A DNA stretch of 51,803 nt from IMG/VR virus record IMGVR_UViG_3300001567_000010, positions 1 through 51,803 of that record; one strand, given 5' to 3'. The notes below the pieces were generated by a model. It searched no databases and was not told where the DNA came from. It saw nothing but the letters and a program-made list of their open reading frames with translations. Each line of letters opens with the position of its first letter. The first letter of the stretch is position 1. The translations under genes and the position numbers were made by a program. Origin of the DNA: a virus. Below are positions 1 to 51,803 of this stretch, one piece after another.

Positions 1-67
1 CCTCGCCCGACTCGCGACCGCCACGACCGACGACTGGGCGGCGATGAACGGAGAGTATCGGAACATG
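1..67. repeat. Terminal direct repeat, left copy (circular assembly overlap)
   Basis: 1-67 equals 51737-51803 except T56 vs A51792; an ORF reads through the junction in frame. Confidence 0.95.
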
Positions 68-292
68 ATCCGGCTCAGGTGGGACGAACCTGCCCCGACC
101 GTGTGCAACCCGAAGAAGGTTTACATGGTCCACCCGGACGAGTGCCGGAACATCTCCCTCGCGGAGGCGGCAGCGCTCCAGGGGTTCCCGCCGGACTACG
201 TCTGGCATGGGAACGAGGGGGCCATCGCTCAGATGATCGCGAACGCCATGCCTGCGGAGATGGCCGCAGCGGTTGCGGGGGCGATAGCGTGA
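1..292 (+). CDS. C5-cytosine DNA methyltransferase, C-terminal part (continues from 51147 across the junction; about 293 aa total)
   Basis: Motif IX/X-like ISLAEAAALQGFP...IANAMP; codon 44 corresponds to 51780, in frame with ATG 51147. Confidence 0.9.
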   Translation, partial: LARLATATTDDWAAMNGEYRNMIRLRWDEPAPTVCNPKKVYMVHPDECRNISLAEAAALQGFPPDYVWHGNEGAIAQMIANAMPAEMAAAVAGAIA

Positions 293-384
293 GGTTCCTG
301 TGGTTCCTCCTCGGGTTCCTGCTCGGGGTCGTGGTGACGGCGCTCGGGCTGCTCTGGCTCGCGGCGATGGCGGTGGTCGCGTGA
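289..384 (+). CDS. Small single-TM peptide (31 aa)
   Basis: MRFLWFLLGFLLGVVVTALGLLWLAAMAVVA; GTGA overlaps at both ends. Confidence 0.55.
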   Translation: MRFLWFLLGFLLGVVVTALGLLWLAAMAVVA

Positions 385-773
385 CGCGGCGCCGTCTTCG
401 TCCGAAGATCCGGGCGGCGCTCATGGAGGTTGAGTCGGCGACCCTTCGCCGCAAGGAGCTCTCGATCCTAAACGCGAGATGCCCAATATGCGACGCGCCC
501 CTCTCCCAGAGCATGAGTGGCGAGAAGCACCTCCTCTATCATTTCGATTGCCGGGAGTGTGGGGCATGGGCGATCATTGGGGCGGCAGGTATCCGGGAGG
601 CGATCCTCGGGTCTGCCGACCCGGATGACGGAGACGACACTGTACACGGGAGTGGGTTCCTATATCTCTGGTTCAACGCGGAGACCGGGCGCCTCGTCCC
701 CTGCCCGACGGACGACGCATACCGGCGCAGGAAGGAGTTCCTAGCTCGCAAAGCGGCGGCGGTGATGACGTGA
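381..773 (+). CDS. Zn-ribbon hypothetical protein
   Basis: CPIC...CREC; coupled GTGA start/stop. Confidence 0.6.
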   Translation: MTRRRLRPKIRAALMEVESATLRRKELSILNARCPICDAPLSQSMSGEKHLLYHFDCRECGAWAIIGAAGIREAILGSADPDDGDDTVHGSGFLYLWFNAETGRLVPCPTDDAYRRRKEFLARKAAAVMT

Positions 774-1150
774 CGCGGAAGTGGAACCTGCCTCTGACCT
801 ACGCGCCGAAGATCGCCGGGGTCTGCGACGGCTCGATCCGGCAGACGATCCGGGTCGGGCGGAAGTTCAGCCCGGGCGATCTGGTGTCGTTCCACGGCTG
901 GAGCGGTCGCCCGTATCGCTCGACATGGTCGTTCCGGACGCCGTATGCGGCGCTGAAGGCCGTGATCCCGATCACGATCTACCCCGGAGGCATTGAGGCC
1001 CCTGGAGAGATCCGGTCGTGGGGTCTGCTCGATGAGATCGCACGGCTTGACGGCATCGAGCCGCCGACCGGGGAAGCGCTCTGTCGGGTGCTCTCGGGGA
1101 TGCACAAGATCCCCTTCGCCGGCGTCGGAGCGCAGATTTTGAGGTGGTGA
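770..1150 (+). CDS. ASCH/PUA-like domain protein
   Basis: GxxRQTIRVGRKFSPGDLVSF pattern typical of ASCH domains. Confidence 0.65.
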   Translation: MTRKWNLPLTYAPKIAGVCDGSIRQTIRVGRKFSPGDLVSFHGWSGRPYRSTWSFRTPYAALKAVIPITIYPGGIEAPGEIRSWGLLDEIARLDGIEPPTGEALCRVLSGMHKIPFAGVGAQILRW

Positions 1151-1152
1151 GT

Positions 1153-1350
1153 ATGGGTGACAACGAACGGTGCCCGTGGTGCGGATCTCTCCTCCACAAG
1201 AACCAGATGGGGCGAGCGTGGTGCAGCGATAAGGTGCGCTGCAGATACACTCGTGCCGCGGACGGGAGCGAATACCGGTTCCAGCCCACCAGATGCGCCG
1301 GCGGATATGTTGACCCGGGATCATGGGGTACGGAGGTGTATACCCCATGA
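1153..1350 (+). CDS. Small Cys-rich/Zn-ribbon protein
   Basis: CPWCG...WCSDKVRC; SD GAGGTGGTGA upstream. Confidence 0.55.
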   Translation: MGDNERCPWCGSLLHKNQMGRAWCSDKVRCRYTRAADGSEYRFQPTRCAGGYVDPGSWGTEVYTP

Positions 1351-1565
1351 GCGGCCCCTACATCCCGGCCCGGATCCGCGGAGGAGCCCGGCCATCCGTC
1401 AGCGATTGCGTGGGGTGCCCCGACCTCGAAAACAAGCGGTATAACTACCGGAAGATCCGGATCTGCGGGGTCACTGGGACGACGTTCCGGCAGACCGCGA
1501 CGTGCCCGAAGATGACGACGACGCGCCCGGAAATGGCGCCAATTTCAGGAGGCGATTATCAGTGA
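1347..1565 (+). CDS. Small Cys-rich hypothetical protein
   Basis: DCVGCP...IC...TCP; ATGA/GTGA coupling. Confidence 0.5.
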   Translation: MSGPYIPARIRGGARPSVSDCVGCPDLENKRYNYRKIRICGVTGTTFRQTATCPKMTTTRPEMAPISGGDYQ

Positions 1566-1822
1566 GTGCAAGCAATCAAGGACTGGCAGCGTTCGGCGTC
1601 GCTCCGGAGTGCGGGACCGCCTACCTCCTCGACCGGGAGATCGCCCGGATCATCGGTGAGGGGGAGGCGGGGCACATTCACGCCGTGGTGCGCGCCTGGG
1701 ACCCGGTGGCCCCGGGGCGATACACAGTCGTTACGGCAAACGATGCCGATCCCGCGGTCTTACTGGAATGGCAGCGATTCAAGGCCTATAATCAGTACTG
1801 GGTGATCCGCGATGAGTCCTGA
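1562..1822 (+). CDS. Hypothetical protein
   Basis: GTG start overlapping the upstream stop; fills operon gap. Confidence 0.5.
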   Translation: MSASNQGLAAFGVAPECGTAYLLDREIARIIGEGEAGHIHAVVRAWDPVAPGRYTVVTANDADPAVLLEWQRFKAYNQYWVIRDES

Positions 1823-4800
1823 GCCGATGACCTGGTATCAAGGACACATGATCCCTCGTGCCGAATACGAGCGGATCATGGCGGGGGAAGCGCCCGCACA
1901 ACCGGAGGGTAATGATGCGACGACGAATCACGACGGCTCACCCACTGATGGCGGTCCGGAGGCGACGAGTGCCGTGGAAGTCGGTACGGCGGGAGAGACA
2001 TGTGCGGAACCTGCTCCGGCAGAACGCCCGGGCCCGGCACCGGCTGAGAGTGAAGAGAAAAACGAGGGTATAGCATCATGTGGTTTATTGGGGGTAAATG
2101 ATGAGCAATCGGAAAACAGCGGTCAGAATGAGGCGCCAGAGGTGGCGCAAGAGTCCGTATCGGACGAGTATGTTCTCCCCCAGGATCCGGTGGGGACGGG
2201 TCATGAAGCCCAGGATCGCCCGGTTGAGGCGATCCACTCCGAGAGGAAGGTGGATCCGGATATTTCGAGCAATAGGGCTCTAAGTGACCCCACCCGGATC
2301 GGCATCCCGGAACAACTCAGGGGCTGCCAGTTCATCCTGGTAAAACCGAAGGACAAGCCGGCGATCGAGAAGGGCTGGCAGACGACCGCGAACTATGCGT
2401 ATGATGACCCCCGGCTCCTGGCACACATCGCGGCCGGCGGGAACTACGGCGTGATGCCGGCGGGGGGAGTCTGTATCCTCGACGCAGACAAGACCGACCG
2501 GCTCATGGAGATGGGCGTGCTTGACCGGCTTATCGAGACGTTCGTCGTCCGGACCGGGAGGAAGGATGGGTTCGGTTCGCACTTCTATCTTCGGTGCCCC
2601 GACGCGCCGGCGGAGAAGCACATCCTCCGCGACCCCGAGACCCGGGAGGACCTCGGCGACCTGCGCGGGAGTGGCCATCCGTCGTTCTGCGTGGGACCGG
2701 GCTCCATCCATCCCTCCGGCGGACGCTACGAGATTGCGAACGATGCGCCGTTGCTGGAGATACCATGGGCTGAGTTGCAGGCCCTGGTCGTCGCCCCCTG
2801 CACCCCTCCGCAGCGGGAGATTACGGTCCCCCGCATCCCCCGGACGCCCCGGAGTATCACGATCTCGGACGCGCTCGACCTGCGGGTGACGGACTTCTTG
2901 ATGCCCCTGAACCCGACCGTCCGAGATACTGGGGAGATCGAAGGGGTGCACCCTATACACGGCTCCGAGACGGGCACGAACCTGACGATATCGGCCGATA
3001 ATCAAGAGTGGTGGTGTCGCCGGCACGAGACCGGGGGCGGGCCGCTGGAGGCCCTTGCGGTCGCTGAGAAGATCATCGATTGCGCGGATGCTCGGGCGGG
3101 ATGCCTGCAGGGCCACTGGGCTGAGATCTTCGAGGCCCTGAAGGCTCACGGGTATGCGGAGCAGCTGAAAGAGTGGGAGTGGGAGACGGGGAAGCGTGAG
3201 GTCTTGATCGACGCCGTCGCGGGCGCCGAGGACTCTGAGCCGGCGCCGGCCGAGGTCCTCCGCCCGACGATCGTCTTGACTGGTCGGCACATGCACGAGG
3301 TGACGGAGGACGCGATCCGGGCGATCAGTGAGGCGAACGATCCGCCGATATTATTTCACCGGGCCGGCGCACCTGTGCGGGTCTGCCGGGACGAGCAGGA
3401 CCGGGCAAAGATCCAGTCGCTCACCGAGCACGCGCTCCGCGGGGTTATGGACCGGGTTGCGGTCTGGCTCTCGATCAAGATGATGAAAGAAGGGGGATTT
3501 AAAGAGATCCCGGAGTATCCTCCGATCTCGATTGTCCGCGATATCCTCGGTCAACCTTCCGATGAATGGCGGCTCCCTCCCCTTGTCGGGATTGCGACGT
3601 CTCCGATCTTGCACCTGGACGGCACGATCCACGCGACCGTAGGGTACGACGAGGTGACGCGGATGTACCTCATGCCGGAGCCCGGGTTCATGCTCGCCCC
3701 GGTGCCCGACGATCCGACACACGATGAGGTTGAGGCCGCGAAGGACTTGATTCTGGAGATCTTCTGGGACTTTCCGTTCGTGGATGAGGCCAGCCGGTGG
3801 AACGCGGTCGGGGCATTCTTGACCGGGGTGTTCCGTCCGATCATCGACGGCCCGTGCCCGTGCTGGCTGCTCACAAAGCCGCAGGCCGGGTCGGGCGCGT
3901 CACTGATGCAGAACGCGGTGTATATGGCGATCACGGGGGTGACTCCGCCGGCGAGCGTGACCCCGAAGACGAAGGAGGAGTGGAGTAAGCGGATCATGTC
4001 AATCCTGCGCGGCGGGTCGCCCCTCCATATCTGGGATAACCTCGAAGGAAGTCTCAAGTCGGATGTCCTGGCGTCGCTCCTGACGGCCCGGGAATGGAGC
4101 GATCGTATCCTCGGCGTCACAGAGGACGCAGCACTGCCGGCCCGGACCGTCTGGTTCGGCAACGGGAACAATGTGCAGATCGGGGGGGACCTCGCTCGCC
4201 GGGTGATCCTCTCACGCATCGACGCCGAGGTGGCTATGCCGTGGCTCCGGGAGGACTTCCGACACCCGGACCTGATACTGTGGGTCCGGGAGAACCGGGG
4301 TCGCCTGATCGCCGCTGCGTTGACGCTCGGTCTTGCCTGGGTGAGGGCCGGGTGTCCGGAGCCGGAGAAGGTGTCTCCCCTCGGCGGGTTCGAGGGGTGG
4401 CGGCATGTCGTCGGGGGGGTCCTGGAGTATGCGGGCGCGACTGAGTTCATGGCGAACGCGATGGATGTCTTCGTCGAGGGAGACTCGGACCTCCGCCAGT
4501 GGGAGGGGTTCTTGTCTGCGGTGTTCGACGAGTTTGGCTCGAACCCATGGACGGTCTCCGACCTTAAGGTTCGGCTCGACCGGGAGGTGAAAGAGGTGAC
4601 TTCGTTCCGGACCCTGATCCACGAGACGCTGCCGGACGATATCTCCGACGCCTTCGCGGACCCGCACAGGTCCTTCTCGAAGGTATGCGGCAAGGCCCTC
4701 GCGCGACAGGAGGGGAGGAGGTTCCCATCCGGGCTCATGCTCCACCGGGGGAAGACTGTGCAGCGGGCTACCCAGTGGGTGATCGTGCAGACGAAAGGCG

Positions 4801-4838
4801 AAGATCAGGTGCTCACAGATGGAGGTGAGGGGAAATGA
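1812..4838 (+). CDS. Bifunctional primase-polymerase (Prim-Pol/AEP) fused to a helicase-like P-loop domain
   Basis: KPAIEKGW, NYGV, CILDAD, VVRTG..GSHFY, DLRG..SFCVGPGSIHPSGGRY motifs; C-terminal KPQAGSGAS (Walker A-like) and HIWDN (Walker B-like). Confidence 0.85.
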   Translation: MSPEPMTWYQGHMIPRAEYERIMAGEAPAQPEGNDATTNHDGSPTDGGPEATSAVEVGTAGETCAEPAPAERPGPAPAESEEKNEGIASCGLLGVNDEQSENSGQNEAPEVAQESVSDEYVLPQDPVGTGHEAQDRPVEAIHSERKVDPDISSNRALSDPTRIGIPEQLRGCQFILVKPKDKPAIEKGWQTTANYAYDDPRLLAHIAAGGNYGVMPAGGVCILDADKTDRLMEMGVLDRLIETFVVRTGRKDGFGSHFYLRCPDAPAEKHILRDPETREDLGDLRGSGHPSFCVGPGSIHPSGGRYEIANDAPLLEIPWAELQALVVAPCTPPQREITVPRIPRTPRSITISDALDLRVTDFLMPLNPTVRDTGEIEGVHPIHGSETGTNLTISADNQEWWCRRHETGGGPLEALAVAEKIIDCADARAGCLQGHWAEIFEALKAHGYAEQLKEWEWETGKREVLIDAVAGAEDSEPAPAEVLRPTIVLTGRHMHEVTEDAIRAISEANDPPILFHRAGAPVRVCRDEQDRAKIQSLTEHALRGVMDRVAVWLSIKMMKEGGFKEIPEYPPISIVRDILGQPSDEWRLPPLVGIATSPILHLDGTIHATVGYDEVTRMYLMPEPGFMLAPVPDDPTHDEVEAAKDLILEIFWDFPFVDEASRWNAVGAFLTGVFRPIIDGPCPCWLLTKPQAGSGASLMQNAVYMAITGVTPPASVTPKTKEEWSKRIMSILRGGSPLHIWDNLEGSLKSDVLASLLTAREWSDRILGVTEDAALPARTVWFGNGNNVQIGGDLARRVILSRIDAEVAMPWLREDFRHPDLILWVRENRGRLIAAALTLGLAWVRAGCPEPEKVSPLGGFEGWRHVVGGVLEYAGATEFMANAMDVFVEGDSDLRQWEGFLSAVFDEFGSNPWTVSDLKVRLDREVKEVTSFRTLIHETLPDDISDAFADPHRSFSKVCGKALARQEGRRFPSGLMLHRGKTVQRATQWVIVQTKGEDQVLTDGGEGK

Positions 4839-5184
4839 AACTCACAAAAATTTTACCGGGAAACAAACTCACCAAACTCACAAACTCACTACGACGAAAT
4901 AGCGACGCGGAACACACCCGAAAACAAACTCACCAAACTCACAAACTCACGGATAATTTAGACAGAAACAAACTCACCAAACTCACTCCAAAAATGAAAC
5001 TCACTTATTTTTTAGCCGAGTCCCGGTGCCGGATTGAGGAGATACCTCATTATATGAGATATCTCTTTTTCTCTAGTGAGTTTGTGAGTTTAGAGTGGGT
5101 AGTAACGTGTGAAGAAAAAATAGGAGGCGCATATATACAGTACAGGAACCGCCCACGGCAAACTCACCAAACTCACAAACTCAC
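4838..5184. repeat. Putative replication origin: 15 AAACTCAC iterons (13 direct, 2 inverted), AT-rich, with a hairpin at 5039-5065
   Basis: Copies counted directly; 29-bp unit at 4861-4889 and 4922-4950; immediately downstream of the replication gene. Confidence 0.8.
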
Positions 5185-5206
5185 TTTGCTGCAGGGGGCG
5201 GTCTGA

Positions 5207-5596
5207 GTGGTGGCCACTACTCCCGCCTCCCGCAAGGCTAAGGGCAGGCGGTTCCAGCAGGCGGTCCGGCAGGACCTGATCGACCGCCTCGATATCCACG
5301 AGGGCGACATCCTCAGCACGGCGATGGGGCAGGCAGGCTGCGACCTCTACCTCTCCCCCGCCGCCCGGGCGCGGTTCCCGTTTGCCGTCGAGTGCAAGCA
5401 TCAGGAGACAATCTCGCTACCGGCCTGGTGGCAACAATGCACCGCGAACGCCGAGGCGGAGGGGCTCGCCCCCCTCCTCGTCCTGAAGCAGAGCCGCCGG
5501 GAGCCGCTCGCCGTGCTCCGGTGGGAGGACCTCCTCGCGCTGCTCCAGAACATCCCGGCAAATTTACCGGAAGGTTCCGACGGGGGAGGGGCATGA
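5207..5596 (+). CDS. Holliday junction resolvase-like PD-(D/E)XK nuclease
   Basis: KAKGRRFQQ...GCDL...FAVECKHQE motif set. Confidence 0.8.
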   Translation: MVATTPASRKAKGRRFQQAVRQDLIDRLDIHEGDILSTAMGQAGCDLYLSPAARARFPFAVECKHQETISLPAWWQQCTANAEAEGLAPLLVLKQSRREPLAVLRWEDLLALLQNIPANLPEGSDGGGA

Positions 5597-5799
5597 CCAG
5601 GATCATCCGTGTCGAACTCTGCGACGAGTGCCCTCATGCCGCCGGCTCCCGGAGCTGCCGGGCAAGCCAGTGGTGCGATGAGGGCGGCATCCTCCGCTGT
5701 CGAAAGTTCACTGACTACCCTCTCATCCCAGACTGGTGCCCGCTGGAGCAGGTCGCCCCTGACTGGCGCCCGCCGGCAGAGGGGGGTGAGCAGCCATGA
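5593..5799 (+). CDS. Small Cys-rich protein
   Basis: CDECP..C..C...C....IPDWCPL; ATGA coupling. Confidence 0.55.
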   Translation: MTRIIRVELCDECPHAAGSRSCRASQWCDEGGILRCRKFTDYPLIPDWCPLEQVAPDWRPPAEGGEQP

Positions 5800-6128
5800 C
5801 CCCGCCGCCCGGCCACATCCGTCCCGACGGCCGCGGCGGACTCCGCGTGATGATCGAGGAGGTCGAGCACTGGTTCGCCCCCGTCGACGCCGCCCGCCTC
5901 CTCCAGGAGAATGCATTTGCCTTCCTCTACGACCCCGACCCGGCACCCCTGCTCCGATGTGAGCCGCGCCGCCGGACCGGTCACGTCTTCCCCTCCAACC
6001 CTGCCGGCACCGAGACACCGCACCTCCTGATCACCGTCTACCCGGACCGGCGATACCTCGCCCTTACCGCCGAGGTGCGCGAAGTCCGGGAAGGAACGAG
6101 GGACATCTGCAAGGTGGTGAGCGCATGA
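5796..6128 (+). CDS. Hypothetical protein
   Basis: Translationally coupled ORF in operon. Confidence 0.55.
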   Translation: MTPPPGHIRPDGRGGLRVMIEEVEHWFAPVDAARLLQENAFAFLYDPDPAPLLRCEPRRRTGHVFPSNPAGTETPHLLITVYPDRRYLALTAEVREVREGTRDICKVVSA

Positions 6129-6313
6129 ACGACGAAGGGACAATGCACGAGGGACAAGATCGCAATTCGCAGGTTCGGGGCCCGTATATCGACCGAGACG
6201 TTGCCGCTGAATTAGCATATCTCAGGGTTATGTGGAGAATGCAGACTGTGTCTGACGTTATCCGCGACCTGATCGATCAGTATAAGAACTCGCGGTCAGA
6301 ACTGTCAAAATAG
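6125..6313 (+). CDS. Ribbon-helix-helix-like DNA-binding protein (candidate late regulator)
   Basis: YIDRDVAAELAYLR....TVSDVIRDLI pattern; last gene before the late promoter motif. Confidence 0.55.
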   Translation: MNDEGTMHEGQDRNSQVRGPYIDRDVAAELAYLRVMWRMQTVSDVIRDLIDQYKNSRSELSK

Positions 6314-6344
6314 TCAAAACAGACAGTTTCACACCTCTTTTTAA
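6300..6344 (+). promoter_or_regulatory. Putative late promoter 1 (GTCAA repeats plus TTTTTAA TATA box)
   Basis: 37/45 ungapped identity with 12050-12094; precedes the terminase/portal operon. Confidence 0.7.
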
Positions 6345-6373
6345 GTTTCGGGGTTATATACCTCTCTGATCAT

Positions 6374-6808
6374 ATGGGGGACATCGAAGAGCGGCGGCGA
6401 ACGGCCGAGGAGATCATCGCGTATCTCCGGGGTAAGGGTTACATCAAGACCCGAGCTGAGATCGACAGTCGGACCGGAGAGTGCCGGATCTCCATGATCC
6501 ATGTGGACGGAGACCCCCTCTGGATTAACCTCCGTGACCTGCCGCCGTCGGTCCTCGCCGAGTTCTGCAACGTCTACGAGGAGATTCACGCGCTTGGGTT
6601 CGGCCTCATCCATTCCTGCACTCGGCTTCGGCCGCTCCGCTACAGCGAGATTGCAAAGGAGGACTTCAGCCCGGATCTGATCGCGGACCTACAGCACGAA
6701 TACCACTATTATTGGGGCGCGTTCTGGGTGCTCCGGATTGTGATCGCCCTGGCGCTCCTCCTCATCACGGGCAGCCTGGAGGCCGTAGCGCACCTCCTGG
6801 GGTGGTGA
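6374..6808 (+). CDS. Hypothetical protein with C-terminal TM helix
   Basis: C-terminal FWVLRIVIALALLLITG; ATG about 30 nt after the TATA box. Confidence 0.6.
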   Translation: MGDIEERRRTAEEIIAYLRGKGYIKTRAEIDSRTGECRISMIHVDGDPLWINLRDLPPSVLAEFCNVYEEIHALGFGLIHSCTRLRPLRYSEIAKEDFSPDLIADLQHEYHYYWGAFWVLRIVIALALLLITGSLEAVAHLLGW

Positions 6809-7242
6809 GGATCGGGTCCCGGAACGATGGGGCAAAAACTGCCCCGGAGAAGGTCCCGGCAGCCATCAGGCGAGAGAGGACCCTGGAACTCCGGGCCTCG
6901 GGGCGGTCCATCCGCTCGATTGCTGACGAGCTGAAGATCTCGAAGTCTCAGGTCCAGCGGGACATTGAGAAGGAACTGAAAGCGGCCGCAGAGGGGCGCA
7001 AGAAGATCGCAGGACTCATCATCGATCTCGAGCTCGCGAAACTCGACGCACTCGAAGAGAAGGCCTGGGAACACATCACCGACGGGGAACTCTCTGCGAT
7101 CGATCGCGTGCTTCGAGCCATGGAACGCCGGGCGAAACTGCTCGGACTCGACAAGACCGGTGAGGCAGGTGACACTGGTTCGCTCGACGACCTGGTCGCA
7201 GCCATCGAGCAGATGAGGGAGGGCCAGCCGAGTGGCGATTAA
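6805..7242 (+). CDS. terS: Terminase small subunit (HTH)
   Basis: N-terminal HTH (SIRSIADELKISKSQVQRD), ERRAKLLGLD motif, directly upstream of TerL. Confidence 0.8.
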   Translation: MRIGSRNDGAKTAPEKVPAAIRRERTLELRASGRSIRSIADELKISKSQVQRDIEKELKAAAEGRKKIAGLIIDLELAKLDALEEKAWEHITDGELSAIDRVLRAMERRAKLLGLDKTGEAGDTGSLDDLVAAIEQMREGQPSGD

Positions 7243-8440
7243 GTGGGGCCGGTTCTCTCCCAAAGCGCTCCGGTCCATCCGCGAGAGCACCCGGCGGCTC
7301 AATATCTGGCATGGAGCGGTCCGGTCTTCCAAGACCGTCTCCTCCAGCGTCCGGTTCCTGGAGTTCATCGCCACCGCTCCCCCGGGCGACATCCTGATCA
7401 GCGGCAAGACCGAGCGGACCGTCTACCGCAACATCCTCCGGCCGATCCAGGACATTGTCGGCCGCGGGAACTTCCACTATGCCCGGAACACCGGGGAGTG
7501 CACGATCGCCGGCCGGCTCTGTTACGTTGCCGGCGCCAATGACGAGCGAGCCGAAGAGAAGATCCGGGGCATGACCCTGATCGGCGCCTACGTCGACGAG
7601 GCCACGATCCTGCCTGAATCCTACTTCCGGATGCTCGGCACCCGGCTCTCCCTGCCCGGCGCGAAGATGTTCGTCACCACGAACCCCGACGGCCCGTTTC
7701 ACTGGCTGTACACCGATTACATCCAGAACCCCGATATCGATGCTGCGGTCTTCCACTTTGAGCTCGATGACAACCCGGCGCTCTCGGAGGAGTACAAGGC
7801 GGCGTTGAAGGCGGAGTACTCGGGCCTCTGGTACCAGCGGTTCATCCTCGGGCTCTGGGTGCAGGCGGAGGGCGCGATCTACGATATGTGGGACGAGAGC
7901 AAGCACGTCCTCGCCGAGCCGCCGGGCCGGGCCGAGGCGTACTACGTCGCGATCGACTACGGGACCAGCAACCCGACGGTCTTCGGGCTCTTCGGGGTCC
8001 GGGGGAAGGTCGCCTGGATGGAGCGGGAGTACTACTACGACCCGGGCAAGACCGGCCGGCAGAAGACCGACGCGGAGTACTCGAAGGCCCTTGCCGAGTT
8101 CCTCAACGGCATCGCCCCCAGGTCGATCATCGTCGACCCGTCGGCCCTCTCCTTCAAGGTCCAGCTCCGCCGGGACGGGTTCGAGAACGTCAAGAACGCC
8201 GACAACGCCGTCATCGACGGGATCCGCACCCAGAGCAGCATGCTGCACCAGGGGAGGTACTTCGTCCTCCGCTGCTGCACCCACACGATCGAAGAGTACG
8301 GAGCGTACGTCTGGGATGCCAAGGCGCAGCAGAAGGGCGAAGACAAGCCCGTGAAAGAGAACGACCACAGCAAAGACGCGGAACGTTATTTCCTGCACAC
8401 GGTCTTCGGCAAGGGACCGGGGATCTCGTTCCTGAGGTGA
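7232..8440 (+). CDS. terL: Terminase large subunit, PBSX-like
   Basis: GAVRSSKT Walker A, AYVDEA Walker B, TTNPDGP, nuclease IDYG and NDHSKDAERY. Confidence 0.95.
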   Translation: MAIKWGRFSPKALRSIRESTRRLNIWHGAVRSSKTVSSSVRFLEFIATAPPGDILISGKTERTVYRNILRPIQDIVGRGNFHYARNTGECTIAGRLCYVAGANDERAEEKIRGMTLIGAYVDEATILPESYFRMLGTRLSLPGAKMFVTTNPDGPFHWLYTDYIQNPDIDAAVFHFELDDNPALSEEYKAALKAEYSGLWYQRFILGLWVQAEGAIYDMWDESKHVLAEPPGRAEAYYVAIDYGTSNPTVFGLFGVRGKVAWMEREYYYDPGKTGRQKTDAEYSKALAEFLNGIAPRSIIVDPSALSFKVQLRRDGFENVKNADNAVIDGIRTQSSMLHQGRYFVLRCCTHTIEEYGAYVWDAKAQQKGEDKPVKENDHSKDAERYFLHTVFGKGPGISFLR

Positions 8441-8443
8441 CAC

Positions 8444-8671
8444 ATGACAAACGACTCACTGTATATATTGGTCTGCTCAATCTGCGGCCATCCGCTGGAG
8501 AAATGGCAGATCGCAGGAGAGACACTCGACACGACACTGATCGACTACGACGAGCGTGCGCTCATCGATATCAGACTCATTCTCTGTGCTGAGTGCCACG
8601 AGAAGATCAAGGTCTACGCAAACAGCTCAGTCGAGGAGGCCGTCGCACGGATGGAACACGATGCGGCATGA
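8444..8671 (+). CDS. Small Zn-finger hypothetical protein
   Basis: CSICG...LCAECH; SD GAGGTGA. Confidence 0.6.
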   Translation: MTNDSLYILVCSICGHPLEKWQIAGETLDTTLIDYDERALIDIRLILCAECHEKIKVYANSSVEEAVARMEHDAA

Positions 8672-10089
8672 AACTACTCGCAGAGAACATCGATGCCTGT
8701 GACGTCAGTCAGACGATCGCAACCCTGATCGCGAACCACGACCCGTCTCTCATGCTCGTCGGGGTGGACTACTATAACAACGACACTCACATCAAGGACC
8801 GGCAGATCTGGTACTACGAGGACGGGCAGAAGAAGATCGATACCGAGGCCACGAACCATCGAGTCTCGCACAACTGGCACAAAATCCTAGTCGATCAGAA
8901 AGTCGCCTACCTCCTCGGGCGCCCGCCGCTGATCAGCGCCGAAGACGAGCAGTTCGCCAAACACCTGAACGCCCTCCTCGACGAGACCTGGGATGACCAG
9001 CTGCAGGAACTCGCGAAGAACGCCAGCAACAAGGGCGTCGAATGGCTCATGCCGTTCATTGACGGAGTAGGCAATTTCCGGTATATCATCATCCCCGCGG
9101 AACAGTGTATCCCGATCTACGAGACCGACTATGAGGAAGAGCTCGTCGCCATGCTCCGGTACTACCCGGCCGTGGTCGACGGGGAGCAGAAGATCCGGGC
9201 GGAATGGTGGACCGCCGACGGTGTCTCGACCTACATCGAGGCAGAGGGGGGGACCTATAAACTCGAGTCCGAGGACGGCCATTTCCTTCAGAACAGGGCC
9301 CCGATGGGGTGGGGCAGGGTCCCATTCGTCGAGTTCCCAAATAACGTAGACCGGTTCGCCGACCTGAAGTATTACAAAGAACAGATCGACGTCTATGACA
9401 TCATCGTCAGCGATCTCGCCAATGACCTGACGGATGTCCAGAAGTTGATTTTCGTGCTCAAGGGGTATGGGGGGCAGAATCTCGCGGAATTCCTACAGAA
9501 TCTCCGATACTACCGGGCGATCCAGGTGGACCCCGAAGCGGGTGCTGGCGTCGAGACCCTCAGCGCGGACCCGCCGATCACCGCGATCGATTCCTCCCTG
9601 GACCGCCTGGAGGAGAACATCTACCTATTCGGGCAGGGGGTGAATACCAAGACCGACAAGTTCGGATCGGCCCCGAGCGGGATCGCGCTCAAGTTCCTCT
9701 ACACCCTCCTGGACCTGAAGAGCAACATCATGGCGCGCCGGTTCTCAGTCGCCATCAAGACCTTCTGCTGGTTCGCTGCCAAGTATCTGGAGATTAAGGG
9801 TGTCGGCACCTTCGACCCGCACGGCGTGAAGATCACGTACAACAAATCCCTGCTCATCAACGACCTCGAGATCTCGCAGATTGCAGAGTCGAGCATGGGA
9901 GTCATCTCGCAGGAGACCATCGTCGCTCATCACCCTTGGGTGGATGACGTGCAGGCCGAGTTGAAGCGGCTGCAGGCCGAGCAGGAGAGCAGGGTCGATC
10001 TCTCCGGATACCTGCAGGAGGGCGATGAGCAAGAGGGCGATGAGCAAGAGGGCGATGGCGAGAGCGAGCCCCCCGGAGCGGGGGAGTAA
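8668..10089 (+). CDS. Portal protein, SPP1-like
   Basis: HNWHKILVDQKVAYLLG, GRVPFVEFPNN, SGIALKF, ISQET motifs; acidic tail with a 15-bp tandem repeat at 10018-10057. Confidence 0.93.
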   Translation: MKLLAENIDACDVSQTIATLIANHDPSLMLVGVDYYNNDTHIKDRQIWYYEDGQKKIDTEATNHRVSHNWHKILVDQKVAYLLGRPPLISAEDEQFAKHLNALLDETWDDQLQELAKNASNKGVEWLMPFIDGVGNFRYIIIPAEQCIPIYETDYEEELVAMLRYYPAVVDGEQKIRAEWWTADGVSTYIEAEGGTYKLESEDGHFLQNRAPMGWGRVPFVEFPNNVDRFADLKYYKEQIDVYDIIVSDLANDLTDVQKLIFVLKGYGGQNLAEFLQNLRYYRAIQVDPEAGAGVETLSADPPITAIDSSLDRLEENIYLFGQGVNTKTDKFGSAPSGIALKFLYTLLDLKSNIMARRFSVAIKTFCWFAAKYLEIKGVGTFDPHGVKITYNKSLLINDLEISQIAESSMGVISQETIVAHHPWVDDVQAELKRLQAEQESRVDLSGYLQEGDEQEGDEQEGDGESEPPGAGE

Positions 10090-10091
10090 CC

Positions 10092-10574
10092 ATGCCCCAC
10101 TTCACCCTCTGGTTTGAGACCGAGGCGCTCCGGGACCGGTTCCTGCCGATCATCCTTCTCCGGATCCCTCCCTGGTTCGAGTTCTCAGCCTGCACCGGGA
10201 CGCCAGACGTCACTATCGGCACCGAGGAGGTCGATCGGGGGTTCCCGTTCCCGGTCCAGCCGGGCACTGTCTATATCTTCGACGACGAGATCTCGGCGCG
10301 AGCGGTAGGGCTCGCGGGCCCGATGCGGGCAAGCATCCGGGTCCGGGCAATTGACTCCGACAACGTCCTGGTGATGCGCATCTGGCACGAGCTCCTGCAC
10401 GCGGTCGGCCAGCCAGCCGATGACATGGTCCCGCTCGCCCCGGAATGGCAGACCCCGTGGGAGCGGCTCCTGTGGGTAGTCTGGCGCTGGTTCGGCGACT
10501 CGGTCGACGTCCCCTTCTGGCACGAGCGGTTCTATGCGTGGCTGACTCGCCGGGCGATGGAGGGGGATACGTGA
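10092..10574 (+). CDS. Hypothetical protein with HExxH (zincin-like) motif
   Basis: RIWHELLHAVG preceded by a beta-strand. Confidence 0.55.
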   Translation: MPHFTLWFETEALRDRFLPIILLRIPPWFEFSACTGTPDVTIGTEEVDRGFPFPVQPGTVYIFDDEISARAVGLAGPMRASIRVRAIDSDNVLVMRIWHELLHAVGQPADDMVPLAPEWQTPWERLLWVVWRWFGDSVDVPFWHERFYAWLTRRAMEGDT

Positions 10575-10756
10575 GGGTCGTCTGCCCAAAGTGCGGCAGC
10601 CCCCACGTTTGGATATGCAACGACTGGGTGGACACTACGATCACGGACGAGGGTATATGGCTAGAGGGTGCGGGAATCGCCTGCGAATGTCATATGTGCT
10701 ATTCCACATTCGAGGTCCGCGCCACCGGATTTTCGCTGCAGGGAGAAGGTGACTGA
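10571..10756 (+). CDS. Small Zn-ribbon protein
   Basis: CPKCG...CECHMC; GTGA coupling. Confidence 0.6.
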   Translation: MRVVCPKCGSPHVWICNDWVDTTITDEGIWLEGAGIACECHMCYSTFEVRATGFSLQGEGD

Positions 10757-10759
10757 CGT

Positions 10760-11602
10760 ATGGAGAAAGCGTTCCTCAACCTCGACAAGCAAACGGCCCG
10801 CCTCATCAGAACAGCCGAGCGGAACGTCGGGCAGCAGTACGGGCAGATGCTGAGGGAGGTCCGGGAGGTCCTCCAGCGAACGTACGGTCGTTACTCGCTT
10901 TCTGATGGGACCCTGACGTACTCACAGATGGTACGATATGGGCGTATCGACACCCTGAACGCAGACGTCGAGGAGATCACCCGAAAATACTCCGGCCTCG
11001 TCGCGGGCGAGATCCGGGGGGATCTCCGGAAGACCGTTTTGGGTTCATTCGAGGGCACTCGGGGGGCACTGGAGGCGGCGGCGGGTCGTAAGATTCGAGG
11101 GATCCTGAAACCTGAGATCGTCGCCGCGATCCTGCAGAACCCGGTCAGCGGGCTCACGCTGAACGAGCGGCTGGCGGTCCGGCGCTACGAGACGATCACC
11201 ACTATCCGGCAGGAGATGACCCGGGGGCTGGTCCGTGGCGATCGTTACCGGGACATCGCCCGCCGTCTCCAAAACACACTGGAGATCGATGCCGGCAAGG
11301 CGACCCGCATCGTCCGGACCGAGGGGCACCGATGCATGGAGGCAGGGAAAAAGGCGTCGCTCGATAGCGCCGCAAACCAGGGTATCGAGACCCGGAAGTG
11401 GTGGAAGCACAGCGCCGACGAGCGGGTCCGCGCCAGCCATAAGTATATGGGGCAGAAGTACAGCAAGGAGAACGCTATCCCTTACGACGAGGATTTTGTC
11501 AACGACCTCACCGGCGGGGTCGGTCCGCACCCCGGCGCTCTGGGAACGGCCGAAGATGATATAAACGACCGATGCATAATGGTCATTGAGGTAGGGCCGT
11601 GA
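10760..11602 (+). CDS. Minor head morphogenesis protein (MuF/SPP1 gp7-like)
   Basis: RIVRTE, KWWKHSADERVRASH, INDRC motifs; position after portal. Confidence 0.88.
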   Translation: MEKAFLNLDKQTARLIRTAERNVGQQYGQMLREVREVLQRTYGRYSLSDGTLTYSQMVRYGRIDTLNADVEEITRKYSGLVAGEIRGDLRKTVLGSFEGTRGALEAAAGRKIRGILKPEIVAAILQNPVSGLTLNERLAVRRYETITTIRQEMTRGLVRGDRYRDIARRLQNTLEIDAGKATRIVRTEGHRCMEAGKKASLDSAANQGIETRKWWKHSADERVRASHKYMGQKYSKENAIPYDEDFVNDLTGGVGPHPGALGTAEDDINDRCIMVIEVGP

Positions 11603-11994
11603 TCCGGAAAATTATCATCCTGGTTGTTCTGGGGGTCGCGATAGTCGCGGGGAGTGGGTGCGTATCTGAAAGTTATGCAAGCGCAGAAGAGCCAGAGGTG
11701 CAGTGGGCGAAGGAGGTTACGGTCAAATGCGCCGAACAGGCAATCGGGTATAAAATTTTGCCAAACCTGGACGATCACCACCTAACGACGGAACCCGCTG
11801 GGACGATTGGCAGGACCGTCCATGACTTCCGGGTGAAGGGGACGGTGTACCGGGAATATGATGGTCGGGGATATGATGTCAGCGCGACGTTTAGAGTACA
11901 GGAGTTAGCCGGGCAGAATATTGATGTTGAGATGCGCCTCATGTCTGTTAACGGGAAAAGAGTTGAGATCCCAGAATTGACCGCTCGCTTTTGA
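11599..11994 (+). CDS. Predicted lipoprotein (moron-like)
   Basis: Signal peptide MIRKIIILVVLGVAIVAGSGC with lipobox Cys; lower GC than neighbours. Confidence 0.65.
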   Translation: MIRKIIILVVLGVAIVAGSGCVSESYASAEEPEVQWAKEVTVKCAEQAIGYKILPNLDDHHLTTEPAGTIGRTVHDFRVKGTVYREYDGRGYDVSATFRVQELAGQNIDVEMRLMSVNGKRVEIPELTARF

Positions 11995-12049
11995 ACAAAC
12001 CCACTTCAATTTTTAGGTATATCGGCGCACCCAAAAACCCGGGCATCTA

Positions 12050-12094
12050 AACTGTCAATACTGTCAAAACCGTCATTTTCCCACCTATTTTTAA
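12050..12094 (+). promoter_or_regulatory. Putative late promoter 2
   Basis: Homologous to 6300-6344; precedes the scaffold/capsid operon. Confidence 0.7.
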
Positions 12095-12199
12095 ATTCAG
12101 ACTCCTATTCTACTGTATCGCCATGCCCGGGGCGCGATCGGGCCTGTTTTCGTGGACGCGACCACGTAAAAAAGCGAAACAGCGGAAAGGAGCCAGCAG

Positions 12200-12829
12200 A
12201 TGCCAAAGACCCTCAAAGAATTACTCGGAGAGGACCTGTACGACCAGGTCAAGGAGAGAATTGGAACCACCGAGATCACTGTTGTCGACCCCGACAACCC
12301 GATGGTCCCGAAGCGTCGCCTTGACGAGGTGATCCTCGAACGGAACCGGTACAAGGACCTCGCGGCCGAGCATGAGAACCAGCTCAACGACCTGAAAGTC
12401 GGGTTGAAGGACAACGACTCGCTCAAGGCGCAGATCGCCGACCTCCTGGCCAAGAACAGCAAGGCCTCCGAGGAATACGAGGCGCACCTCAAGGAGCAGC
12501 GGTACTCGTTCGCGATCGAGCGGGCGGTAGGCAAGGCCGACGCCCGGAACATCAAGGCTGTCATAGCATTGCTGGATAAATCGAAGATCTCGCTCGACGG
12601 TGAGAACCTGCTCGGATTCGACGCGCAGATCGCGGCACTCAAGGAGAGCGACCCGTATCTCTTCGGTGTCGAACTGAAGGGGAGGACGCCGGAAGGCACC
12701 GGGAAGTCCCAGCAGGCCCAGGAGAATCCGTGGAAGAAGGAGACCTGGAACCTTACCAAGCAGGGCGAGATCACCAAAACAGACCCTGACCTCGCCGCAA
12801 AACTGAGGGCGCAGGCAGGGGTGAGGTAA
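12200..12829 (+). CDS. Capsid scaffolding protein (GP20-like)
   Basis: VPKRRLDEV, coiled coil, ARNIKAVIALLD, LKESDPYLF, NPWKKETWNLTKQG motifs. Confidence 0.88.
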   Translation: MPKTLKELLGEDLYDQVKERIGTTEITVVDPDNPMVPKRRLDEVILERNRYKDLAAEHENQLNDLKVGLKDNDSLKAQIADLLAKNSKASEEYEAHLKEQRYSFAIERAVGKADARNIKAVIALLDKSKISLDGENLLGFDAQIAALKESDPYLFGVELKGRTPEGTGKSQQAQENPWKKETWNLTKQGEITKTDPDLAAKLRAQAGVR

Positions 12830-12836
12830 GCAAACA

Positions 12837-13802
12837 ATGACCTACACAAAAGTAGCGGACGTTATTGTCCCGGAAGTGTTTAACCCGTACGTCATCGAAC
12901 GGACGGCAGAACTGAGCGCTCTGGTACAGAGCGGGATCATCGAGACCAGCCCGGAACTCGACAAGCTCGCGTCGGGAGGCGGCCGGCTCATTGACATGCC
13001 GTACTGGCAGGATCTCGCCGGCGAGGACGAGTTGCTCTCAGACACCAGCGACCTGACCCCGGCCAAGATCGAGGCCGGCCAGGACCAGGCTGTGCTCCTG
13101 ATGCGCGGCCGGGCATGGGGCGCGACCGATCTCGCCAAAGCTCTCTCCGGCGACGACCCGATGGGCGCGATCGCCAACCTTGTGGCGGAGTACTGGGCGC
13201 GTCGCCGGCAGGCGACCCTGCTTGCGATCCTTGAAGGGGTCTTCGCCGCATCCGACGGCTCGATGGCGGACAACACCCATGACATCTCCGAGGCAGACGA
13301 GAGCACGTGGACGGCAGAGACGTTCATCGACGCCTCATATCGTCTCGGGGACGCCGAGTCGAAGCTTACAGGAGTCATGGTCCACTCCGCCACGCTCGCC
13401 AGCCTGCGAAAACTGGACCTGATCGAGTTCGCACCTGACAGCGAGGGACGGGCGTCGATCCCGACCTACCTCGGAAAGCGGGTCCTGGTGGACGATGCCT
13501 CGCCGACCAGCGAAGGGGTGTACACCACCTATCTCTTCGGGCAGGGTGCGATCGGGCTTGGAAACGGGGCTCCGGCGACCCCCACAGAGACGGGGCGGAA
13601 CCAGTTAGGGGGGATCGACTACCTCATCAATCGGCAGCACTTCCTCCTCCACCCGCGCGGAGTTGCCTGGCAGGATGCAGATGTCACGCTCACCACGCCG
13701 AAGAACCCCTCGAACGCCGACCTCGCGAAAGGAGCGAACTGGTCCCGGGTCTACGAGGCAAAGAACGTCCGGATTGTTGCGTTCAAGCACAAGCTGGAGT
13801 AA
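12837..13802 (+). CDS. Major capsid protein (HK97 fold)
   Basis: IVPEVFNPYV, MPYWQDL, RGRAWGATDLA, SGDDPM, PTYLGKRVLVDD, follows the scaffold. Confidence 0.92.
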   Translation: MTYTKVADVIVPEVFNPYVIERTAELSALVQSGIIETSPELDKLASGGGRLIDMPYWQDLAGEDELLSDTSDLTPAKIEAGQDQAVLLMRGRAWGATDLAKALSGDDPMGAIANLVAEYWARRRQATLLAILEGVFAASDGSMADNTHDISEADESTWTAETFIDASYRLGDAESKLTGVMVHSATLASLRKLDLIEFAPDSEGRASIPTYLGKRVLVDDASPTSEGVYTTYLFGQGAIGLGNGAPATPTETGRNQLGGIDYLINRQHFLLHPRGVAWQDADVTLTTPKNPSNADLAKGANWSRVYEAKNVRIVAFKHKLE

Positions 13803-13821
13803 CCAGGGGGCTTGACACACG

Positions 13822-15147
13822 ATGGGGTTAGAGGACAAGTTTGGGAAGATCCCGCTCCGGCGGATCTTCCGACCCTTCTTCGCGGCGCTCCTTGACCCGG
13901 AGAACGGGCACGACCACGACGGGGTGAACAGCAAGGCGCTGTCCCCCGCAGCCGTGGTCGAGAACAACTCGATAATCACTGCAAAGATCCAGGACGGTGC
14001 AGTCACCGGGGACAAGATCGCCGCAAACGCAGTTACCACGGCTAAGTTGGCTGACGGAGCTGTTACTGGCGCGAAGATTCCCGCGCAGAACATCACGACC
14101 ACCCACCTGGCCGATGAGAACGTCACTGCCCCGAAGGTCGCCGACGGCGCTGTGACGGCAGGCAAGATCGGAGCCGGTGCAGTTGTCGAGGCAAAGCTCG
14201 GTGACGGCGCAGTCACCGCGGCAAAGATCGGAGCGTCTGCAGTCGAAGAGGCAAAGATCAACGACGGTGCTGTGACTGCAGGTAAGATCGGAGCCGGTGC
14301 AGTTGTCGAGGCAAAGCTCGGTGACGGCGCAGTCACCGCGGCAAAGATAGGGGCGTCTGCGGTCGAAGAGGCAAAGATCAACGACGGTGCTGTGACGGCA
14401 GGCAAGATCGGGGCCGGTGCAGTCACCGCAGTGGCGCTCAACGCCGACGTTGCCGGCAACGGCGTAGGCCTCAACACGGGGACAAATGCGATCGAGGTCA
14501 AGGTCGACGACGCCACCATTGAGATCTCCAGCGACACGCTCCAGGTCAAGGCTGGGAGTGTAGACACTACTCAGCTCACCGACGACGCGGTCACCAACGA
14601 CAAGCTCGCGAACATCATCCAGGGGTCGGTGAAAGTAGGTGGCGCCAACGACGCCCCGACTGACTTGGATGCCTCCGGGGACGGAATGATCCTGATTGGA
14701 GATGGAACGGATCTGAAGAGCGTTGCAGTCACGGGCGATGTCACCATTACGAACGCCGGAGTCACGGCGATCGGAGCCGGAAAAGTCACCAGCGCCATGC
14801 TCGCCAGCGACGCAAATCTCGCAGCCGTGATCGCTGCAGGGTTTGGGGCAACCCGGACTGTGGCGCAGGATGCCGGCAGCACCGTCGAGTTACTGGTCGC
14901 CGACCCCGCCGAGGACCGTGCGTGCCTGGTCATGGTACTGGTCAAGGTCTCGCTGGCCGGGGGCGCGGCGTTCTCGATCCAGGACGCTGACGGAACCGAG
15001 ATGCTCGCTGTGCCTCCGGATACAGCAGCCGGCTCCGTGCTCACCGGGGCAGGCGTGCTCGCCGTGACCAAGGCGCTGAACATCGTGCCCACCGCCGGCG
15101 ACGCGGGCGAGATCCAGGCATTTGTACTGAGTCTGCCGGCCGCCTGA
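13822..15147 (+). CDS. Repeat-rich virion fibre/decoration protein
   Basis: 10-aa AVTxxKIxDG repeats, 120-bp tandem duplication near 14140-14420, GHDHDG motif. Confidence 0.7.
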   Translation: MGLEDKFGKIPLRRIFRPFFAALLDPENGHDHDGVNSKALSPAAVVENNSIITAKIQDGAVTGDKIAANAVTTAKLADGAVTGAKIPAQNITTTHLADENVTAPKVADGAVTAGKIGAGAVVEAKLGDGAVTAAKIGASAVEEAKINDGAVTAGKIGAGAVVEAKLGDGAVTAAKIGASAVEEAKINDGAVTAGKIGAGAVTAVALNADVAGNGVGLNTGTNAIEVKVDDATIEISSDTLQVKAGSVDTTQLTDDAVTNDKLANIIQGSVKVGGANDAPTDLDASGDGMILIGDGTDLKSVAVTGDVTITNAGVTAIGAGKVTSAMLASDANLAAVIAAGFGATRTVAQDAGSTVELLVADPAEDRACLVMVLVKVSLAGGAAFSIQDADGTEMLAVPPDTAAGSVLTGAGVLAVTKALNIVPTAGDAGEIQAFVLSLPAA

Positions 15148-15161
15148 TATGGGTGATCGGG

Positions 15162-15236
15162 ATGGGCGGTAAACCGAGTAAGAGGACCCCGAAAGACCGG
15201 CGGCTGAAGGAGAACCAGAGACGGAGGAGACGATGA
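15162..15236 (+). CDS. Very small basic peptide (24 aa)
   Basis: MGGKPSKRTPKDRRLKENQRRRRR; stop overlaps next ATG. Confidence 0.4.
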   Translation: MGGKPSKRTPKDRRLKENQRRRRR

Positions 15237-15397
15237 CAGCAAATTACGTGACAGACACTTACGACACAGTCGACGACCTCGCCGCAGCCATTGAGGAGAT
15301 CCCGACGACAACCCCGATCCAGGTCGTTCCTCTGCCTTACTGGAACGCTCACCGCTACAAGAACGACTACAAGTATCTGGTAATCCAGGGGGCCTGA
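15233..15397 (+). CDS. Small hypothetical protein (54 aa)
   Basis: MTANYVTDTYDTVDDLAAAIEE...; SD GGAGGAG; coupled at both ends. Confidence 0.55.
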   Translation: MTANYVTDTYDTVDDLAAAIEEIPTTTPIQVVPLPYWNAHRYKNDYKYLVIQGA

Positions 15398-15645
15398 TGC
15401 CGGCTGAGGAGGCGCTCCGGCTGGCGTACATCGCGTTGATTGAGAACGAGTGTAACCGCTCGTTCGCCGACGGCCTCCCGCCGGACATCGAACACATCCT
15501 CCTCCCGTACCTGATGCAGCACCACGGGCGTGACCCGAACATCGCGAGCCAGTCCGTCTCAGATATGTCGGTCTCGTTCAAGACCGACGGGATGCCAGCC
15601 TCGATGCGGCGGATCATCCAGAAGTACCGGAGGGCCTATCGGTGA
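15397..15645 (+). CDS. Head-tail connector (gp15/gp6-like)
   Basis: Size, position, ASQSVSDMSVSF and IQKYRR motifs. Confidence 0.7.
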   Translation: MPAEEALRLAYIALIENECNRSFADGLPPDIEHILLPYLMQHHGRDPNIASQSVSDMSVSFKTDGMPASMRRIIQKYRRAYR

Positions 15646-16115
15646 CAACGACGGGGGACAAGTTCAACCGGATCCCTGACCTGGTGAGGGAACTCAACTA
15701 CCTCGCCACGCACCAGGTGCAGATCGGGATCTTCGCCGACGCCGAACGGAACGACAACGTTCCGATGCTCGTGATCGCGTATGCGCACGAGTTCGGGGCA
15801 ACGATCCCCACTCGTGACGGCTCGTTCAACATCCCGGAACGCTCGTTCCTGCGGGCAGGGTTCGACGCTAACGCCGACGAGATCCGGGAGAAGATGAAGC
15901 ACCTCCTCGGTCTGGTCCTCGAGGGCAAGACTACGGGGCGACATGCGCTCAACGCCCTCGGGGGATTCGTCGCCACCCGGATCCAGGCGTACCTCACTGA
16001 CCTCAAGACCCCCCCACTCGCCGAATCGACCATCAAGCGTAAGGGGAGCAGCAACCCGCTGATCGACACCGGGCAACTCCGGGACTCGATTACCTGGCAG
16101 GTGGTACCGGTATGA
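15642..16115 (+). CDS. Neck/tail completion protein (HK97 gp10/virion morphogenesis-like)
   Basis: AYAHEFG, IPERSFLR, TIKRKGSSNPLIDTGQLRDSI. Confidence 0.85.
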   Translation: MTTTGDKFNRIPDLVRELNYLATHQVQIGIFADAERNDNVPMLVIAYAHEFGATIPTRDGSFNIPERSFLRAGFDANADEIREKMKHLLGLVLEGKTTGRHALNALGGFVATRIQAYLTDLKTPPLAESTIKRKGSSNPLIDTGQLRDSITWQVVPV

Positions 16116-16456
16116 TCGGCGCGACGGTGACCTGGCACGGGCAGGACTACGAACTCAAGGAGGTCCTCCCGCACGACGGCCACTTTGTCTGGGACTCCGT
16201 CTTCGCGATGTGGGGCGGGACCTACACGTTCCGTCTCCCGGGCGAAGGGTATCGCGACTGGGAGCAGGGCGGTATCTGGGTCCCCGGTGAGCCGACGGAG
16301 ACGGAGATCGAGGCAATCGTCCTCCCGCTCTCCAAGAGCGACCTCAAGTACGACGTCGGCGGGACCTACACCCGGCAGGACGTCAAGGTCTACATCCAGT
16401 GCCCGAACGGCGGGTTCAGGGTCTACTTCGCCCGGCGTATTGAGGAGGGGTCTTGA
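16112..16456 (+). CDS. Head closure/stopper-like protein (possibly permuted)
   Basis: GGIWVPGEPTETEIEAIVLP, GGTYTRQDVKVY; position in neck cluster. Confidence 0.7.
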   Translation: MIGATVTWHGQDYELKEVLPHDGHFVWDSVFAMWGGTYTFRLPGEGYRDWEQGGIWVPGEPTETEIEAIVLPLSKSDLKYDVGGTYTRQDVKVYIQCPNGGFRVYFARRIEEGS

Positions 16457-17001
16457 TGTACGACGTGATCGGGCTCCGCAACTGGCTGGTCGGGCAGCTC
16501 TACCATTGCCTGACGAAGCCGGTCGTCCCGAACGACGACAGCCCGCGGCCGGCGAAACCCTTCCTCGCCTACACCATCACCTCGCCCTACATACCGCAGG
16601 CCGCTCCGCCGGTCATCGAGTACTCGGACGTCGTGAAGGTCCCGCCGGCGGAGGAGGGGGAGGAGCCCGGCGCCCCGGAGAACTGGAGCCGGAAACAGCG
16701 CACCGAGTACCCGACGATCGTCTGGAGTTTCACGGCCGTCGCCGACACCCAGCAGGGGTGCTATGAGGCGGTCATGCAAGCGCGGCGATGGTTCGCGCTG
16801 GGTGCCGGCGACGGGCTGAAGGCCCGGGGCATCGTCGTCGCCCGACTCGAACCGGTGCAGGACCGGTCTCTGATCCTCGACGAGACGCAGGCCGAGTATC
16901 GGGCCGGGTTCGACGTGGTGCTTCGGGTCTGCAGCCAGATCAGTATCGACATTGAGACCATCGAAATGGTGGAGTATGGCTCCACCAGGAGTGATTCATG
17001 A
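16456..17001 (+). CDS. Tail terminator/neck protein
   Basis: PFLAYTITSPY, YRAGFDVVLRV; directly upstream of the sheath. Confidence 0.7.
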   Translation: MYDVIGLRNWLVGQLYHCLTKPVVPNDDSPRPAKPFLAYTITSPYIPQAAPPVIEYSDVVKVPPAEEGEEPGAPENWSRKQRTEYPTIVWSFTAVADTQQGCYEAVMQARRWFALGAGDGLKARGIVVARLEPVQDRSLILDETQAEYRAGFDVVLRVCSQISIDIETIEMVEYGSTRSDS

Positions 17002-18050
17002 CAATCGAAGATGTGCAGGTGGTAATCACCCGCGAAACGACCCCGGTCACGCAGGCCGGGTTCGGGCTCCCGCTCATCGTGGGAGCGAAAGGCACGACGA
17101 CCTACGACACCCTCGGGTACTGTATCTGCAACACCCTCGCCGATGTTGCGGCCCTGGTCCCGGCGGATGGGGAGGACCCGGGCACGGCAGGGACCGAAGT
17201 CTACAAGATCGCGCAGAAGATCTTCGCGCAGACCCCTGCCCCGGAGAAGATCGCGGTCGTCTGGCTCAACATGACCTCGCCGGAGACGCTCACAACGGCG
17301 CTGACGGCGCTCATGGCGGCCGGGCACAACGACTGGTACTTCCTCCTCTCGGAGAGCCAGACGGCAGCGAACGTAGACGCGCTTGCAGCCTATGCGGCAG
17401 CGAACGGCAAACTCTACTTCGGCAGTATGACGGACACGGCGTTCGCGACGCTCGACGACGCGACGCTCGCCCTCGATAGGGCGGTCATCCTCTGTCACAA
17501 GAGTGCAGCGACCCAGTACCCTGCAGAAGCCTGGGTCGGCCGGTGCGCTCCGGAGCTCCCCGGCTCGATCACCTGGAAGTTCAAGACGCTGTCCGGGATC
17601 TCGGTCTCCGGCTACACCCCGACGGAGATTGCTGCAATCAAGGAGCAGCACGGCAACGTGGTCATCTCCCAGGGCGGCATCCTCCACACGACCGAAGGAA
17701 CCGTTCTCTCGGGCGAGTACATCGACGTTATCCGGTCCCAGGACTGGGTCAAGGCCCGGATTGCCGAAGGCGTGTTCCGGCTGCTCGCGACGTCGCCGAA
17801 GGTCCCGTACGACGACCGGGGGATCGCGATGGTCCTCTCCGAGGTCCAGGGCGTCATGCAGCAGGCGACGGCGCAGGGCATCATTGCCCGCGACGCGGAC
17901 GGGAACGGCATGTGGTCCGTGACCGCCCCGAAGCGGAGCGAGATCGCCGCGAACACCATCGCCACCCGGGTCCTGCCGGACGTCGAGTTCGAGTTCACCC
18001 TCGCCGGCGCGATTCACAGCGTGACCGTGCGCGGCGTGATCAGTGTGTGA
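16998..18050 (+). CDS. Contractile tail sheath protein (DUF3383-like)
   Basis: TQAGFGLPLI, NDWYF, GSITWKFK, GEYIDVIRSQDW, KVPYDDRG, LAGAIHSVTVRG. Confidence 0.9.
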   Translation: MTIEDVQVVITRETTPVTQAGFGLPLIVGAKGTTTYDTLGYCICNTLADVAALVPADGEDPGTAGTEVYKIAQKIFAQTPAPEKIAVVWLNMTSPETLTTALTALMAAGHNDWYFLLSESQTAANVDALAAYAAANGKLYFGSMTDTAFATLDDATLALDRAVILCHKSAATQYPAEAWVGRCAPELPGSITWKFKTLSGISVSGYTPTEIAAIKEQHGNVVISQGGILHTTEGTVLSGEYIDVIRSQDWVKARIAEGVFRLLATSPKVPYDDRGIAMVLSEVQGVMQQATAQGIIARDADGNGMWSVTAPKRSEIAANTIATRVLPDVEFEFTLAGAIHSVTVRGVISV

Positions 18051-18061
18051 GGTGAGAAGAG

Positions 18062-18466
18062 ATGACTGTCAGAAACTACGACCCTGAAGACTATATGCTC
18101 GTATTCGCCGGCCGGACCATCACCGGTCTTGCCGACGGAACCCCGATCACTGCCGGGAAGGACGCGAACCGGTGGGAGACGCACGTCGGCGCACAGGGAG
18201 AGGTGTCGCGGTCCCGGAACCGGAACCCGCTCGGCCACATCACTGTGACCCTCAAGCGGACCAGCCCGGACTTTGCGTACCTGATCCAGAAGGCGAACAG
18301 CGACGACGTTGACCCGGTGCACCTCGTGGACCGAAACACCAGTGAGTTCACCGCCGGTGGGTCCGAAGCCTGGGTTGAGAAACTCCCGGACCTCTCCACC
18401 GCTGCGGGGGACAGCGTGCCGGACATTGAGATCACGTTCCGCATCGCGGACTACGAGGTGCGGTGA
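18062..18466 (+). CDS. Tail tube protein (DUF3277-like)
   Basis: NYDPEDY....GRTITG, VGAQGEV, GHITVTL; follows the sheath. Confidence 0.85.
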   Translation: MTVRNYDPEDYMLVFAGRTITGLADGTPITAGKDANRWETHVGAQGEVSRSRNRNPLGHITVTLKRTSPDFAYLIQKANSDDVDPVHLVDRNTSEFTAGGSEAWVEKLPDLSTAAGDSVPDIEITFRIADYEVR

Positions 18467-18723
18467 TGTCCGAGAAGAAGGTCGAGATCCGGGGTGTCGA
18501 GTACACCCTGAAGAAGATCCCGCCCCGGGAATGGGCGCGGCTCCGGGACCGGTGCAAGAACCGGTTTGGGAACATCATCGAGGAGAAATTCCTCGCGGAG
18601 ATCTTCGAGCACCTGGTCGTGAACCCTCGTGTTTCGCTTGACGATTTCGAGGACTGGGATGTTTGCCAGGAGGTCGCGAACGCTGCGATAGAGTTTCAAC
18701 TCGGCGCAGGTCTCGCAGAGTAG
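18466..18723 (+). CDS. Tail assembly chaperone (G-like)
   Basis: Between tube and tape measure; typical size. Confidence 0.8.
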   Translation: MSEKKVEIRGVEYTLKKIPPREWARLRDRCKNRFGNIIEEKFLAEIFEHLVVNPRVSLDDFEDWDVCQEVANAAIEFQLGAGLAE

Positions 18724-18904
18724 AAGCGAATACCGGCAGTTAGCGCGGAAGAATTGGTGGTTCTGGCGTCTGGTCCTCTCCGACACCGGGATCACCTACG
18801 CCGACGCATCCCGGATGAGCGACGAGGAGATCGAGGAGGCAAACGCCGCGCTTGACCTCTACCAGGAGCAGATGATGAAGAACATGCCACGGAGGCGACG
18901 ATAA
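18692..18904 (+). CDS. Tail chaperone frameshift extension (T-like, +1 frame)
   Basis: Open +1 frame encoding WWFWRLVL...ITYADASRMSDEEIEEANAALD, with no ATG before its conserved part; stop overlaps the TMP ATG. Confidence 0.7.
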   Translation, partial: SFNSAQVSQSRSEYRQLARKNWWFWRLVLSDTGITYADASRMSDEEIEEANAALDLYQEQMMKNMPRRRR

Positions 18905-21621
18905 TGGCACTACGGTCTTTGACGATTGAACTCGGGCTTGCGGACGACGTCAGCAACAAACTCCGGGCTATTGACAACCAGATCGATGGCATGGAATCCG
19001 GGCTCGTCGGTGTGCAGGACGAGTTCGACGCCCTCGAAACGTCCACGAAAGAGTATGCCCGCGTCGCCGGCAAGGAGATCGAGGGTATCGAGGACGACGT
19101 CGCCGGGCTCGAAGATCAGGTCGACGCCGCCGCCGACGCCACTAAGGACGCAGCCGACGTAACCGCCCGTTCCGCCAAAGACATGGCCGAGAGTTGGGGG
19201 AAGGTTGGTGCGGCCGTTGGTGCGGCTGGAATCGCAACAGAGGCGTATCTCCGCTCACAGCAGGACATGTACTTCGCCGCCGACAAGATCGCCTACATCA
19301 CGGGTATGGACCGGCGAGAGGTGATTGGCCTCGCGGCGGACCTGAACGACCTCTCTACGTCCCTCAAAGACGCATATGGCGTCATGGAGATCGGGGCGAA
19401 GCAGGGACTCATGACGAAGGACGAACTCACCGAATACGTCCAGTTCTGGAGTTCTATCGCGACGGTCTCGGGGGAGGACGCCACAAACCTTGCGCGTCTG
19501 GGTATGTCTCTCCGGTCGGTCGGCATCGAGGCATCGAACATCGGCGACGCGTCCGGTGTCCTTGGTTTCACCTTGCAGCGCGCGGACGAGGAGGGGGTCG
19601 CGCGATACCTCGATAAACTCGGGGATATCGCGAAGCGTTCTGAGAAGATCGGGTATAACTTTTCAGTCGAAGACACGGCCATCATGCTCGCGGCCGTTGG
19701 TGAGCGGGGCATCGAGACAACGAAGGCCGTCGAGCACCTCGAATCGGCGATGACTGACGCGAAGGGGGATACGACCTCCCTCTTCCACCTACTCGGGATC
19801 ACTGAGGATCAGGTGGGCCGGCTGAGTGCCGAAATCAACGAGGGCGCGGACTACATCGCCTCTATGAACGATAGCTTTGACAAGACGCGGACCCCGCTCC
19901 AGGGCGTGCAGACAGAGGTAGGAAAACTCGCGCACACCCTGGGGAACGACTTCAACCCGCTCATAGAGGCTGGAAGTCTCGCCATGACCGGGGCATCATC
20001 GGTCATGCTTACGGCGGCGAGCGCGGCCTACCTCTACAGCGTGGCGTCGACCACAACCCTGATCCCCTCCCTCGCGTCTGCGACTGCCTCGGCATGGGCG
20101 TTCACCACGGCTCTCCTGGCAAACCCGCTTACGTGGATCGTTGTCGGGATCGTCGCGCTCGGAGCGGCACTCTACCTCCTGGCATCGAATTGGGATGACA
20201 TCTCCGGCTGGTTCATGGGCCGATGGGAGCAGGTCGGCAGTGTGGCCACCGGGGCGATCTCCTGGATCGGCGGGGCCTGGGATAGTACGGTCGGGCGACT
20301 GGTTGCCGGCGCCGAATGGCTCATGGACCATATGGGCATTCTCGCGTTCCTCTTCCCGGTCACGGCCCCGATCGCCGGCATGAACCTGCTCCGGGACAAC
20401 TGGGATTCCGTGACCGGCGCGATCGCCGGGGGGTGGGACCTGCTTGTCGCCGCCGCACAGGACGGTGCCGCCTGGCTCGGGGAGACGATCGGCGCCGGGC
20501 TCTCCGGCATCATCGACCTGTTCTGGCAGTATCACCCGCTCGGCATCGTCATCCGGCAGTGGGACGAGATCACCGGCTATCTCGAGGGTATCGATCTGGT
20601 CGAGACCGGCCGGGATATCCTGCTTGGCCTAGTCTGGGGCATCCTCGATATCCGGCAGCAGGCGATCGACGCCGTCATGGGTATCGGGGAGGATATCCTC
20701 AACGCCGTTACCGCGTTCTTCGGGATCTCCAGCCCGTCGAAACTCATGCAGGAGATGGGCGGCCATGTCGGCGAAGGGTTCGCGCTCGGGGTTGCACAGA
20801 GCATGCCCGAGAGCATCCCTCTGCCCGAGATGCCGGCCGCCACCACTCTGAACGGTGAGTATGCGACGGCCTGTACTGAGCTGGCCATCAAGCCTCTGAC
20901 TGGGAGCGTGCAGTACTCGTCGGCCATCGCCGGACCGGACGTGCCGGCACTCACGGGGGAACTCACCTATGAGACCCGCGTCTCAGAGCCTACGATCGTT
21001 GACCGTGCCGGAACCGTCGTCTACGAAACCGAGATGTCAGAGCCGACGATCGCCGCCCTGACCGGGGCGATCACCTACGTAGCGACGGTGCTGGAACCGG
21101 CCATCCCCTTGCTGACCGGTGCAGTAACCTACCTGTCGGAGGTCCTCCGTCCTGAGGTGCCGGCACTTGCCGGGACTATAGAGTATGGGGCCACGCTCCC
21201 CGAACAGGGCAACCTCGATCGTGCGGGAGAGGTGCGCTACACCCCAACGATTGCCGAGCCGGCGATCGATACGCTTGCCGGGATGGTCGAGTACCGGGGG
21301 GTTTTAGTGGGGCTTCCTGACATCAACGACCTTACGGGCCGGGCTGAGTTCGGAGGCCGGGAGATCGACGATACAAGGGCCTCCACGGGGCCGGAGACTG
21401 ACAATCTCCCTGACCCCATCATCTACACCCCTGAGCGGGACGCCCCGTACATGGCAGGGGAGCGGTCCGGGGATCTGGTCTACTCCCCCACGATCCATGT
21501 CACCACCGGAACCAGCGACGCAAACGAGATCGCAACCACGGTCGACCGCCGCCTCCGGCAGACGTTCGATCGTCATGCAGAACTCTACTTCGCCCGGCAG
21601 CGACGGAGGGCCGCCCTATGA
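18904..21621 (+). CDS. Tape measure protein
   Basis: 905 aa, Ala/Gly-rich helical, ANPLTWIV, Trp repeats, GISSPSK motif. Confidence 0.92.
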   Translation: MALRSLTIELGLADDVSNKLRAIDNQIDGMESGLVGVQDEFDALETSTKEYARVAGKEIEGIEDDVAGLEDQVDAAADATKDAADVTARSAKDMAESWGKVGAAVGAAGIATEAYLRSQQDMYFAADKIAYITGMDRREVIGLAADLNDLSTSLKDAYGVMEIGAKQGLMTKDELTEYVQFWSSIATVSGEDATNLARLGMSLRSVGIEASNIGDASGVLGFTLQRADEEGVARYLDKLGDIAKRSEKIGYNFSVEDTAIMLAAVGERGIETTKAVEHLESAMTDAKGDTTSLFHLLGITEDQVGRLSAEINEGADYIASMNDSFDKTRTPLQGVQTEVGKLAHTLGNDFNPLIEAGSLAMTGASSVMLTAASAAYLYSVASTTTLIPSLASATASAWAFTTALLANPLTWIVVGIVALGAALYLLASNWDDISGWFMGRWEQVGSVATGAISWIGGAWDSTVGRLVAGAEWLMDHMGILAFLFPVTAPIAGMNLLRDNWDSVTGAIAGGWDLLVAAAQDGAAWLGETIGAGLSGIIDLFWQYHPLGIVIRQWDEITGYLEGIDLVETGRDILLGLVWGILDIRQQAIDAVMGIGEDILNAVTAFFGISSPSKLMQEMGGHVGEGFALGVAQSMPESIPLPEMPAATTLNGEYATACTELAIKPLTGSVQYSSAIAGPDVPALTGELTYETRVSEPTIVDRAGTVVYETEMSEPTIAALTGAITYVATVLEPAIPLLTGAVTYLSEVLRPEVPALAGTIEYGATLPEQGNLDRAGEVRYTPTIAEPAIDTLAGMVEYRGVLVGLPDINDLTGRAEFGGREIDDTRASTGPETDNLPDPIIYTPERDAPYMAGERSGDLVYSPTIHVTTGTSDANEIATTVDRRLRQTFDRHAELYFARQRRRAAL

Positions 21622-22196
21622 GCAGAGCGAAACTCACCTCGAGCCAGGGCACGGTGGAGTTCGGGGTCGTCTCTGAGGAGCGGCCGGACTACGTCGCCGA
21701 CATCACCGAGTACCCGATCGAGGGCGGCAACCAGATCTCAGACCATGCCGCCCTTCGCCCCGTGACGCTGGCGATCGACGGCGTTGTCGCGGGTCCGAGC
21801 GCTGCCGGGGTGCTCGCTACCGTTCGGTCCTGGCAGGAGAACCGGCTCCTCGTCACCTACTCCGGACGCGGAACCTACCGGGATTTTGTCATCAAGGAGT
21901 TCCGGCCGACGGAGGATGTCGAAGTCGGGGACGGGTTCCGCTTCTCGATGACGCTCCAGGAGGTGCGGATCGTCGCCCCGGCAACAATCCTCCGGGTGAA
22001 ACGTGACCCCGCTCTCCCGGAGATCGTCGCAGACCAGCAGACCGCAGCGCAGGTGCAGTCAGTCGCCGCGAAGGGGCGGGAGCAACCGCAGGACGCGCCG
22101 ATGGGGCTCCCGGCAGGGTTGATCGGGTCGGTTGATGCGCTCAAGAGCGTCTTCGGGCGCGGGCCGAAATGGTCTGATATCTGGGAGGGACTCTGA
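21618..22196 (+). CDS. Baseplate/tail tube initiator (Dit-like) protein
   Basis: ITEYPIEGG..ISDHA..RP, FSMTLQEVRIV. Confidence 0.8.
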   Translation: MSRAKLTSSQGTVEFGVVSEERPDYVADITEYPIEGGNQISDHAALRPVTLAIDGVVAGPSAAGVLATVRSWQENRLLVTYSGRGTYRDFVIKEFRPTEDVEVGDGFRFSMTLQEVRIVAPATILRVKRDPALPEIVADQQTAAQVQSVAAKGREQPQDAPMGLPAGLIGSVDALKSVFGRGPKWSDIWEGL

Positions 22197-22531
22197 TGCA
22201 GATTCTCCCGATCGACAAGCAGGCAATCCCCTACCAGACCACGATCCGGCTTGCAGGCGTCTCCTACGGCCTGACCTTCCACTACAACCTCCAGGCGGAC
22301 CGGTTCACGGTCGATCTCTCCCGGGAGGGCGAGGACCTCGTGGTCGGGGAGCCCCTGGTCTATGGCTCGCCGCTCTTCAGCGCCTTCTACGACGAGCGGT
22401 TCCCCGGGGTGGCCCTGGTCCCGCTCGATCCCTCCGGCCGCTCGCAGCGGGTCGGGTGGGCTGAACTCGGCGAGACCGTGTTCCTGTACGTGGTCGAGCC
22501 CGCGGACGCAGCGGCGGAGGGAGTCATATGA
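22196..22531 (+). CDS. Baseplate plug-like protein
   Basis: PIDKQAIPY, LTFHYN..ADRFTVDL, GEPLVYG. Confidence 0.7.
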   Translation: MQILPIDKQAIPYQTTIRLAGVSYGLTFHYNLQADRFTVDLSREGEDLVVGEPLVYGSPLFSAFYDERFPGVALVPLDPSGRSQRVGWAELGETVFLYVVEPADAAAEGVI

Positions 22532-23337
22532 GCGAGTTCTGGATCCGTGAGAGTGTGGTCTCCGGCTGCGGGCGAGAGTTCCGCTACCCGGATTATGAGA
22601 TTCAGTTCCGGGTAGACTTCGCAAAGGGGGGCGATCCGGACCTCGCGGTCATCGAACTCTACAACCTCGCACCGGAGACGGAGCAGGTCTTCAAGCACGG
22701 GGAGGAGATGGTCCTCCGGGCCGGGTACCAGGGCGATATCGGGATCGTCATGGCCGGCGAGATCCGGCATGTCCGGGTGTTCGATGAGGGCGCCGATCGC
22801 ATCTGCGAGGTCGAGGTCCACGACACGAGCGACGCCTACCAGGGGACGGAGATCAGCGAGTCCTACGTCCCCGGCACGGCTGCGTCAGGGATCCTGGAGC
22901 GGATCATCAGCATGAGCGGACTGGAGCGGGGGAAGATCCTGCTCGTCCAAGATGCGGTATACCCGGAAGGCCGGTCGGTCGACGGGAAGATCAAGAACGT
23001 CATCGGGGAGATTGCTGAGGATTGCGGCTCCGAGGTCCACGTCACGCACGGGACGATCCACATCCTCCCGCCGGGCGGCTGGCACGACGAGGCGATCCTC
23101 CTCTCTCCGAAGACCGGGCTGATCGGGTCGCCAAAGCGGATCGAGAGCGACGACGAGAACAGTGCCTTGCTCTGGGAAGCCGAGTCGCTCCTGAACTACC
23201 GTATCCGTGCCGGGACACTGGTGCAGGTCGAGTCGAAGCAGGTTAACGGGCTGTTCGCGGTCGAATCAGGTTCGCACGTCAGCGACGGGAACGAGTTCAA
23301 GACCGTCCTGCAGCTCGCAGAGCCGGAGGGCCTATGA
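22528..23337 (+). CDS. Baseplate hub protein
   Basis: IELYNL, LRAGYQG, LSPKTGLIGSP, LLNYRI motifs. Confidence 0.82.
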   Translation: MSEFWIRESVVSGCGREFRYPDYEIQFRVDFAKGGDPDLAVIELYNLAPETEQVFKHGEEMVLRAGYQGDIGIVMAGEIRHVRVFDEGADRICEVEVHDTSDAYQGTEISESYVPGTAASGILERIISMSGLERGKILLVQDAVYPEGRSVDGKIKNVIGEIAEDCGSEVHVTHGTIHILPPGGWHDEAILLSPKTGLIGSPKRIESDDENSALLWEAESLLNYRIRAGTLVQVESKQVNGLFAVESGSHVSDGNEFKTVLQLAEPEGL

Positions 23338-23873
23338 GCGAGTTTCAGAAGTTCATGGAGGAACGCGGGACCCGGGACCTCTCCCGACTCCACACGGCGA
23401 TCCTGGCGGAGGTTCTGACATACGACCCGGTGCTGATGCAGGCGGACCTGCAACCCCTGATCCGAGATCCGGAGTTCGAGTATGCCCCGATCGTCCACGC
23501 ATCCGTCTCCTGCCTCCGGGCAGGGGGATTTGTGGTCCGGCCACCGTATCAACCGGGGGACATTGTCGTCGCGGTCGTCATCGAGCGCGGGATCGACGCG
23601 GTCTTCGCGACCGGGGAGAAGGCGGACAGGGTCGGTGCCAGGACGCACAGCCTCACAGACGCAGTCGTGGTCGGCGGGTTCACACCCCGCCCCCGGCCGC
23701 TACCGGAGCAGCACGGCGCCGATCTCCTGATCAGCACGGAGAACGGTGTGAACAAGATCGTCATGGACCCGGAAGGGAACATCACCGTTTATTCGGAGGG
23801 TATCGTGAACATCGACGCACAGTCTATCAATCTGAACTCAGGTTCAGCAGAGGAAGAGCCGGAGGACCCGTAA
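23334..23873 (+). CDS. Baseplate central spike (gpV/gp138-like)
   Basis: OB-fold ADLQPL, PPYQPGD, RTHSLTDAVVVGG. Confidence 0.8.
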   Translation: MSEFQKFMEERGTRDLSRLHTAILAEVLTYDPVLMQADLQPLIRDPEFEYAPIVHASVSCLRAGGFVVRPPYQPGDIVVAVVIERGIDAVFATGEKADRVGARTHSLTDAVVVGGFTPRPRPLPEQHGADLLISTENGVNKIVMDPEGNITVYSEGIVNIDAQSINLNSGSAEEEPEDP

Positions 23874-24184
23874 TGCCAGGAGTAGTCAGGCTCGGCGACG
23901 CCCATGCCGGGGTCTGCAGTCACGGGCTGCCGTGCTGCCCGCACATCGTCGCCGGCGTCTACGTCAGCGCGTCAGGTGACGTCTCCGCTGACGGCCGCGG
24001 GGTGGTCCGGGTCGGGGATCTGGTGGTCCACTCCTGCCCGCACTGCGGGGTCGGGGCAGCGGTCGGCGGCAGCGGGACGGTCACGGCGAACGGTCGCGGG
24101 GTGCACCGGGTCGGGGACGCAGTGGTTTATCCTGGGGGCGCCGGGGTCGCGATCACCGGGAGCGAGGATGTGAACGCCGGATGA
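23873..24184 (+). CDS. PAAR-repeat spike tip protein
   Basis: VVRLGD, VVRVGD, VHRVGD repeats with Cys/His metal ligands. Confidence 0.85.
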   Translation: MPGVVRLGDAHAGVCSHGLPCCPHIVAGVYVSASGDVSADGRGVVRVGDLVVHSCPHCGVGAAVGGSGTVTANGRGVHRVGDAVVYPGGAGVAITGSEDVNAG

Positions 24185-24543
24185 AGTCGCTCTACCTTGA
24201 CCCGGAATCCCACGATCTCGTGTTCGATGACCGGATGGGCCTGCAGACGGTGTCCGGCACGGATGAGGCAGCACAGCACCTCCGGCTCCTGCTCGCGACG
24301 CGGATGGGGGAGTGGTTCCTGAACATCCGGCACGGGCTGGACCATGGGGAGATTCTCGGCCAGAAGATGCCGGCTGCAGAGAGCCGGATCCGGGCCGCGG
24401 TCTACGACGCAGTGAAGCAGGACTCGCGGGACATCCGCATCCAGTCGCTTGACCTGGAGCATGACGCTCACGCCCGGACCCTGACTATCCGGATCACGGC
24501 AACCGTGGACGAGACCTTTGCAGCCGTGGAGATGCAACTATGA
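24181..24543 (+). CDS. Baseplate wedge gp25/W-like protein
   Basis: LLATRMGEWFLNIRHGLD motif. Confidence 0.8.
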   Translation: MKSLYLDPESHDLVFDDRMGLQTVSGTDEAAQHLRLLLATRMGEWFLNIRHGLDHGEILGQKMPAAESRIRAAVYDAVKQDSRDIRIQSLDLEHDAHARTLTIRITATVDETFAAVEMQL

Positions 24544-25682
24544 CGTTTGGACTGACGAACACAGGATTCAGGGCGAAACGCTACGCGGACATCCTGCCGG
24601 AGAAGGAGCGCCGGGCACGGGAACTTTTCGGTAACGACGCGAACCTCTCGGACTCCTCGCCGCTAGGCATGCTGGTCCGGCTGAACGCCTGGGACGAGGC
24701 TGCCGTCTGGCAGCAGATGGAAGAGGTGTATCTGTCGGCATACGTCTCGTCGGCAGAAGGGGTCAGTCTTGACCGGAAGTGCCAGGATATCGGCATCATG
24801 CGTCAGCTGGCGACCCGGGCCACCGGGACGATCCAGTTCTCCGGGGCTGACGGGACGCAGATCTACCGGGGGTTCGAGGTGCAGACCCCGACGGGGATCG
24901 TGTACAGGACGACGACGGCCACCACGATCTCCGGGGCTCTTGCCCGGGCCGATATCGAGGCCGTCGACGCCGGGGCAGCCGGGAACGTCGGTGCGGGAGC
25001 GATCTCCCGTGTCGTCTCCCCGATCGCGGGCGTCATTGCCGTAACCAACCCTGACCCGACCTCAGGCGGCCGGGACGCCGAGACCGACGCGCAGCTCAGG
25101 GAGCGGTACGTCCGCAGCGTCTCGAAACCCGGCGGAGCATCCGCAGCGGCAATCGAGGCGGCGCTGCTCGACATCGAAGGGGTGCTCGATGCAGAGGTCC
25201 GGCAGAATGTCACCCTGGAGACGGACCCGGCAACCGGGATCCCGCCAAAGGCCATCGCGCCGATTGTGTGGGGTGGCGACGCCGACGAGATCGCTGATAC
25301 GCTGTACACGGTGAAGCCGGCGGGGATCCAGTGCTGGGGAGAGGACGAGGTGCACGAGATCACCGATAGCCGCGGAGTCACGCACACGATCAGGTTCAAC
25401 CGCCCGGACCTCGTGACGGTCAACGTCAGCGCCACGCTGACAGTGGATACAGCCATCTTCCCGCCGGACGGGGACGATCAGGTCGGTGCGGCGATCGAGG
25501 GGTACCTCTCCGGGCTCGCCCTCGGCGAGGACGTGATCTACACCCGGCTCATCTCCCGGATCCATAGCGTCCCCGGGATCATCGATATCCCGACGCTGAC
25601 GGTGAACGGGGGAACAGGGAACATCGCGATTGCCAAGACCGGGGTGGCCGTGCCCGGGACCATAACGGTGACGTCGCCATGA
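24540..25682 (+). CDS. Baseplate J-like protein
   Basis: AEGVSLD, ATRATG, GGRDAETDAQLRER, LGEDVIY. Confidence 0.92.
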   Translation: MTFGLTNTGFRAKRYADILPEKERRARELFGNDANLSDSSPLGMLVRLNAWDEAAVWQQMEEVYLSAYVSSAEGVSLDRKCQDIGIMRQLATRATGTIQFSGADGTQIYRGFEVQTPTGIVYRTTTATTISGALARADIEAVDAGAAGNVGAGAISRVVSPIAGVIAVTNPDPTSGGRDAETDAQLRERYVRSVSKPGGASAAAIEAALLDIEGVLDAEVRQNVTLETDPATGIPPKAIAPIVWGGDADEIADTLYTVKPAGIQCWGEDEVHEITDSRGVTHTIRFNRPDLVTVNVSATLTVDTAIFPPDGDDQVGAAIEGYLSGLALGEDVIYTRLISRIHSVPGIIDIPTLTVNGGTGNIAIAKTGVAVPGTITVTSP

Positions 25683-26887
25683 CCGTCGATGATCAGATCA
25701 TCCGGTTGCCTGACGCCTATGCCAAGGCCCCTGACAGCGTAATCTACCGGATCCTACAGCTCGACGCGGCGGACCGGGACGAGATGAGAGCGGCGCTCGA
25801 CCGGGTCCGTGCCTGGCGCTCACTCGACGATGCAGAAGGAGCGGCGCTCGATATGATCGGGCGCGACCTTGACCTGCCACGGGGCGGGATGAGCGATATC
25901 GAGTATCGCCGCCGGCTCAGGTTGAGGGTCGCGACCATCCTCTCCAGCGGAGAGATCGAGCGGTTCAACGAGATCCTGGATGCATTCATGGGCCGGGCGT
26001 TCATCGGTCTCCAGGAGGGGTGGACTGACGTCGCGGTGTGGGACTACCACTTCGACGGGAGCCTTCGCTTCGACGCAGAGGTTCAGGTCTTCGACGCCGG
26101 CGACCCCTGCCCCCTCGGACCTCCGGAACCGGCCGCGGTCATCGTTCGCTGCGATCTTGATGCCCTCTATGAGGATATCCAGGCGGCGTTCGACCGGGCC
26201 GGGACCTCGTATCGGGCTGAGGACATCCTCGCGTCGATAGCGGACCTGGTCGCGGTCGCGGCAGAGTCTGCTGCCGGGGGGGTGCGGGTGAAATGGTTCC
26301 CGGTACTCAAGGCCGCTCTGGACGCGATCTCTGTGGTGCAGATCGCCCATCCGCACCTGACGATCGGGACCGTGCGATCTCATCTGTATGATGGGTCGTA
26401 CGCCTTCGACGGCTCGACCTCTTTCGACGGGGGATACTCTGCGCTCCGGGTCGAGCACGAGGATTCCCTCGCTGCCGATCACCGGATCGTCACCGCCCCG
26501 GAACACCGGTTCGAGGGACTTGCCCGGTTCAACGGATGGGAGCAGTTCGACGCCTCGCGGGAGATCGCTGTGCAGGACCCGCGCCTGGTCATCCATGCGC
26601 CCGGCAGCACTACGATCGCTGCGGCACAGACTGCAGCGCAGACGATAGACCTCGGCCCCTCGATGGCCCGGTTCACCGGCGAACTCCTCTTCGATGGGGA
26701 CAGGCGGTATGATGGATACACGGCGCTGCGGGCAGAGCACGGCACCGTCGAGAGTGTCGAGCACCAGGCAGCCTGCGGACCAGTGAGCCGGTTCGATATG
26801 AGCCTCCCCTTCGCTGGAGGGCTCGGGTTCAACGGGCTTCGGGGGTTGGTGGTGCACGATGTGACAATTACTGAGGTGACAGCATGA
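25679..26887 (+). CDS. Baseplate wedge protein (P2 gpI/DUF2612-like) with FDG repeats
   Basis: AEGAALDMIGR, DIEYRRRL; repeated (F/Y)DGxxxF(D/N)G. Confidence 0.75.
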   Translation: MTVDDQIIRLPDAYAKAPDSVIYRILQLDAADRDEMRAALDRVRAWRSLDDAEGAALDMIGRDLDLPRGGMSDIEYRRRLRLRVATILSSGEIERFNEILDAFMGRAFIGLQEGWTDVAVWDYHFDGSLRFDAEVQVFDAGDPCPLGPPEPAAVIVRCDLDALYEDIQAAFDRAGTSYRAEDILASIADLVAVAAESAAGGVRVKWFPVLKAALDAISVVQIAHPHLTIGTVRSHLYDGSYAFDGSTSFDGGYSALRVEHEDSLAADHRIVTAPEHRFEGLARFNGWEQFDASREIAVQDPRLVIHAPGSTTIAAAQTAAQTIDLGPSMARFTGELLFDGDRRYDGYTALRAEHGTVESVEHQAACGPVSRFDMSLPFAGGLGFNGLRGLVVHDVTITEVTA

Positions 26888-26965
26888 GGACAGAGATTAA
26901 ACCGCGTTTCTCGATGGAATTGCGGGTTGTGAAGCGCAACGAACAGAATTCAGAGGAAGAGAACC

Positions 26966-27346
26966 ATGACAGAGATCATCACGACGACTAAGGTGGGCCG
27001 GGCAAAGTTCGCTGCGGCGCACCAGACTGGCATCCTGCCGCGGATCACGCACCTGGCGTTCGGGAACGGCGGGCACGATGCCGGCGGAAACCCGATCGCA
27101 GTAGACGACAACCGGACGACGGTCCCGGGACAGTTCGGGACCCTCCGGCCGGTCTCCAGTGTGACGGCAAACGGGATGGTCTGCACGATCGTCGGCCGGC
27201 TGGATTACGCTCACGAGGTCGGGCAGATCGTCTCGACCTGCGGGCTGATTGACGCCGACGGGAGTCTTGTCGCGTACAAGAACTTCTCGCCGAAGGCGAA
27301 AGACGCGGACACCCGGTTCGATGTACAGTGGACCGAGCAGTTCTGA
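26966..27346 (+). CDS. Tail collar/fibre N-terminal-like protein
   Basis: TTTKVGRAK, LAFGNGG, GLIDADGSLVAYKNFSPK. Confidence 0.75.
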   Translation: MTEIITTTKVGRAKFAAAHQTGILPRITHLAFGNGGHDAGGNPIAVDDNRTTVPGQFGTLRPVSSVTANGMVCTIVGRLDYAHEVGQIVSTCGLIDADGSLVAYKNFSPKAKDADTRFDVQWTEQF

Positions 27347-27358
27347 GGAGGAACAACG

Positions 27359-28729
27359 ATGATAGAAGCATTCCAGAATATCCTGACAACCGATCCGGTG
27401 CACGCGGACGTCATGAACACGAAGATCGTCGCGCCGGGGAACAAACTGGTCGACTTCGTGAAACGCCCCTATTCCGGGGATGTCATCGGGTTTGAGTGGG
27501 ACGCATCTTCCACCAGTCCGGTGCTCCGCAGGATCGACGGAGGAGGCCGATATATCACCAGCCTGCCGAGTGACTACTTCGACAAGCATCTGATCTTCGA
27601 CCGCCGCCGCTGCACCCGGGACCGGACGACCGGGGAGATAACGCTCTCTCCCAATGGCCGGGGGGACGGGCTTGTGCTCGACGGCACCGCCGGCGATGTG
27701 CTGGTCCGGAAGCCGAAGTACTACCACAAGTTCGAGTGCAAATACCCCTACTACCGGCACTGGTTCTCCGCAGAGCCGCATGTCGGGTTCACTCTGTGGC
27801 CGGCGTTCATGCAGCGCGGCGACCCGCTGGATCCGACGGCAACGGACTACCTGTATTCCGGGGCTTACGAGGCGTACGGGTATGTTGACGCGGGCGCCTT
27901 CAAACTCGGGAGCGCTGCCGGGAAGAAGCCGGTGACGGGGAACTCGGGAGACACTGCTGAACATGCCGACTGGGATCCGTATCCCGGACTGCTCGACGCC
28001 AACGTGCCTGACATCACCCTTGGGAGAGAGGGCGAGTTCACCATCACCATCGCGGAGAAGTGCGCGAGCCTCGTCGGCACCGGGTTCGGGATCACGAACT
28101 TCTGGGACTACGTCGGCGACCAACTCCTGATGTATCTGGAGTTCGGGACGTTCGACATCCAGACTGCGCTCGGAAAAGGGATCGTTGACCTGGCGAGCGG
28201 CACCAAGTTTGCCGGAAAGTACACCGGTGTGGACAGTATCGACTCCCGGCTGGCAGAGAACGGCACCGGAGTGGGGTCCGGAACGAACGGGCAGACCCCG
28301 GTCACCTGGAGAGGGATCGAGAACCCCTTCGGCAACGTCTGGAAGTTCATCATCGGATGCAACTTCAAGGCCGGCGGCATCTTCCGCACCATCAAGCGCG
28401 ATGGATCGGGGACTCTCGCAGGGACAATGGCCGATGGGTCCTATGAAGCAGGATCGGGTGTCCCGCAGGTGAACGGCTATGTCTCGGGGCTGCTGGAAGA
28501 CGAACTCGGCGGCATGGCTGCCATGCCGTCGGTGGTTAACGGATCGGACAGCACGTATCTGTGCGACTATTGGTACGCGCCAACCGGAGACAGAATCCTG
28601 CTTGCGGGGGGCTATTGGTCTTATGCGCGGACTGCGGGTCCCGGCTGTCGGTCTGCGACTAACGCGGTCTCGGTTTCCGGTCGCAACCTTGGCGCCCGCG
28701 TCGAGTTCCGGCCCCCTGAAGAGGCATAA
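27359..28729 (+). CDS. DGR target: tail fibre/receptor-binding protein with C-terminal C-type-lectin fold
   Basis: YSGAYEA, WRGIENPFGNVWKF, LAGGYW...NLGARVEF; 3' end matches the TR. Confidence 0.9.
   Translation: MIEAFQNILTTDPVHADVMNTKIVAPGNKLVDFVKRPYSGDVIGFEWDASSTSPVLRRIDGGGRYITSLPSDYFDKHLIFDRRRCTRDRTTGEITLSPNGRGDGLVLDGTAGDVLVRKPKYYHKFECKYPYYRHWFSAEPHVGFTLWPAFMQRGDPLDPTATDYLYSGAYEAYGYVDAGAFKLGSAAGKKPVTGNSGDTAEHADWDPYPGLLDANVPDITLGREGEFTITIAEKCASLVGTGFGITNFWDYVGDQLLMYLEFGTFDIQTALGKGIVDLASGTKFAGKYTGVDSIDSRLAENGTGVGSGTNGQTPVTWRGIENPFGNVWKFIIGCNFKAGGIFRTIKRDGSGTLAGTMADGSYEAGSGVPQVNGYVSGLLEDELGGMAAMPSVVNGSDSTYLCDYWYAPTGDRILLAGGYWSYARTAGPGCRSATNAVSVSGRNLGARVEFRPPEEA
28596..28705 (+). repeat. DGR variable repeat (VR)
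   Basis: 110-bp ungapped match to 29097-29206 (offset 501), 20 mismatches all opposite TR adenines. Confidence 0.97.
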
Positions 28730-28743
28730 GGAGGTGTGATAAG

Positions 28744-29034
28744 ACGCACCCCAAATTTTCTGATTTCGCGACGGAGGAGAAACCTCTCGACGGAAAGAAG
28801 ATGGGTATTGACGATGTGCTGAACCAGGAGGTTCTGATTCTCGATTTCAAGCGAGGTCAAAGCAAGTTCAAGGAGAACGCGCGGTATACGACCGTGCAGT
28901 TCGAGATGGGTGGGGAGACGCACGTCCTGTTCACCGGGTCTGAGGTCATCTCTGATCAACTGGAACGGTATAAAGAGCATCTGCCGTTTGTCGCGACCAT
29001 TCGGAAAATCAACCGGTACTATACGCTAACTTGA
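28744..29034 (+). CDS. DGR accessory protein, non-Avd-like (first ATG 28801; probable ACG start at 28744)
   Basis: Sits between target and TR; frame stays open upstream as HPKFSDFATEEKPLDGKK behind SD GGAGGTG. Confidence 0.7.
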   Translation, partial: THPKFSDFATEEKPLDGKKMGIDDVLNQEVLILDFKRGQSKFKENARYTTVQFEMGGETHVLFTGSEVISDQLERYKEHLPFVATIRKINRYYTLT

Positions 29035-29096
29035 AGGGGGAGGGGAGCAAACAATGATACTGGTTCGTGCGCGACACTGTGGGGGCCTTCCTCTTC

Positions 29097-29206
29097 TCCT
29101 GCTTGCAGGGGGCAATTGGAATAATGCGCGGAATGCAGGTCCCGGCTATCGGAATGCGAATAACACGGTCTCGAATTCCAATCGCAACAATGGCACCCAC
29201 GTCGAG
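29097..29206 (+). ncRNA. DGR template repeat (TR), within the likely template RNA 29035-29361
   Basis: 9 AAT plus 2 AAC codons in the target frame; invariant non-A positions vs the VR. Confidence 0.95.
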
Positions 29207-29361
29207 CTCAGGTTCCGACTGAGCGGCCCTGAACAGCGCACTGACCCGAGTCCCGACGATGTCGGGGCCAAAGACAAAACCCGTCCACAGGAGAGTGCTG
29301 GTACTCGCGTCAGCGCGGCGGAACGCTCTCTCCTGTCGGCAGGGCTGCGGGGGCTTGCCTC

Positions 29362-30426
29362 ATGAAGCGCCGCGGCGACCTCTTCTCGACCCTGGTTTCG
29401 ATTGAGAACCTCCGGAGAGCGCACCAGAGCGCCCGCAAAGGCAAGACACACTACTACGCGGTGAAACTGGTTGATGCGGACCCGGATTACTATCTCCGCG
29501 AATTACAGGAGGAACTCGTCAGCGGAACGTTCGCGACCTCGCCCTACACGACGAAAGTCATCTACGAGCCGAAGGAGAGGACGATCTACAAACTCCCGTA
29601 CTATCCCGATCGGATCATCCACCATGCGGTCATGCAGGTGATGCAGCCGATCTGGGATCGGCAGTTCATTCACGACCTCTATTCGGCAATTCCGGGTAAG
29701 GGCTTGCATGCGGGCTCGTATCGGCTCCGCCGGTTCCTGAAGGACGCCGACCGGACCCGGTACTGCCTGAAATTCGACATCTCGAAGTTCTACCCCTCGA
29801 TCCGGCCGGACAAGATGCTCGATATCGTGCAGCGGACGGTGAAAGACCGGAGCGTGCTCGAGGTCCTCCGGGACGTGATCTACAGCTCGCCGAACGCCGG
29901 GGTGCCGATCGGGAACTACCTCTCGCAGTATTTCTCGAACTTGTACTTAACGCCGTTCGATCACTGGCTGAAGGAGAAGATGCGGGCGCGGTACTACATC
30001 CGGTACTGCGATGACGGCGTCATCCTGCACCAGGACAAAGGATGGCTGCAGAACCTCATGCATAAGATCGAGGAGTTCTTCGACACGCTCGGGCTCCGGT
30101 TGAACCCGAAAACGTCGATCTTCCCGGTCGACCGCTGCGGGGTAGATTTCCTTGGGTATCGCACGTTCAGGACGCACACGATCCTCCGGAAATCCTCGGC
30201 TCGCCGGCTGAAGAAGAAGGTCCGCGAGATCGAGCAGAACTACCAGACGATGAGCCCGGACGCGATTCTGGGTTCTCTGGGGGCATATCATGGGTGGTTA
30301 AAGCATTGTGACTGTCACAACTTCGGGCGGAAGTATCTCTACGAGAACCCCGCGATTCGTACAGCAGTGAAACACGCAGTAACTACAGGAGGAATGAAAT
30401 GGCCAGGCTGGTTGGCAGCACCGTAG
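29362..30426 (+). CDS. DGR reverse transcriptase
   Basis: KERTIY, PDRIIHHA, KFDISKFYPSI, GVPIGNYLSQ, YIRYCDD, GVDFLGY; 354 aa, no maturase/endonuclease domain. Confidence 0.97.
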   Translation: MKRRGDLFSTLVSIENLRRAHQSARKGKTHYYAVKLVDADPDYYLRELQEELVSGTFATSPYTTKVIYEPKERTIYKLPYYPDRIIHHAVMQVMQPIWDRQFIHDLYSAIPGKGLHAGSYRLRRFLKDADRTRYCLKFDISKFYPSIRPDKMLDIVQRTVKDRSVLEVLRDVIYSSPNAGVPIGNYLSQYFSNLYLTPFDHWLKEKMRARYYIRYCDDGVILHQDKGWLQNLMHKIEEFFDTLGLRLNPKTSIFPVDRCGVDFLGYRTFRTHTILRKSSARRLKKKVREIEQNYQTMSPDAILGSLGAYHGWLKHCDCHNFGRKYLYENPAIRTAVKHAVTTGGMKWPGWLAAP

Positions 30427-30785
30427 AGCCCGAAACCCTGCAGCCCGACATCGTCCAGGACGGACGGGTGCGGCTGCTGGTGCACTGGGGCGCAGTACAG
30501 AGAGAGATCATCGACGACATGGGTACGCGGACGGAGTGGGAGTATCAGGAACAGGTGATCTGGGTCCCGATCCCCGACCCGGCGTATATCGTCGCCACCG
30601 GGGGGCGCCCGGTCTTATCCACAGTGGGAGTCGCCTACCTCGCCGCGAACGAGGAGGAGATCCTGGCATGGGCGCAGGCCGGGATGACTGAGGCGACCGA
30701 GGCCCCCGGGCTTCGCCGGCGAACGCAGGAACTTGAGGACGCCATCGTGGAGATGTCGCTGCTCCTCGCAGGAGGTGGGGCGTAA
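30399..30785 (+). CDS. Tail-fibre-associated hypothetical protein
   Basis: C-terminal QELEDAIVEMS pattern typical of genes after fibres. Confidence 0.6.
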   Translation: MARLVGSTVEPETLQPDIVQDGRVRLLVHWGAVQREIIDDMGTRTEWEYQEQVIWVPIPDPAYIVATGGRPVLSTVGVAYLAANEEEILAWAQAGMTEATEAPGLRRRTQELEDAIVEMSLLLAGGGA

Positions 30786-30919
30786 TGTTCACGGTAGACT
30801 CCGGGCTCGTCAAGATCTGGGTCCGGCAGATCCGGGAGGGGCGGCGGACGATCGAGGACGTCCCGGTTCTCGGCAACCTGCCGGAGATGGTCGCGGCAGC
30901 CCTTGAGGCAGAGGAGTAG
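30785..30919 (+). CDS. Small XkdX/CD1375-like protein (44 aa)
   Basis: KIWVRQIREGRRTIEDVP; TAATG coupling. Confidence 0.65.
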   Translation: MFTVDSGLVKIWVRQIREGRRTIEDVPVLGNLPEMVAAALEAEE

Positions 30920-30920
30920 G

Positions 30921-31175
30921 ATGTCCTGGGAGGATGATCGAGGGGGGGTCCTCGGCAGGATCACCTCTCTTGAGAAGACGGTTGCGGCACAAGAGGAGCG
31001 CGCGAAAGGGCTGGATTACCGACTTGCCTACATCCAGGACCGGGTCGATGGGATCTACGGGAAGATCGAAGGTCTCACCGAGATGCAATACTCCCGCCCG
31101 TCCTGGCTGATGTCTGGCGTGTTCGCCATCGTCACAGCCCTCATCTCAGGGCTGCTCGTCTACGCGCTGACGTGA
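30921..31175 (+). CDS. Coiled-coil plus C-terminal TM protein (XhlA/holin-like)
   Basis: RITSLEK..heptads, C-terminal hydrophobic helix, last gene of late operon. Confidence 0.6.
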   Translation: MSWEDDRGGVLGRITSLEKTVAAQEERAKGLDYRLAYIQDRVDGIYGKIEGLTEMQYSRPSWLMSGVFAIVTALISGLLVYALT

Positions 31176-31180
31176 GGAGG

Positions 31181-31390
31181 TTAGGTATCCCCTGCCTCCT
31201 CATATCCGAGCACTTTCTCATCGATAACGTTAAACCGGATCGCCATATTTTTATATGGCGTTCCAGAATCAATGAAATCCACCATCACGAATTTTGCACC
31301 CATAACCGGATCTCGGAACTCATCTTCCGGCATCGTGACGTAGACCTTGTAGGTCAGTTCGACGACACAGAGTCGTTTAGATTCGCTCAT
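31181..31390 (-). CDS. Hypothetical protein
   Basis: SD GAAGGAGGGA; end of the leftward operon. Confidence 0.55.
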   Translation of the reverse strand: MSESKRLCVVELTYKVYVTMPEDEFRDPVMGAKFVMVDFIDSGTPYKNMAIRFNVIDEKVLGYEEAGDT

Positions 31391-31391
31391 T

Positions 31392-31802
31392 TCATCCCTC
31401 CTTCAAAATATTCTTGAATCGCAGAATCTTATCCTGGATCTCATCCCCTCGCGGGTCTAACAACCAAGGCCGCCGGGAAACATATGTTCCCCAAAAATCC
31501 GTCAATTCATGAACCCGGTGCAGTGATATCCGTTCAATGCGGGGAGAACTCAGAAGTCTCGTATATTCGCGGAATTCTTCTTTACTAATCCCCGCTTTCA
31601 ATGCTGCATTCAGTTGTAATTCCCGTGCTTCTTTAATCCTGTCTTTTGGAGCCATCATAACCATGAGTGGCCATTTATCTCTGGGCAAATCCGTCAAAAC
31701 ATCAAAAGAATAATGGATAAACAATTCCATCTCTTCTTTTGTGATCTCCAATTTGCGGAGCATTTCAATTTCAGCTTCTTCAAGTTGCCCATATTTCCCC
31801 AT
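31392..31802 (-). CDS. Hypothetical protein, AT-rich
   Basis: 136-aa ORF visibly much lower in GC than the genome. Confidence 0.6.
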   Translation of the reverse strand: MGKYGQLEEAEIEMLRKLEITKEEMELFIHYSFDVLTDLPRDKWPLMVMMAPKDRIKEARELQLNAALKAGISKEEFREYTRLLSSPRIERISLHRVHELTDFWGTYVSRRPWLLDPRGDEIQDKILRFKNILKEG

Positions 31803-31837
31803 TTAATCATCCCTCATCCTGTGAGACCCCGATCCGG

Positions 31838-32098
31838 TCACGGCTCTACCCGGACCACGCTCACGACCTTGCCGACGTGACTACCATGTACGTTGAGCCG
31901 GGCCTGTTTTCCCGCTGCCCGGGGAACCCCTTCGATGACCTCGCCAGCGACCACGATCTTAACCCGTTTCCCGGCCCATTCCCACGGTAGCACCACCCGG
32001 CCAGTATACTCAGTCGCCCGGGACACACGCCGCTCCAGCAGCGCATACCCCCGGATCTGATGCCCGTTGACCTGATAAACGTCCGGGACGGGCGTCAC
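31838..32098 (-). CDS. Tandem DUF2080/AbrB-like small DNA-binding protein
   Basis: GRVVLPWEWAGKRVKIV and ARLNVHGSHVGKVVSV repeats. Confidence 0.6.
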   Translation of the reverse strand: MTPVPDVYQVNGHQIRGYALLERRVSRATEYTGRVVLPWEWAGKRVKIVVAGEVIEGVPRAAGKQARLNVHGSHVGKVVSVVRVEP

Positions 32099-32742
32099 TC
32101 CTCACCCCCGTTGCAGACATCCCATGCTCGGCTGAACTCCTTGTCGCGGAAGAGGTCCGCAAGCCCGCCGACCTGTTTGAGTCGGAGGACCTCGTCGGCG
32201 TCCATGCCGAGGTTCTTGGCGATCCAGGTATCCGATTTGCCGAGCCGGTGCAGTTCGGCGACGAGATCGCTCATGAGGTCGACGTCGTGCACCCCTCTTG
32301 CCCGGTTATGCCGTACCGTCGATGCTATCCTCTCCCCGAGATCCTTGGTGATCACGACGACTGGGAGATACTCATGCAGCCGCTTACGGATCTCAAGCAC
32401 CTCCTTGCCGACGCGGCTCCGGTGGAACCCATCGACGACGATGTATTGGCCCGACTCCTCATCAAGATAGGTCACGATCGGCTGCGTGTAGCCATCTTTG
32501 ATGACCGAGAGGGCGAGGAGGCGCATCTCGGGTGGAGCGACCTTGTTAGGGTTGTAGTTGTTAGCAATCACCCCGCTGCTCTTAACCCAGAGGACCAGGT
32601 CCACCGGGTCGCCGAACGGGCTCATCTGATGCAGGGCCCTCCGGATCTCGTTGAGCACGGTGACCCGGTCATCGATCTGGAGATCTGCGATACCGCCGAA
32701 CGCGGTCCGCGCCGACTCTATTATTTCACATACCGTGGTCAT
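32095..32742 (-). CDS. ibrB: IbrB-like ParB/Srx-domain protein
   Basis: ANNYNPNKVAPPEMRLL, GYTQPIV, VVDGFHR, STVRHNRARGVH, LGMDADEVLRL. Confidence 0.88.
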   Translation of the reverse strand: MTTVCEIIESARTAFGGIADLQIDDRVTVLNEIRRALHQMSPFGDPVDLVLWVKSSGVIANNYNPNKVAPPEMRLLALSVIKDGYTQPIVTYLDEESGQYIVVDGFHRSRVGKEVLEIRKRLHEYLPVVVITKDLGERIASTVRHNRARGVHDVDLMSDLVAELHRLGKSDTWIAKNLGMDADEVLRLKQVGGLADLFRDKEFSRAWDVCNGGEE

Positions 32743-32743
32743 G

Positions 32744-34060
32744 TTACAGGCTCCTGTATTTCTCAATAATTTCCTTAATCCGCTCGCTCTGCTTCTTCGT
32801 TGGGCCGAATCCCATCCATTTGCAGGTGTGATCATTCTTCAGGATACAATACGTCATCCGCTTCCAGGAGGGGATATCGATCGTCGATTTGACGTCATCG
32901 GTATCGTCCGGGATCTCTGCGAACCGGACATCTGTGCGGCCATGCTTGGACCGGACCGACGGACCTACCTTCTCGATAGGATAACGGCACGCCTCCAGTT
33001 CGGCGATCGCCTCGTCTGACACCACGCCCCCCTTCTCTTTCCAGAACTTGATCGACGTCTCAAACTTTTCGAGATAGTGGTTCCGGGTCTCCTGCGGGAG
33101 CGTCGAGAGCAAGAACTTGCAGTAACTCTCCCAGGTGTGTCCCTTGGGGAGTTTGATCTCCCGGTATCCCAGGGCCTTTGTGTCCCCGTAGATCGCCGCG
33201 AAGTTGGCGCCCTGCACCCTGCCGACGACCTTGACCCATACCTCCGGGTCGATCACGCGGTAGAGATTCAGGGTCGCCCTCCCCCATATGTTGTAGGGGC
33301 TCGCTACCCGCATCTGCGAGAGAGTAAGCCCGGCCTTGTAGTAGAGGTCGTAGAGGCGGTTGTAGTCATAGCCTCGCCGGCCGTTCGCGACCCATACATC
33401 CTCGACCTCCCAATCATAGATCGGGTGGCCGACGTAGTAGTTCTCACCGGCCTGCCGGGTCCAGTGCTGCCCACGGTAGAGGGTCTTGCGGTCGTTCGTG
33501 ATCGCTGCATACCGGTTCAGGGACTCGTTCGCCCGGATTCCCAGGAGGACGATCGACCGGCCGGGGTGCGTCCGGGCATACCACTTGCCGAACTCTTCGT
33601 AGAGCGCCTCGTCGGTCATGGCGAGCCGGTAGAAGTCAGGGACGTTGTCATGCTCCAAGCTGATCACATACGGCTGCTCCGGCAGCGGCCGGACCCAGAT
33701 ATCCCGCTCTGCAGGATTCCACGGCACCCAGGAGAGTTGGTGCATCGAGACCGAGCAGTTCACGGTCATCGGGACGCAGAACCAGTATGGCTCGATATCG
33801 TCGATATTAGCCTCGTACATCCGGGTCACGTACTCGGTCGTCATGGAGTACTGCGCCTCGTAGTCCTCGTGGAAGACCGCGATCCGCTGCCCGCACCCGT
33901 GCCGGCGCTTGTATTCCAGCACGGCATTGAGGAGCAGCCCGCTGTCCTTCCCGCCGGAGAACGACACACAGATGTTATCGAAGTCCGAGAAGACCAGATC
34001 AAGCCGTTTCTCCAGGGCTTCATCCACCCCGCACGCGAGGAAGATCTTTTTTCCGCTCAT
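32744..34060 (-). CDS. ibrA: IbrA-like PAPS-reductase/PP-loop protein (DUF3440-like C-terminus)
   Basis: VSFSGGKDSG, GIRANESLNRY, HPIYDW, YNRLYDLYYKAG, MRVASP, GANF, CILKNDHTC. Confidence 0.88.
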   Translation of the reverse strand: MSGKKIFLACGVDEALEKRLDLVFSDFDNICVSFSGGKDSGLLLNAVLEYKRRHGCGQRIAVFHEDYEAQYSMTTEYVTRMYEANIDDIEPYWFCVPMTVNCSVSMHQLSWVPWNPAERDIWVRPLPEQPYVISLEHDNVPDFYRLAMTDEALYEEFGKWYARTHPGRSIVLLGIRANESLNRYAAITNDRKTLYRGQHWTRQAGENYYVGHPIYDWEVEDVWVANGRRGYDYNRLYDLYYKAGLTLSQMRVASPYNIWGRATLNLYRVIDPEVWVKVVGRVQGANFAAIYGDTKALGYREIKLPKGHTWESYCKFLLSTLPQETRNHYLEKFETSIKFWKEKGGVVSDEAIAELEACRYPIEKVGPSVRSKHGRTDVRFAEIPDDTDDVKSTIDIPSWKRMTYCILKNDHTCKWMGFGPTKKQSERIKEIIEKYRSL

Positions 34061-35496
34061 AATACCTTCACCAGATCCTTCAGTTTTGCCTTATCATCCT
34101 TCACCGCGTCCACCTCGCGCCGGAACGAGGCCACGACGTTCTCTTTTCGGGAGAGTGCCTCCCAGATCTTCTCATCGATACCTGAGGAGAGGATATCGGT
34201 ATACGTCACCTCGTGTTCCTGCCCCATCCGGTGGCACCGGTCCTCGGCCTGCAGGCGCTCGGAGTACTTGAATGAGTTCGAGTAGAACACGACGTGCCGT
34301 GCCTCGTTCAGGGTCAGCCCGTGGCCGCCGCAGGACTGCGTCGAGACGAAGAACCGCGCCGGACCTCGGAACTTCTCGACCTCCTGCTGCCGGGCCGGGA
34401 CCGGGGTGTCGCCAGTGAATACCGCGACGGAGTCGGGACCGTACTCCTCCCGCAGCGCCGCCACGATCCGGGCGATGTCGTAACGATACTTCGCCCACAC
34501 GATAACCTTCTCGTCGTCCGGGATCTCGTGGACCACGTCAAGCAGGGCCTCCAGCCGCCCCTCGCGGAACGTCAGGAACTGATACTCGTCGTCAGGGCTC
34601 AGCTCCCCATCCCGGCACAGCCGACGGTTCCAAAATCCCGATACGATCTGCTGCAGCACGCCGTAGAGCCGGAAGATCGTGTAGGGTTTGAAGTCGTCGT
34701 AGTCGATCATGAGGAGGATCTCCTCCTTCGCCGCCTCGTATGCGTCCCGCTGCTCCCCGGTCAGGCTGCAGTACCGGGTTTGGTACTTCTTGCCCGGCAG
34801 AGACATGGACTCTTCTTTCGTCACCTGGTAGACGTAGGGGGCAATCTTCGCCGCGAGTTGCTCGGTGTCATGTGTGGCGACGATGAGGCCGGGGTACCGC
34901 TCGGAGTACTCGAGGTGGTTCCGGGCGAACGTGTACCACGACCGGTAGCCGAGGATCCTTGGCGACAGGAACTTCATCTGCGCGAAGAGATCCTCGACCC
35001 CCTGGCTGATCGGGGTCCCCGTCAGCACGAACCGGTAACGGGCTTTATCGGCGAGCAAGGTTGCCCGGGCGGTCCGGATCGATTTATGGCCTTTGATGTA
35101 CGAGCTCTCATCCAGGATCACGAACGTCCGGTCGGTGATGATCGAGTGGAGAGCAAACGTGACTCGGTCCGAGGAGGAGAGCGACTCCAGACCGACGACG
35201 ATCCACCGGGCGGCCCGCGGCACGGTCTCGGCCGTGGTCCGGTCGTCGAACACGTAGACGTCCCGACAATCCGTGTGCTTGTAAATCTCCAGGCGCACGG
35301 TCTCCTTGAGCGAGACCGGGCAGAACCAGACGACCCGATCGATCTTGCGCGCCCGCTGCCGGACGATCTCGATGGCCGTCCTGGTCTTGCCGGTCCCCAT
35401 CTCCATGAATAACCCGCCGACGCGGGTCGGCTTGAGCTTCCGGACCGCCGCCAGCTGCCAGGGCATAAGGTCAGTCGTCGTCGCGAAGGTCTGCAT
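34057..35496 (-). CDS. SNF2-family helicase/ATPase
   Basis: MEMGTGKT, ILDES, LTGTP, GHGLTL, QAEDRCHRMGQ. Confidence 0.93.
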   Translation of the reverse strand: MQTFATTTDLMPWQLAAVRKLKPTRVGGLFMEMGTGKTRTAIEIVRQRARKIDRVVWFCPVSLKETVRLEIYKHTDCRDVYVFDDRTTAETVPRAARWIVVGLESLSSSDRVTFALHSIITDRTFVILDESSYIKGHKSIRTARATLLADKARYRFVLTGTPISQGVEDLFAQMKFLSPRILGYRSWYTFARNHLEYSERYPGLIVATHDTEQLAAKIAPYVYQVTKEESMSLPGKKYQTRYCSLTGEQRDAYEAAKEEILLMIDYDDFKPYTIFRLYGVLQQIVSGFWNRRLCRDGELSPDDEYQFLTFREGRLEALLDVVHEIPDDEKVIVWAKYRYDIARIVAALREEYGPDSVAVFTGDTPVPARQQEVEKFRGPARFFVSTQSCGGHGLTLNEARHVVFYSNSFKYSERLQAEDRCHRMGQEHEVTYTDILSSGIDEKIWEALSRKENVVASFRREVDAVKDDKAKLKDLVKVL

Positions 35497-36610
35497 CGAT
35501 CTCTCCGGGTTTCGTCTGCTCTTTCGGCTCGCCCTTGATCGGCTCCGGCCCCCCCACGGGTTTGACGACGAGGGCCGCCTCCCTTGTCGCCCGTGCCGCC
35601 TCGATGAGCCCCAGAGCGCCGGGCGAGAGCTGGAACCCGAACTCGTCCACGAGGTCGAGGATCGCCTCATACTGCGCCGCCGGCACGACCACGTTCGGCT
35701 TCGACCACCGGCTGCCGGCGATCTTGCGAGCAGCCGCGTAGATCGCCTCGTTGTCCCGCTCCCACTGGATGCTGAACCAGCCGGCATAGTCTCCGCCGGT
35801 GCGTTGCGTCACCCACCGAACGTACTCAGGTTCGTAGGAGCCCGAGACGGCCATCTCCCGGGCGACCTCATCGAAGACCTGGATGACAAACCCTGCCCGG
35901 AGGAGCAGGTTCCCGATCTCCCCTGCCCGGTCCGCAGGCGTGCCGGCAAACTTACCGATCTGCCGCGCCCATAGAGCGCCGTTCCACCGGAACCCGCGCC
36001 CCTTGACGATCTCCCGCAGGGTATCGTTCCGCTCCGGGTAGATCACCTCGACCGTGCTCTCCCGGATCCGGATCTGCACAGGGATCTCAGAGACCGGTGT
36101 CTCCGGCCGGACCGTCGCCTCGGCGAGAGCCTCCTCTGCGGAAACGGCGCCAGCAGCTTCCCGGAGGTCGAGGAGCCCCTTGTATCGCTTCGCGACGAGG
36201 GTCATGATCTCCCGGTCAGAGGGGTTCCGGCCGTTCTCGATCCACCAGACCGCCGAGGGCTCACGCTGGATTGACTCGACGGCCTGCTGTGCGAGGACCG
36301 TATCGACATCCTCGCGGACGGTCCGCCGCTGCAGGACGCCGTCGAGCACTTCGAGATACTTCTTCCGGATCGTGAGCGCCCAGGCGACCTGCTTATCGGT
36401 GCCGACGAGGGCCGGGAGTTCCTGCTCCGCCGCCTCCGCTGCGGCCGCGACGCGCTCGGCCTCCCGCTTCGCCTCCAGTTGCGCCTTGTAGCAGTCAGGG
36501 CAGAGTTCCTGCTCTTTGTTCTTGAGGATCCATTCCCGAGTCCGGGTCGGCCCCGTCAGGCGGACGGTGCCCGTATGCCCGCAGGCATACGTGACCGAGT
36601 ATTTCGCCAT
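35471..36610 (-). CDS. Conserved hypothetical protein: Zn-binding N-terminus (CGH...CPDC) plus two HARP-like repeats
   Basis: VIYPERNDTLREIVKGRGFRWNGALW and IQWERDNEAIYAAARKIAGSRWSKPNVVVP. Confidence 0.7.
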   Translation of the reverse strand: MAKYSVTYACGHTGTVRLTGPTRTREWILKNKEQELCPDCYKAQLEAKREAERVAAAAEAAEQELPALVGTDKQVAWALTIRKKYLEVLDGVLQRRTVREDVDTVLAQQAVESIQREPSAVWWIENGRNPSDREIMTLVAKRYKGLLDLREAAGAVSAEEALAEATVRPETPVSEIPVQIRIRESTVEVIYPERNDTLREIVKGRGFRWNGALWARQIGKFAGTPADRAGEIGNLLLRAGFVIQVFDEVAREMAVSGSYEPEYVRWVTQRTGGDYAGWFSIQWERDNEAIYAAARKIAGSRWSKPNVVVPAAQYEAILDLVDEFGFQLSPGALGLIEAARATREAALVVKPVGGPEPIKGEPKEQTKPGEIDADLRDDD

Positions 36611-36614
36611 CCCA

Positions 36615-37064
36615 TCAGTCCCTCCAGACACGCACCACGAACGCCTTGCCAAGCGCCTCTACAGTGGCCCGCTTGCCGCCGTAGCGGACGAGGTCATCCA
36701 CGATCAGCTGAGCATCCGAGCGGGACGGGTAGAGGGACGGCCGGCCGTCATCTCTCGCGGTGATCTCAGTGCCGGGGGCCTCTACCGGGACCGCACCGCC
36801 GGTCGCAGCCTCGTAGACATCGCCGATCACGCGCACATAGACGACGAAGTGGTGCCGGTCCGCGGGCTTGCCGGGGTTAGTGGTCGCGGGGATTATGGCG
36901 ACCTCGTGGGCGGCACCGAACAGAACGCGCGTCGCCACTCGCTGCAGGAGCGCGGGGATCTCGTCCCGCACGCAGTTCCCCATGCAGGAGTAGGTTCCGG
37001 CTGCGGTCTCGATCGTCAGCGGGTAACCCCAGCCGACGGCCTTTGGAAGGGTTTTAGGAGTCAT
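36615..37064 (-). CDS. Hypothetical protein
   Basis: Coupled to neighbours in the leftward operon. Confidence 0.6.
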   Translation of the reverse strand: MTPKTLPKAVGWGYPLTIETAAGTYSCMGNCVRDEIPALLQRVATRVLFGAAHEVAIIPATTNPGKPADRHHFVVYVRVIGDVYEAATGGAVPVEAPGTEITARDDGRPSLYPSRSDAQLIVDDLVRYGGKRATVEALGKAFVVRVWRD

Positions 37065-37405
37065 CTCCGAGACCCCCGAGGGGTCCGCGGTGCCGGCCTT
37101 ACCGCCCCCGTCTTTTTAAGGTCCTCGATCAAGTCGTTGACCACCGGGCCCACAGCCCGATGGACAGGCCAGAATCGTATCTTGCCATCTGTGTCCTGGC
37201 GAGTGAGACAGTATCCCCCGCGGATCAGGATCTGGATCGTGTAGTCGCCGACCTCCACCTCGGGGTCGGTGACGGCGTCACCTTCGCTGGATCCCGTTGC
37301 ATGGTACCCGCAAATCTCCAGGTATTTAACGAGTCCCGGGATTTTTTCGTTCGCCGCATCGGCGCCCCGTATGAGTGCGTCATATACATCAAGTTCCATT
37401 CTCAC
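37061..37405 (-). CDS. Hypothetical protein
   Basis: First gene after the repeated promoter 37399-37444. Confidence 0.6.
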   Translation of the reverse strand: MRMELDVYDALIRGADAANEKIPGLVKYLEICGYHATGSSEGDAVTDPEVEVGDYTIQILIRGGYCLTRQDTDGKIRFWPVHRAVGPVVNDLIEDLKKTGAVRPAPRTPRGSRR

Positions 37406-37444
37406 ACCTCTATACCTATATTAGACCCACTAGTATTTATAATT
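37399..37444 (-). promoter_or_regulatory. Early promoter/RBS block, copy 1
   Basis: 46 bp identical to 37975-38020; TTATAAATA box and GAGGTGTGAG SD on the minus strand. Confidence 0.85.
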
Positions 37445-37451
37445 GCTGATG

Positions 37452-37973
37452 TTACTCCTGAAAATTAGGGATTGTGAAGGCCACCACAGGCCTTCCGAGG
37501 CGCTCATGATCTCGGTTCACGCGCTCCAGGCCATCCTTGATGGCGTCCCACTCATCGCGGCTGAGATCTGATGCGATCTTGGCGGCCTCTTGGGCCCCTT
37601 CCGGCGAAAATGACGCAGCCCTCCCGGTCGCTACGTTAATTCCCGCGTTGAGGCGGTGGCTAGACGACCTAATATGCCTCAGCCCGCGCCCATGTTCGTG
37701 GATAAATTCGTACGTAATGGTCGTCGCGAATGGGGCCAGAGCGATAATCTCGCGAGCGCGCCGAAGATTCTCCGCGTTTACGGGGAGGCCAGCGAGTTTG
37801 CAGTAGGCCGCCGGCCACTGCGACGAACCGTCGACCCGGAACTGGACATCGTCGGTGTCGATCTCCAGGTAGATATCCGCCAGGGTCCAGCGGTCCTCAT
37901 ACCCGCTGCTGGTGATTTTCAACGATCCCTTTTTCCGCACATCGAGTTCCAGGTCTTCTATCTGAGTAGTCAT
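37452..37973 (-). CDS. Hypothetical protein
   Basis: Directly after promoter copy 2. Confidence 0.6.
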   Translation of the reverse strand: MTTQIEDLELDVRKKGSLKITSSGYEDRWTLADIYLEIDTDDVQFRVDGSSQWPAAYCKLAGLPVNAENLRRAREIIALAPFATTITYEFIHEHGRGLRHIRSSSHRLNAGINVATGRAASFSPEGAQEAAKIASDLSRDEWDAIKDGLERVNRDHERLGRPVVAFTIPNFQE

Positions 37974-37974
37974 G

Positions 37975-38020
37975 TTCTCACACCTCTATACCTATATTAG
38001 ACCCACTAGTATTTATAATT
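37975..38020 (-). promoter_or_regulatory. Early promoter/RBS block, copy 2
   Basis: Identical to 37399-37444. Confidence 0.85.
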
Positions 38021-38072
38021 ATCTCATGGAGCAAACAGGAGATCCTATAATCTCCGGCGGCGAGGATCGAAT

Positions 38073-38486
38073 ATGATCTACATCGAAAACGACGGGCAGG
38101 CGATCGCCGGAACCGACTACTGGGAATCAGAGTGGAGCGCAAGAGGGCTCGCCATGATCTCGATGAACGCCGGCGCGTTCCGAATCCTCGTCCCGGACAG
38201 CATGGCCCCCCAGGTCGCGGACATGCAGACCGCTCGCGAGGTTATCATCTCCAAAGGGCGGTATCAGGGCAAGCAAGCATACGAGATCCTCTTCGACGAC
38301 CACACCGATACTCCCTACTCGCTCCTCCTCGACGCCCGACAGTTCGCGTCGCTGCAGCCGGCAGACAGTGAGCACGGCAAGGAGGTCCGGATCTCGGTCT
38401 GGGTCCGTGGGCCGCAGCGGGTCCTTGACATGCCCGCCCGGTTCCGCGTGGTGCGGCGGCTACCGTGCTTGCGGCCCTGGGCGTAA
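38073..38486 (+). CDS. Hypothetical protein
   Basis: Globular-looking 137-aa ORF, divergent from promoter copy 2. Confidence 0.7.
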   Translation: MIYIENDGQAIAGTDYWESEWSARGLAMISMNAGAFRILVPDSMAPQVADMQTAREVIISKGRYQGKQAYEILFDDHTDTPYSLLLDARQFASLQPADSEHGKEVRISVWVRGPQRVLDMPARFRVVRRLPCLRPWA

Positions 38487-38490
38487 CGGT

Positions 38491-38523
38491 AATTATATAT
38501 ACTAGTGGGTCTAATATGGGTAT
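38491..38523 (+). promoter_or_regulatory. Early promoter, copy 3 (opposite orientation)
   Basis: AATTATATATACTAGTGGGTCTAATATGGGTAT, 2 mismatches in 33 vs the reverse complement of copies 1/2. Confidence 0.8.
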
Positions 38524-38565
38524 TGTAAGAGGGAGCAAGAATGCAGTTAAAGAGAGAAGGTGAAC

Positions 38566-39003
38566 ATGATGAAAGTCAACAACCCGATTGATGCAATGCC
38601 TGAGGACGTCGCCGAGGGCCTCCGCCGCCACGCGGAGGAGCTCCTTGACGATACCAGACCTCTCAACCCCGCAGCGGAGCCAGCGAGGTACCCGACTGAA
38701 CGGTACTGCAAATGGAAGGGCGAAATGTTTCTGTGGAGTGAAGACGCCCTCAAACAGATCCGGCGGATCGATCCGTTTGTCCGCCCCCTCCCGAAAACCG
38801 CATCCCTCGCGGAGCGGCGGGCGTGGCATGCCGACCTCGTTACGTGCGTCGGCGCGCTGAAGCGGGACGAACTGAACGACATCGTGGTGCAGATGGTGAC
38901 GCTGATGCTGTCCGTCCCGAAACTCGATCTCCCTGAGATGCGGGCGCTGGAGAACTGGGACGGAGTCTCCCCGATCAGGATTGTCGAGGGGCAGGAGGGG
39001 TGA
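38566..39003 (+). CDS. Hypothetical protein
   Basis: SD GAAGGTGA; first gene after promoter copy 3. Confidence 0.6.
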   Translation: MMKVNNPIDAMPEDVAEGLRRHAEELLDDTRPLNPAAEPARYPTERYCKWKGEMFLWSEDALKQIRRIDPFVRPLPKTASLAERRAWHADLVTCVGALKRDELNDIVVQMVTLMLSVPKLDLPEMRALENWDGVSPIRIVEGQEG

Positions 39004-39371
39004 TCACGATGGATGCAGACCCCGACTATCACATCCCCCCCGCCGCCCGGGAGGAGTTGGAGAAGATCATCCAGGCCGACCTCGAACACGCGACGGTCTC
39101 ATCCGCGAGCGTCCACGTTGACGACGTCGGCCGGATCATCATAGAAGAACTCGTGCTCCGGCTCCCGGACGGCCGCATGGTATCGGCGTCACCGTTCAGC
39201 GCCTCGCCCGACTACGCAGAGGATATGCGGCTGGATGTCTACGACGACCACCTCGCGGGCGGGCACGGCTGGCGCGAGGCGACGATCGATGATGACTACG
39301 CCGAGGAACTCGCGGACGCGACGCATGTCTGGCACCCGGAGCCGGACACGGTGGAGGAGGCGAGGCTGTGA
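39000..39371 (+). CDS. Acidic hypothetical protein
   Basis: Coupled ORF, strongly Asp/Glu-rich. Confidence 0.6.
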   Translation: MITMDADPDYHIPPAAREELEKIIQADLEHATVSSASVHVDDVGRIIIEELVLRLPDGRMVSASPFSASPDYAEDMRLDVYDDHLAGGHGWREATIDDDYAEELADATHVWHPEPDTVEEARL

Positions 39372-39718
39372 GGGACCCCCTCGCCGGCGGGCATGCAGGG
39401 GAGAGCCCCTATCGGTACGACCCCGCCGCCCGGCTCTCGCTGACTGCGGGATATTCCCGGGATCCCTTGCACGACTCCCGATACCCCTGGTGGGTCCCTC
39501 CCTGCAACCGGTGCGCCTGGAGCCTGGAGATCGTCCGTGAGCGCACCCGGGAGATTGAGCGGACCCGGCAGTTGTTCGTGACGATCGATGCCGCGATCGC
39601 CTGGGGAGAGGCCCTGCGAGGGGCCCAGGCGCTCTACCGGGCGCAGCGCCGGCAGGCTCTCACCGCGATCATAGGGGGGCTGCTCGTCGTGGTCCTGGTG
39701 GTCGCGGCGGCGATGTGA
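39368..39718 (+). CDS. Hypothetical protein with C-terminal TM anchor
   Basis: ALTAIIGGLLVVVLVVAAAM. Confidence 0.55.
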   Translation: MRDPLAGGHAGESPYRYDPAARLSLTAGYSRDPLHDSRYPWWVPPCNRCAWSLEIVRERTREIERTRQLFVTIDAAIAWGEALRGAQALYRAQRRQALTAIIGGLLVVVLVVAAAM

Positions 39719-39744
39719 GGTATGAGTAATGGTAGAGGACTGCA

Positions 39745-40608
39745 ATGACAAGCGGTAGCACACCCCTCACCCATTTCTCCTGCTTCAGCGGCATCGGCGG
39801 GATTGACCTAGCCGCCGAGTGGGCGGGGTTTCAAACGCTCGGGCAGGTAGAACTTAAAGAATACCCGTATGCAGTGCTCCGTCAGCACTGGCCAGACGTA
39901 CTAAAATGGAGAGATATCAAGGATGTCACAAGTGGATCTATCAGGAGAGCCGGTATTGCACAACCCCCGACCGTATTATCCGGGGGTTTCCCATGCCAGC
40001 CGTTCTCTTCTGCCGGCAACCAGAGAGGCACGGTTGATGACCGCTATCTCTGGCCGGAAATGCTTAGAGTCGTGCAGGAATGTAGGCCCGCTTGGATTGT
40101 TGGAGAGAATGTTGATGGGTTCGTCGGAATGGCACTCGACGAATCACTTGCTGGTTTGGAGCGTGCAGGTTACGCCTGCCGGGCGTTCGTATTTCCGGCT
40201 GAAGCAGTTGGAGCCCCGCACGAAAGATATCGGTGCTTTATTGTTGCCCACCGTCTGTGCAGCGGACAAGAGCGGGCACGGGTATCAATACGACAACGGC
40301 GACCGGACAAAGATCCGGCTGACGCTCCCGGGCTATGTGAGGATGATCCCGACAATGCACGCGAATGCACATACTGGGCCTGGAAGGCGGGGTCTAGGAG
40401 GTGTGAACATACAGACCGCGCTGAAAGAATCAACTGGTATGAAGCTGCAACCCGCTTTTGCGGAGTGGATGATGGGGTTTCCAATCGGGTGGACCGAATT
40501 GAGGCGCTAGGGAATGCAGTTATGCCGCAACACATCTCCCCCATCATGAATGCAATTGCAGCGATCGAGGAACAAAATTACAGCCTGAAAGGGCTGGTAG
40601 AAAAATGA
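39745..40608 (+). CDS. C5-cytosine DNA methyltransferase, alpha-like chain (motifs I-VIII and X)
   Basis: FSGIGG, GGFPCQPFS, GENV, PHERYRCFIV, RIEALGNAVMP; no motif IX. Confidence 0.92.
   Translation: MTSGSTPLTHFSCFSGIGGIDLAAEWAGFQTLGQVELKEYPYAVLRQHWPDVLKWRDIKDVTSGSIRRAGIAQPPTVLSGGFPCQPFSSAGNQRGTVDDRYLWPEMLRVVQECRPAWIVGENVDGFVGMALDESLAGLERAGYACRAFVFPAEAVGAPHERYRCFIVAHRLCSGQERARVSIRQRRPDKDPADAPGLCEDDPDNARECTYWAWKAGSRRCEHTDRAERINWYEAATRFCGVDDGVSNRVDRIEALGNAVMPQHISPIMNAIAAIEEQNYSLKGLVEK
40037..40510 (+). CDS. C5-methyltransferase beta-like chain in an overlapping frame (motif IX); alternative start 39923
   Basis: Nested ORF ending LQPAFAEWMMGFPIGWTEL (motif IX-like). Confidence 0.75.
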   Translation: MTAISGRKCLESCRNVGPLGLLERMLMGSSEWHSTNHLLVWSVQVTPAGRSYFRLKQLEPRTKDIGALLLPTVCAADKSGHGYQYDNGDRTKIRLTLPGYVRMIPTMHANAHTGPGRRGLGGVNIQTALKESTGMKLQPAFAEWMMGFPIGWTELRR

Positions 40609-40781
40609 CGGATCACCAGTGGCACCGGGCGAAATGCCCCGCATGTGGGAAATCTCAATTTGATGTGTACGAATCGCATTGGACTGAACACGATTGTGAT
40701 ACGGGCGAACTCATAGAGGGCTATGCACTCAAGGTCGCGTGTCGGGCGTGTAAGTCCATCCTCCAAGCGATTGGCGGTTGA
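40605..40781 (+). CDS. Small Zn-ribbon protein (58 aa)
   Basis: CPACG...CRACK; ATGA coupling. Confidence 0.6.
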   Translation: MTDHQWHRAKCPACGKSQFDVYESHWTEHDCDTGELIEGYALKVACRACKSILQAIGG

Positions 40782-40828
40782 TCTATCACTCCTCCCCCGA
40801 CGAGCGATAGATCGACCTCCTTTTCTTT
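40776..40828 (+). terminator. Hairpin (12-bp stem) followed by a T-rich tract
   Basis: GGTTGATCTATC / GATAGATCGACC then TCCTTTTCTTT at the operon end. Confidence 0.6.
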
Positions 40829-41039
40829 ATCAACCCATATAAACCCGGGCAGCCTATCAAAACATCCCTGAGACTGCAACTATCACATCCGACAAAAACA
40901 GATAGGTGCTCGCACCACTCCCGATAGAAAAATATATATACTAACGGCTATTATATAGCGGTGATGACTGGGGAAGCGTACAGGAAGTGGGAAATCCTTC
41001 GCCGCCGACGACGAACCTGCGGCGAGGAGGAGGATCTCC

Positions 41040-41225
41040 CTGCCAGAGCATACAGATATCATTCCAACCGCGCCGGTCGAGTATCGTGTCGCGGGGTACA
41101 GTCAGATGATCAAGACGGCATCGGCAACCGGGACCACTGCCCGGATCTATGTGCCGAAGTTGTGGACGGGCAAGCGGGTCGCGATGATCTTGTTGGACCC
41201 GCCCGACGACCCCTCTTTTCCCTGA
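41040..41225 (+). CDS. DUF2080/AbrB-like small protein (possible CTG start)
   Basis: VAGYSQMIKTASATGTTARIYVPKLWTGKRVAMIL; AGGAGG SD 7 nt before CTG 41040; first ATG 41106. Confidence 0.6.
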   Translation: MPEHTDIIPTAPVEYRVAGYSQMIKTASATGTTARIYVPKLWTGKRVAMILLDPPDDPSFP

Positions 41226-41288
41226 CGGATTCGAACACTTCGTCCTGAATCCGCCCGGGGGTATCTGGACCAGATGTTCGAATCCGTC
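41224..41288. repeat. Perfect 14-bp inverted repeat upstream of the integrase
   Basis: GACGGATTCGAACA (41224-41237) / TGTTCGAATCCGTC (41275-41288). Confidence 0.85.
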
Positions 41289-41320
41289 TGCGTTATATAT
41301 TCTGGCACCTATGCACCTGT

Positions 41321-42499
41321 ATGGCAATATCGGTCACGGATGCGGAGAAATCTATCAGTAACGCCCTCGCAGATGGGCGGATCACCAACCCCGACGCGGC
41401 GGCGCTCCGGGACTTTTTATCCGACGCTCGCGCCACGAACGGCATATCCCCCAACCGGATCAACCTCTACGCCTCGTCGCTCTGCCGCATGGCCCGGTTC
41501 CTGCCCGGGGGCCTTATCGCAGCGTCGGCGGCAGACCTCTACGCGGGGGTCGCGGATCTCCGGGGGCCGACCGCCTACAAGGGACGCCCCTACAAGCAAA
41601 ACACCCTTCAGAGCACGATCACGATCGTCCGGCTGTTCTATCGGTGGGCCGCCGAGAATGGATACACCGAGATCCCGCAGCCGCGCATCGACCGGCTCAA
41701 GCCGCCGCACCGGGACCGGATGACCAAGACGGCGGGCCAGATGCTCACCCCCGAGGATGTGCAGGCGATCGCCGGGGCGTGCCGCAGGTCATCCGACCGG
41801 GCGATCCTCTGGATGCTCTACGAGGGGGGGTTCCGGGTCGGGGAGCTGATCGAGATGACGTGGGGGCAGGTGACGTTCGACCAGTACGGCGTCGTGGTGA
41901 ACGTCGACGAGAAGACTGACCGGCCTCGATATGTCCGCCTCATCATGGCCGCAAAACCCCTCGCAGCATGGCGGGCGGATTACTACTTCGACCCGACCCC
42001 CGAGACCCCCGTCTTCCTCGACACGAGGTGCCGCCCGATCACCCGCGCCGGGGTTACCCAGATGCTCCGGCGGGCGGCGCGTCGGGCCGAGGTCGAGAAG
42101 CACATCACCGCGCATCTATTCCGGCACTCGCGGATCACGCATCTGATCAAGGAAGGGGTGAATGAGTCGGTGATCAAATTGATGATGTGGGGCAATATTA
42201 ACACCGATATGTTCGCCACCTACGCGCACCTCACCGGCGTCGATATCGACGCGGAGATGCTCCGGACCTACGGGATCGCCCCGGAGCCGAAGCAGCGGCA
42301 CCAAAAACTCGCCCCGATCCAGTGCCCCAAATGCGGACAGGTGTGGCCCGCGGGCTGGCGGGTCTGTGAGTGCGGGGAGATCCTCGACGAGGACTTGAAG
42401 AAGACTGCGCTTGATAAGGAAAAATACGCACAGGAAAGTGGCGATTATCAGAAACTCCTCGCACAGCTCCGGCGGGACCTGCGCATTGAAGATAGATAG
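41321..42499 (+). CDS. int: Tyrosine recombinase/integrase with C-terminal Zn ribbon
   Basis: GGFRVGEL (R), EKTDRPR (K), HLFRHSR (HxxR), TYAHL (Y); CPKC..CEC. Confidence 0.95.
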   Translation: MAISVTDAEKSISNALADGRITNPDAAALRDFLSDARATNGISPNRINLYASSLCRMARFLPGGLIAASAADLYAGVADLRGPTAYKGRPYKQNTLQSTITIVRLFYRWAAENGYTEIPQPRIDRLKPPHRDRMTKTAGQMLTPEDVQAIAGACRRSSDRAILWMLYEGGFRVGELIEMTWGQVTFDQYGVVVNVDEKTDRPRYVRLIMAAKPLAAWRADYYFDPTPETPVFLDTRCRPITRAGVTQMLRRAARRAEVEKHITAHLFRHSRITHLIKEGVNESVIKLMMWGNINTDMFATYAHLTGVDIDAEMLRTYGIAPEPKQRHQKLAPIQCPKCGQVWPAGWRVCECGEILDEDLKKTALDKEKYAQESGDYQKLLAQLRRDLRIEDR

Positions 42500-42565
42500 A
42501 TCACTTTCGCCGTGCGCACGCACAAGAACTATGTCGGGGAGGGGTAATCACTCTTCCGAGCGACA

Positions 42566-42697
42566 ATGGAACACGAAATCGACGACAGCGACCTCGCGCA
42601 GATGCGCGACCCGATCGCACGGATGATATGGCAAAAATGGATCAGAGATGGGACTGCGACACGCTCGCCGCCCCCTCACCCTCCCTCCGGGGGCTGA
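42566..42697 (+). CDS. 43-aa peptide, paralog of 43254-43376
   Basis: QMRDPIARMIWQKWIRDGTAT matches GMRDPLARMVWEAWISRGEAT. Confidence 0.6.
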   Translation: MEHEIDDSDLAQMRDPIARMIWQKWIRDGTATRSPPPHPPSGG

Positions 42698-42933
42698 TCC
42701 AGCCCCAAATCTCTCCTGAGCTGCGCGAGGATCCGCTGATAGTCCTCCGACTCCTGCGCAACCCGCTCCTTCTCCCGAACATCATAATCCTCCAGGTACG
42801 ACCCGATCATTTCGAGGATCATACTTGTGCGCTCCCGGTAGGGGCCGCGGATCTCATCGATCCGCTCCACCATCCATGCAGGGATGCGGAGGGACACCCG
42901 GACCGTACCCTCGTTTACCTCATTGTCTGACAT
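42676..42933 (-). CDS. RHH transcriptional regulator (repressor candidate) with integrase-like C-terminal helix
   Basis: VRVSLRIPAWMVERIDE...RTSMILEMI; tail AQESEDYQRILAQLRRDL. Confidence 0.8.
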   Translation of the reverse strand: MSDNEVNEGTVRVSLRIPAWMVERIDEIRGPYRERTSMILEMIGSYLEDYDVREKERVAQESEDYQRILAQLRRDLGLDQPPEGG

Positions 42934-43062
42934 GTACTCGCATTTGCATAGCTGTCCGCCGTAATATACTTTTGCCCTGTTTTGCACCATCCTGCGTCAA
43001 TGTCATACAATGGCGCAACATAGCGCCAAATATATATACTCCGACACCAAATTGATTATTGT
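42934..43062. promoter_or_regulatory. Divergent promoter/genetic switch region
   Basis: Between divergent RHH-like genes; TGGCGC-N6-GCGCCA (43011-43028) next to AAATATATATA. Confidence 0.6.
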
Positions 43063-43257
43063 ATGACACAGACCGACAATGACGCCAACGGCGCACACGG
43101 GCCCAGTGTGCGCAAGGTCGGCGGATACCTCAAGCCCGAACTGATGTCGGACTATGCGTATCTCCGGTCACTTGGCTACAACGACAGCGAGATCGTGCGA
43201 CGAGGGGTGGCTGCGGTTGCCCTGAACGAGCGCAAGATCCGAGGGGTGCAGGCATGA
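43063..43257 (+). CDS. Small RHH-like regulator (Cro-equivalent candidate)
   Basis: KVGGYLKPELMSDY....YNDSEIVRRGV; divergent from the repressor. Confidence 0.6.
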   Translation: MTQTDNDANGAHGPSVRKVGGYLKPELMSDYAYLRSLGYNDSEIVRRGVAAVALNERKIRGVQA

Positions 43258-43376
43258 CGCACCACGGCAGCATCACAAGGGCAGAACTGCGAGGAATGCG
43301 AGATCCCCTTGCCCGGATGGTCTGGGAAGCGTGGATCTCACGAGGGGAAGCAACCCTTACTGAGGATGAATCATGA
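43254..43376 (+). CDS. 40-aa peptide, paralog of 42566-42697
   Basis: ATGA-coupled at both ends; MRDPLARMVW motif. Confidence 0.65.
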   Translation: MTHHGSITRAELRGMRDPLARMVWEAWISRGEATLTEDES

Positions 43377-43714
43377 ACGAAAACAATTTTACCGGCCCCT
43401 GTGCCACTGCCTGCAAGCCACGGGCGGGAACCGGCATCCAGAGTACTGCTTTTGGCAGCATTATTGTTTCGGCCCAGAGCCACGCATCCCGCGAGACAGG
43501 TCTGCCGGGCCGCGTGGACCGCGAGACAACTTCCTGCCGCTCCTGCGGCGCGGAGACGACGAACGATCGGATCTGTGACGCCTGCGCCGATGCGATGCGC
43601 GAGGAGCGGGCGGCGGCCCTGGGTGAGCGGTGCCGCGTCCACAGGGTCCGACACGTTGAGGATCTCCCAATCTCTGTAATCGAGGAGATGCAAGCCGCAC
43701 GGGGGTGGGCATAA
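43373..43714 (+). CDS. Zn-finger hypothetical protein
   Basis: CATAC, CRSCG...ICDAC. Confidence 0.55.
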   Translation: MNENNFTGPCATACKPRAGTGIQSTAFGSIIVSAQSHASRETGLPGRVDRETTSCRSCGAETTNDRICDACADAMREERAAALGERCRVHRVRHVEDLPISVIEEMQAARGWA

Positions 43715-43929
43715 TGGCCGACCCTCGTCGCGTATATGTCTGCCACGAGTGCGATCGCTGCCCTACATGTGTGGCCGTTAGCGCGCTAGAGTCTGGTGAC
43801 GAGATGATCCGGTGCCCTCGCGACTACGATGTCTGCGAGTGGACAGAGTTGGATCCAATCCTCGCGGTCGCACTCCTTGGGGTGCTAGCCGGCGAACAGG
43901 CTGATCAGATGCCGAGGGGGCGGTGCTGA
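43714..43929 (+). CDS. Small Cys-rich protein
   Basis: CHECDRCPTC...CPRDYDVC. Confidence 0.55.
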   Translation: MADPRRVYVCHECDRCPTCVAVSALESGDEMIRCPRDYDVCEWTELDPILAVALLGVLAGEQADQMPRGRC

Positions 43930-44114
43930 TGGCCGGTCCCTGGCAAATCATGAGTCAGGTCATCAACGACCGTAAGATGTACATCGCCGGCCGGCAGAAG
44001 AACCCCGCAGAGCCCCTGCACGGCGGCAACGTCGAATACTACGGAGGGTATTCCGATAACCGCGAATCGGTCACGGCATTGGTCGAGGACCTCAATGCCG
44101 GGAGGCGGTGCTGA
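43929..44114 (+). CDS. Small hypothetical protein
   Basis: TGATG coupling both sides. Confidence 0.55.
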   Translation: MAGPWQIMSQVINDRKMYIAGRQKNPAEPLHGGNVEYYGGYSDNRESVTALVEDLNAGRRC

Positions 44115-45400
44115 TGGACACAACAACGATCTCGGTATCAGAGGTTGTGTTCCGCGAGGATCTCTACCCTCGTATCGAGCACGACCCTCGCCTCGTGCAG
44201 AAGTACTCCGAGGATCTCGAAGTGCTCCCGCCGATCGAGGTCAACCAGCACCATGAACTGATCGACGGTTGGCACCGTTGGACGGCATACCGGAAGATCG
44301 GCGCTGAAACCATACCCGTAATCATCACGCAGACAAAGAGTGATGTCGAGTTTCTCTCGCTCGCAATCGAGCGGAACGCCAAGCACGGGCAGCAATTAAC
44401 CAACACAGATAAAAGGAAGATGGCGATCCGCCTCTTCAACAGCGGCGCGGGTGTGTCTGATAAGACATACCTCGCAAAGATCCTCTCTGTCTCGCAGAAG
44501 ACGATCGACCGCTACCTCAAAGAGACAGAAGACCGGATCAAGGTAGACCGCGACGCGAAGATTTTCGGCATGTACCTCTCCGGCCACACGCAACAAGAGA
44601 TCGCGGATGCGGTCGGTGTAACTCAGAAGACCGTCGACAACGGGTTGGAATCTTTAGTAAATTTAGACAGGTGTCCGAAATTACTAAAGATCGCCGCGCT
44701 CTTCGAGGATGATTTCAAGGCACCTTTATACAACGTGTGGCGGTTCACCAAGTCCTCAAACAACGTCGCGCACTTCGGGGAGTCCGAACAGACGATCGTC
44801 GAAAACCTCCTCTATCTCTACACCGCCCCGTTCGATCTGGTGGTCGATCCGTTTGCCGGCGGAGGCTCCACAATCGACATCTGCAAGAAACGTCTCCGGC
44901 GGGTCTGGGCGTCTGACAGGAAACCGATACCCGAGCGAGAAAACGACATCCGCAAACACGACATTGTAACGGACGGAATACCGCCGTTAAACAACAGGTG
45001 GTCTGACGTATCATTAACCTACCTCGACCCGCCGTACTGGAAGCAGGCGGAGGGGCAGTATTCGAACGACGCAGAAGACCTGGCAAACCAGAGCATAGAG
45101 GACTTCACACGCAACCTCTCGAACCTCGTCATCGAGGTCGGGAAGCGGCAGTCGAAAGGTGTGATCGCACTCCTCATCCAACCGACGCAGTGGAGATCAC
45201 CGGATAGGAAGTTCACGGATCATGTTTTTGATGTCATCCGTGCCGTGCAGGACTCCGGTGTCAACCTCGAACTCGTGAACCGCGTATCGTGTCCGTACAA
45301 CAGCGAACAGTATAACCCGCAGATGGTGAACGTGGCAAAGGACGAGAAACTCCTCCTCGTGCTCACGCGGGAACTGATCGTCTGGAGGTGCGGGGTATGA
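44114..45400 (+). CDS. ParB-N/HTH fused to amino (N4/N6) DNA methyltransferase
   Basis: LIDGWHR (ParB), TQQEIADAVGV (HTH), VVDPFAGGGST (motif I), LDPPYW (motif IV). Confidence 0.85.
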   Translation: MDTTTISVSEVVFREDLYPRIEHDPRLVQKYSEDLEVLPPIEVNQHHELIDGWHRWTAYRKIGAETIPVIITQTKSDVEFLSLAIERNAKHGQQLTNTDKRKMAIRLFNSGAGVSDKTYLAKILSVSQKTIDRYLKETEDRIKVDRDAKIFGMYLSGHTQQEIADAVGVTQKTVDNGLESLVNLDRCPKLLKIAALFEDDFKAPLYNVWRFTKSSNNVAHFGESEQTIVENLLYLYTAPFDLVVDPFAGGGSTIDICKKRLRRVWASDRKPIPERENDIRKHDIVTDGIPPLNNRWSDVSLTYLDPPYWKQAEGQYSNDAEDLANQSIEDFTRNLSNLVIEVGKRQSKGVIALLIQPTQWRSPDRKFTDHVFDVIRAVQDSGVNLELVNRVSCPYNSEQYNPQMVNVAKDEKLLLVLTRELIVWRCGV

Positions 45401-45768
45401 GCGGGGAGATGCGGTTCCGCGTCCGCCTCGGCCGTTCGCTTGACCCGCGATACCGACAGTACCCCGAGTGGTACTTAGAGATCACCGGGGAAGATGGCAC
45501 CGAAACGGCAATCTCTCCGAAGTATTCCGAGTTGTGTGATATCTTCGAGCAGATATTCGCGCACGAGTTCCTCAACGACGCGATGCGCGGCCGCACTCCA
45601 GATTATACGCGGAAGCGGCTGATGTTCCACCTCCCGGCACTCCTGGATAATGCACAGACTCGCTTCGGAAAATACTGGAAGAACCCAGTCGAGATCCCGC
45701 GTGAGTATCATATCGGAAACAGACCTGTGTATCTCGATGAATTTGATTCCTTGGAGGCGAGTGCATGA
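45397..45768 (+). CDS. Hypothetical protein
   Basis: Coupled ORF. Confidence 0.6.
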   Translation: MSGEMRFRVRLGRSLDPRYRQYPEWYLEITGEDGTETAISPKYSELCDIFEQIFAHEFLNDAMRGRTPDYTRKRLMFHLPALLDNAQTRFGKYWKNPVEIPREYHIGNRPVYLDEFDSLEASA

Positions 45769-46193
45769 GCAACCTCCTGGAGCGGGCGTTCATGGCCCGG
45801 CTTCGCGCGGATGAGTATCGCGCTGAACTCAAGGCGCTGGAGAAGGAGTTCGACGAGCGCGAAGACGTCATCGCCCTCAATCGCCGGATCGACCGCTGCG
45901 AGCACGAGCGACAGACCTGCATCGAGCAGGCGAAGATCGCCGGCGTCAGCAAGTTGGGGAACTATGTCCTCAAGATCCGCACCCGGAAAACCCGCACCGT
46001 CGTGCCGAAACTCTTTTTCGCCAAGCACGGCGCGGAGGCGTTTGTTGAGTGCTGCACGGTCGCGATCGGCAAGGCGGAGGCGCTGCTCGGCAAATCCGCG
46101 CTCGATGACTGTTGCGAGGTCGAGGTCAAGGAGATCGGTGTAACCGTCGAATACGAGCGGCCCGAGAATCAGGGGGAGGTCGAGGGTCTATGA
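45765..46193 (+). CDS. Coiled-coil protein (weakly Gam/gp157-like)
   Basis: N-terminal heptads followed by short beta-strands. Confidence 0.5.
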   Translation: MSNLLERAFMARLRADEYRAELKALEKEFDEREDVIALNRRIDRCEHERQTCIEQAKIAGVSKLGNYVLKIRTRKTRTVVPKLFFAKHGAEAFVECCTVAIGKAEALLGKSALDDCCEVEVKEIGVTVEYERPENQGEVEGL

Positions 46194-46495
46194 TCGACTC
46201 CATCTTCCTCACCACCACGGCGACCTACAACGATAAGGCAGACCTCTGGGTCGCCGACATCAAGGGCTACCCGGTCACCGGCAGGGGCGAGAGCCCCGAA
46301 GAGGCCGTGATGAACGCCCGCGACGGACTCCAGAAGTTCTTCCTGGAGATGGCCGGGCGGCGCTACGTCTCCGTGGTGTGCTCCCCCATCTCGCTCAAGG
46401 CCGAGCTGGAAGTCCGGATCGAGTCCGACCGGGGCACGTCGCTCTCGGAGTTTGGGCTCGACCTCAGCCGCGAGGAGCAGGGGGGATCGGAGTGA
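46190..46495 (+). CDS. HicB-like fold protein
   Basis: WVADIKGYPVTGRGESPEEAVMNARDGL. Confidence 0.6.
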   Translation: MIDSIFLTTTATYNDKADLWVADIKGYPVTGRGESPEEAVMNARDGLQKFFLEMAGRRYVSVVCSPISLKAELEVRIESDRGTSLSEFGLDLSREEQGGSE

Positions 46496-46779
46496 AGATC
46501 CTCACCTGCTCAGAAGACCGCGCTATCGGCGTCGTCGTCCCTGAAGAGCATGATACGTGCGAGGAGGTCGGGGCGTTCGAGGTCAAGGCCCTCGAAACCG
46601 CCCTCAAGATCATGAAGACCATGGGATACACCACGGTCAGGCTCGGAGAACTCACTGTCCCCGGGGTAGGGGAGTCGCTTCTCACGCTTACCGGCGTCCC
46701 AAAGACCAGAGATACCCCCCAGGGCCTTGATGGCAAGATGGCCGTCGCCCCGGCGGCTGTGGAGGAGGTGGACGACTGA
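46492..46779 (+). CDS. Hypothetical protein (weak sliding-clamp C-domain-like pattern)
   Basis: FEVKALETALK...VRLG...GKMAVAPAAVEE. Confidence 0.5.
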   Translation: MKILTCSEDRAIGVVVPEEHDTCEEVGAFEVKALETALKIMKTMGYTTVRLGELTVPGVGESLLTLTGVPKTRDTPQGLDGKMAVAPAAVEEVDD

Positions 46780-47297
46780 TGTCGACCATCAAGTACGCTG
46801 CGGCTGTGAACCTGGGGAACTACGAGTCCCTCCGGGTCGAGGTCGAGGGTGAGGGCGCGGACACCGCGAAGATGGCTCTCGACCAGGCGCTCGCATCCAT
46901 CCAGGGTGACGCGGGTAACCCGGCGGTTGTAGATGCGATCGCCCGATACCGGAAAGGGGTCCTGGGTCGGTCAGGGCTCCTGTCCGAGGAGCGGGCCCCC
47001 ACCAGGGACTCGCCGCCGAAGAAGAGCGAAGCGGAGCAGGGGAAGGCTGGGGTTGGCAAGGCCGACCCGACCGCCGTCGCCAGGCTGGAAGAGCCGGCCA
47101 CTACTCCGACGCCTGCCCCCGTGACCCTCGATCAGATCTCACCGCTGCCAGAGCGGATCCCTGCACCCACTCCCGCCCCCGCTGCCGGCGATGGCGTCTG
47201 CGAGGCGTGCGGGTGCGGTGTGCCGAAGGCGCAGGTCAAACTCTCGCAGTTGTTCATGAGCAAAACGTTATGCAAGGCATGCATGGAGGCGCCATAA
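46779..47297 (+). CDS. Hypothetical protein with Pro-rich linker and C-terminal Zn finger
   Basis: NLGNYESLRVEV; CEACG...LCKAC. Confidence 0.6.
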   Translation: MSTIKYAAAVNLGNYESLRVEVEGEGADTAKMALDQALASIQGDAGNPAVVDAIARYRKGVLGRSGLLSEERAPTRDSPPKKSEAEQGKAGVGKADPTAVARLEEPATTPTPAPVTLDQISPLPERIPAPTPAPAAGDGVCEACGCGVPKAQVKLSQLFMSKTLCKACMEAP

Positions 47298-47557
47298 TGG
47301 CATCGCATATCGTCTCTCAGATGATCTCGACACACGACGAGTTCATCGGGGCGATCTACCGGGCGTGTGGATCGCGCCCGTTTACTGCCGCAGAACTCCG
47401 GCGATGTGGCGTCGTTGAGCCGGTAGGATGCAGTCTGCAGAAACTCCACGCCCGCGGCTGCACCGAGCGGGAGAAGGGGGTCCTCCGGGGCCCTTGTGTC
47501 TGGCGACTCTCGCCGGAGGTCGTGCAACATTACGAGGCCAAGGGGGTGCAGGCATGA
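47297..47557 (+). CDS. Winged-helix-like small protein
   Basis: FTAAEL...SLQKLHARG...WRLS. Confidence 0.5.
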   Translation: MASHIVSQMISTHDEFIGAIYRACGSRPFTAAELRRCGVVEPVGCSLQKLHARGCTEREKGVLRGPCVWRLSPEVVQHYEAKGVQA

Positions 47558-47694
47558 GCAAGATCGTCCGATCCCCCTGCCCGTGGTGCGAGGGGGAGAA
47601 AGCGAAGTACAAACAGGGCGAGCAGGCCCTCCGGTGCACACTGTGCAAGAGGGAGCGGCCTGCTCCCGCATATCTATCCGGGGTGAGCGCGTGA
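47554..47694 (+). CDS. Small Zn-ribbon protein
   Basis: CPWC...CTLC. Confidence 0.5.
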   Translation: MSKIVRSPCPWCEGEKAKYKQGEQALRCTLCKRERPAPAYLSGVSA

Positions 47695-48746
47695 TCATCG
47701 TCATTGCAGACGTCGATGAGATCGCGGCACTGCTCGGGCTCTCGACCGAGCGGCACCCGACCATCATCCGGCCGCAGACGAGCGGCCCCTGCGTGCACTA
47801 CGATCCCGACGGGGTGTATTACTCGCCCCCGGGCGGCGAGCACCAGGACGAGCCTCCGGTCTGCGCCTACCCCTATCCCTGCGATGAGGGGTGCCCGCAC
47901 CTGGACGACCCTGCAATCCTCTGCCCGGTCAAGGACGCCTGCTATGCGATGCGAGATCTCGCCCGCCTCCGGTCCGCCTGCGAGGAGCGGGACCGTGAGA
48001 TTGGGATGGATGCCGCCCCAGTTCCGCAGTCGGACTACGTGCTCGCCCCCCGGGATCCTCGGGGGTCCAGCGGCGACGCAGAGGTGCCGGAGTTCCCGGC
48101 CCTCGAACCGGACGAGGTCGCACCCTACAAGGTCGTGGCGAAGAAAGGCCGGGCGCCGGGGCATGTGCAGGAGTGGACCGCCGAAGAAGATGCGGCGCTG
48201 CTCGGCGCGGCGAACCGGCATGAAGCCCTCTCCCTGTATCACGAGCGGGTGCCGAACTCGGAGCGGTCGGACGCGGCGATACAGCGACGATGGTATGACA
48301 TCCGAGAGCCGCGGGAGCGGGCTCGCGCGGCACGACGAGACGAGTGGTCCGCCGAAGAAGATGCGGCACTCATCCAGGCTAGTGCAGTCGCGGACGTCGT
48401 CGGCCAGTTCCGGGAAGCGTTCCCGGACTCGGAGCGGTCAGACAAGGCCATCACGAGCCGGTTCTACCGGGTCCGGACTCGTGCCGACCGCCTGCACGAG
48501 GCGGCACCCCCGGCCGCTCCCGTCGAGGCCGTGCCTCCGGTCACCCGGGAGAGACCGGATCTGATCGCCCCCCTGAGCGCGCCAATCGCCCCCGGTGACC
48601 GCGTCGCCCTGGTCGATGACCCCGGCCTCGTCGGTACTGCGGTTATCGTCAACGTCCGCAGCAAATTCGCGTCGGTGGAGTTCCCCGACGACGATGGCCC
48701 GGCCCGGGTCTACCCTCTCAGTGCCCTGCGGCGGGTGATCGTGTGA
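47691..48746 (+). CDS. Protein with Cys-rich region, two Myb/SANT-like repeats and a C-terminal KOW/SH3-like domain
   Basis: EWTAEEDAALL...RSDAAIQRRW and EWSAEEDAALI...RSDKAITSRF, 57 aa apart. Confidence 0.7.
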   Translation: MIIVIADVDEIAALLGLSTERHPTIIRPQTSGPCVHYDPDGVYYSPPGGEHQDEPPVCAYPYPCDEGCPHLDDPAILCPVKDACYAMRDLARLRSACEERDREIGMDAAPVPQSDYVLAPRDPRGSSGDAEVPEFPALEPDEVAPYKVVAKKGRAPGHVQEWTAEEDAALLGAANRHEALSLYHERVPNSERSDAAIQRRWYDIREPRERARAARRDEWSAEEDAALIQASAVADVVGQFREAFPDSERSDKAITSRFYRVRTRADRLHEAAPPAAPVEAVPPVTRERPDLIAPLSAPIAPGDRVALVDDPGLVGTAVIVNVRSKFASVEFPDDDGPARVYPLSALRRVIV

Positions 48747-48919
48747 CCGACCACCTCGTGCCTCGGGCGCGGGTGCAGGTCATCGCCCCCTCCTCTCTCC
48801 AGGGATTTACCGGGACGATTCTGAAGCATTACCCGGTGACCGGGCAGTGCCTCGTCGAGTTCCCCGCGAGCAAGGGCATCTCTTGGATCGCGGATGAGTG
48901 CCTGGAGGTATTGGCATGA
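48743..48919 (+). CDS. Stand-alone KOW/SH3-like microprotein (58 aa)
   Basis: RVQVIAPSSLQGFTGTILK...CLVEF; coupled both ends. Confidence 0.55.
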   Translation: MTDHLVPRARVQVIAPSSLQGFTGTILKHYPVTGQCLVEFPASKGISWIADECLEVLA

Positions 48920-49275
48920 TGGAGGCAAAAACCTGCACCCGGTGCCACCGGGCCCTCCCCCGCTCGGAGTTCTACAGGAACCCCAAAACCCCGGACAAAC
49001 TGAACTATTGGTGCAAGACCAGTATCGGGGAGTCCGTGCTGGCTCTCCGGGCGCAGCGGAAGGCCGGGAAAGGGACTCCGTTCAAGAACCCCCTCATGAA
49101 TGACCGCGCCTGGCTCGTGCAGCGATATCTCCGGGACCTCAAGACAATCGGGGAGATCGCTGCGGAGGCGGGGGTCTGCCAGCAGACAGTCCGAGACGCG
49201 CTGCACATGCACGGGATCTCGACGATCCCGTGGAATATGAGGAGCCGGCTCAAGTCCCGGACGGTGAGCGCGTGA
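48916..49275 (+). CDS. Zn-finger plus HTH DNA-binding protein
   Basis: KTCTRC...EFY...WCK; TIGEIAAEAGVCQQTVRDAL. Confidence 0.7.
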   Translation: MMEAKTCTRCHRALPRSEFYRNPKTPDKLNYWCKTSIGESVLALRAQRKAGKGTPFKNPLMNDRAWLVQRYLRDLKTIGEIAAEAGVCQQTVRDALHMHGISTIPWNMRSRLKSRTVSA

Positions 49276-49460
49276 GGCCGAGTACCTGCACCGGCTGCCG
49301 GTCGCACTACCAGGAGCGGCACTGGTGGATCTTTGAGATCGATTTCTGCGGGCTCGACGGTAACGTGGTGGGATTCTCCTGCCCGCTTGGGTGCGTCGAT
49401 ACCGAAGGATGCTCTGCCTATGAGCGCCCGACTGCGTGGCCTGCGGGGGCGGTCGCGTGA
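49272..49460 (+). CDS. Small Cys-rich protein
   Basis: CTGC...FC...CPLGC..GC. Confidence 0.5.
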   Translation: MRPSTCTGCRSHYQERHWWIFEIDFCGLDGNVVGFSCPLGCVDTEGCSAYERPTAWPAGAVA

Positions 49461-49633
49461 CGCCACAGTGCTCCACGCGGGGCTGCCGGTGTGCGGCAAC
49501 CCACGAGATCGAGATCCGGGGACCGGGCGCGGACTGCTCCGTCTACTATTGTTGCGACGAGCACCTCCCGCTCTGGGACGCGCTGATGTGGGGTGTTGAC
49601 CGCGTTCGGAGGTTGCCGGGGGCGGTCGCGTGA
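49457..49633 (+). CDS. Small Cys-rich protein
   Basis: CSTRGC...YYCCDEH. Confidence 0.5.
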   Translation: MTPQCSTRGCRCAATHEIEIRGPGADCSVYYCCDEHLPLWDALMWGVDRVRRLPGAVA

Positions 49634-50013
49634 TCCGCCCGATCCTCTACCTCAGCGGCCCCTACAGCGCGGGGAACGGGCGGACCGTCGCGGAGAACAT
49701 CGCGGTCGCCCGGGCACACGCAGAGGCTGCGGCGCGGAAGGGTTGGATGCCGTTCACGCCCCACCTCAATACCGCTCATTTCGAGGATTTTTGCCCGAAT
49801 GTCTCGCACCAAGAGTGGCTGGACGGGGATCTGACGATCCTCCGGGCTCTCTCTCGTGCGGGTGTGGCCGTATTGCTGCTACCGGGATGGGAGGGGAGCA
49901 GAGGCGCGCGGTTAGAGCGAGATTGGGCGATCCACCTTAATCTAGAGGTCTTCGATCCACCAACGACCCCGGAGGCGATCCCGCCTGCATCGATCCGGAG
50001 GTGGTGCCGATGA
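49630..50013 (+). CDS. DUF4406/nucleoside deoxyribosyltransferase-like protein
   Basis: LYLSGPY, PFTPHLN, LPGWEGSRGARLE. Confidence 0.75.
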   Translation: MIRPILYLSGPYSAGNGRTVAENIAVARAHAEAAARKGWMPFTPHLNTAHFEDFCPNVSHQEWLDGDLTILRALSRAGVAVLLLPGWEGSRGARLERDWAIHLNLEVFDPPTTPEAIPPASIRRWCR

Positions 50014-50032
50014 GCCGAACGGAGGTGCTGAA

Positions 50033-50431
50033 ATGTTCCTGAACTGCGGGCAGGCCACCCCCTCAAAAGATGCGGTCCGCCTGGTGATCTGGGACGGCGC
50101 CATCGAGTACGTGTTCAGCCTGACGATCCCGGACGTCTCTGCCCTGCTCCAGGAGCGAGCGGAGTCGATCCCCGTCGGGCGGCAGTTCGGGCTCCTCGAA
50201 AACAAGGCATACGGCAGGGCGCGGCTCACCAACCCCTGCGCGGATGGGCAGCGGAAAGGGGTTGCGTTCTGGTTCCCCTGCTTCCCGGGCCGGTTGTTTT
50301 CAGTCTCGCGCGTGGGGCTCGCCGGGGTTGCCCGGAGTGTCACCCGGGGCGCGGGGGACCACTGGCTGGATGCCGTGGTCTCGGAGATGATCCCGGACCC
50401 GGGGCCGGTGCGGATGGGGGTGCGGGCGTGA
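50033..50431 (+). CDS. Hypothetical protein
   Basis: SD GGAGGTG; coupled to the next gene. Confidence 0.55.
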   Translation: MFLNCGQATPSKDAVRLVIWDGAIEYVFSLTIPDVSALLQERAESIPVGRQFGLLENKAYGRARLTNPCADGQRKGVAFWFPCFPGRLFSVSRVGLAGVARSVTRGAGDHWLDAVVSEMIPDPGPVRMGVRA

Positions 50432-51150
50432 CTCAAGTCCGCTACCCCCATCGGGCCACGAAGCGCCTTGAGGACCTGGTGCTGCTGAACGGTCCAAAAC
50501 TCCATGACAGGATCTATGACGAGGTCCTCGTTGCCGGGCTGGAGTTCCATCGCGACCAGGCGGAGGAGTATAGCGAGATTATCGCGCTCCTCGGCACCCT
50601 CAGGGAGGTCCACCGAGAGTACAGCGACGAGGCCGGGCCGTTCGGCGATATGTTCGGCGAATACATGGAATGCAACGGCGAGACCTCAGAGCGCAACGGG
50701 CAGTTTTTCACGCCGATCGATGTCGTCGATATGATGGTGCAGATGACGCTGCATAGCACTGATCTTGACCGGCAGCAACCGTGGACCTTCTGCGATCCAG
50801 CGTGCGGTACTGGACGATTCATGCTCCGGACCGCCCACCACTTCGCGAAGGAGAACAAAGGGGCGCTGAACTTCCTGTTCACGAACGTCGATATCGACCG
50901 CAAGGCGTTCACGTATTGCACGATGAACGCGGTCCTGAACGGTATCCCTGGGATCCATATCCACGGAGACACGCTGCGGATGGAGGTCTGGGATGCGTTC
51001 GCGACAGTGCCGATCGGGCAGGTCGCGCCCTGGACACGAGTGCGGCCGGAGACGGCGAAGGCGTGGCTCGTGCAGGCACTCCAGGCCCCGACGCCCACGC
51101 CCACGGTCCGGCAGGAGACCGTGCAGACTTCGCTGGAGGCGGGGGCATGA
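50428..51150 (+). CDS. Short N6-methyltransferase-like SAM-binding protein (HsdM-like N-terminal half, no NPPY/F)
   Basis: GQFFTP, DPACGTGRF, VDID, MNAVL, HGDTL; ends before catalytic motif IV. Confidence 0.8.
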   Translation: MTQVRYPHRATKRLEDLVLLNGPKLHDRIYDEVLVAGLEFHRDQAEEYSEIIALLGTLREVHREYSDEAGPFGDMFGEYMECNGETSERNGQFFTPIDVVDMMVQMTLHSTDLDRQQPWTFCDPACGTGRFMLRTAHHFAKENKGALNFLFTNVDIDRKAFTYCTMNAVLNGIPGIHIHGDTLRMEVWDAFATVPIGQVAPWTRVRPETAKAWLVQALQAPTPTPTVRQETVQTSLEAGA

Positions 51151-51803
51151 GCGAGCAAGTTTGCGAACTCTTCTGTGGAGCCGGGGGTATGGGCCTCGGG
51201 TTCTCGCAGCATTTCAACGTGGTCGAGGCTGTGGACGTCCTGCCGGAGGCGGTCAAGACCTACGGCGCGAACCACCCCGAGACCGACGCCCGTCGGCGGG
51301 ATGTGCGCGACCTCTCCGGCACCCGAGGGGATTTCGACGGTATCACCGGGATCATCGGTGGGCCGCCGTGCCAGGCATGGAGCCGACGAAACATTCGGCA
51401 GACGCCTGACGATCCCCGGGCGACGCTGCTCGACGAATACATGCGGATCGTCGAGGAGGCCCGCCCCCAGTGGTTTGTCCTGGAGAACGTAGTCACGGTG
51501 CCGAAGGCGGCGAAGCAGAGGGTTATTGACCGGGCTAAGGGGCTCGGCTACCATGTGACTTCTGCCTGCCTGAACGCGGCGGACTACGGAGCTGCACAGA
51601 CCCGCCGCCGCTGGATCGCGATCGGGTGCCGAGGGAGAACTATCCTGGAGCCCCGGAAGAGTCGGTCGCGGAGCGTCCGACAGGCGTTCGCAGGGATCCG
51701 GGAAAACTGGGGGATCATGCGCTCGTCGCCGGAGACCCTCGCCCGACTCGCGACCGCCACGACCGACGACTGGGCGGCGATGAACGGAGAGAATCGGAAC
51801 ATG
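51147..51803 (+). CDS. C5-cytosine DNA methyltransferase, N-terminal part (continues at window start to 292)
   Basis: ELFCGAGG, GGPPCQ, LENV, YGAAQTRRRW. Confidence 0.92.
   Translation, partial: MSEQVCELFCGAGGMGLGFSQHFNVVEAVDVLPEAVKTYGANHPETDARRRDVRDLSGTRGDFDGITGIIGGPPCQAWSRRNIRQTPDDPRATLLDEYMRIVEEARPQWFVLENVVTVPKAAKQRVIDRAKGLGYHVTSACLNAADYGAAQTRRRWIAIGCRGRTILEPRKSRSRSVRQAFAGIRENWGIMRSSPETLARLATATTDDWAAMNGENRNM
51737..51803. repeat. Terminal direct repeat, right copy
   Basis: Matches 1-67 with one mismatch. Confidence 0.95.

Follow-up and report, generated by a model that had tools for sequence, protein, structure and literature searches.

The cassette at positions 32095-36610 of the window (the whole 51,803-nt stretch of viral DNA analyzed here) is one subtype, designated 'HARPl', of a set of genes (a SNF2 ATPase, IbrA and IbrB) that is very widespread among phages. 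The source virus is a temperate phage. The most likely role of the cassette, which we put forward tentatively and at somewhat less than an even chance, is that of an ATP-driven machine serving the phage by modifying or processing DNA, for example so that phage DNA escapes host restriction or other defences that sense DNA. A sequence-only reading of the same DNA had proposed a new modification system; its interpretation was partly supported by our analysis, but the set is not new, as it is annotated in many isolated phages.

The four genes are co-directional on the minus strand and follow one another in the order HARPl (35471..36610, 379 aa), a minimal stand-alone SNF2 ATPase without an accessory domain (34057..35496, 479 aa), IbrA (32744..34060, 438 aa) and IbrB (32095..32742, 215 aa). 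HARPl overlaps SNF2 by 26 nt, SNF2 overlaps IbrA by 4 nt (ATGA), and IbrA and IbrB are separated by 1 nt; the four genes are translationally coupled. The sequence-only reading had described four tightly coupled leftward genes, and this observation was confirmed at the stated coordinates. The HARPl start (MAKY...) is backed by 22 aligned homologues and the SNF2 start (MQTF...) likewise by an alignment of homologues, in which the raw SNF2 ORF's long N-terminal addition, rich in Arg, is unconserved. The operon extends beyond these genes, with small unique ORFs coupled on both sides, all on the minus strand. Upstream, g37061 (37061..37399), the first gene of the operon and of unassigned family, overlaps the start of g36615 (36615..37064, 149 aa) by 4 nt at its stop, and g36615 ends 4 nt before HARPl. 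Downstream, g31838 (31838..32098, 86 aa) overlaps the IbrB stop by 4 nt (GTGA), and g31392 (31392..31802, 136 aa), the last gene of the leftward block, lies 35 nt further on. Neither g36615 nor g31838 had a Pfam or PHROG match; g37061 had no Pfam match and one marginal PHROG match (phrog_28763, E=0.0022), while profile searches with g31392 gave only a sub-threshold SinI-like match. No counterpart of these four flanking ORFs was found in the related loci.

The operon carrying the cassette is headed by a 46-nt promoter/SD block at 37399..37444 on the minus strand, which forms a 100% identical direct repeat with a second copy at 37975..38020 (minus strand), directly upstream of g37452. On the minus strand, the copy at 37399-37444 reads as an AT-rich TATA-like element followed by GAGGTG and the probable ATG of g37061 at 37399. 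A third, inverted copy (38490-38523) is 94% complementary. One of the three copies heads a divergent rightward operon, further downstream in which lies the gene for an orphan C5 methylase, and the phage encodes three DNA methylases altogether. The cassette is located in an accessory region with tail/DGR genes on one side and the integrase on the other, and lies between the lysis genes and the integrase. Lysogenic-conversion genes are also located in this interval, which counts against a phage-serving reading.

The sequence-only reading would have been undercut by a lack of co-occurrence, but in a gene-neighbourhood survey the four genes did occur together, as a conserved module. All four HARPl homologues sampled at 34-42% identity were followed by SNF2, zero to two extra genes, IbrA and IbrB, and the cultured Clostridium scindens phage phiCs5676-1 carries the same four genes in a row. 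Three of the four sampled loci have a GNAT gene between IbrA and IbrB, some relatives have a DNA methylase-like gene downstream of IbrB, and the closest relative (L003) has a PD-(D/E)XK nuclease gene directly after IbrB. GNAT and methylase-like genes in such an accessory slot are typical of modification pathways. More broadly, of the 46 IMG/VR loci that were recovered with IbrA, 25 have SNF2, IbrA and IbrB side by side in the same order. Lactobacillus phage CR28 shows this order too, as does the Streptococcus phage CHPC877, of the genus Moineauvirus, and Mycobacterium phage Gaia has an IbrA/IbrB pair in its replication region. In addition, a large gut-phage cluster carries IbrA with no detectable IbrB or SNF2; therefore, IbrA is not strictly dependent on the motor.

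HARPl comprises a Zn ribbon (residues 1-40), an AcrIF23-like helical core (~55-165) and two alpha/beta repeats (~170-258 and ~262-350), and its C-terminus is an acidic tail (..EIDADLRDDD). The family has 35 full-length homologues and 1,182 cluster representatives at E<=1e-30. Of the Zn-ribbon ligands, C10, H12, C37 and C40, each is either invariant or kept by 90% or more of the sequences. The AF2 models reached a pLDDT of 85.5 over the whole protein and 92.8 in the C-terminal half. For both repeats, the best solved fold matches were the XPB DRD and the T4 UvsW N-domain (Z 5.2-5.6): S. tokodaii XPB at Z 5.6 (rmsd 2.0, 55 residues aligned), A. fulgidus XPB at Z 5.5 (rmsd 1.7, 53 residues) and T4 UvsW at Z 5.6 (rmsd 2.2, 61 residues). 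With Z below 6 these matches are weak; XPB was also the top Foldseek match, at E about 0.01. The term 'HARP-like' used in the sequence-only reading holds only in the sense of a weak resemblance to N-terminal domains of SF2 helicases, but HARPl had no match to Pfam HARP, the SMARCAL1 HARP domain was absent among the fold matches listed, and the two repeats showed no mutual similarity by BLASTP. The HARPl profile also matched AcrIF23 (7FIA, E=8.5e-6), with HARPl ~55-163 aligned to AcrIF23 53-142, and the core has the motif GxEKQxxWAxxIR in common with the N-terminus of AcrIE7. Outside the family, the nearest ESM Atlas models included several phage SNF2 helicases, at a weak TM of 0.41-0.47.

By sequence comparison, the family assignments of SNF2, IbrA and IbrB are far beyond chance, and catalytic residues are conserved in all three. 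SNF2 matched Pfam SNF2-rel_dom (E=1.4e-20), Helicase_C (E=3.7e-13) and phrog_62 (E=3e-101), and its motor motifs (GTGKT, DESS, TGTP and QAEDRxHRxGQ) are intact in the homologue alignment. Its identity to the window copy is 50-74% in the loci with the closer HARPl homologues (L003 and L049-L052), ~39% in those with divergent HARPl (L023 and L046) and 22-34% where HARPl is absent. The identity of IbrA shows no such pattern, at 27-33% in L049-L052 and 45-51% in the majority of the other loci, which mostly lack HARPl. HARPl thus appears to co-vary with its own SNF2. One natural fusion was found, P0152 (891 aa), in which two copies of the HARPl double repeat (hhalign E=2.5e-33) are joined to a SNF2 part 52% identical to that of the window. 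Because of this co-variation and fusion, the two proteins are read as a split motor of the SMARCAL1/UvsW/XPB kind to which IbrA/IbrB are coupled, and the HARP-SNF2 analogy first drawn from the sequence is strengthened by the same observations together with the fold matches. The structure prediction of the HARPl-SNF2 complex gave weak support to the pairing. Its score of 0.33 exceeded the best of three controls (0.00). Among solved complexes, 58 of 80 reached the mark of this test, as did 2 of 110 mismatched pairs, but passing scores of at most 0.60 came from only 7 of the 80 solved complexes and from both passing mismatches. The share of contacts on which the runs agree is at least 0%, and the partner pLDDT is at least 76.

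IbrA consists of a PP-loop (PAPS-reductase-fold) ATP pyrophosphatase domain and DUF3440 (E=3.9e-78), with a partial PAPS_reduct match at residues 169-241 and a match to phrog_2302 (E=3e-101). All motifs quoted in the sequence-only reading (SGGKDS, C-x7-C, DGFHR and HNRARG) were present and conserved in the homologue alignments. SGGKDS (residues 35-40) is invariant in 21 homologues and accompanied by conserved Asp/Glu/Arg residues; the C-x7-C pair, Cys405 and Cys413, is kept in 18 and 19 of the 21, respectively, and with Cys95 belongs to a group of three to four conserved cysteines. The nearest solved relatives of IbrA are CysD, the best profile match, FAD synthase, CysH, LarE and TtuA. IbrB, of ParB/Srx fold and the partner of IbrA, matched phrog_2159 (ParB-like, E=2.7e-66) and, in the window copy, had no Pfam match at E<=0.01; its nearest solved relative is Noc (7OL9, E=4.8e-4), and its motifs YNPN, DG[FY]HR and RHNRARG are invariant in 18 homologues. 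We found no functional or biochemical study of IbrA/IbrB in the literature, in keeping with the earlier statement that their biochemistry is essentially undescribed. To our knowledge, the sole published phenotype comes from E. coli (ECOR-9), where they activate the expression of eib genes carried by prophages.

Whereas the genes, their motifs, their co-occurrence and the HARPl-SNF2 co-variation and fusion are observed, we infer an interaction of HARPl with SNF2, DNA as the substrate, adenylation by IbrA, the resulting product and the biological role; which modification is made, and on what, is purely a matter of inference. HARPl would be the substrate-recognition subunit that steers the minimal SNF2 motor, in a split version of the SMARCAL1, T4 UvsW or XPB arrangement, and may dock on its partner via its body and/or the conserved acidic tail. 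The motor would then translocate on or open duplex DNA and expose the target, while IbrB, as a nucleotide-binding protein, would bind DNA and position IbrA. The PP-loop of IbrA would adenylate its target, which may be a carbonyl of a base or a phosphate of the backbone, after which a nucleophile would displace AMP; this nucleophile could be supplied by a metal or Fe-S centre bound to the conserved cysteines. Sulfur chemistry is conceivable as well. Other substrates could also be considered: RNA or tRNA is conceivable because most characterized PP-loop enzymes modify tRNA or small molecules, and a protein because the substrate of Srx is a protein.

It is also conceivable, if unlikely, that the cassette regulates or remodels phage DNA transactions rather than modifying DNA covalently: HARPl-SNF2 would remodel forks, R-loops or nucleoid-protein-bound DNA, and IbrA/IbrB would act as a nucleotide-dependent switch that activates phage expression or replication. 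The eib activation in ECOR-9 and the functions of SMARCAL1, UvsW and XPB, the best fold analogues of HARPl-SNF2, which are remodellers and not modifiers, would suit this, as would the Gaia pair among replication genes and the relationship of IbrB to Noc, a CTP-dependent DNA clamp. However, the invariant PP-loop of IbrA and its conserved Asp/Glu/Arg and Cys residues point to real catalysis, and the accessory GNAT and methylase-like genes suit a chemical pathway more than a switch. Rather improbable is a prophage-borne defence or superinfection exclusion, modification-dependent or motor-driven, with which a lysogen would guard its host against other phages. The accessory location between tail/DGR genes and integrase, the repeated promoter, the nuclease behind IbrB in L003 and the resemblance of SNF2 to helicase modules of defence systems in PADLOC (ZorD, E=4.6e-36; DpdE, E=9.5e-26, in the helicase core only) speak for it; against it, neither a nuclease nor any other effector could be identified in the window cassette, the flanking ORFs are unconserved, the cassette as a whole matched no known defence family, and IbrA had only a weak DndC-like PADLOC match. 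A phage-serving role fits better because the cassette also occurs in CHPC877 and the Gaia replication region, because its promoter block is shared with the rightward operon in a phage with three methylases, and because none of its genes was identified as an effector nuclease and neither IbrB nor HARPl has a PADLOC family. Moineauvirus dairy phages, moreover, are virulent. Of the two roles raised by the sequence-only reading, the virus-serving one is therefore a better fit than lysogen defence.

Our confidence is lower again for a protein-level anti-defence, in which HARPl or the whole set would bind and block an SF2 helicase-nuclease of the host, for instance Cas3, or a motor used in restriction or defence, with IbrA/IbrB as unrelated passengers or modifiers of a host factor. 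The homology of the HARPl core to AcrIF23, which targets the Cas2/3 helicase-nuclease (PMC9270243), the motif in common with AcrIE7 and an acidic tail that could mimic DNA are in its favour, but the functional Cas2/3-binding loop of AcrIF23, residues 17-28 (PMC9270243), lies outside the region matched by HARPl. HARPl is also strictly linked to its own SNF2, once by fusion, and its family is in our judgement far larger and more conserved than a typical anti-CRISPR. Hardly credible, finally, is an auxiliary metabolic gene in which IbrA is a true PAPS reductase boosting host sulfur assimilation, even though recent papers annotate such proteins as 'phosphoadenosine phosphosulfate reductase / host metabolism' and IbrA has the PP-loop fold in common with CysH. 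The defining feature of CysH is an ECGLH-type motif. IbrA has no such C-terminal catalytic motif in its translation and carries the 180-residue DUF3440, for which the matched CysH structures (215-261 residues) are too short; it is paired with a ParB-like protein and a SNF2 motor, its PAPS_reduct match is partial, and its best solved match is CysD, not CysH. Its assignment as a CysH sulfur enzyme was thus rejected.

Compared with known systems, the preferred reading of a DNA-modifying or DNA-processing machine has partial counterparts. AcrIF23 is a 161-residue stand-alone protein, to which HARPl adds the Zn ribbon, the two repeats and the acidic tail. The Dpd 7-deazaguanine system (DpdA/DpdB, SNF2-type DpdE) has a ParB-like ATPase alongside SNF2-like helicases in a gene cluster for DNA modification; the window SNF2 resembles DpdE in PADLOC but scored 14.6 bits against a cut-off of 500 for NCBIfam DpdE, and the cassette lacks a transglycosylase (DpdA/TGT) and preQ0 synthesis genes. 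Dnd systems include a ParB-like protein, DndB, and DndABCDE, SspABCD and type 4 BREX BrxP resemble the cassette in combining a PAPS-reductase-fold enzyme, an ATPase and (in Dnd) a ParB-like partner. DndC, SspD and BrxP are PP-loop enzymes of this fold that act on DNA with ATPase partners (PMC12839542). IbrA, however, carries DUF3440 in place of the DndC C-terminal region and scored 24.7 bits against a cut-off of 290.4 with the DndC model, so it was rejected as a DndC equivalog and Dnd/Ssp-type phosphorothioation is not indicated. Moreover, no equivalents of DndD/E or SspB/C and no restriction partner were seen, and a cysteine desulfurase (PF00266) was not found in the 51.8-kb record, as the sequence-only reading had noted. 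HARP, the XPB DRD, UvsW-N and MutS domain I reportedly have one fold (Mason et al. 2014, PNAS). SMARCAL1 (a HARP-HARP-SNF2 annealing helicase), UvsW and XPB likewise join a small alpha/beta recognition domain, in HARPl present twice, to an SF2/SNF2 motor, but in the window this module is a separate polypeptide, and coupled to the motor is a PP-loop enzyme, absent from all those remodellers. The closest counterparts are E. coli IbrA/IbrB (the ECOR-9 ibrAB island and the K-12 paralogues YbdN/YbdM) and the phage pairs annotated as IbrA/IbrB or as 'PAPS reductase' and 'ParB-like protein' (phrog_2302 and phrog_2159), all of which belong to these two families and are likewise adjacent in this order. 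All have in common PAPS_reduct with DUF3440, the invariant PP-loop and a ParB/Srx protein with DG[FY]HR and RHNRARG; in the window, the pair is preceded by a dedicated minimal SNF2 and the 379-aa HARPl adaptor.

The four genes of the cassette lie on the minus strand in the order HARPl (35471-36610; 379 aa, named for its HARP-like repeats), SNF2 (34057-35496), IbrA (32744-34060) and IbrB (32095-32742), with a 26-nt overlap between HARPl and SNF2, a 4-nt overlap between SNF2 and IbrA and a 1-nt gap between IbrA and IbrB. Small ORFs are coupled to the cassette on either side (g37061 and g36615, g31838 and g31392), and none of the four had a homologue in any related locus compared. The leftward block that carries these genes (31392-37973) is set within a complete 51.8-kb IMG/VR virus record, between rightward late genes (1 to ~31.2 kb; terminase, SPP1-type portal, capsid, baseplate J, tail protein and DGR reverse transcriptase) and rightward genes that restart at 38073. 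The latter include a C5 DNA methylase (39745-40608), a tyrosine integrase (41321-42499) and a ParB_N/HTH/N6_N4_Mtase fusion (ParB-N6-methylase, 44108-45400). With an N6_Mtase gene (50428-51150) as well, this 52-kb phage has three DNA methyltransferase genes and so invests heavily in DNA modification. Elsewhere in the window, a reverse transcriptase (Pfam RVT_1, E=1.8e-18; phrog_1423, E=2.5e-116) is found just downstream of the tail protein (phrog_5302) at 27359-30426, an arrangement that fits a putative diversity-generating retroelement. A Prim-Pol protein of 1,008 aa is encoded at the left end (1812-4838), and a 416-aa protein (47496-48746) gave a sub-threshold Myb-like DNA-binding match (E=4.3e-5).

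A 46-nt AT-rich block that contains a GAGGTG Shine-Dalgarno element occurs in two identical direct copies (37399-37444 and 37975-38020), which precede g37061 and g37452, and a third, inverted copy (38490-38523, 94% complementary) faces the rightward operon. The direct copies stand at the head of the two leftward transcription units and the inverted copy at the head of a rightward one; the C5 methylase is located further downstream in the latter. As block copies head both, the cassette may be co-regulated with the rightward operon running towards the C5 methylase. Sigma-70 promoter and terminator scans gave no signal above shuffles.

IbrA (438 aa) matches PF11922 (DUF3440; E=3.9e-78, 261.8 bits against a cut-off of 25) C-terminal to a PAPS-reductase-fold domain, which is itself matched in part by PF01507 (PAPS_reduct; 31.1 bits, cut-off 22.5), and it matches phrog_2302 over its full length (E=3.2e-101). 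Its PP-loop, S35-G-G-K-D-S40 (the SGGxDS ATP-pyrophosphatase motif), is invariant across 21 homologues; Cys95, Cys405 and Cys413 are kept in 18-20 of the 21, and 17 also have a cysteine at position 403, where the window copy has threonine. By profile, the nearest solved relatives are CysD (1.1e-5), followed by FAD synthase, CysH, LarE and TtuA, all of which are adenylyl-transfer or adenylate-then-substitute enzymes. The adjacent downstream partner, IbrB, starts 1 nt past the IbrA stop and has a ParB/Srx fold (phrog_2159, E=2.7e-66; nearest solved relative the ParB-family protein Noc, 7OL9, E=4.8e-4). Pfam ParB_N was not matched by the window copy at E<=0.01, and IbrB homologues carry PF02195 mostly as flagged weak matches; the motifs YNPN, DG[FY]HR and RHNRARG are invariant. 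In two related loci (L026 9277-10281 and L036 9300-10301) the IbrB frame extends to ~334 aa, with HNH_3/NUMOD homing-endonuclease domains preceding the ParB part, which reflects either the fusion of a homing endonuclease to ibrB, or its insertion at the start of that gene, or a merge in ORF calling. SNF2 is a 479-aa motor devoid of any accessory domain (PF00176, 74 bits against a cut-off of 24.9; PF00271, Helicase_C, 50.1 bits against 23.5), with motifs I, II, III and VI intact (GTGKT, DESS, TGTP and QAEDRxHRxGQ conserved).

No Pfam family, including HARP (PF07443), was matched by HARPl at E<=0.01. The AlphaFold models (pLDDT 85.5 for the entire protein and 92.8 for the C-terminal half) predict an N-terminal CxH...CxxC zinc ribbon, a helical region (~55-165), two alpha/beta repeats (~170-258 and 262-350) without sequence similarity to each other by BLASTP, and a disordered acidic tail. 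For both repeats, the N-terminal archaeal XPB DRD, the T4 UvsW N-terminal domain and the C-terminal domain of p52 were the best solved matches, with Z of 5.2-5.6, rmsd of 1.7-3.6 and 53-78 aligned residues, values too low to prove kinship or to rule out that the arrangement is simply a common one; the XPB DRD and UvsW matches taken alone have rmsd of 1.7-2.4 over 53-61 residues, and the top Foldseek match was XPB (E ~0.01). SMARCAL1 HARP structures were absent from every fold-match list for HARPl. Mason et al. (2014) reportedly placed HARP in one structural class with the XPB DRD and UvsW N-terminal domains and linked it to a MutS fold as well. The label "HARP-like" given by the sequence-only reading is thus not upheld at the level of the HARP profile, while for both repeats it retains weak fold matches to the XPB DRD and the UvsW N-terminal domain. 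The helical core, in addition, is homologous to residues 53-142 of AcrIF23 (profile E=8.5e-6), and a GxEKQxxWA motif is common to HARPl and AcrIE7. However, the Cas2/3-binding loop of AcrIF23, defined by mutagenesis as residues 17-28 (PMC9270243), is outside the part matched by HARPl.

A word-indexed search retrieved 35 full-length homologues of HARPl, and an exhaustive profile search retrieved 1,182, 3,929 and 8,664 cluster representatives at E<=1e-30, 1e-10 and 1e-3, respectively; nearly all of the best 150 profile matches are 360-430 aa long. In all four sampled loci of distant homologues (34-42% identity), SNF2, IbrA and IbrB follow downstream; at most two extra genes separate SNF2 from IbrA, and a GNAT gene separates IbrA from IbrB in three of these loci. 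The four genes are consecutive and follow the endolysin in Clostridium phage phiCs5676-1, which has been cultured. The co-occurrence of all four genes, for which the sequence-only reading had proposed a survey, is therefore borne out in these loci and in phiCs5676-1. Isolated phages gave no megablast match to the cassette, and HARPl alone retrieved no relative from genome contigs. Of the 46 IMG/VR loci that IbrA retrieved, 25 have SNF2, IbrA and IbrB side by side in this order; in most of these, one or two small proteins unrelated to HARPl in sequence stand in its place. By hhalign these small proteins share no body homology with HARPl and align at the tail only (12 columns, probability 8.8%); their C-termini carry a HARPl-like acidic tail of the approximate form [VI]-x-[VI]-x-[DE]-[DE]-L-[KR]-[DR]. 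The pattern is present in 11/20 cases compared with 50/929 background C-termini, an enrichment whose p-value is not trustworthy because the pattern was set post hoc and the loci are related. We read the acidic C-terminal tail as a candidate docking peptide. In gut phages, a large cluster of almost identical contigs (L008-L024 and L028-L032) has IbrA alone (e.g., L016 7941-9269), with neither IbrB nor SNF2 detectable nearby and with a GIY-YIG protein and a GH108 lysin as neighbours.

The identity of SNF2 to the window copy is 50-74% in the loci with a closer HARPl homologue (L003, L049-L052), ~39% in those with a more divergent one (L023, L046) and 22-34% in loci without HARPl, whereas IbrA identity does not track this pattern. 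From these identities, HARPl and SNF2 appear to move together and, as a pair, to recombine with different lineages of IbrA/IbrB. The exhaustive profile search also recovered a natural fusion, P0152 (891 aa; L054 115-2790), in which two tandem copies of the HARPl double repeat are joined to an SNF2 that is 52% identical to that of the window; it is known from a single 3.8-kb metagenome contig. A separate homologue search found no longer, fused HARPl homologues, which is weak evidence, and several of the nearest non-family ESM Atlas models of HARPl are phage SNF2 helicases with weak TM scores. Complex prediction for HARPl and SNF2 gave a score of 0.33 (best control 0.00; partner pLDDT >=76), with contact agreement between runs of at least 0%; the mark for this score is reached by 58/80 solved complexes and 2/110 mismatches, and its low range holds only 7 of the 80 solved complexes plus both passing mismatches. 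The prediction thus lends weak support to binding of SNF2 by HARPl. As a separate observation, some cassettes of the HARPl type have an extra gene of 291-348 aa, conserved in position and without a Pfam family, between SNF2 and IbrA (L049 10978-12024, L050 11175-12050), and in L049 a second SNF2 (847 aa) lies just upstream, preceded by a 142-aa protein matching the N-terminus of HARPl.

The portal (8593-10089, SPP1-type) is 42-43% identical to those of the Clostridioides difficile myophages phiCDKH02, phiMMP03, phiC2 and CDMH1, and the ESM Atlas clusters of HARPl belong to Bacillota and Uroviricota. An archaeal virus is accordingly unlikely, and these findings point to a bacterial host, probably a high-GC member of Bacillota.

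The boldest reading, which we consider less likely than not, is that HARPl-SNF2-IbrA-IbrB represents a new class of motor-coupled DNA modification that would help phages across many bacterial phyla to evade restriction or immunity that senses DNA. An adaptor of the DRD/HARP class would steer the SNF2 translocase, which would open duplex DNA; the PP-loop enzyme would then adenylate a base or backbone position, and the AMP would be replaced by a sulfur, amino or acyl group. Further decoration of the product might fall to the GNAT, methylase or glycosyltransferase genes of relatives. Should the product prove to be a new DNA modification, phage anti-restriction biology would gain an enzyme class, and perhaps a new DNA-marking tool would become available. 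New here are the definition of the HARPl subtype, the SNF2 coupling, the common tail, the AcrIF23-like core and the cultivable cassette phages. Isolated phages are available for experiments with both the four-gene version (Clostridium scindens phiCs5676-1) and the short version (Streptococcus thermophilus CHPC877 and Lactobacillus CR28).

As for the beneficiary of the cassette, a role in serving the phage itself ranks first, as the best though still provisional choice. The cassette is present in CHPC877, a Moineauvirus, a genus whose phages are virulent, and among the replication genes of Mycobacterium phage Gaia; no effector nuclease was identified within the window cassette; IbrB and HARPl matched no family in PADLOC-DB v2; and the promoter block is shared with the operon running towards an orphan C5 methylase. 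These observations favour a phage-serving role, and the first three also speak against defence of the lysogen, which we consider improbable. The remaining PADLOC matches were a weak partial one of IbrA to DndC and those of SNF2 to the helicase cores of ZorD, DpdE and DrmD only. The position of the cassette, which usually adjoins the endolysin, would by itself allow lysogenic conversion: it is co-directional after the endolysin in CR28, phiCs5676-1 and L050 and convergent with it in L006, L023, L040 and L046. The window cassette is convergent with the late operon and resembles the latter case, although its lysis genes were not identified. Next to a phage-serving role, we place a regulatory or remodelling role, which is unlikely but more plausible than lysogen defence, and anti-defence at the protein level is less probable than either.

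A part in sulfur metabolism, the least probable of these roles by far, is nevertheless the one under which papers from 2024 and 2026 still treat the IbrA gene, and no functional study of phage IbrA or IbrB was found in the literature. CysH is a stand-alone protein of ~240 aa, whereas IbrA has 438 aa and DUF3440, and the IbrA-CysH profile match spans ~40 residues (E=0.01). The C-terminal catalytic cysteine within an ECGLH-type motif, which we take to define CysH, has no counterpart, as this motif is absent from the IbrA translation; an assignment as a PAPS reductase or sulfur auxiliary metabolic gene was rejected. The parallel to Dnd-type thio-modification drawn in the sequence-only reading is not supported either, since IbrA scores far below the DndC equivalog cut-off (TIGR03183, 24.7 bits against 290.4, residues 166-240 only) and the PADLOC match to DndC (E=4.7e-8) covers the same short stretch. 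Its statement that no cysteine desulfurase is encoded was correct: PF00266 was unmatched in the entire 51.8-kb record, with 14/14 control genomes positive. Dnd and Ssp systems, in contrast, have a linked cysteine desulfurase (DndA/SspA); sulfur chemistry may nevertheless occur, because the IscS of the host could substitute. Few phage genes are labelled as a sulfur-metabolism "auxiliary metabolic gene" in error as often as IbrA. The company that it keeps, namely a ParB-like protein, a dedicated SNF2 motor and, in the HARPl subtype, a putative adaptor for DNA-structure recognition, points instead to nucleic-acid chemistry.

Follow-up and report, generated by a model that had tools for sequence, protein, structure and literature searches.

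Two genes share one stretch of DNA at a methyltransferase locus of the window (an entire IMG/VR virus record, 51,803 bases long), and together they very probably encode a two-chain DNA cytosine-5 methyltransferase (C5-MTase). We call the product of the main frame alpha and that of the frame nested within it beta. Both frames are under purifying selection, and the nested frame is a real gene that cannot be attributed to chance. The locus is a real, well-supported dual-coding gene. Its layout is already known, from a single enzyme of E. coli; it is very common in phages, and annotation usually overlooks it. No description of the wide spread of the nested gene was found in the literature searched.

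Layout of the locus

The two ends of the record overlap by 67 nt with one mismatch, and the assembly is thus circular or permuted. The alpha gene is 864 bases long (taken as frame 0), and the predicted main frame with motifs I, IV, VI, VIII and X and without motif IX is indeed found at 39745-40608. Its +1 frame is free of stops for 201 codons, within which beta runs from an ATG at 39923 to a stop at 40508-40510, while the +2 frame is open for just 59 codons. The original prediction had given both the coordinates (39923-40510) and the content of this stop-free nested frame correctly, including the motif IX-like end, and the alternative start that it offered at 40037 corresponds to beta Met39. 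The beta ORF terminates in LQPAFAEWMMGFPIGWTELRR. Features of the locus and of its surroundings are listed in Table 1.

Table 1. Coordinates of the methyltransferase locus, its putative signals and associated features in the window.
Feature	Position	Strand	Evidence
TATA-like block, repeated, heading the rightward gene string 38560-40781 that includes the methyltransferase; putative promoter	38490..38523	+	Copy, in inverted orientation, of a direct repeat of 46 nt (37399 and 37975)
Shine-Dalgarno-like GAGGA, 5 nt ahead of alpha ATG; putative	39735..39739	+	Read from sequence
Alpha chain CDS, 287 aa; C5-MTase large catalytic domain, motifs I, IV, VI, VIII and X	39745..40608	+	ORF, PF00145, phrog_363, AF2 fold
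GGAGAG upstream of beta ATG 39923; 11-nt spacing, longer than ideal	39908..39913	+	Sequence
Beta chain CDS, 195 aa, +1 frame, entirely within alpha	39923..40510	+	ORF, census of relatives, selection tests, phrog_1008/phrog_31772
Doubly conserved overlap of alpha motifs IV-VIII (frame 0) and beta N-domain, about residues 22-106 (+1)	39985..40239	+	Shuffle test
Possible second internal beta start: GAGAGG, 8 nt, then ATG 40037 (Met39)	40023..40039	+	Sequence; putative role
Beta variable region, residues 105-170, with two "PT..A.D/H" modules; probable target-recognition part	40235..40432	+	Substitution positions
Alpha linker, residues 170-253, frame-0 reading of the beta variable region; probably unstructured	40252..40503	+	AF2, identity, wobble
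Beta motif IX-like C-terminus LQPAFAEWMMGFPIGWT, residues 175-191, over the alpha pre-motif-X stretch GVDDGVSNRVDR	40445..40495	+	Sequence, beta identity
Alpha motif X GNAV; base 40510 shared with the last base of the beta stop	40510..40521	+	Sequence
Zinc-ribbon-like ORF, 58 aa, CxxC...CxxC; ATG overlaps alpha stop (ATGA)	40605..40781	+	ORF; weak Pfam
Second C5-MTase of the virus, single-chain	51147-51803 plus 68-289		

The methyltransferase is the fourth gene of the rightward string. The TATA-like block at the head of the string may act as its promoter; two further copies lie upstream in the opposite orientation. The 58-aa ORF that overlaps the alpha stop is probably co-transcribed with alpha. 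Its zinc-ribbon matches in Pfam are weak and under the cut-off, and it has no match in PHROGs.

Initiation signals for the nested frame are a common property of the family. Ahead of the beta ATG, 129 of 142 relatives carry a Shine-Dalgarno-like tetramer (AAGGAGAG, about 5-7 nt, then ATG). The ATG itself lies 15 codons ahead of motif IV in 118 of the 142, and 22 codons ahead of it in the subclade of the window.

The alpha chain

Alpha carries motifs I (FSGIGG, residues 14-19), IV (GFPCQPFS, 81-88), VI (ENV, 121-123), VIII (HERYRCF, 159-165) and X (GNAV, 256-259). All five are present and invariant in 44 relatives, G256, N257 and A258 of motif X included. In the profile search proposed for both frames, alpha matches PF00145 with 118 bits against a cut-off of 22 (E 6.2e-34), and beta has no Pfam match. 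The match covers alpha residues 11-170 only, equivalent to positions 4-162 of the 324 in the profile. Against TIGR00675 alpha scores 95.2 bits, under the cut-off of 100.65, and in PHROGs it matches phrog_363 (E 1.7e-70).

In the AF2 model of alpha the catalytic core has pLDDT values over 90, and values fall below 50 for residues 180-190 and 193-253. The core fold matches M.HaeIII and M.HhaI at E of about 1e-12 over about 170 columns (Foldseek, 3ubt_A, E 9.6e-13; 2uz4_A, E 2.1e-12). Between motifs VIII and X, neither a folded variable region (the target-recognition domain, TRD) nor a motif IX is seen in alpha, as judged by the extent of the Pfam match and by pLDDT. Alpha identity among relatives is just 0.159 between these motifs, and no alpha wobble signature is found there in 22 close pairs. 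This low identity, the low pLDDT and the fold match of the core characterise alpha as a large domain whose linker is loose and predicted to be disordered.

Conservation of and selection on the nested frame

A census was made of 165 loci, comprising 80 from viral contigs, 80 from prokaryotic genomes, four from phages and the window itself. Alpha is recognisable in 160 of these, and 149 of the 160 have motif X in frame. A nested +1 ORF ending in GFPxxW lies within alpha in 148 of the 149, which come from phages, viral contigs and bacterial genomes. The median open length among the relatives is 211 codons in the +1 frame versus 47 in +2. Loss of the nested frame among relatives had been named in advance as the outcome that would speak against dual coding; instead, the frame is kept almost without exception, and under selection at the protein level.

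That selection can be seen when synonymous codons are shuffled within each gene, which preserves the alpha protein and its codon usage. In 40 relatives with less than 70% alpha identity, the stretch over alpha residues 63-168 (nt 39931-40248, motifs IV-VIII), where alpha pairwise identity is 0.642, has a +1 identity of 0.447 versus a null of 0.258 ± 0.002 (z about 80), with 0.07 stops per sequence in +1 versus 4.12 expected. In the overlap of motif IX with the alpha pre-motif-X stretch, +1 (beta) identity is 0.685 versus a null of 0.250 and stops are 0.00 versus 0.41. The control regions match the null, both ahead of the beta ATG (+1 identity 0.325 versus 0.313, stops 2.20 versus 2.05) and beyond the beta stop (0.258 versus 0.232, stops 2.02 versus 0.95). 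The excess of +1 identity and the loss of +1 stops are therefore restricted to the nested span. For the alpha gene of the window taken alone, 5000 synonymous-codon shuffles placed a mean of 5.25 stops in the beta span, where the real gene has none, and not one of the 5000 left the span stop-free. A +1 open frame of at least 195 codons arose in 0.12% of the shuffles (p about 0.001 or less).

The positions of substitutions indicate which of the two frames is constrained in each part of the gene. Counts were made in 22 phylogenetically independent close pairs. In the parts that encode alpha alone, 69% (N-terminal) and 53% (C-terminal) of substitutions fall at alpha position 3. From motif VIII to motif IX, 48% fall at beta position 3 and only 26% at alpha position 3, and in the motif IX overlap 50% are at the third position of beta. 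Since beta position 3 takes the largest share of the changes between motifs VIII and X, it is beta and not alpha that is the selected frame there.

The beta chain

Beta belongs to a large family, with 4612 cluster representatives at E<=1e-3, or 1676 if the limit is set at E<=1e-10. Relatives are mostly 170-300 aa long and align from the N-terminus, and many begin with MSQxxLSG, a start common to the window and its nearest beta relatives. The consensus of the first part is ...QLTLFxxDSxASxSxxPGSxEARxMTVTSGRKC...LG.LxRMLLxSSxWxST.C.LTWK...TP.GRLLF.L.PS.PRT, which is followed by one or more "LLPTPxAxD" modules and then by LNPxFVEWLMGFPxGWTDL. Beta of the window retains the invariant residues S43, G58, W79, L93 and P187 and has two variable modules, which are also present in its nearest relatives L005 and L088. 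The nested frame had been predicted as the carrier of motif IX; the IX-like end is there, and the frame in addition encodes the conserved N-domain and the variable region, so that its content goes beyond that prediction.

Sequence databases place beta among methyltransferases only through PHROGs, where it matches two groups that carry the label DNA methyltransferase, phrog_1008 (E 3e-21) and phrog_31772 (E 3.6e-5). Neither beta of the window nor any of 53 relatives matched Pfam, even with the threshold relaxed to E<=10; there was no match in NCBIfam, and none in a PDB sequence search with the profile of the 53 sequences. In the ESM Atlas, the clusters closest to beta all bear the name "hypothetical protein" and are mostly viral. 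In hhalign, EWMMGFPIGW of beta was weakly paired with AAALQGFPPDY, the motif IX of the virus's own single-chain C5-MTase (E 0.019, 11 columns, low probability). Likeness to canonical motif IX lies only at the level of the sequence pattern.

The AF2 model of beta is of moderate quality, with a mean pLDDT of 70 and block means of 77-83 for residues 31-100. No solved fold matches it (best Foldseek E 1.1; best Z 2.9 in VIA-align wide), and at this pLDDT the missing match to the predicted structure is no sign of a new fold. Because the model is moderate and has no fold match, we treat the small domain of a C5-MTase as a candidate identity for beta.

Ten beta-like proteins have N-terminal extensions. 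None of the ten contains a PF00145 domain, and there is no fused alpha-beta chain among them. A separate sequence, P0078, is a chimera of a beta N-terminus and an alpha C-terminus and is probably a frameshifted read; it was omitted from the alignment used for folding.

A proposed two-chain enzyme and alternative readings

The two-chain enzyme would work as follows. Alpha and beta would be translated from the same mRNA, beta from its own internal ATG at 39923 and possibly also from 40037. Alpha would be the AdoMet-binding catalytic large domain, with Cys84 in motif IV as the nucleophile and a disordered linker of about 84 residues connecting motifs VIII and X. Beta would consist of an N-domain encoded over alpha motifs IV-VIII, a variable region of two modules and a C-terminal motif IX. 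In the assembled enzyme beta would provide the small domain that alpha is missing, as in M.EcoHK31I. The N-domain probably anchors beta to alpha, consistent with the weaker association seen on N-terminal deletion of M.EcoHK31I beta; the modules most likely read the target sequence, and the motif IX helix would pack against alpha. Most likely the enzyme is an orphan that methylates the genome of the virus for self-protection. We infer the assembly, the need for both chains, the reading of the target by beta and the biological role.

It had been suggested that beta may also supply target recognition, and the analysis favours this. In the stretch from motif VIII to motif X it is the beta frame that the wobble signature follows, and alpha is predicted to be disordered there. 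Most likely beta supplies target recognition together with motif IX.

Beta might instead be a genuine nested gene whose product acts outside the methyltransferase, for example in regulation or anti-defence or as a factor that binds DNA, and the lack of any Pfam, NCBIfam, PDB or fold match for it would agree with this. However, what the C-terminal half of beta resembles, a variable region and motif IX, is precisely what alpha is without. The two are also co-inherited in 148 of 149 relatives, PHROGs labels beta-like proteins as DNA methyltransferases, and M.EcoHK31I needs both of its chains (PMC2836561); we consider a role for beta outside the enzyme unlikely. It is very unlikely that the locus makes a single chain by programmed frameshifting, passing into +1 after motif VIII and back before motif X. 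The product would have its parts in the canonical order (I-VIII, TRD, IX, X), and the beta stop does end one codon ahead of GNAV. But two shifts would be required, the conserved beta N-domain (about 80 residues, with S43, G58, W79 and L93 invariant) would go untranslated, and beta has a conserved Shine-Dalgarno sequence and ATG ahead of it. Nor are the parts sequential: the same bases encode CFIVA, with which alpha motif VIII ends, and LLLPT of beta, and again the same bases encode MGFPIGWT of beta and the alpha stretch DDGVSNRVDR ahead of motif X. In M.EcoHK31I, moreover, two separate polypeptides are made (PMC2836561).

The overlap of the coding sequences also bears on the idea of a decayed gene, or an assembly artefact, with two compensating indels. 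Such a gene might be suspected where the Pfam match reaches no further than residue 170 of the main frame and the +1 frame resembles the missing middle. Indels cannot make the motifs sequential when the coding sequences overlap, and so the reading as a broken gene fails. It is refuted by the census: of 149 independent relatives, which are 40-67% identical, 148 have the same two-frame layout. Selection on the +1 frame, moreover, extends far upstream of any possible shift point; the chance that the gene is broken is close to negligible.

Host, origin and genomic context

An archaeal virus had been proposed as the source, and the neighbouring genes agree. An integrase gene lies downstream (41321-42499), and its named relatives, at 42-49% identity, all belong to Methanomicrobiales (Methanofollis, Methanoculleus, Methanolinea, Methanoregula and Methanocalculus). 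Of the named viruses, the one that the integrase matches best is assigned to Methanomicrobiales, and the one that the primase-helicase matches best to Methanosarcinales. These matches make a methanogen host likely, and the relatives of the integrase suggest that it is probably a member of Methanomicrobiales. No alpha homologue was found in vir524 or vir525, the methanogen viruses that give the best integrase and primase matches. The virus carries three further methyltransferase genes, four in all.

The methyltransferase gene has a GC content of 55% versus 62% for the genome. A quick tree places it (SH-aLRT 97) together with one viral contig and with two small contigs that were binned as Patescibacteria. 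Its nearest relatives are uncultured viral and MAG contigs, within a radiation dominated by Bacillota prophages. This placement fits acquisition from the gene pool of bacterial viruses, pointing neither to a donor nor to a date. Of the proposal that the segment is of lower GC and likely acquired, the GC difference and the Bacillota-dominated radiation stand, and donor and timing do not follow. The regions flanking L005 and L087, the nearest relatives, held no clue to the host; they yielded a weak radical-SAM match only.

Significance of the nested gene

Since the layout is known from M.EcoHK31I, the value of this particular locus is modest. Of wider interest are the size of the family, the gap in annotation and the evidence that places the recognition part in beta. 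Gene callers mostly record alpha only, and the half that probably reads the DNA target goes missing. Both chains are required for predicting specificity, and for understanding how viruses, here a methanogen virus, evade host restriction. The roughly 590 bases that code in two frames, with both products under selection, are also useful for work on the evolution and design of overlapping genes.

A wider proposition can be made, for which we see the arguments as evenly balanced: that throughout the EcoHK31I-type family it may be the nested beta, and not alpha, that recognises the target, and that the family represents an ancient, obligatory double coding, over the roughly 100 codons in which alpha motifs IV-VIII and the beta N-domain are both conserved, in thousands of phage genes, that has crossed into archaeal viruses. 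If this is true, these genes would be among the largest and best-conserved families of overlapping genes in prokaryotic viruses, internal initiation inside an ORF must work in archaeal viruses too, and the protein record of alpha alone would be a poor basis for predicting specificity.

Comparison with known systems

The closest parallel is M.EcoHK31I of E. coli HK31, which recognises YGGCCR (Lee, Kam and Shaw 1995, as related in PMC2836561 and PMC3404938). Its beta is encoded within the alpha gene in another frame, the chains being of 38 and 23 kDa (PMC2836561), and both are required for activity (PMC2836561, PMC3404938). Internal Met codons of beta served as starts and gave residual activity, and N-terminal deletions of beta weaken the association of the chains (PMC2836561). 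The testable features of the anatomy support the original prediction of EcoHK31I-type dual coding, the likeness being one of layout to the published description. [quoted passage not shown] The sizes of the chains are also close (38 and 23 kDa versus 287 and 195 aa). They differ in that the target-recognition domain of M.EcoHK31I has been put in alpha (PMC2836561, PMC3404938), whereas selection and the prediction of disorder would place it in beta here. M.EcoHK31I is moreover part of a restriction-modification system, whereas the viral gene is an orphan, no restriction-enzyme gene being found among the neighbouring genes looked at.

M.AquI is likewise a natural C5-methyltransferase of two polypeptides (PMC3404938). 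It is cut in the variable region into I-VIII and IX-X (PMC3404938), whereas here motif X is on alpha and beta is nested. A split of the M.AquI type is ruled out, as GNAV (residues 256-259) lies on the same chain as motifs I-VIII.

The single-chain enzymes M.HhaI and M.HaeIII and the virus's second C5-MTase share the large-domain fold and the catalytic motifs with alpha, and have the motif IX pattern xxLQGFPxxY/W in common with beta. In these, however, a single frame runs through from motif VIII to motif X, with the variable region and motif IX in between.

Homologues of both chains are found in phages of Bacillota, namely Paenibacillus phages Lily (LILY_62/63) and Bloom (BLOOM_56/57) and Lactobacillus phage Lc-Nu (ORF40). 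Their alpha is homologous over more than 90% of its length at 35-43% identity, and their nested +1 beta, also homologous, shares its N-domain, its PTP modules and its ending, GFPxGWT, with beta of the window. A human-gut phage contig likewise has a +1 ORF with these features. The inner ORF is annotated in Lily ("g62 internal gene") and in Bloom (BLOOM_57), and the paper on the Paenibacillus phages names two "DNA-cytosine methyltransferases" but makes no comment on them. The phage genes differ from that of the window in the number and kind of variable modules, in the beta start, which mostly lies 15 rather than 22 codons before motif IV, and in their hosts, which are bacteria, whereas that of the window is probably a methanogen.

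Complement of DNA methyltransferases

The first and last 67 nt of the window (1-67 and 51737-51803) are identical bar one mismatch, so the viral genome must be circular, circularly permuted or terminally redundant, despite the linear class assigned to the record. A second C5-methyltransferase gene lies across this junction, with motifs I, IV (PPCQAWS), VI and VIII in the record-end portion, and motif IX (ISLAEAAALQGFPPDY) plus a motif X of atypical form (ANAMP) in the record-start portion. As this second enzyme is of the single-chain type, the virus appears to carry both a one-chain C5 enzyme and a two-chain one, the latter being the alpha/beta methyltransferase proposed by analogy with M.EcoHK31I. 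Two further methyltransferase-like genes (see table), when added to the two C5 enzymes, bring the predicted total in this 52-kb virus to four, including the putative member at 50428-51150, which was recognised by eye. The 430-aa product of the other gene additionally has weak, sub-threshold matches to ParB-N and HTH domains.

Features of the window outside the alpha and beta frames
Feature	Position	Description
46-nt block	37399-37444, 37975-38020	Two identical copies
Inverted copy of the 46-nt block	38490-38523	33-34 nt, 94% complementary
Zinc-ribbon-like ORF	40605-40781	58 aa; two CxxC pairs; Pfam matches sub-threshold only
Methyltransferase-like gene	44108-45400	430-aa product; N6_N4_Mtase domain above Pfam cut-off
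Methyltransferase-like ORF	50428-51150	Immediately upstream of second C5-methyltransferase; N6-adenine methylase-like, judged by eye
Second C5-methyltransferase	51147-51803, resuming at 68-289	Ordinary, single-chain; spans record junction

Genomic surroundings of the proposed alpha/beta methyltransferase

The three copies of the repeated block, of which the inverted one contains a TATA-like element (TTATATATA), head divergent strings of genes, and the alpha/beta methyltransferase belongs to one of these strings. Directly after alpha, the frame-0 methyltransferase ORF, comes the zinc-ribbon-like ORF, the start of which overlaps the end of alpha in a shared ATGA. Elsewhere in the window, the - strand at 32744-35787 carries two adjacent genes, one for an SNF2-family helicase and one for an IbrA-like PAPS-reductase/DUF3440 protein.

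The nested frame in other sequences

One database protein resembling beta, the nested +1 frame product, is P0078 (254 aa), which corresponds to beta at its start and to alpha at its end (…RVDRLRALGNAVVPQQ…); either a frameshift in the underlying read produced it, or the alpha and beta frames are naturally fused in this protein. A nested +1 ORF is also found in a proteobacterial phage, Acinetobacter phage vB_AbaM_ABMM1 (locus L167), where the methyltransferase ORF (903-1817) encodes 304 aa. The nested ORF (907-1803, 298 aa) is nearly as long, because it begins just 4 nt past the methyltransferase start. Compared with beta, its product differs in the N-terminal part (MSWLFSQALVAEY...), but the PTP modules of the variable region are the same, as is the end (LNPNWVEWLMGWPIGWT).
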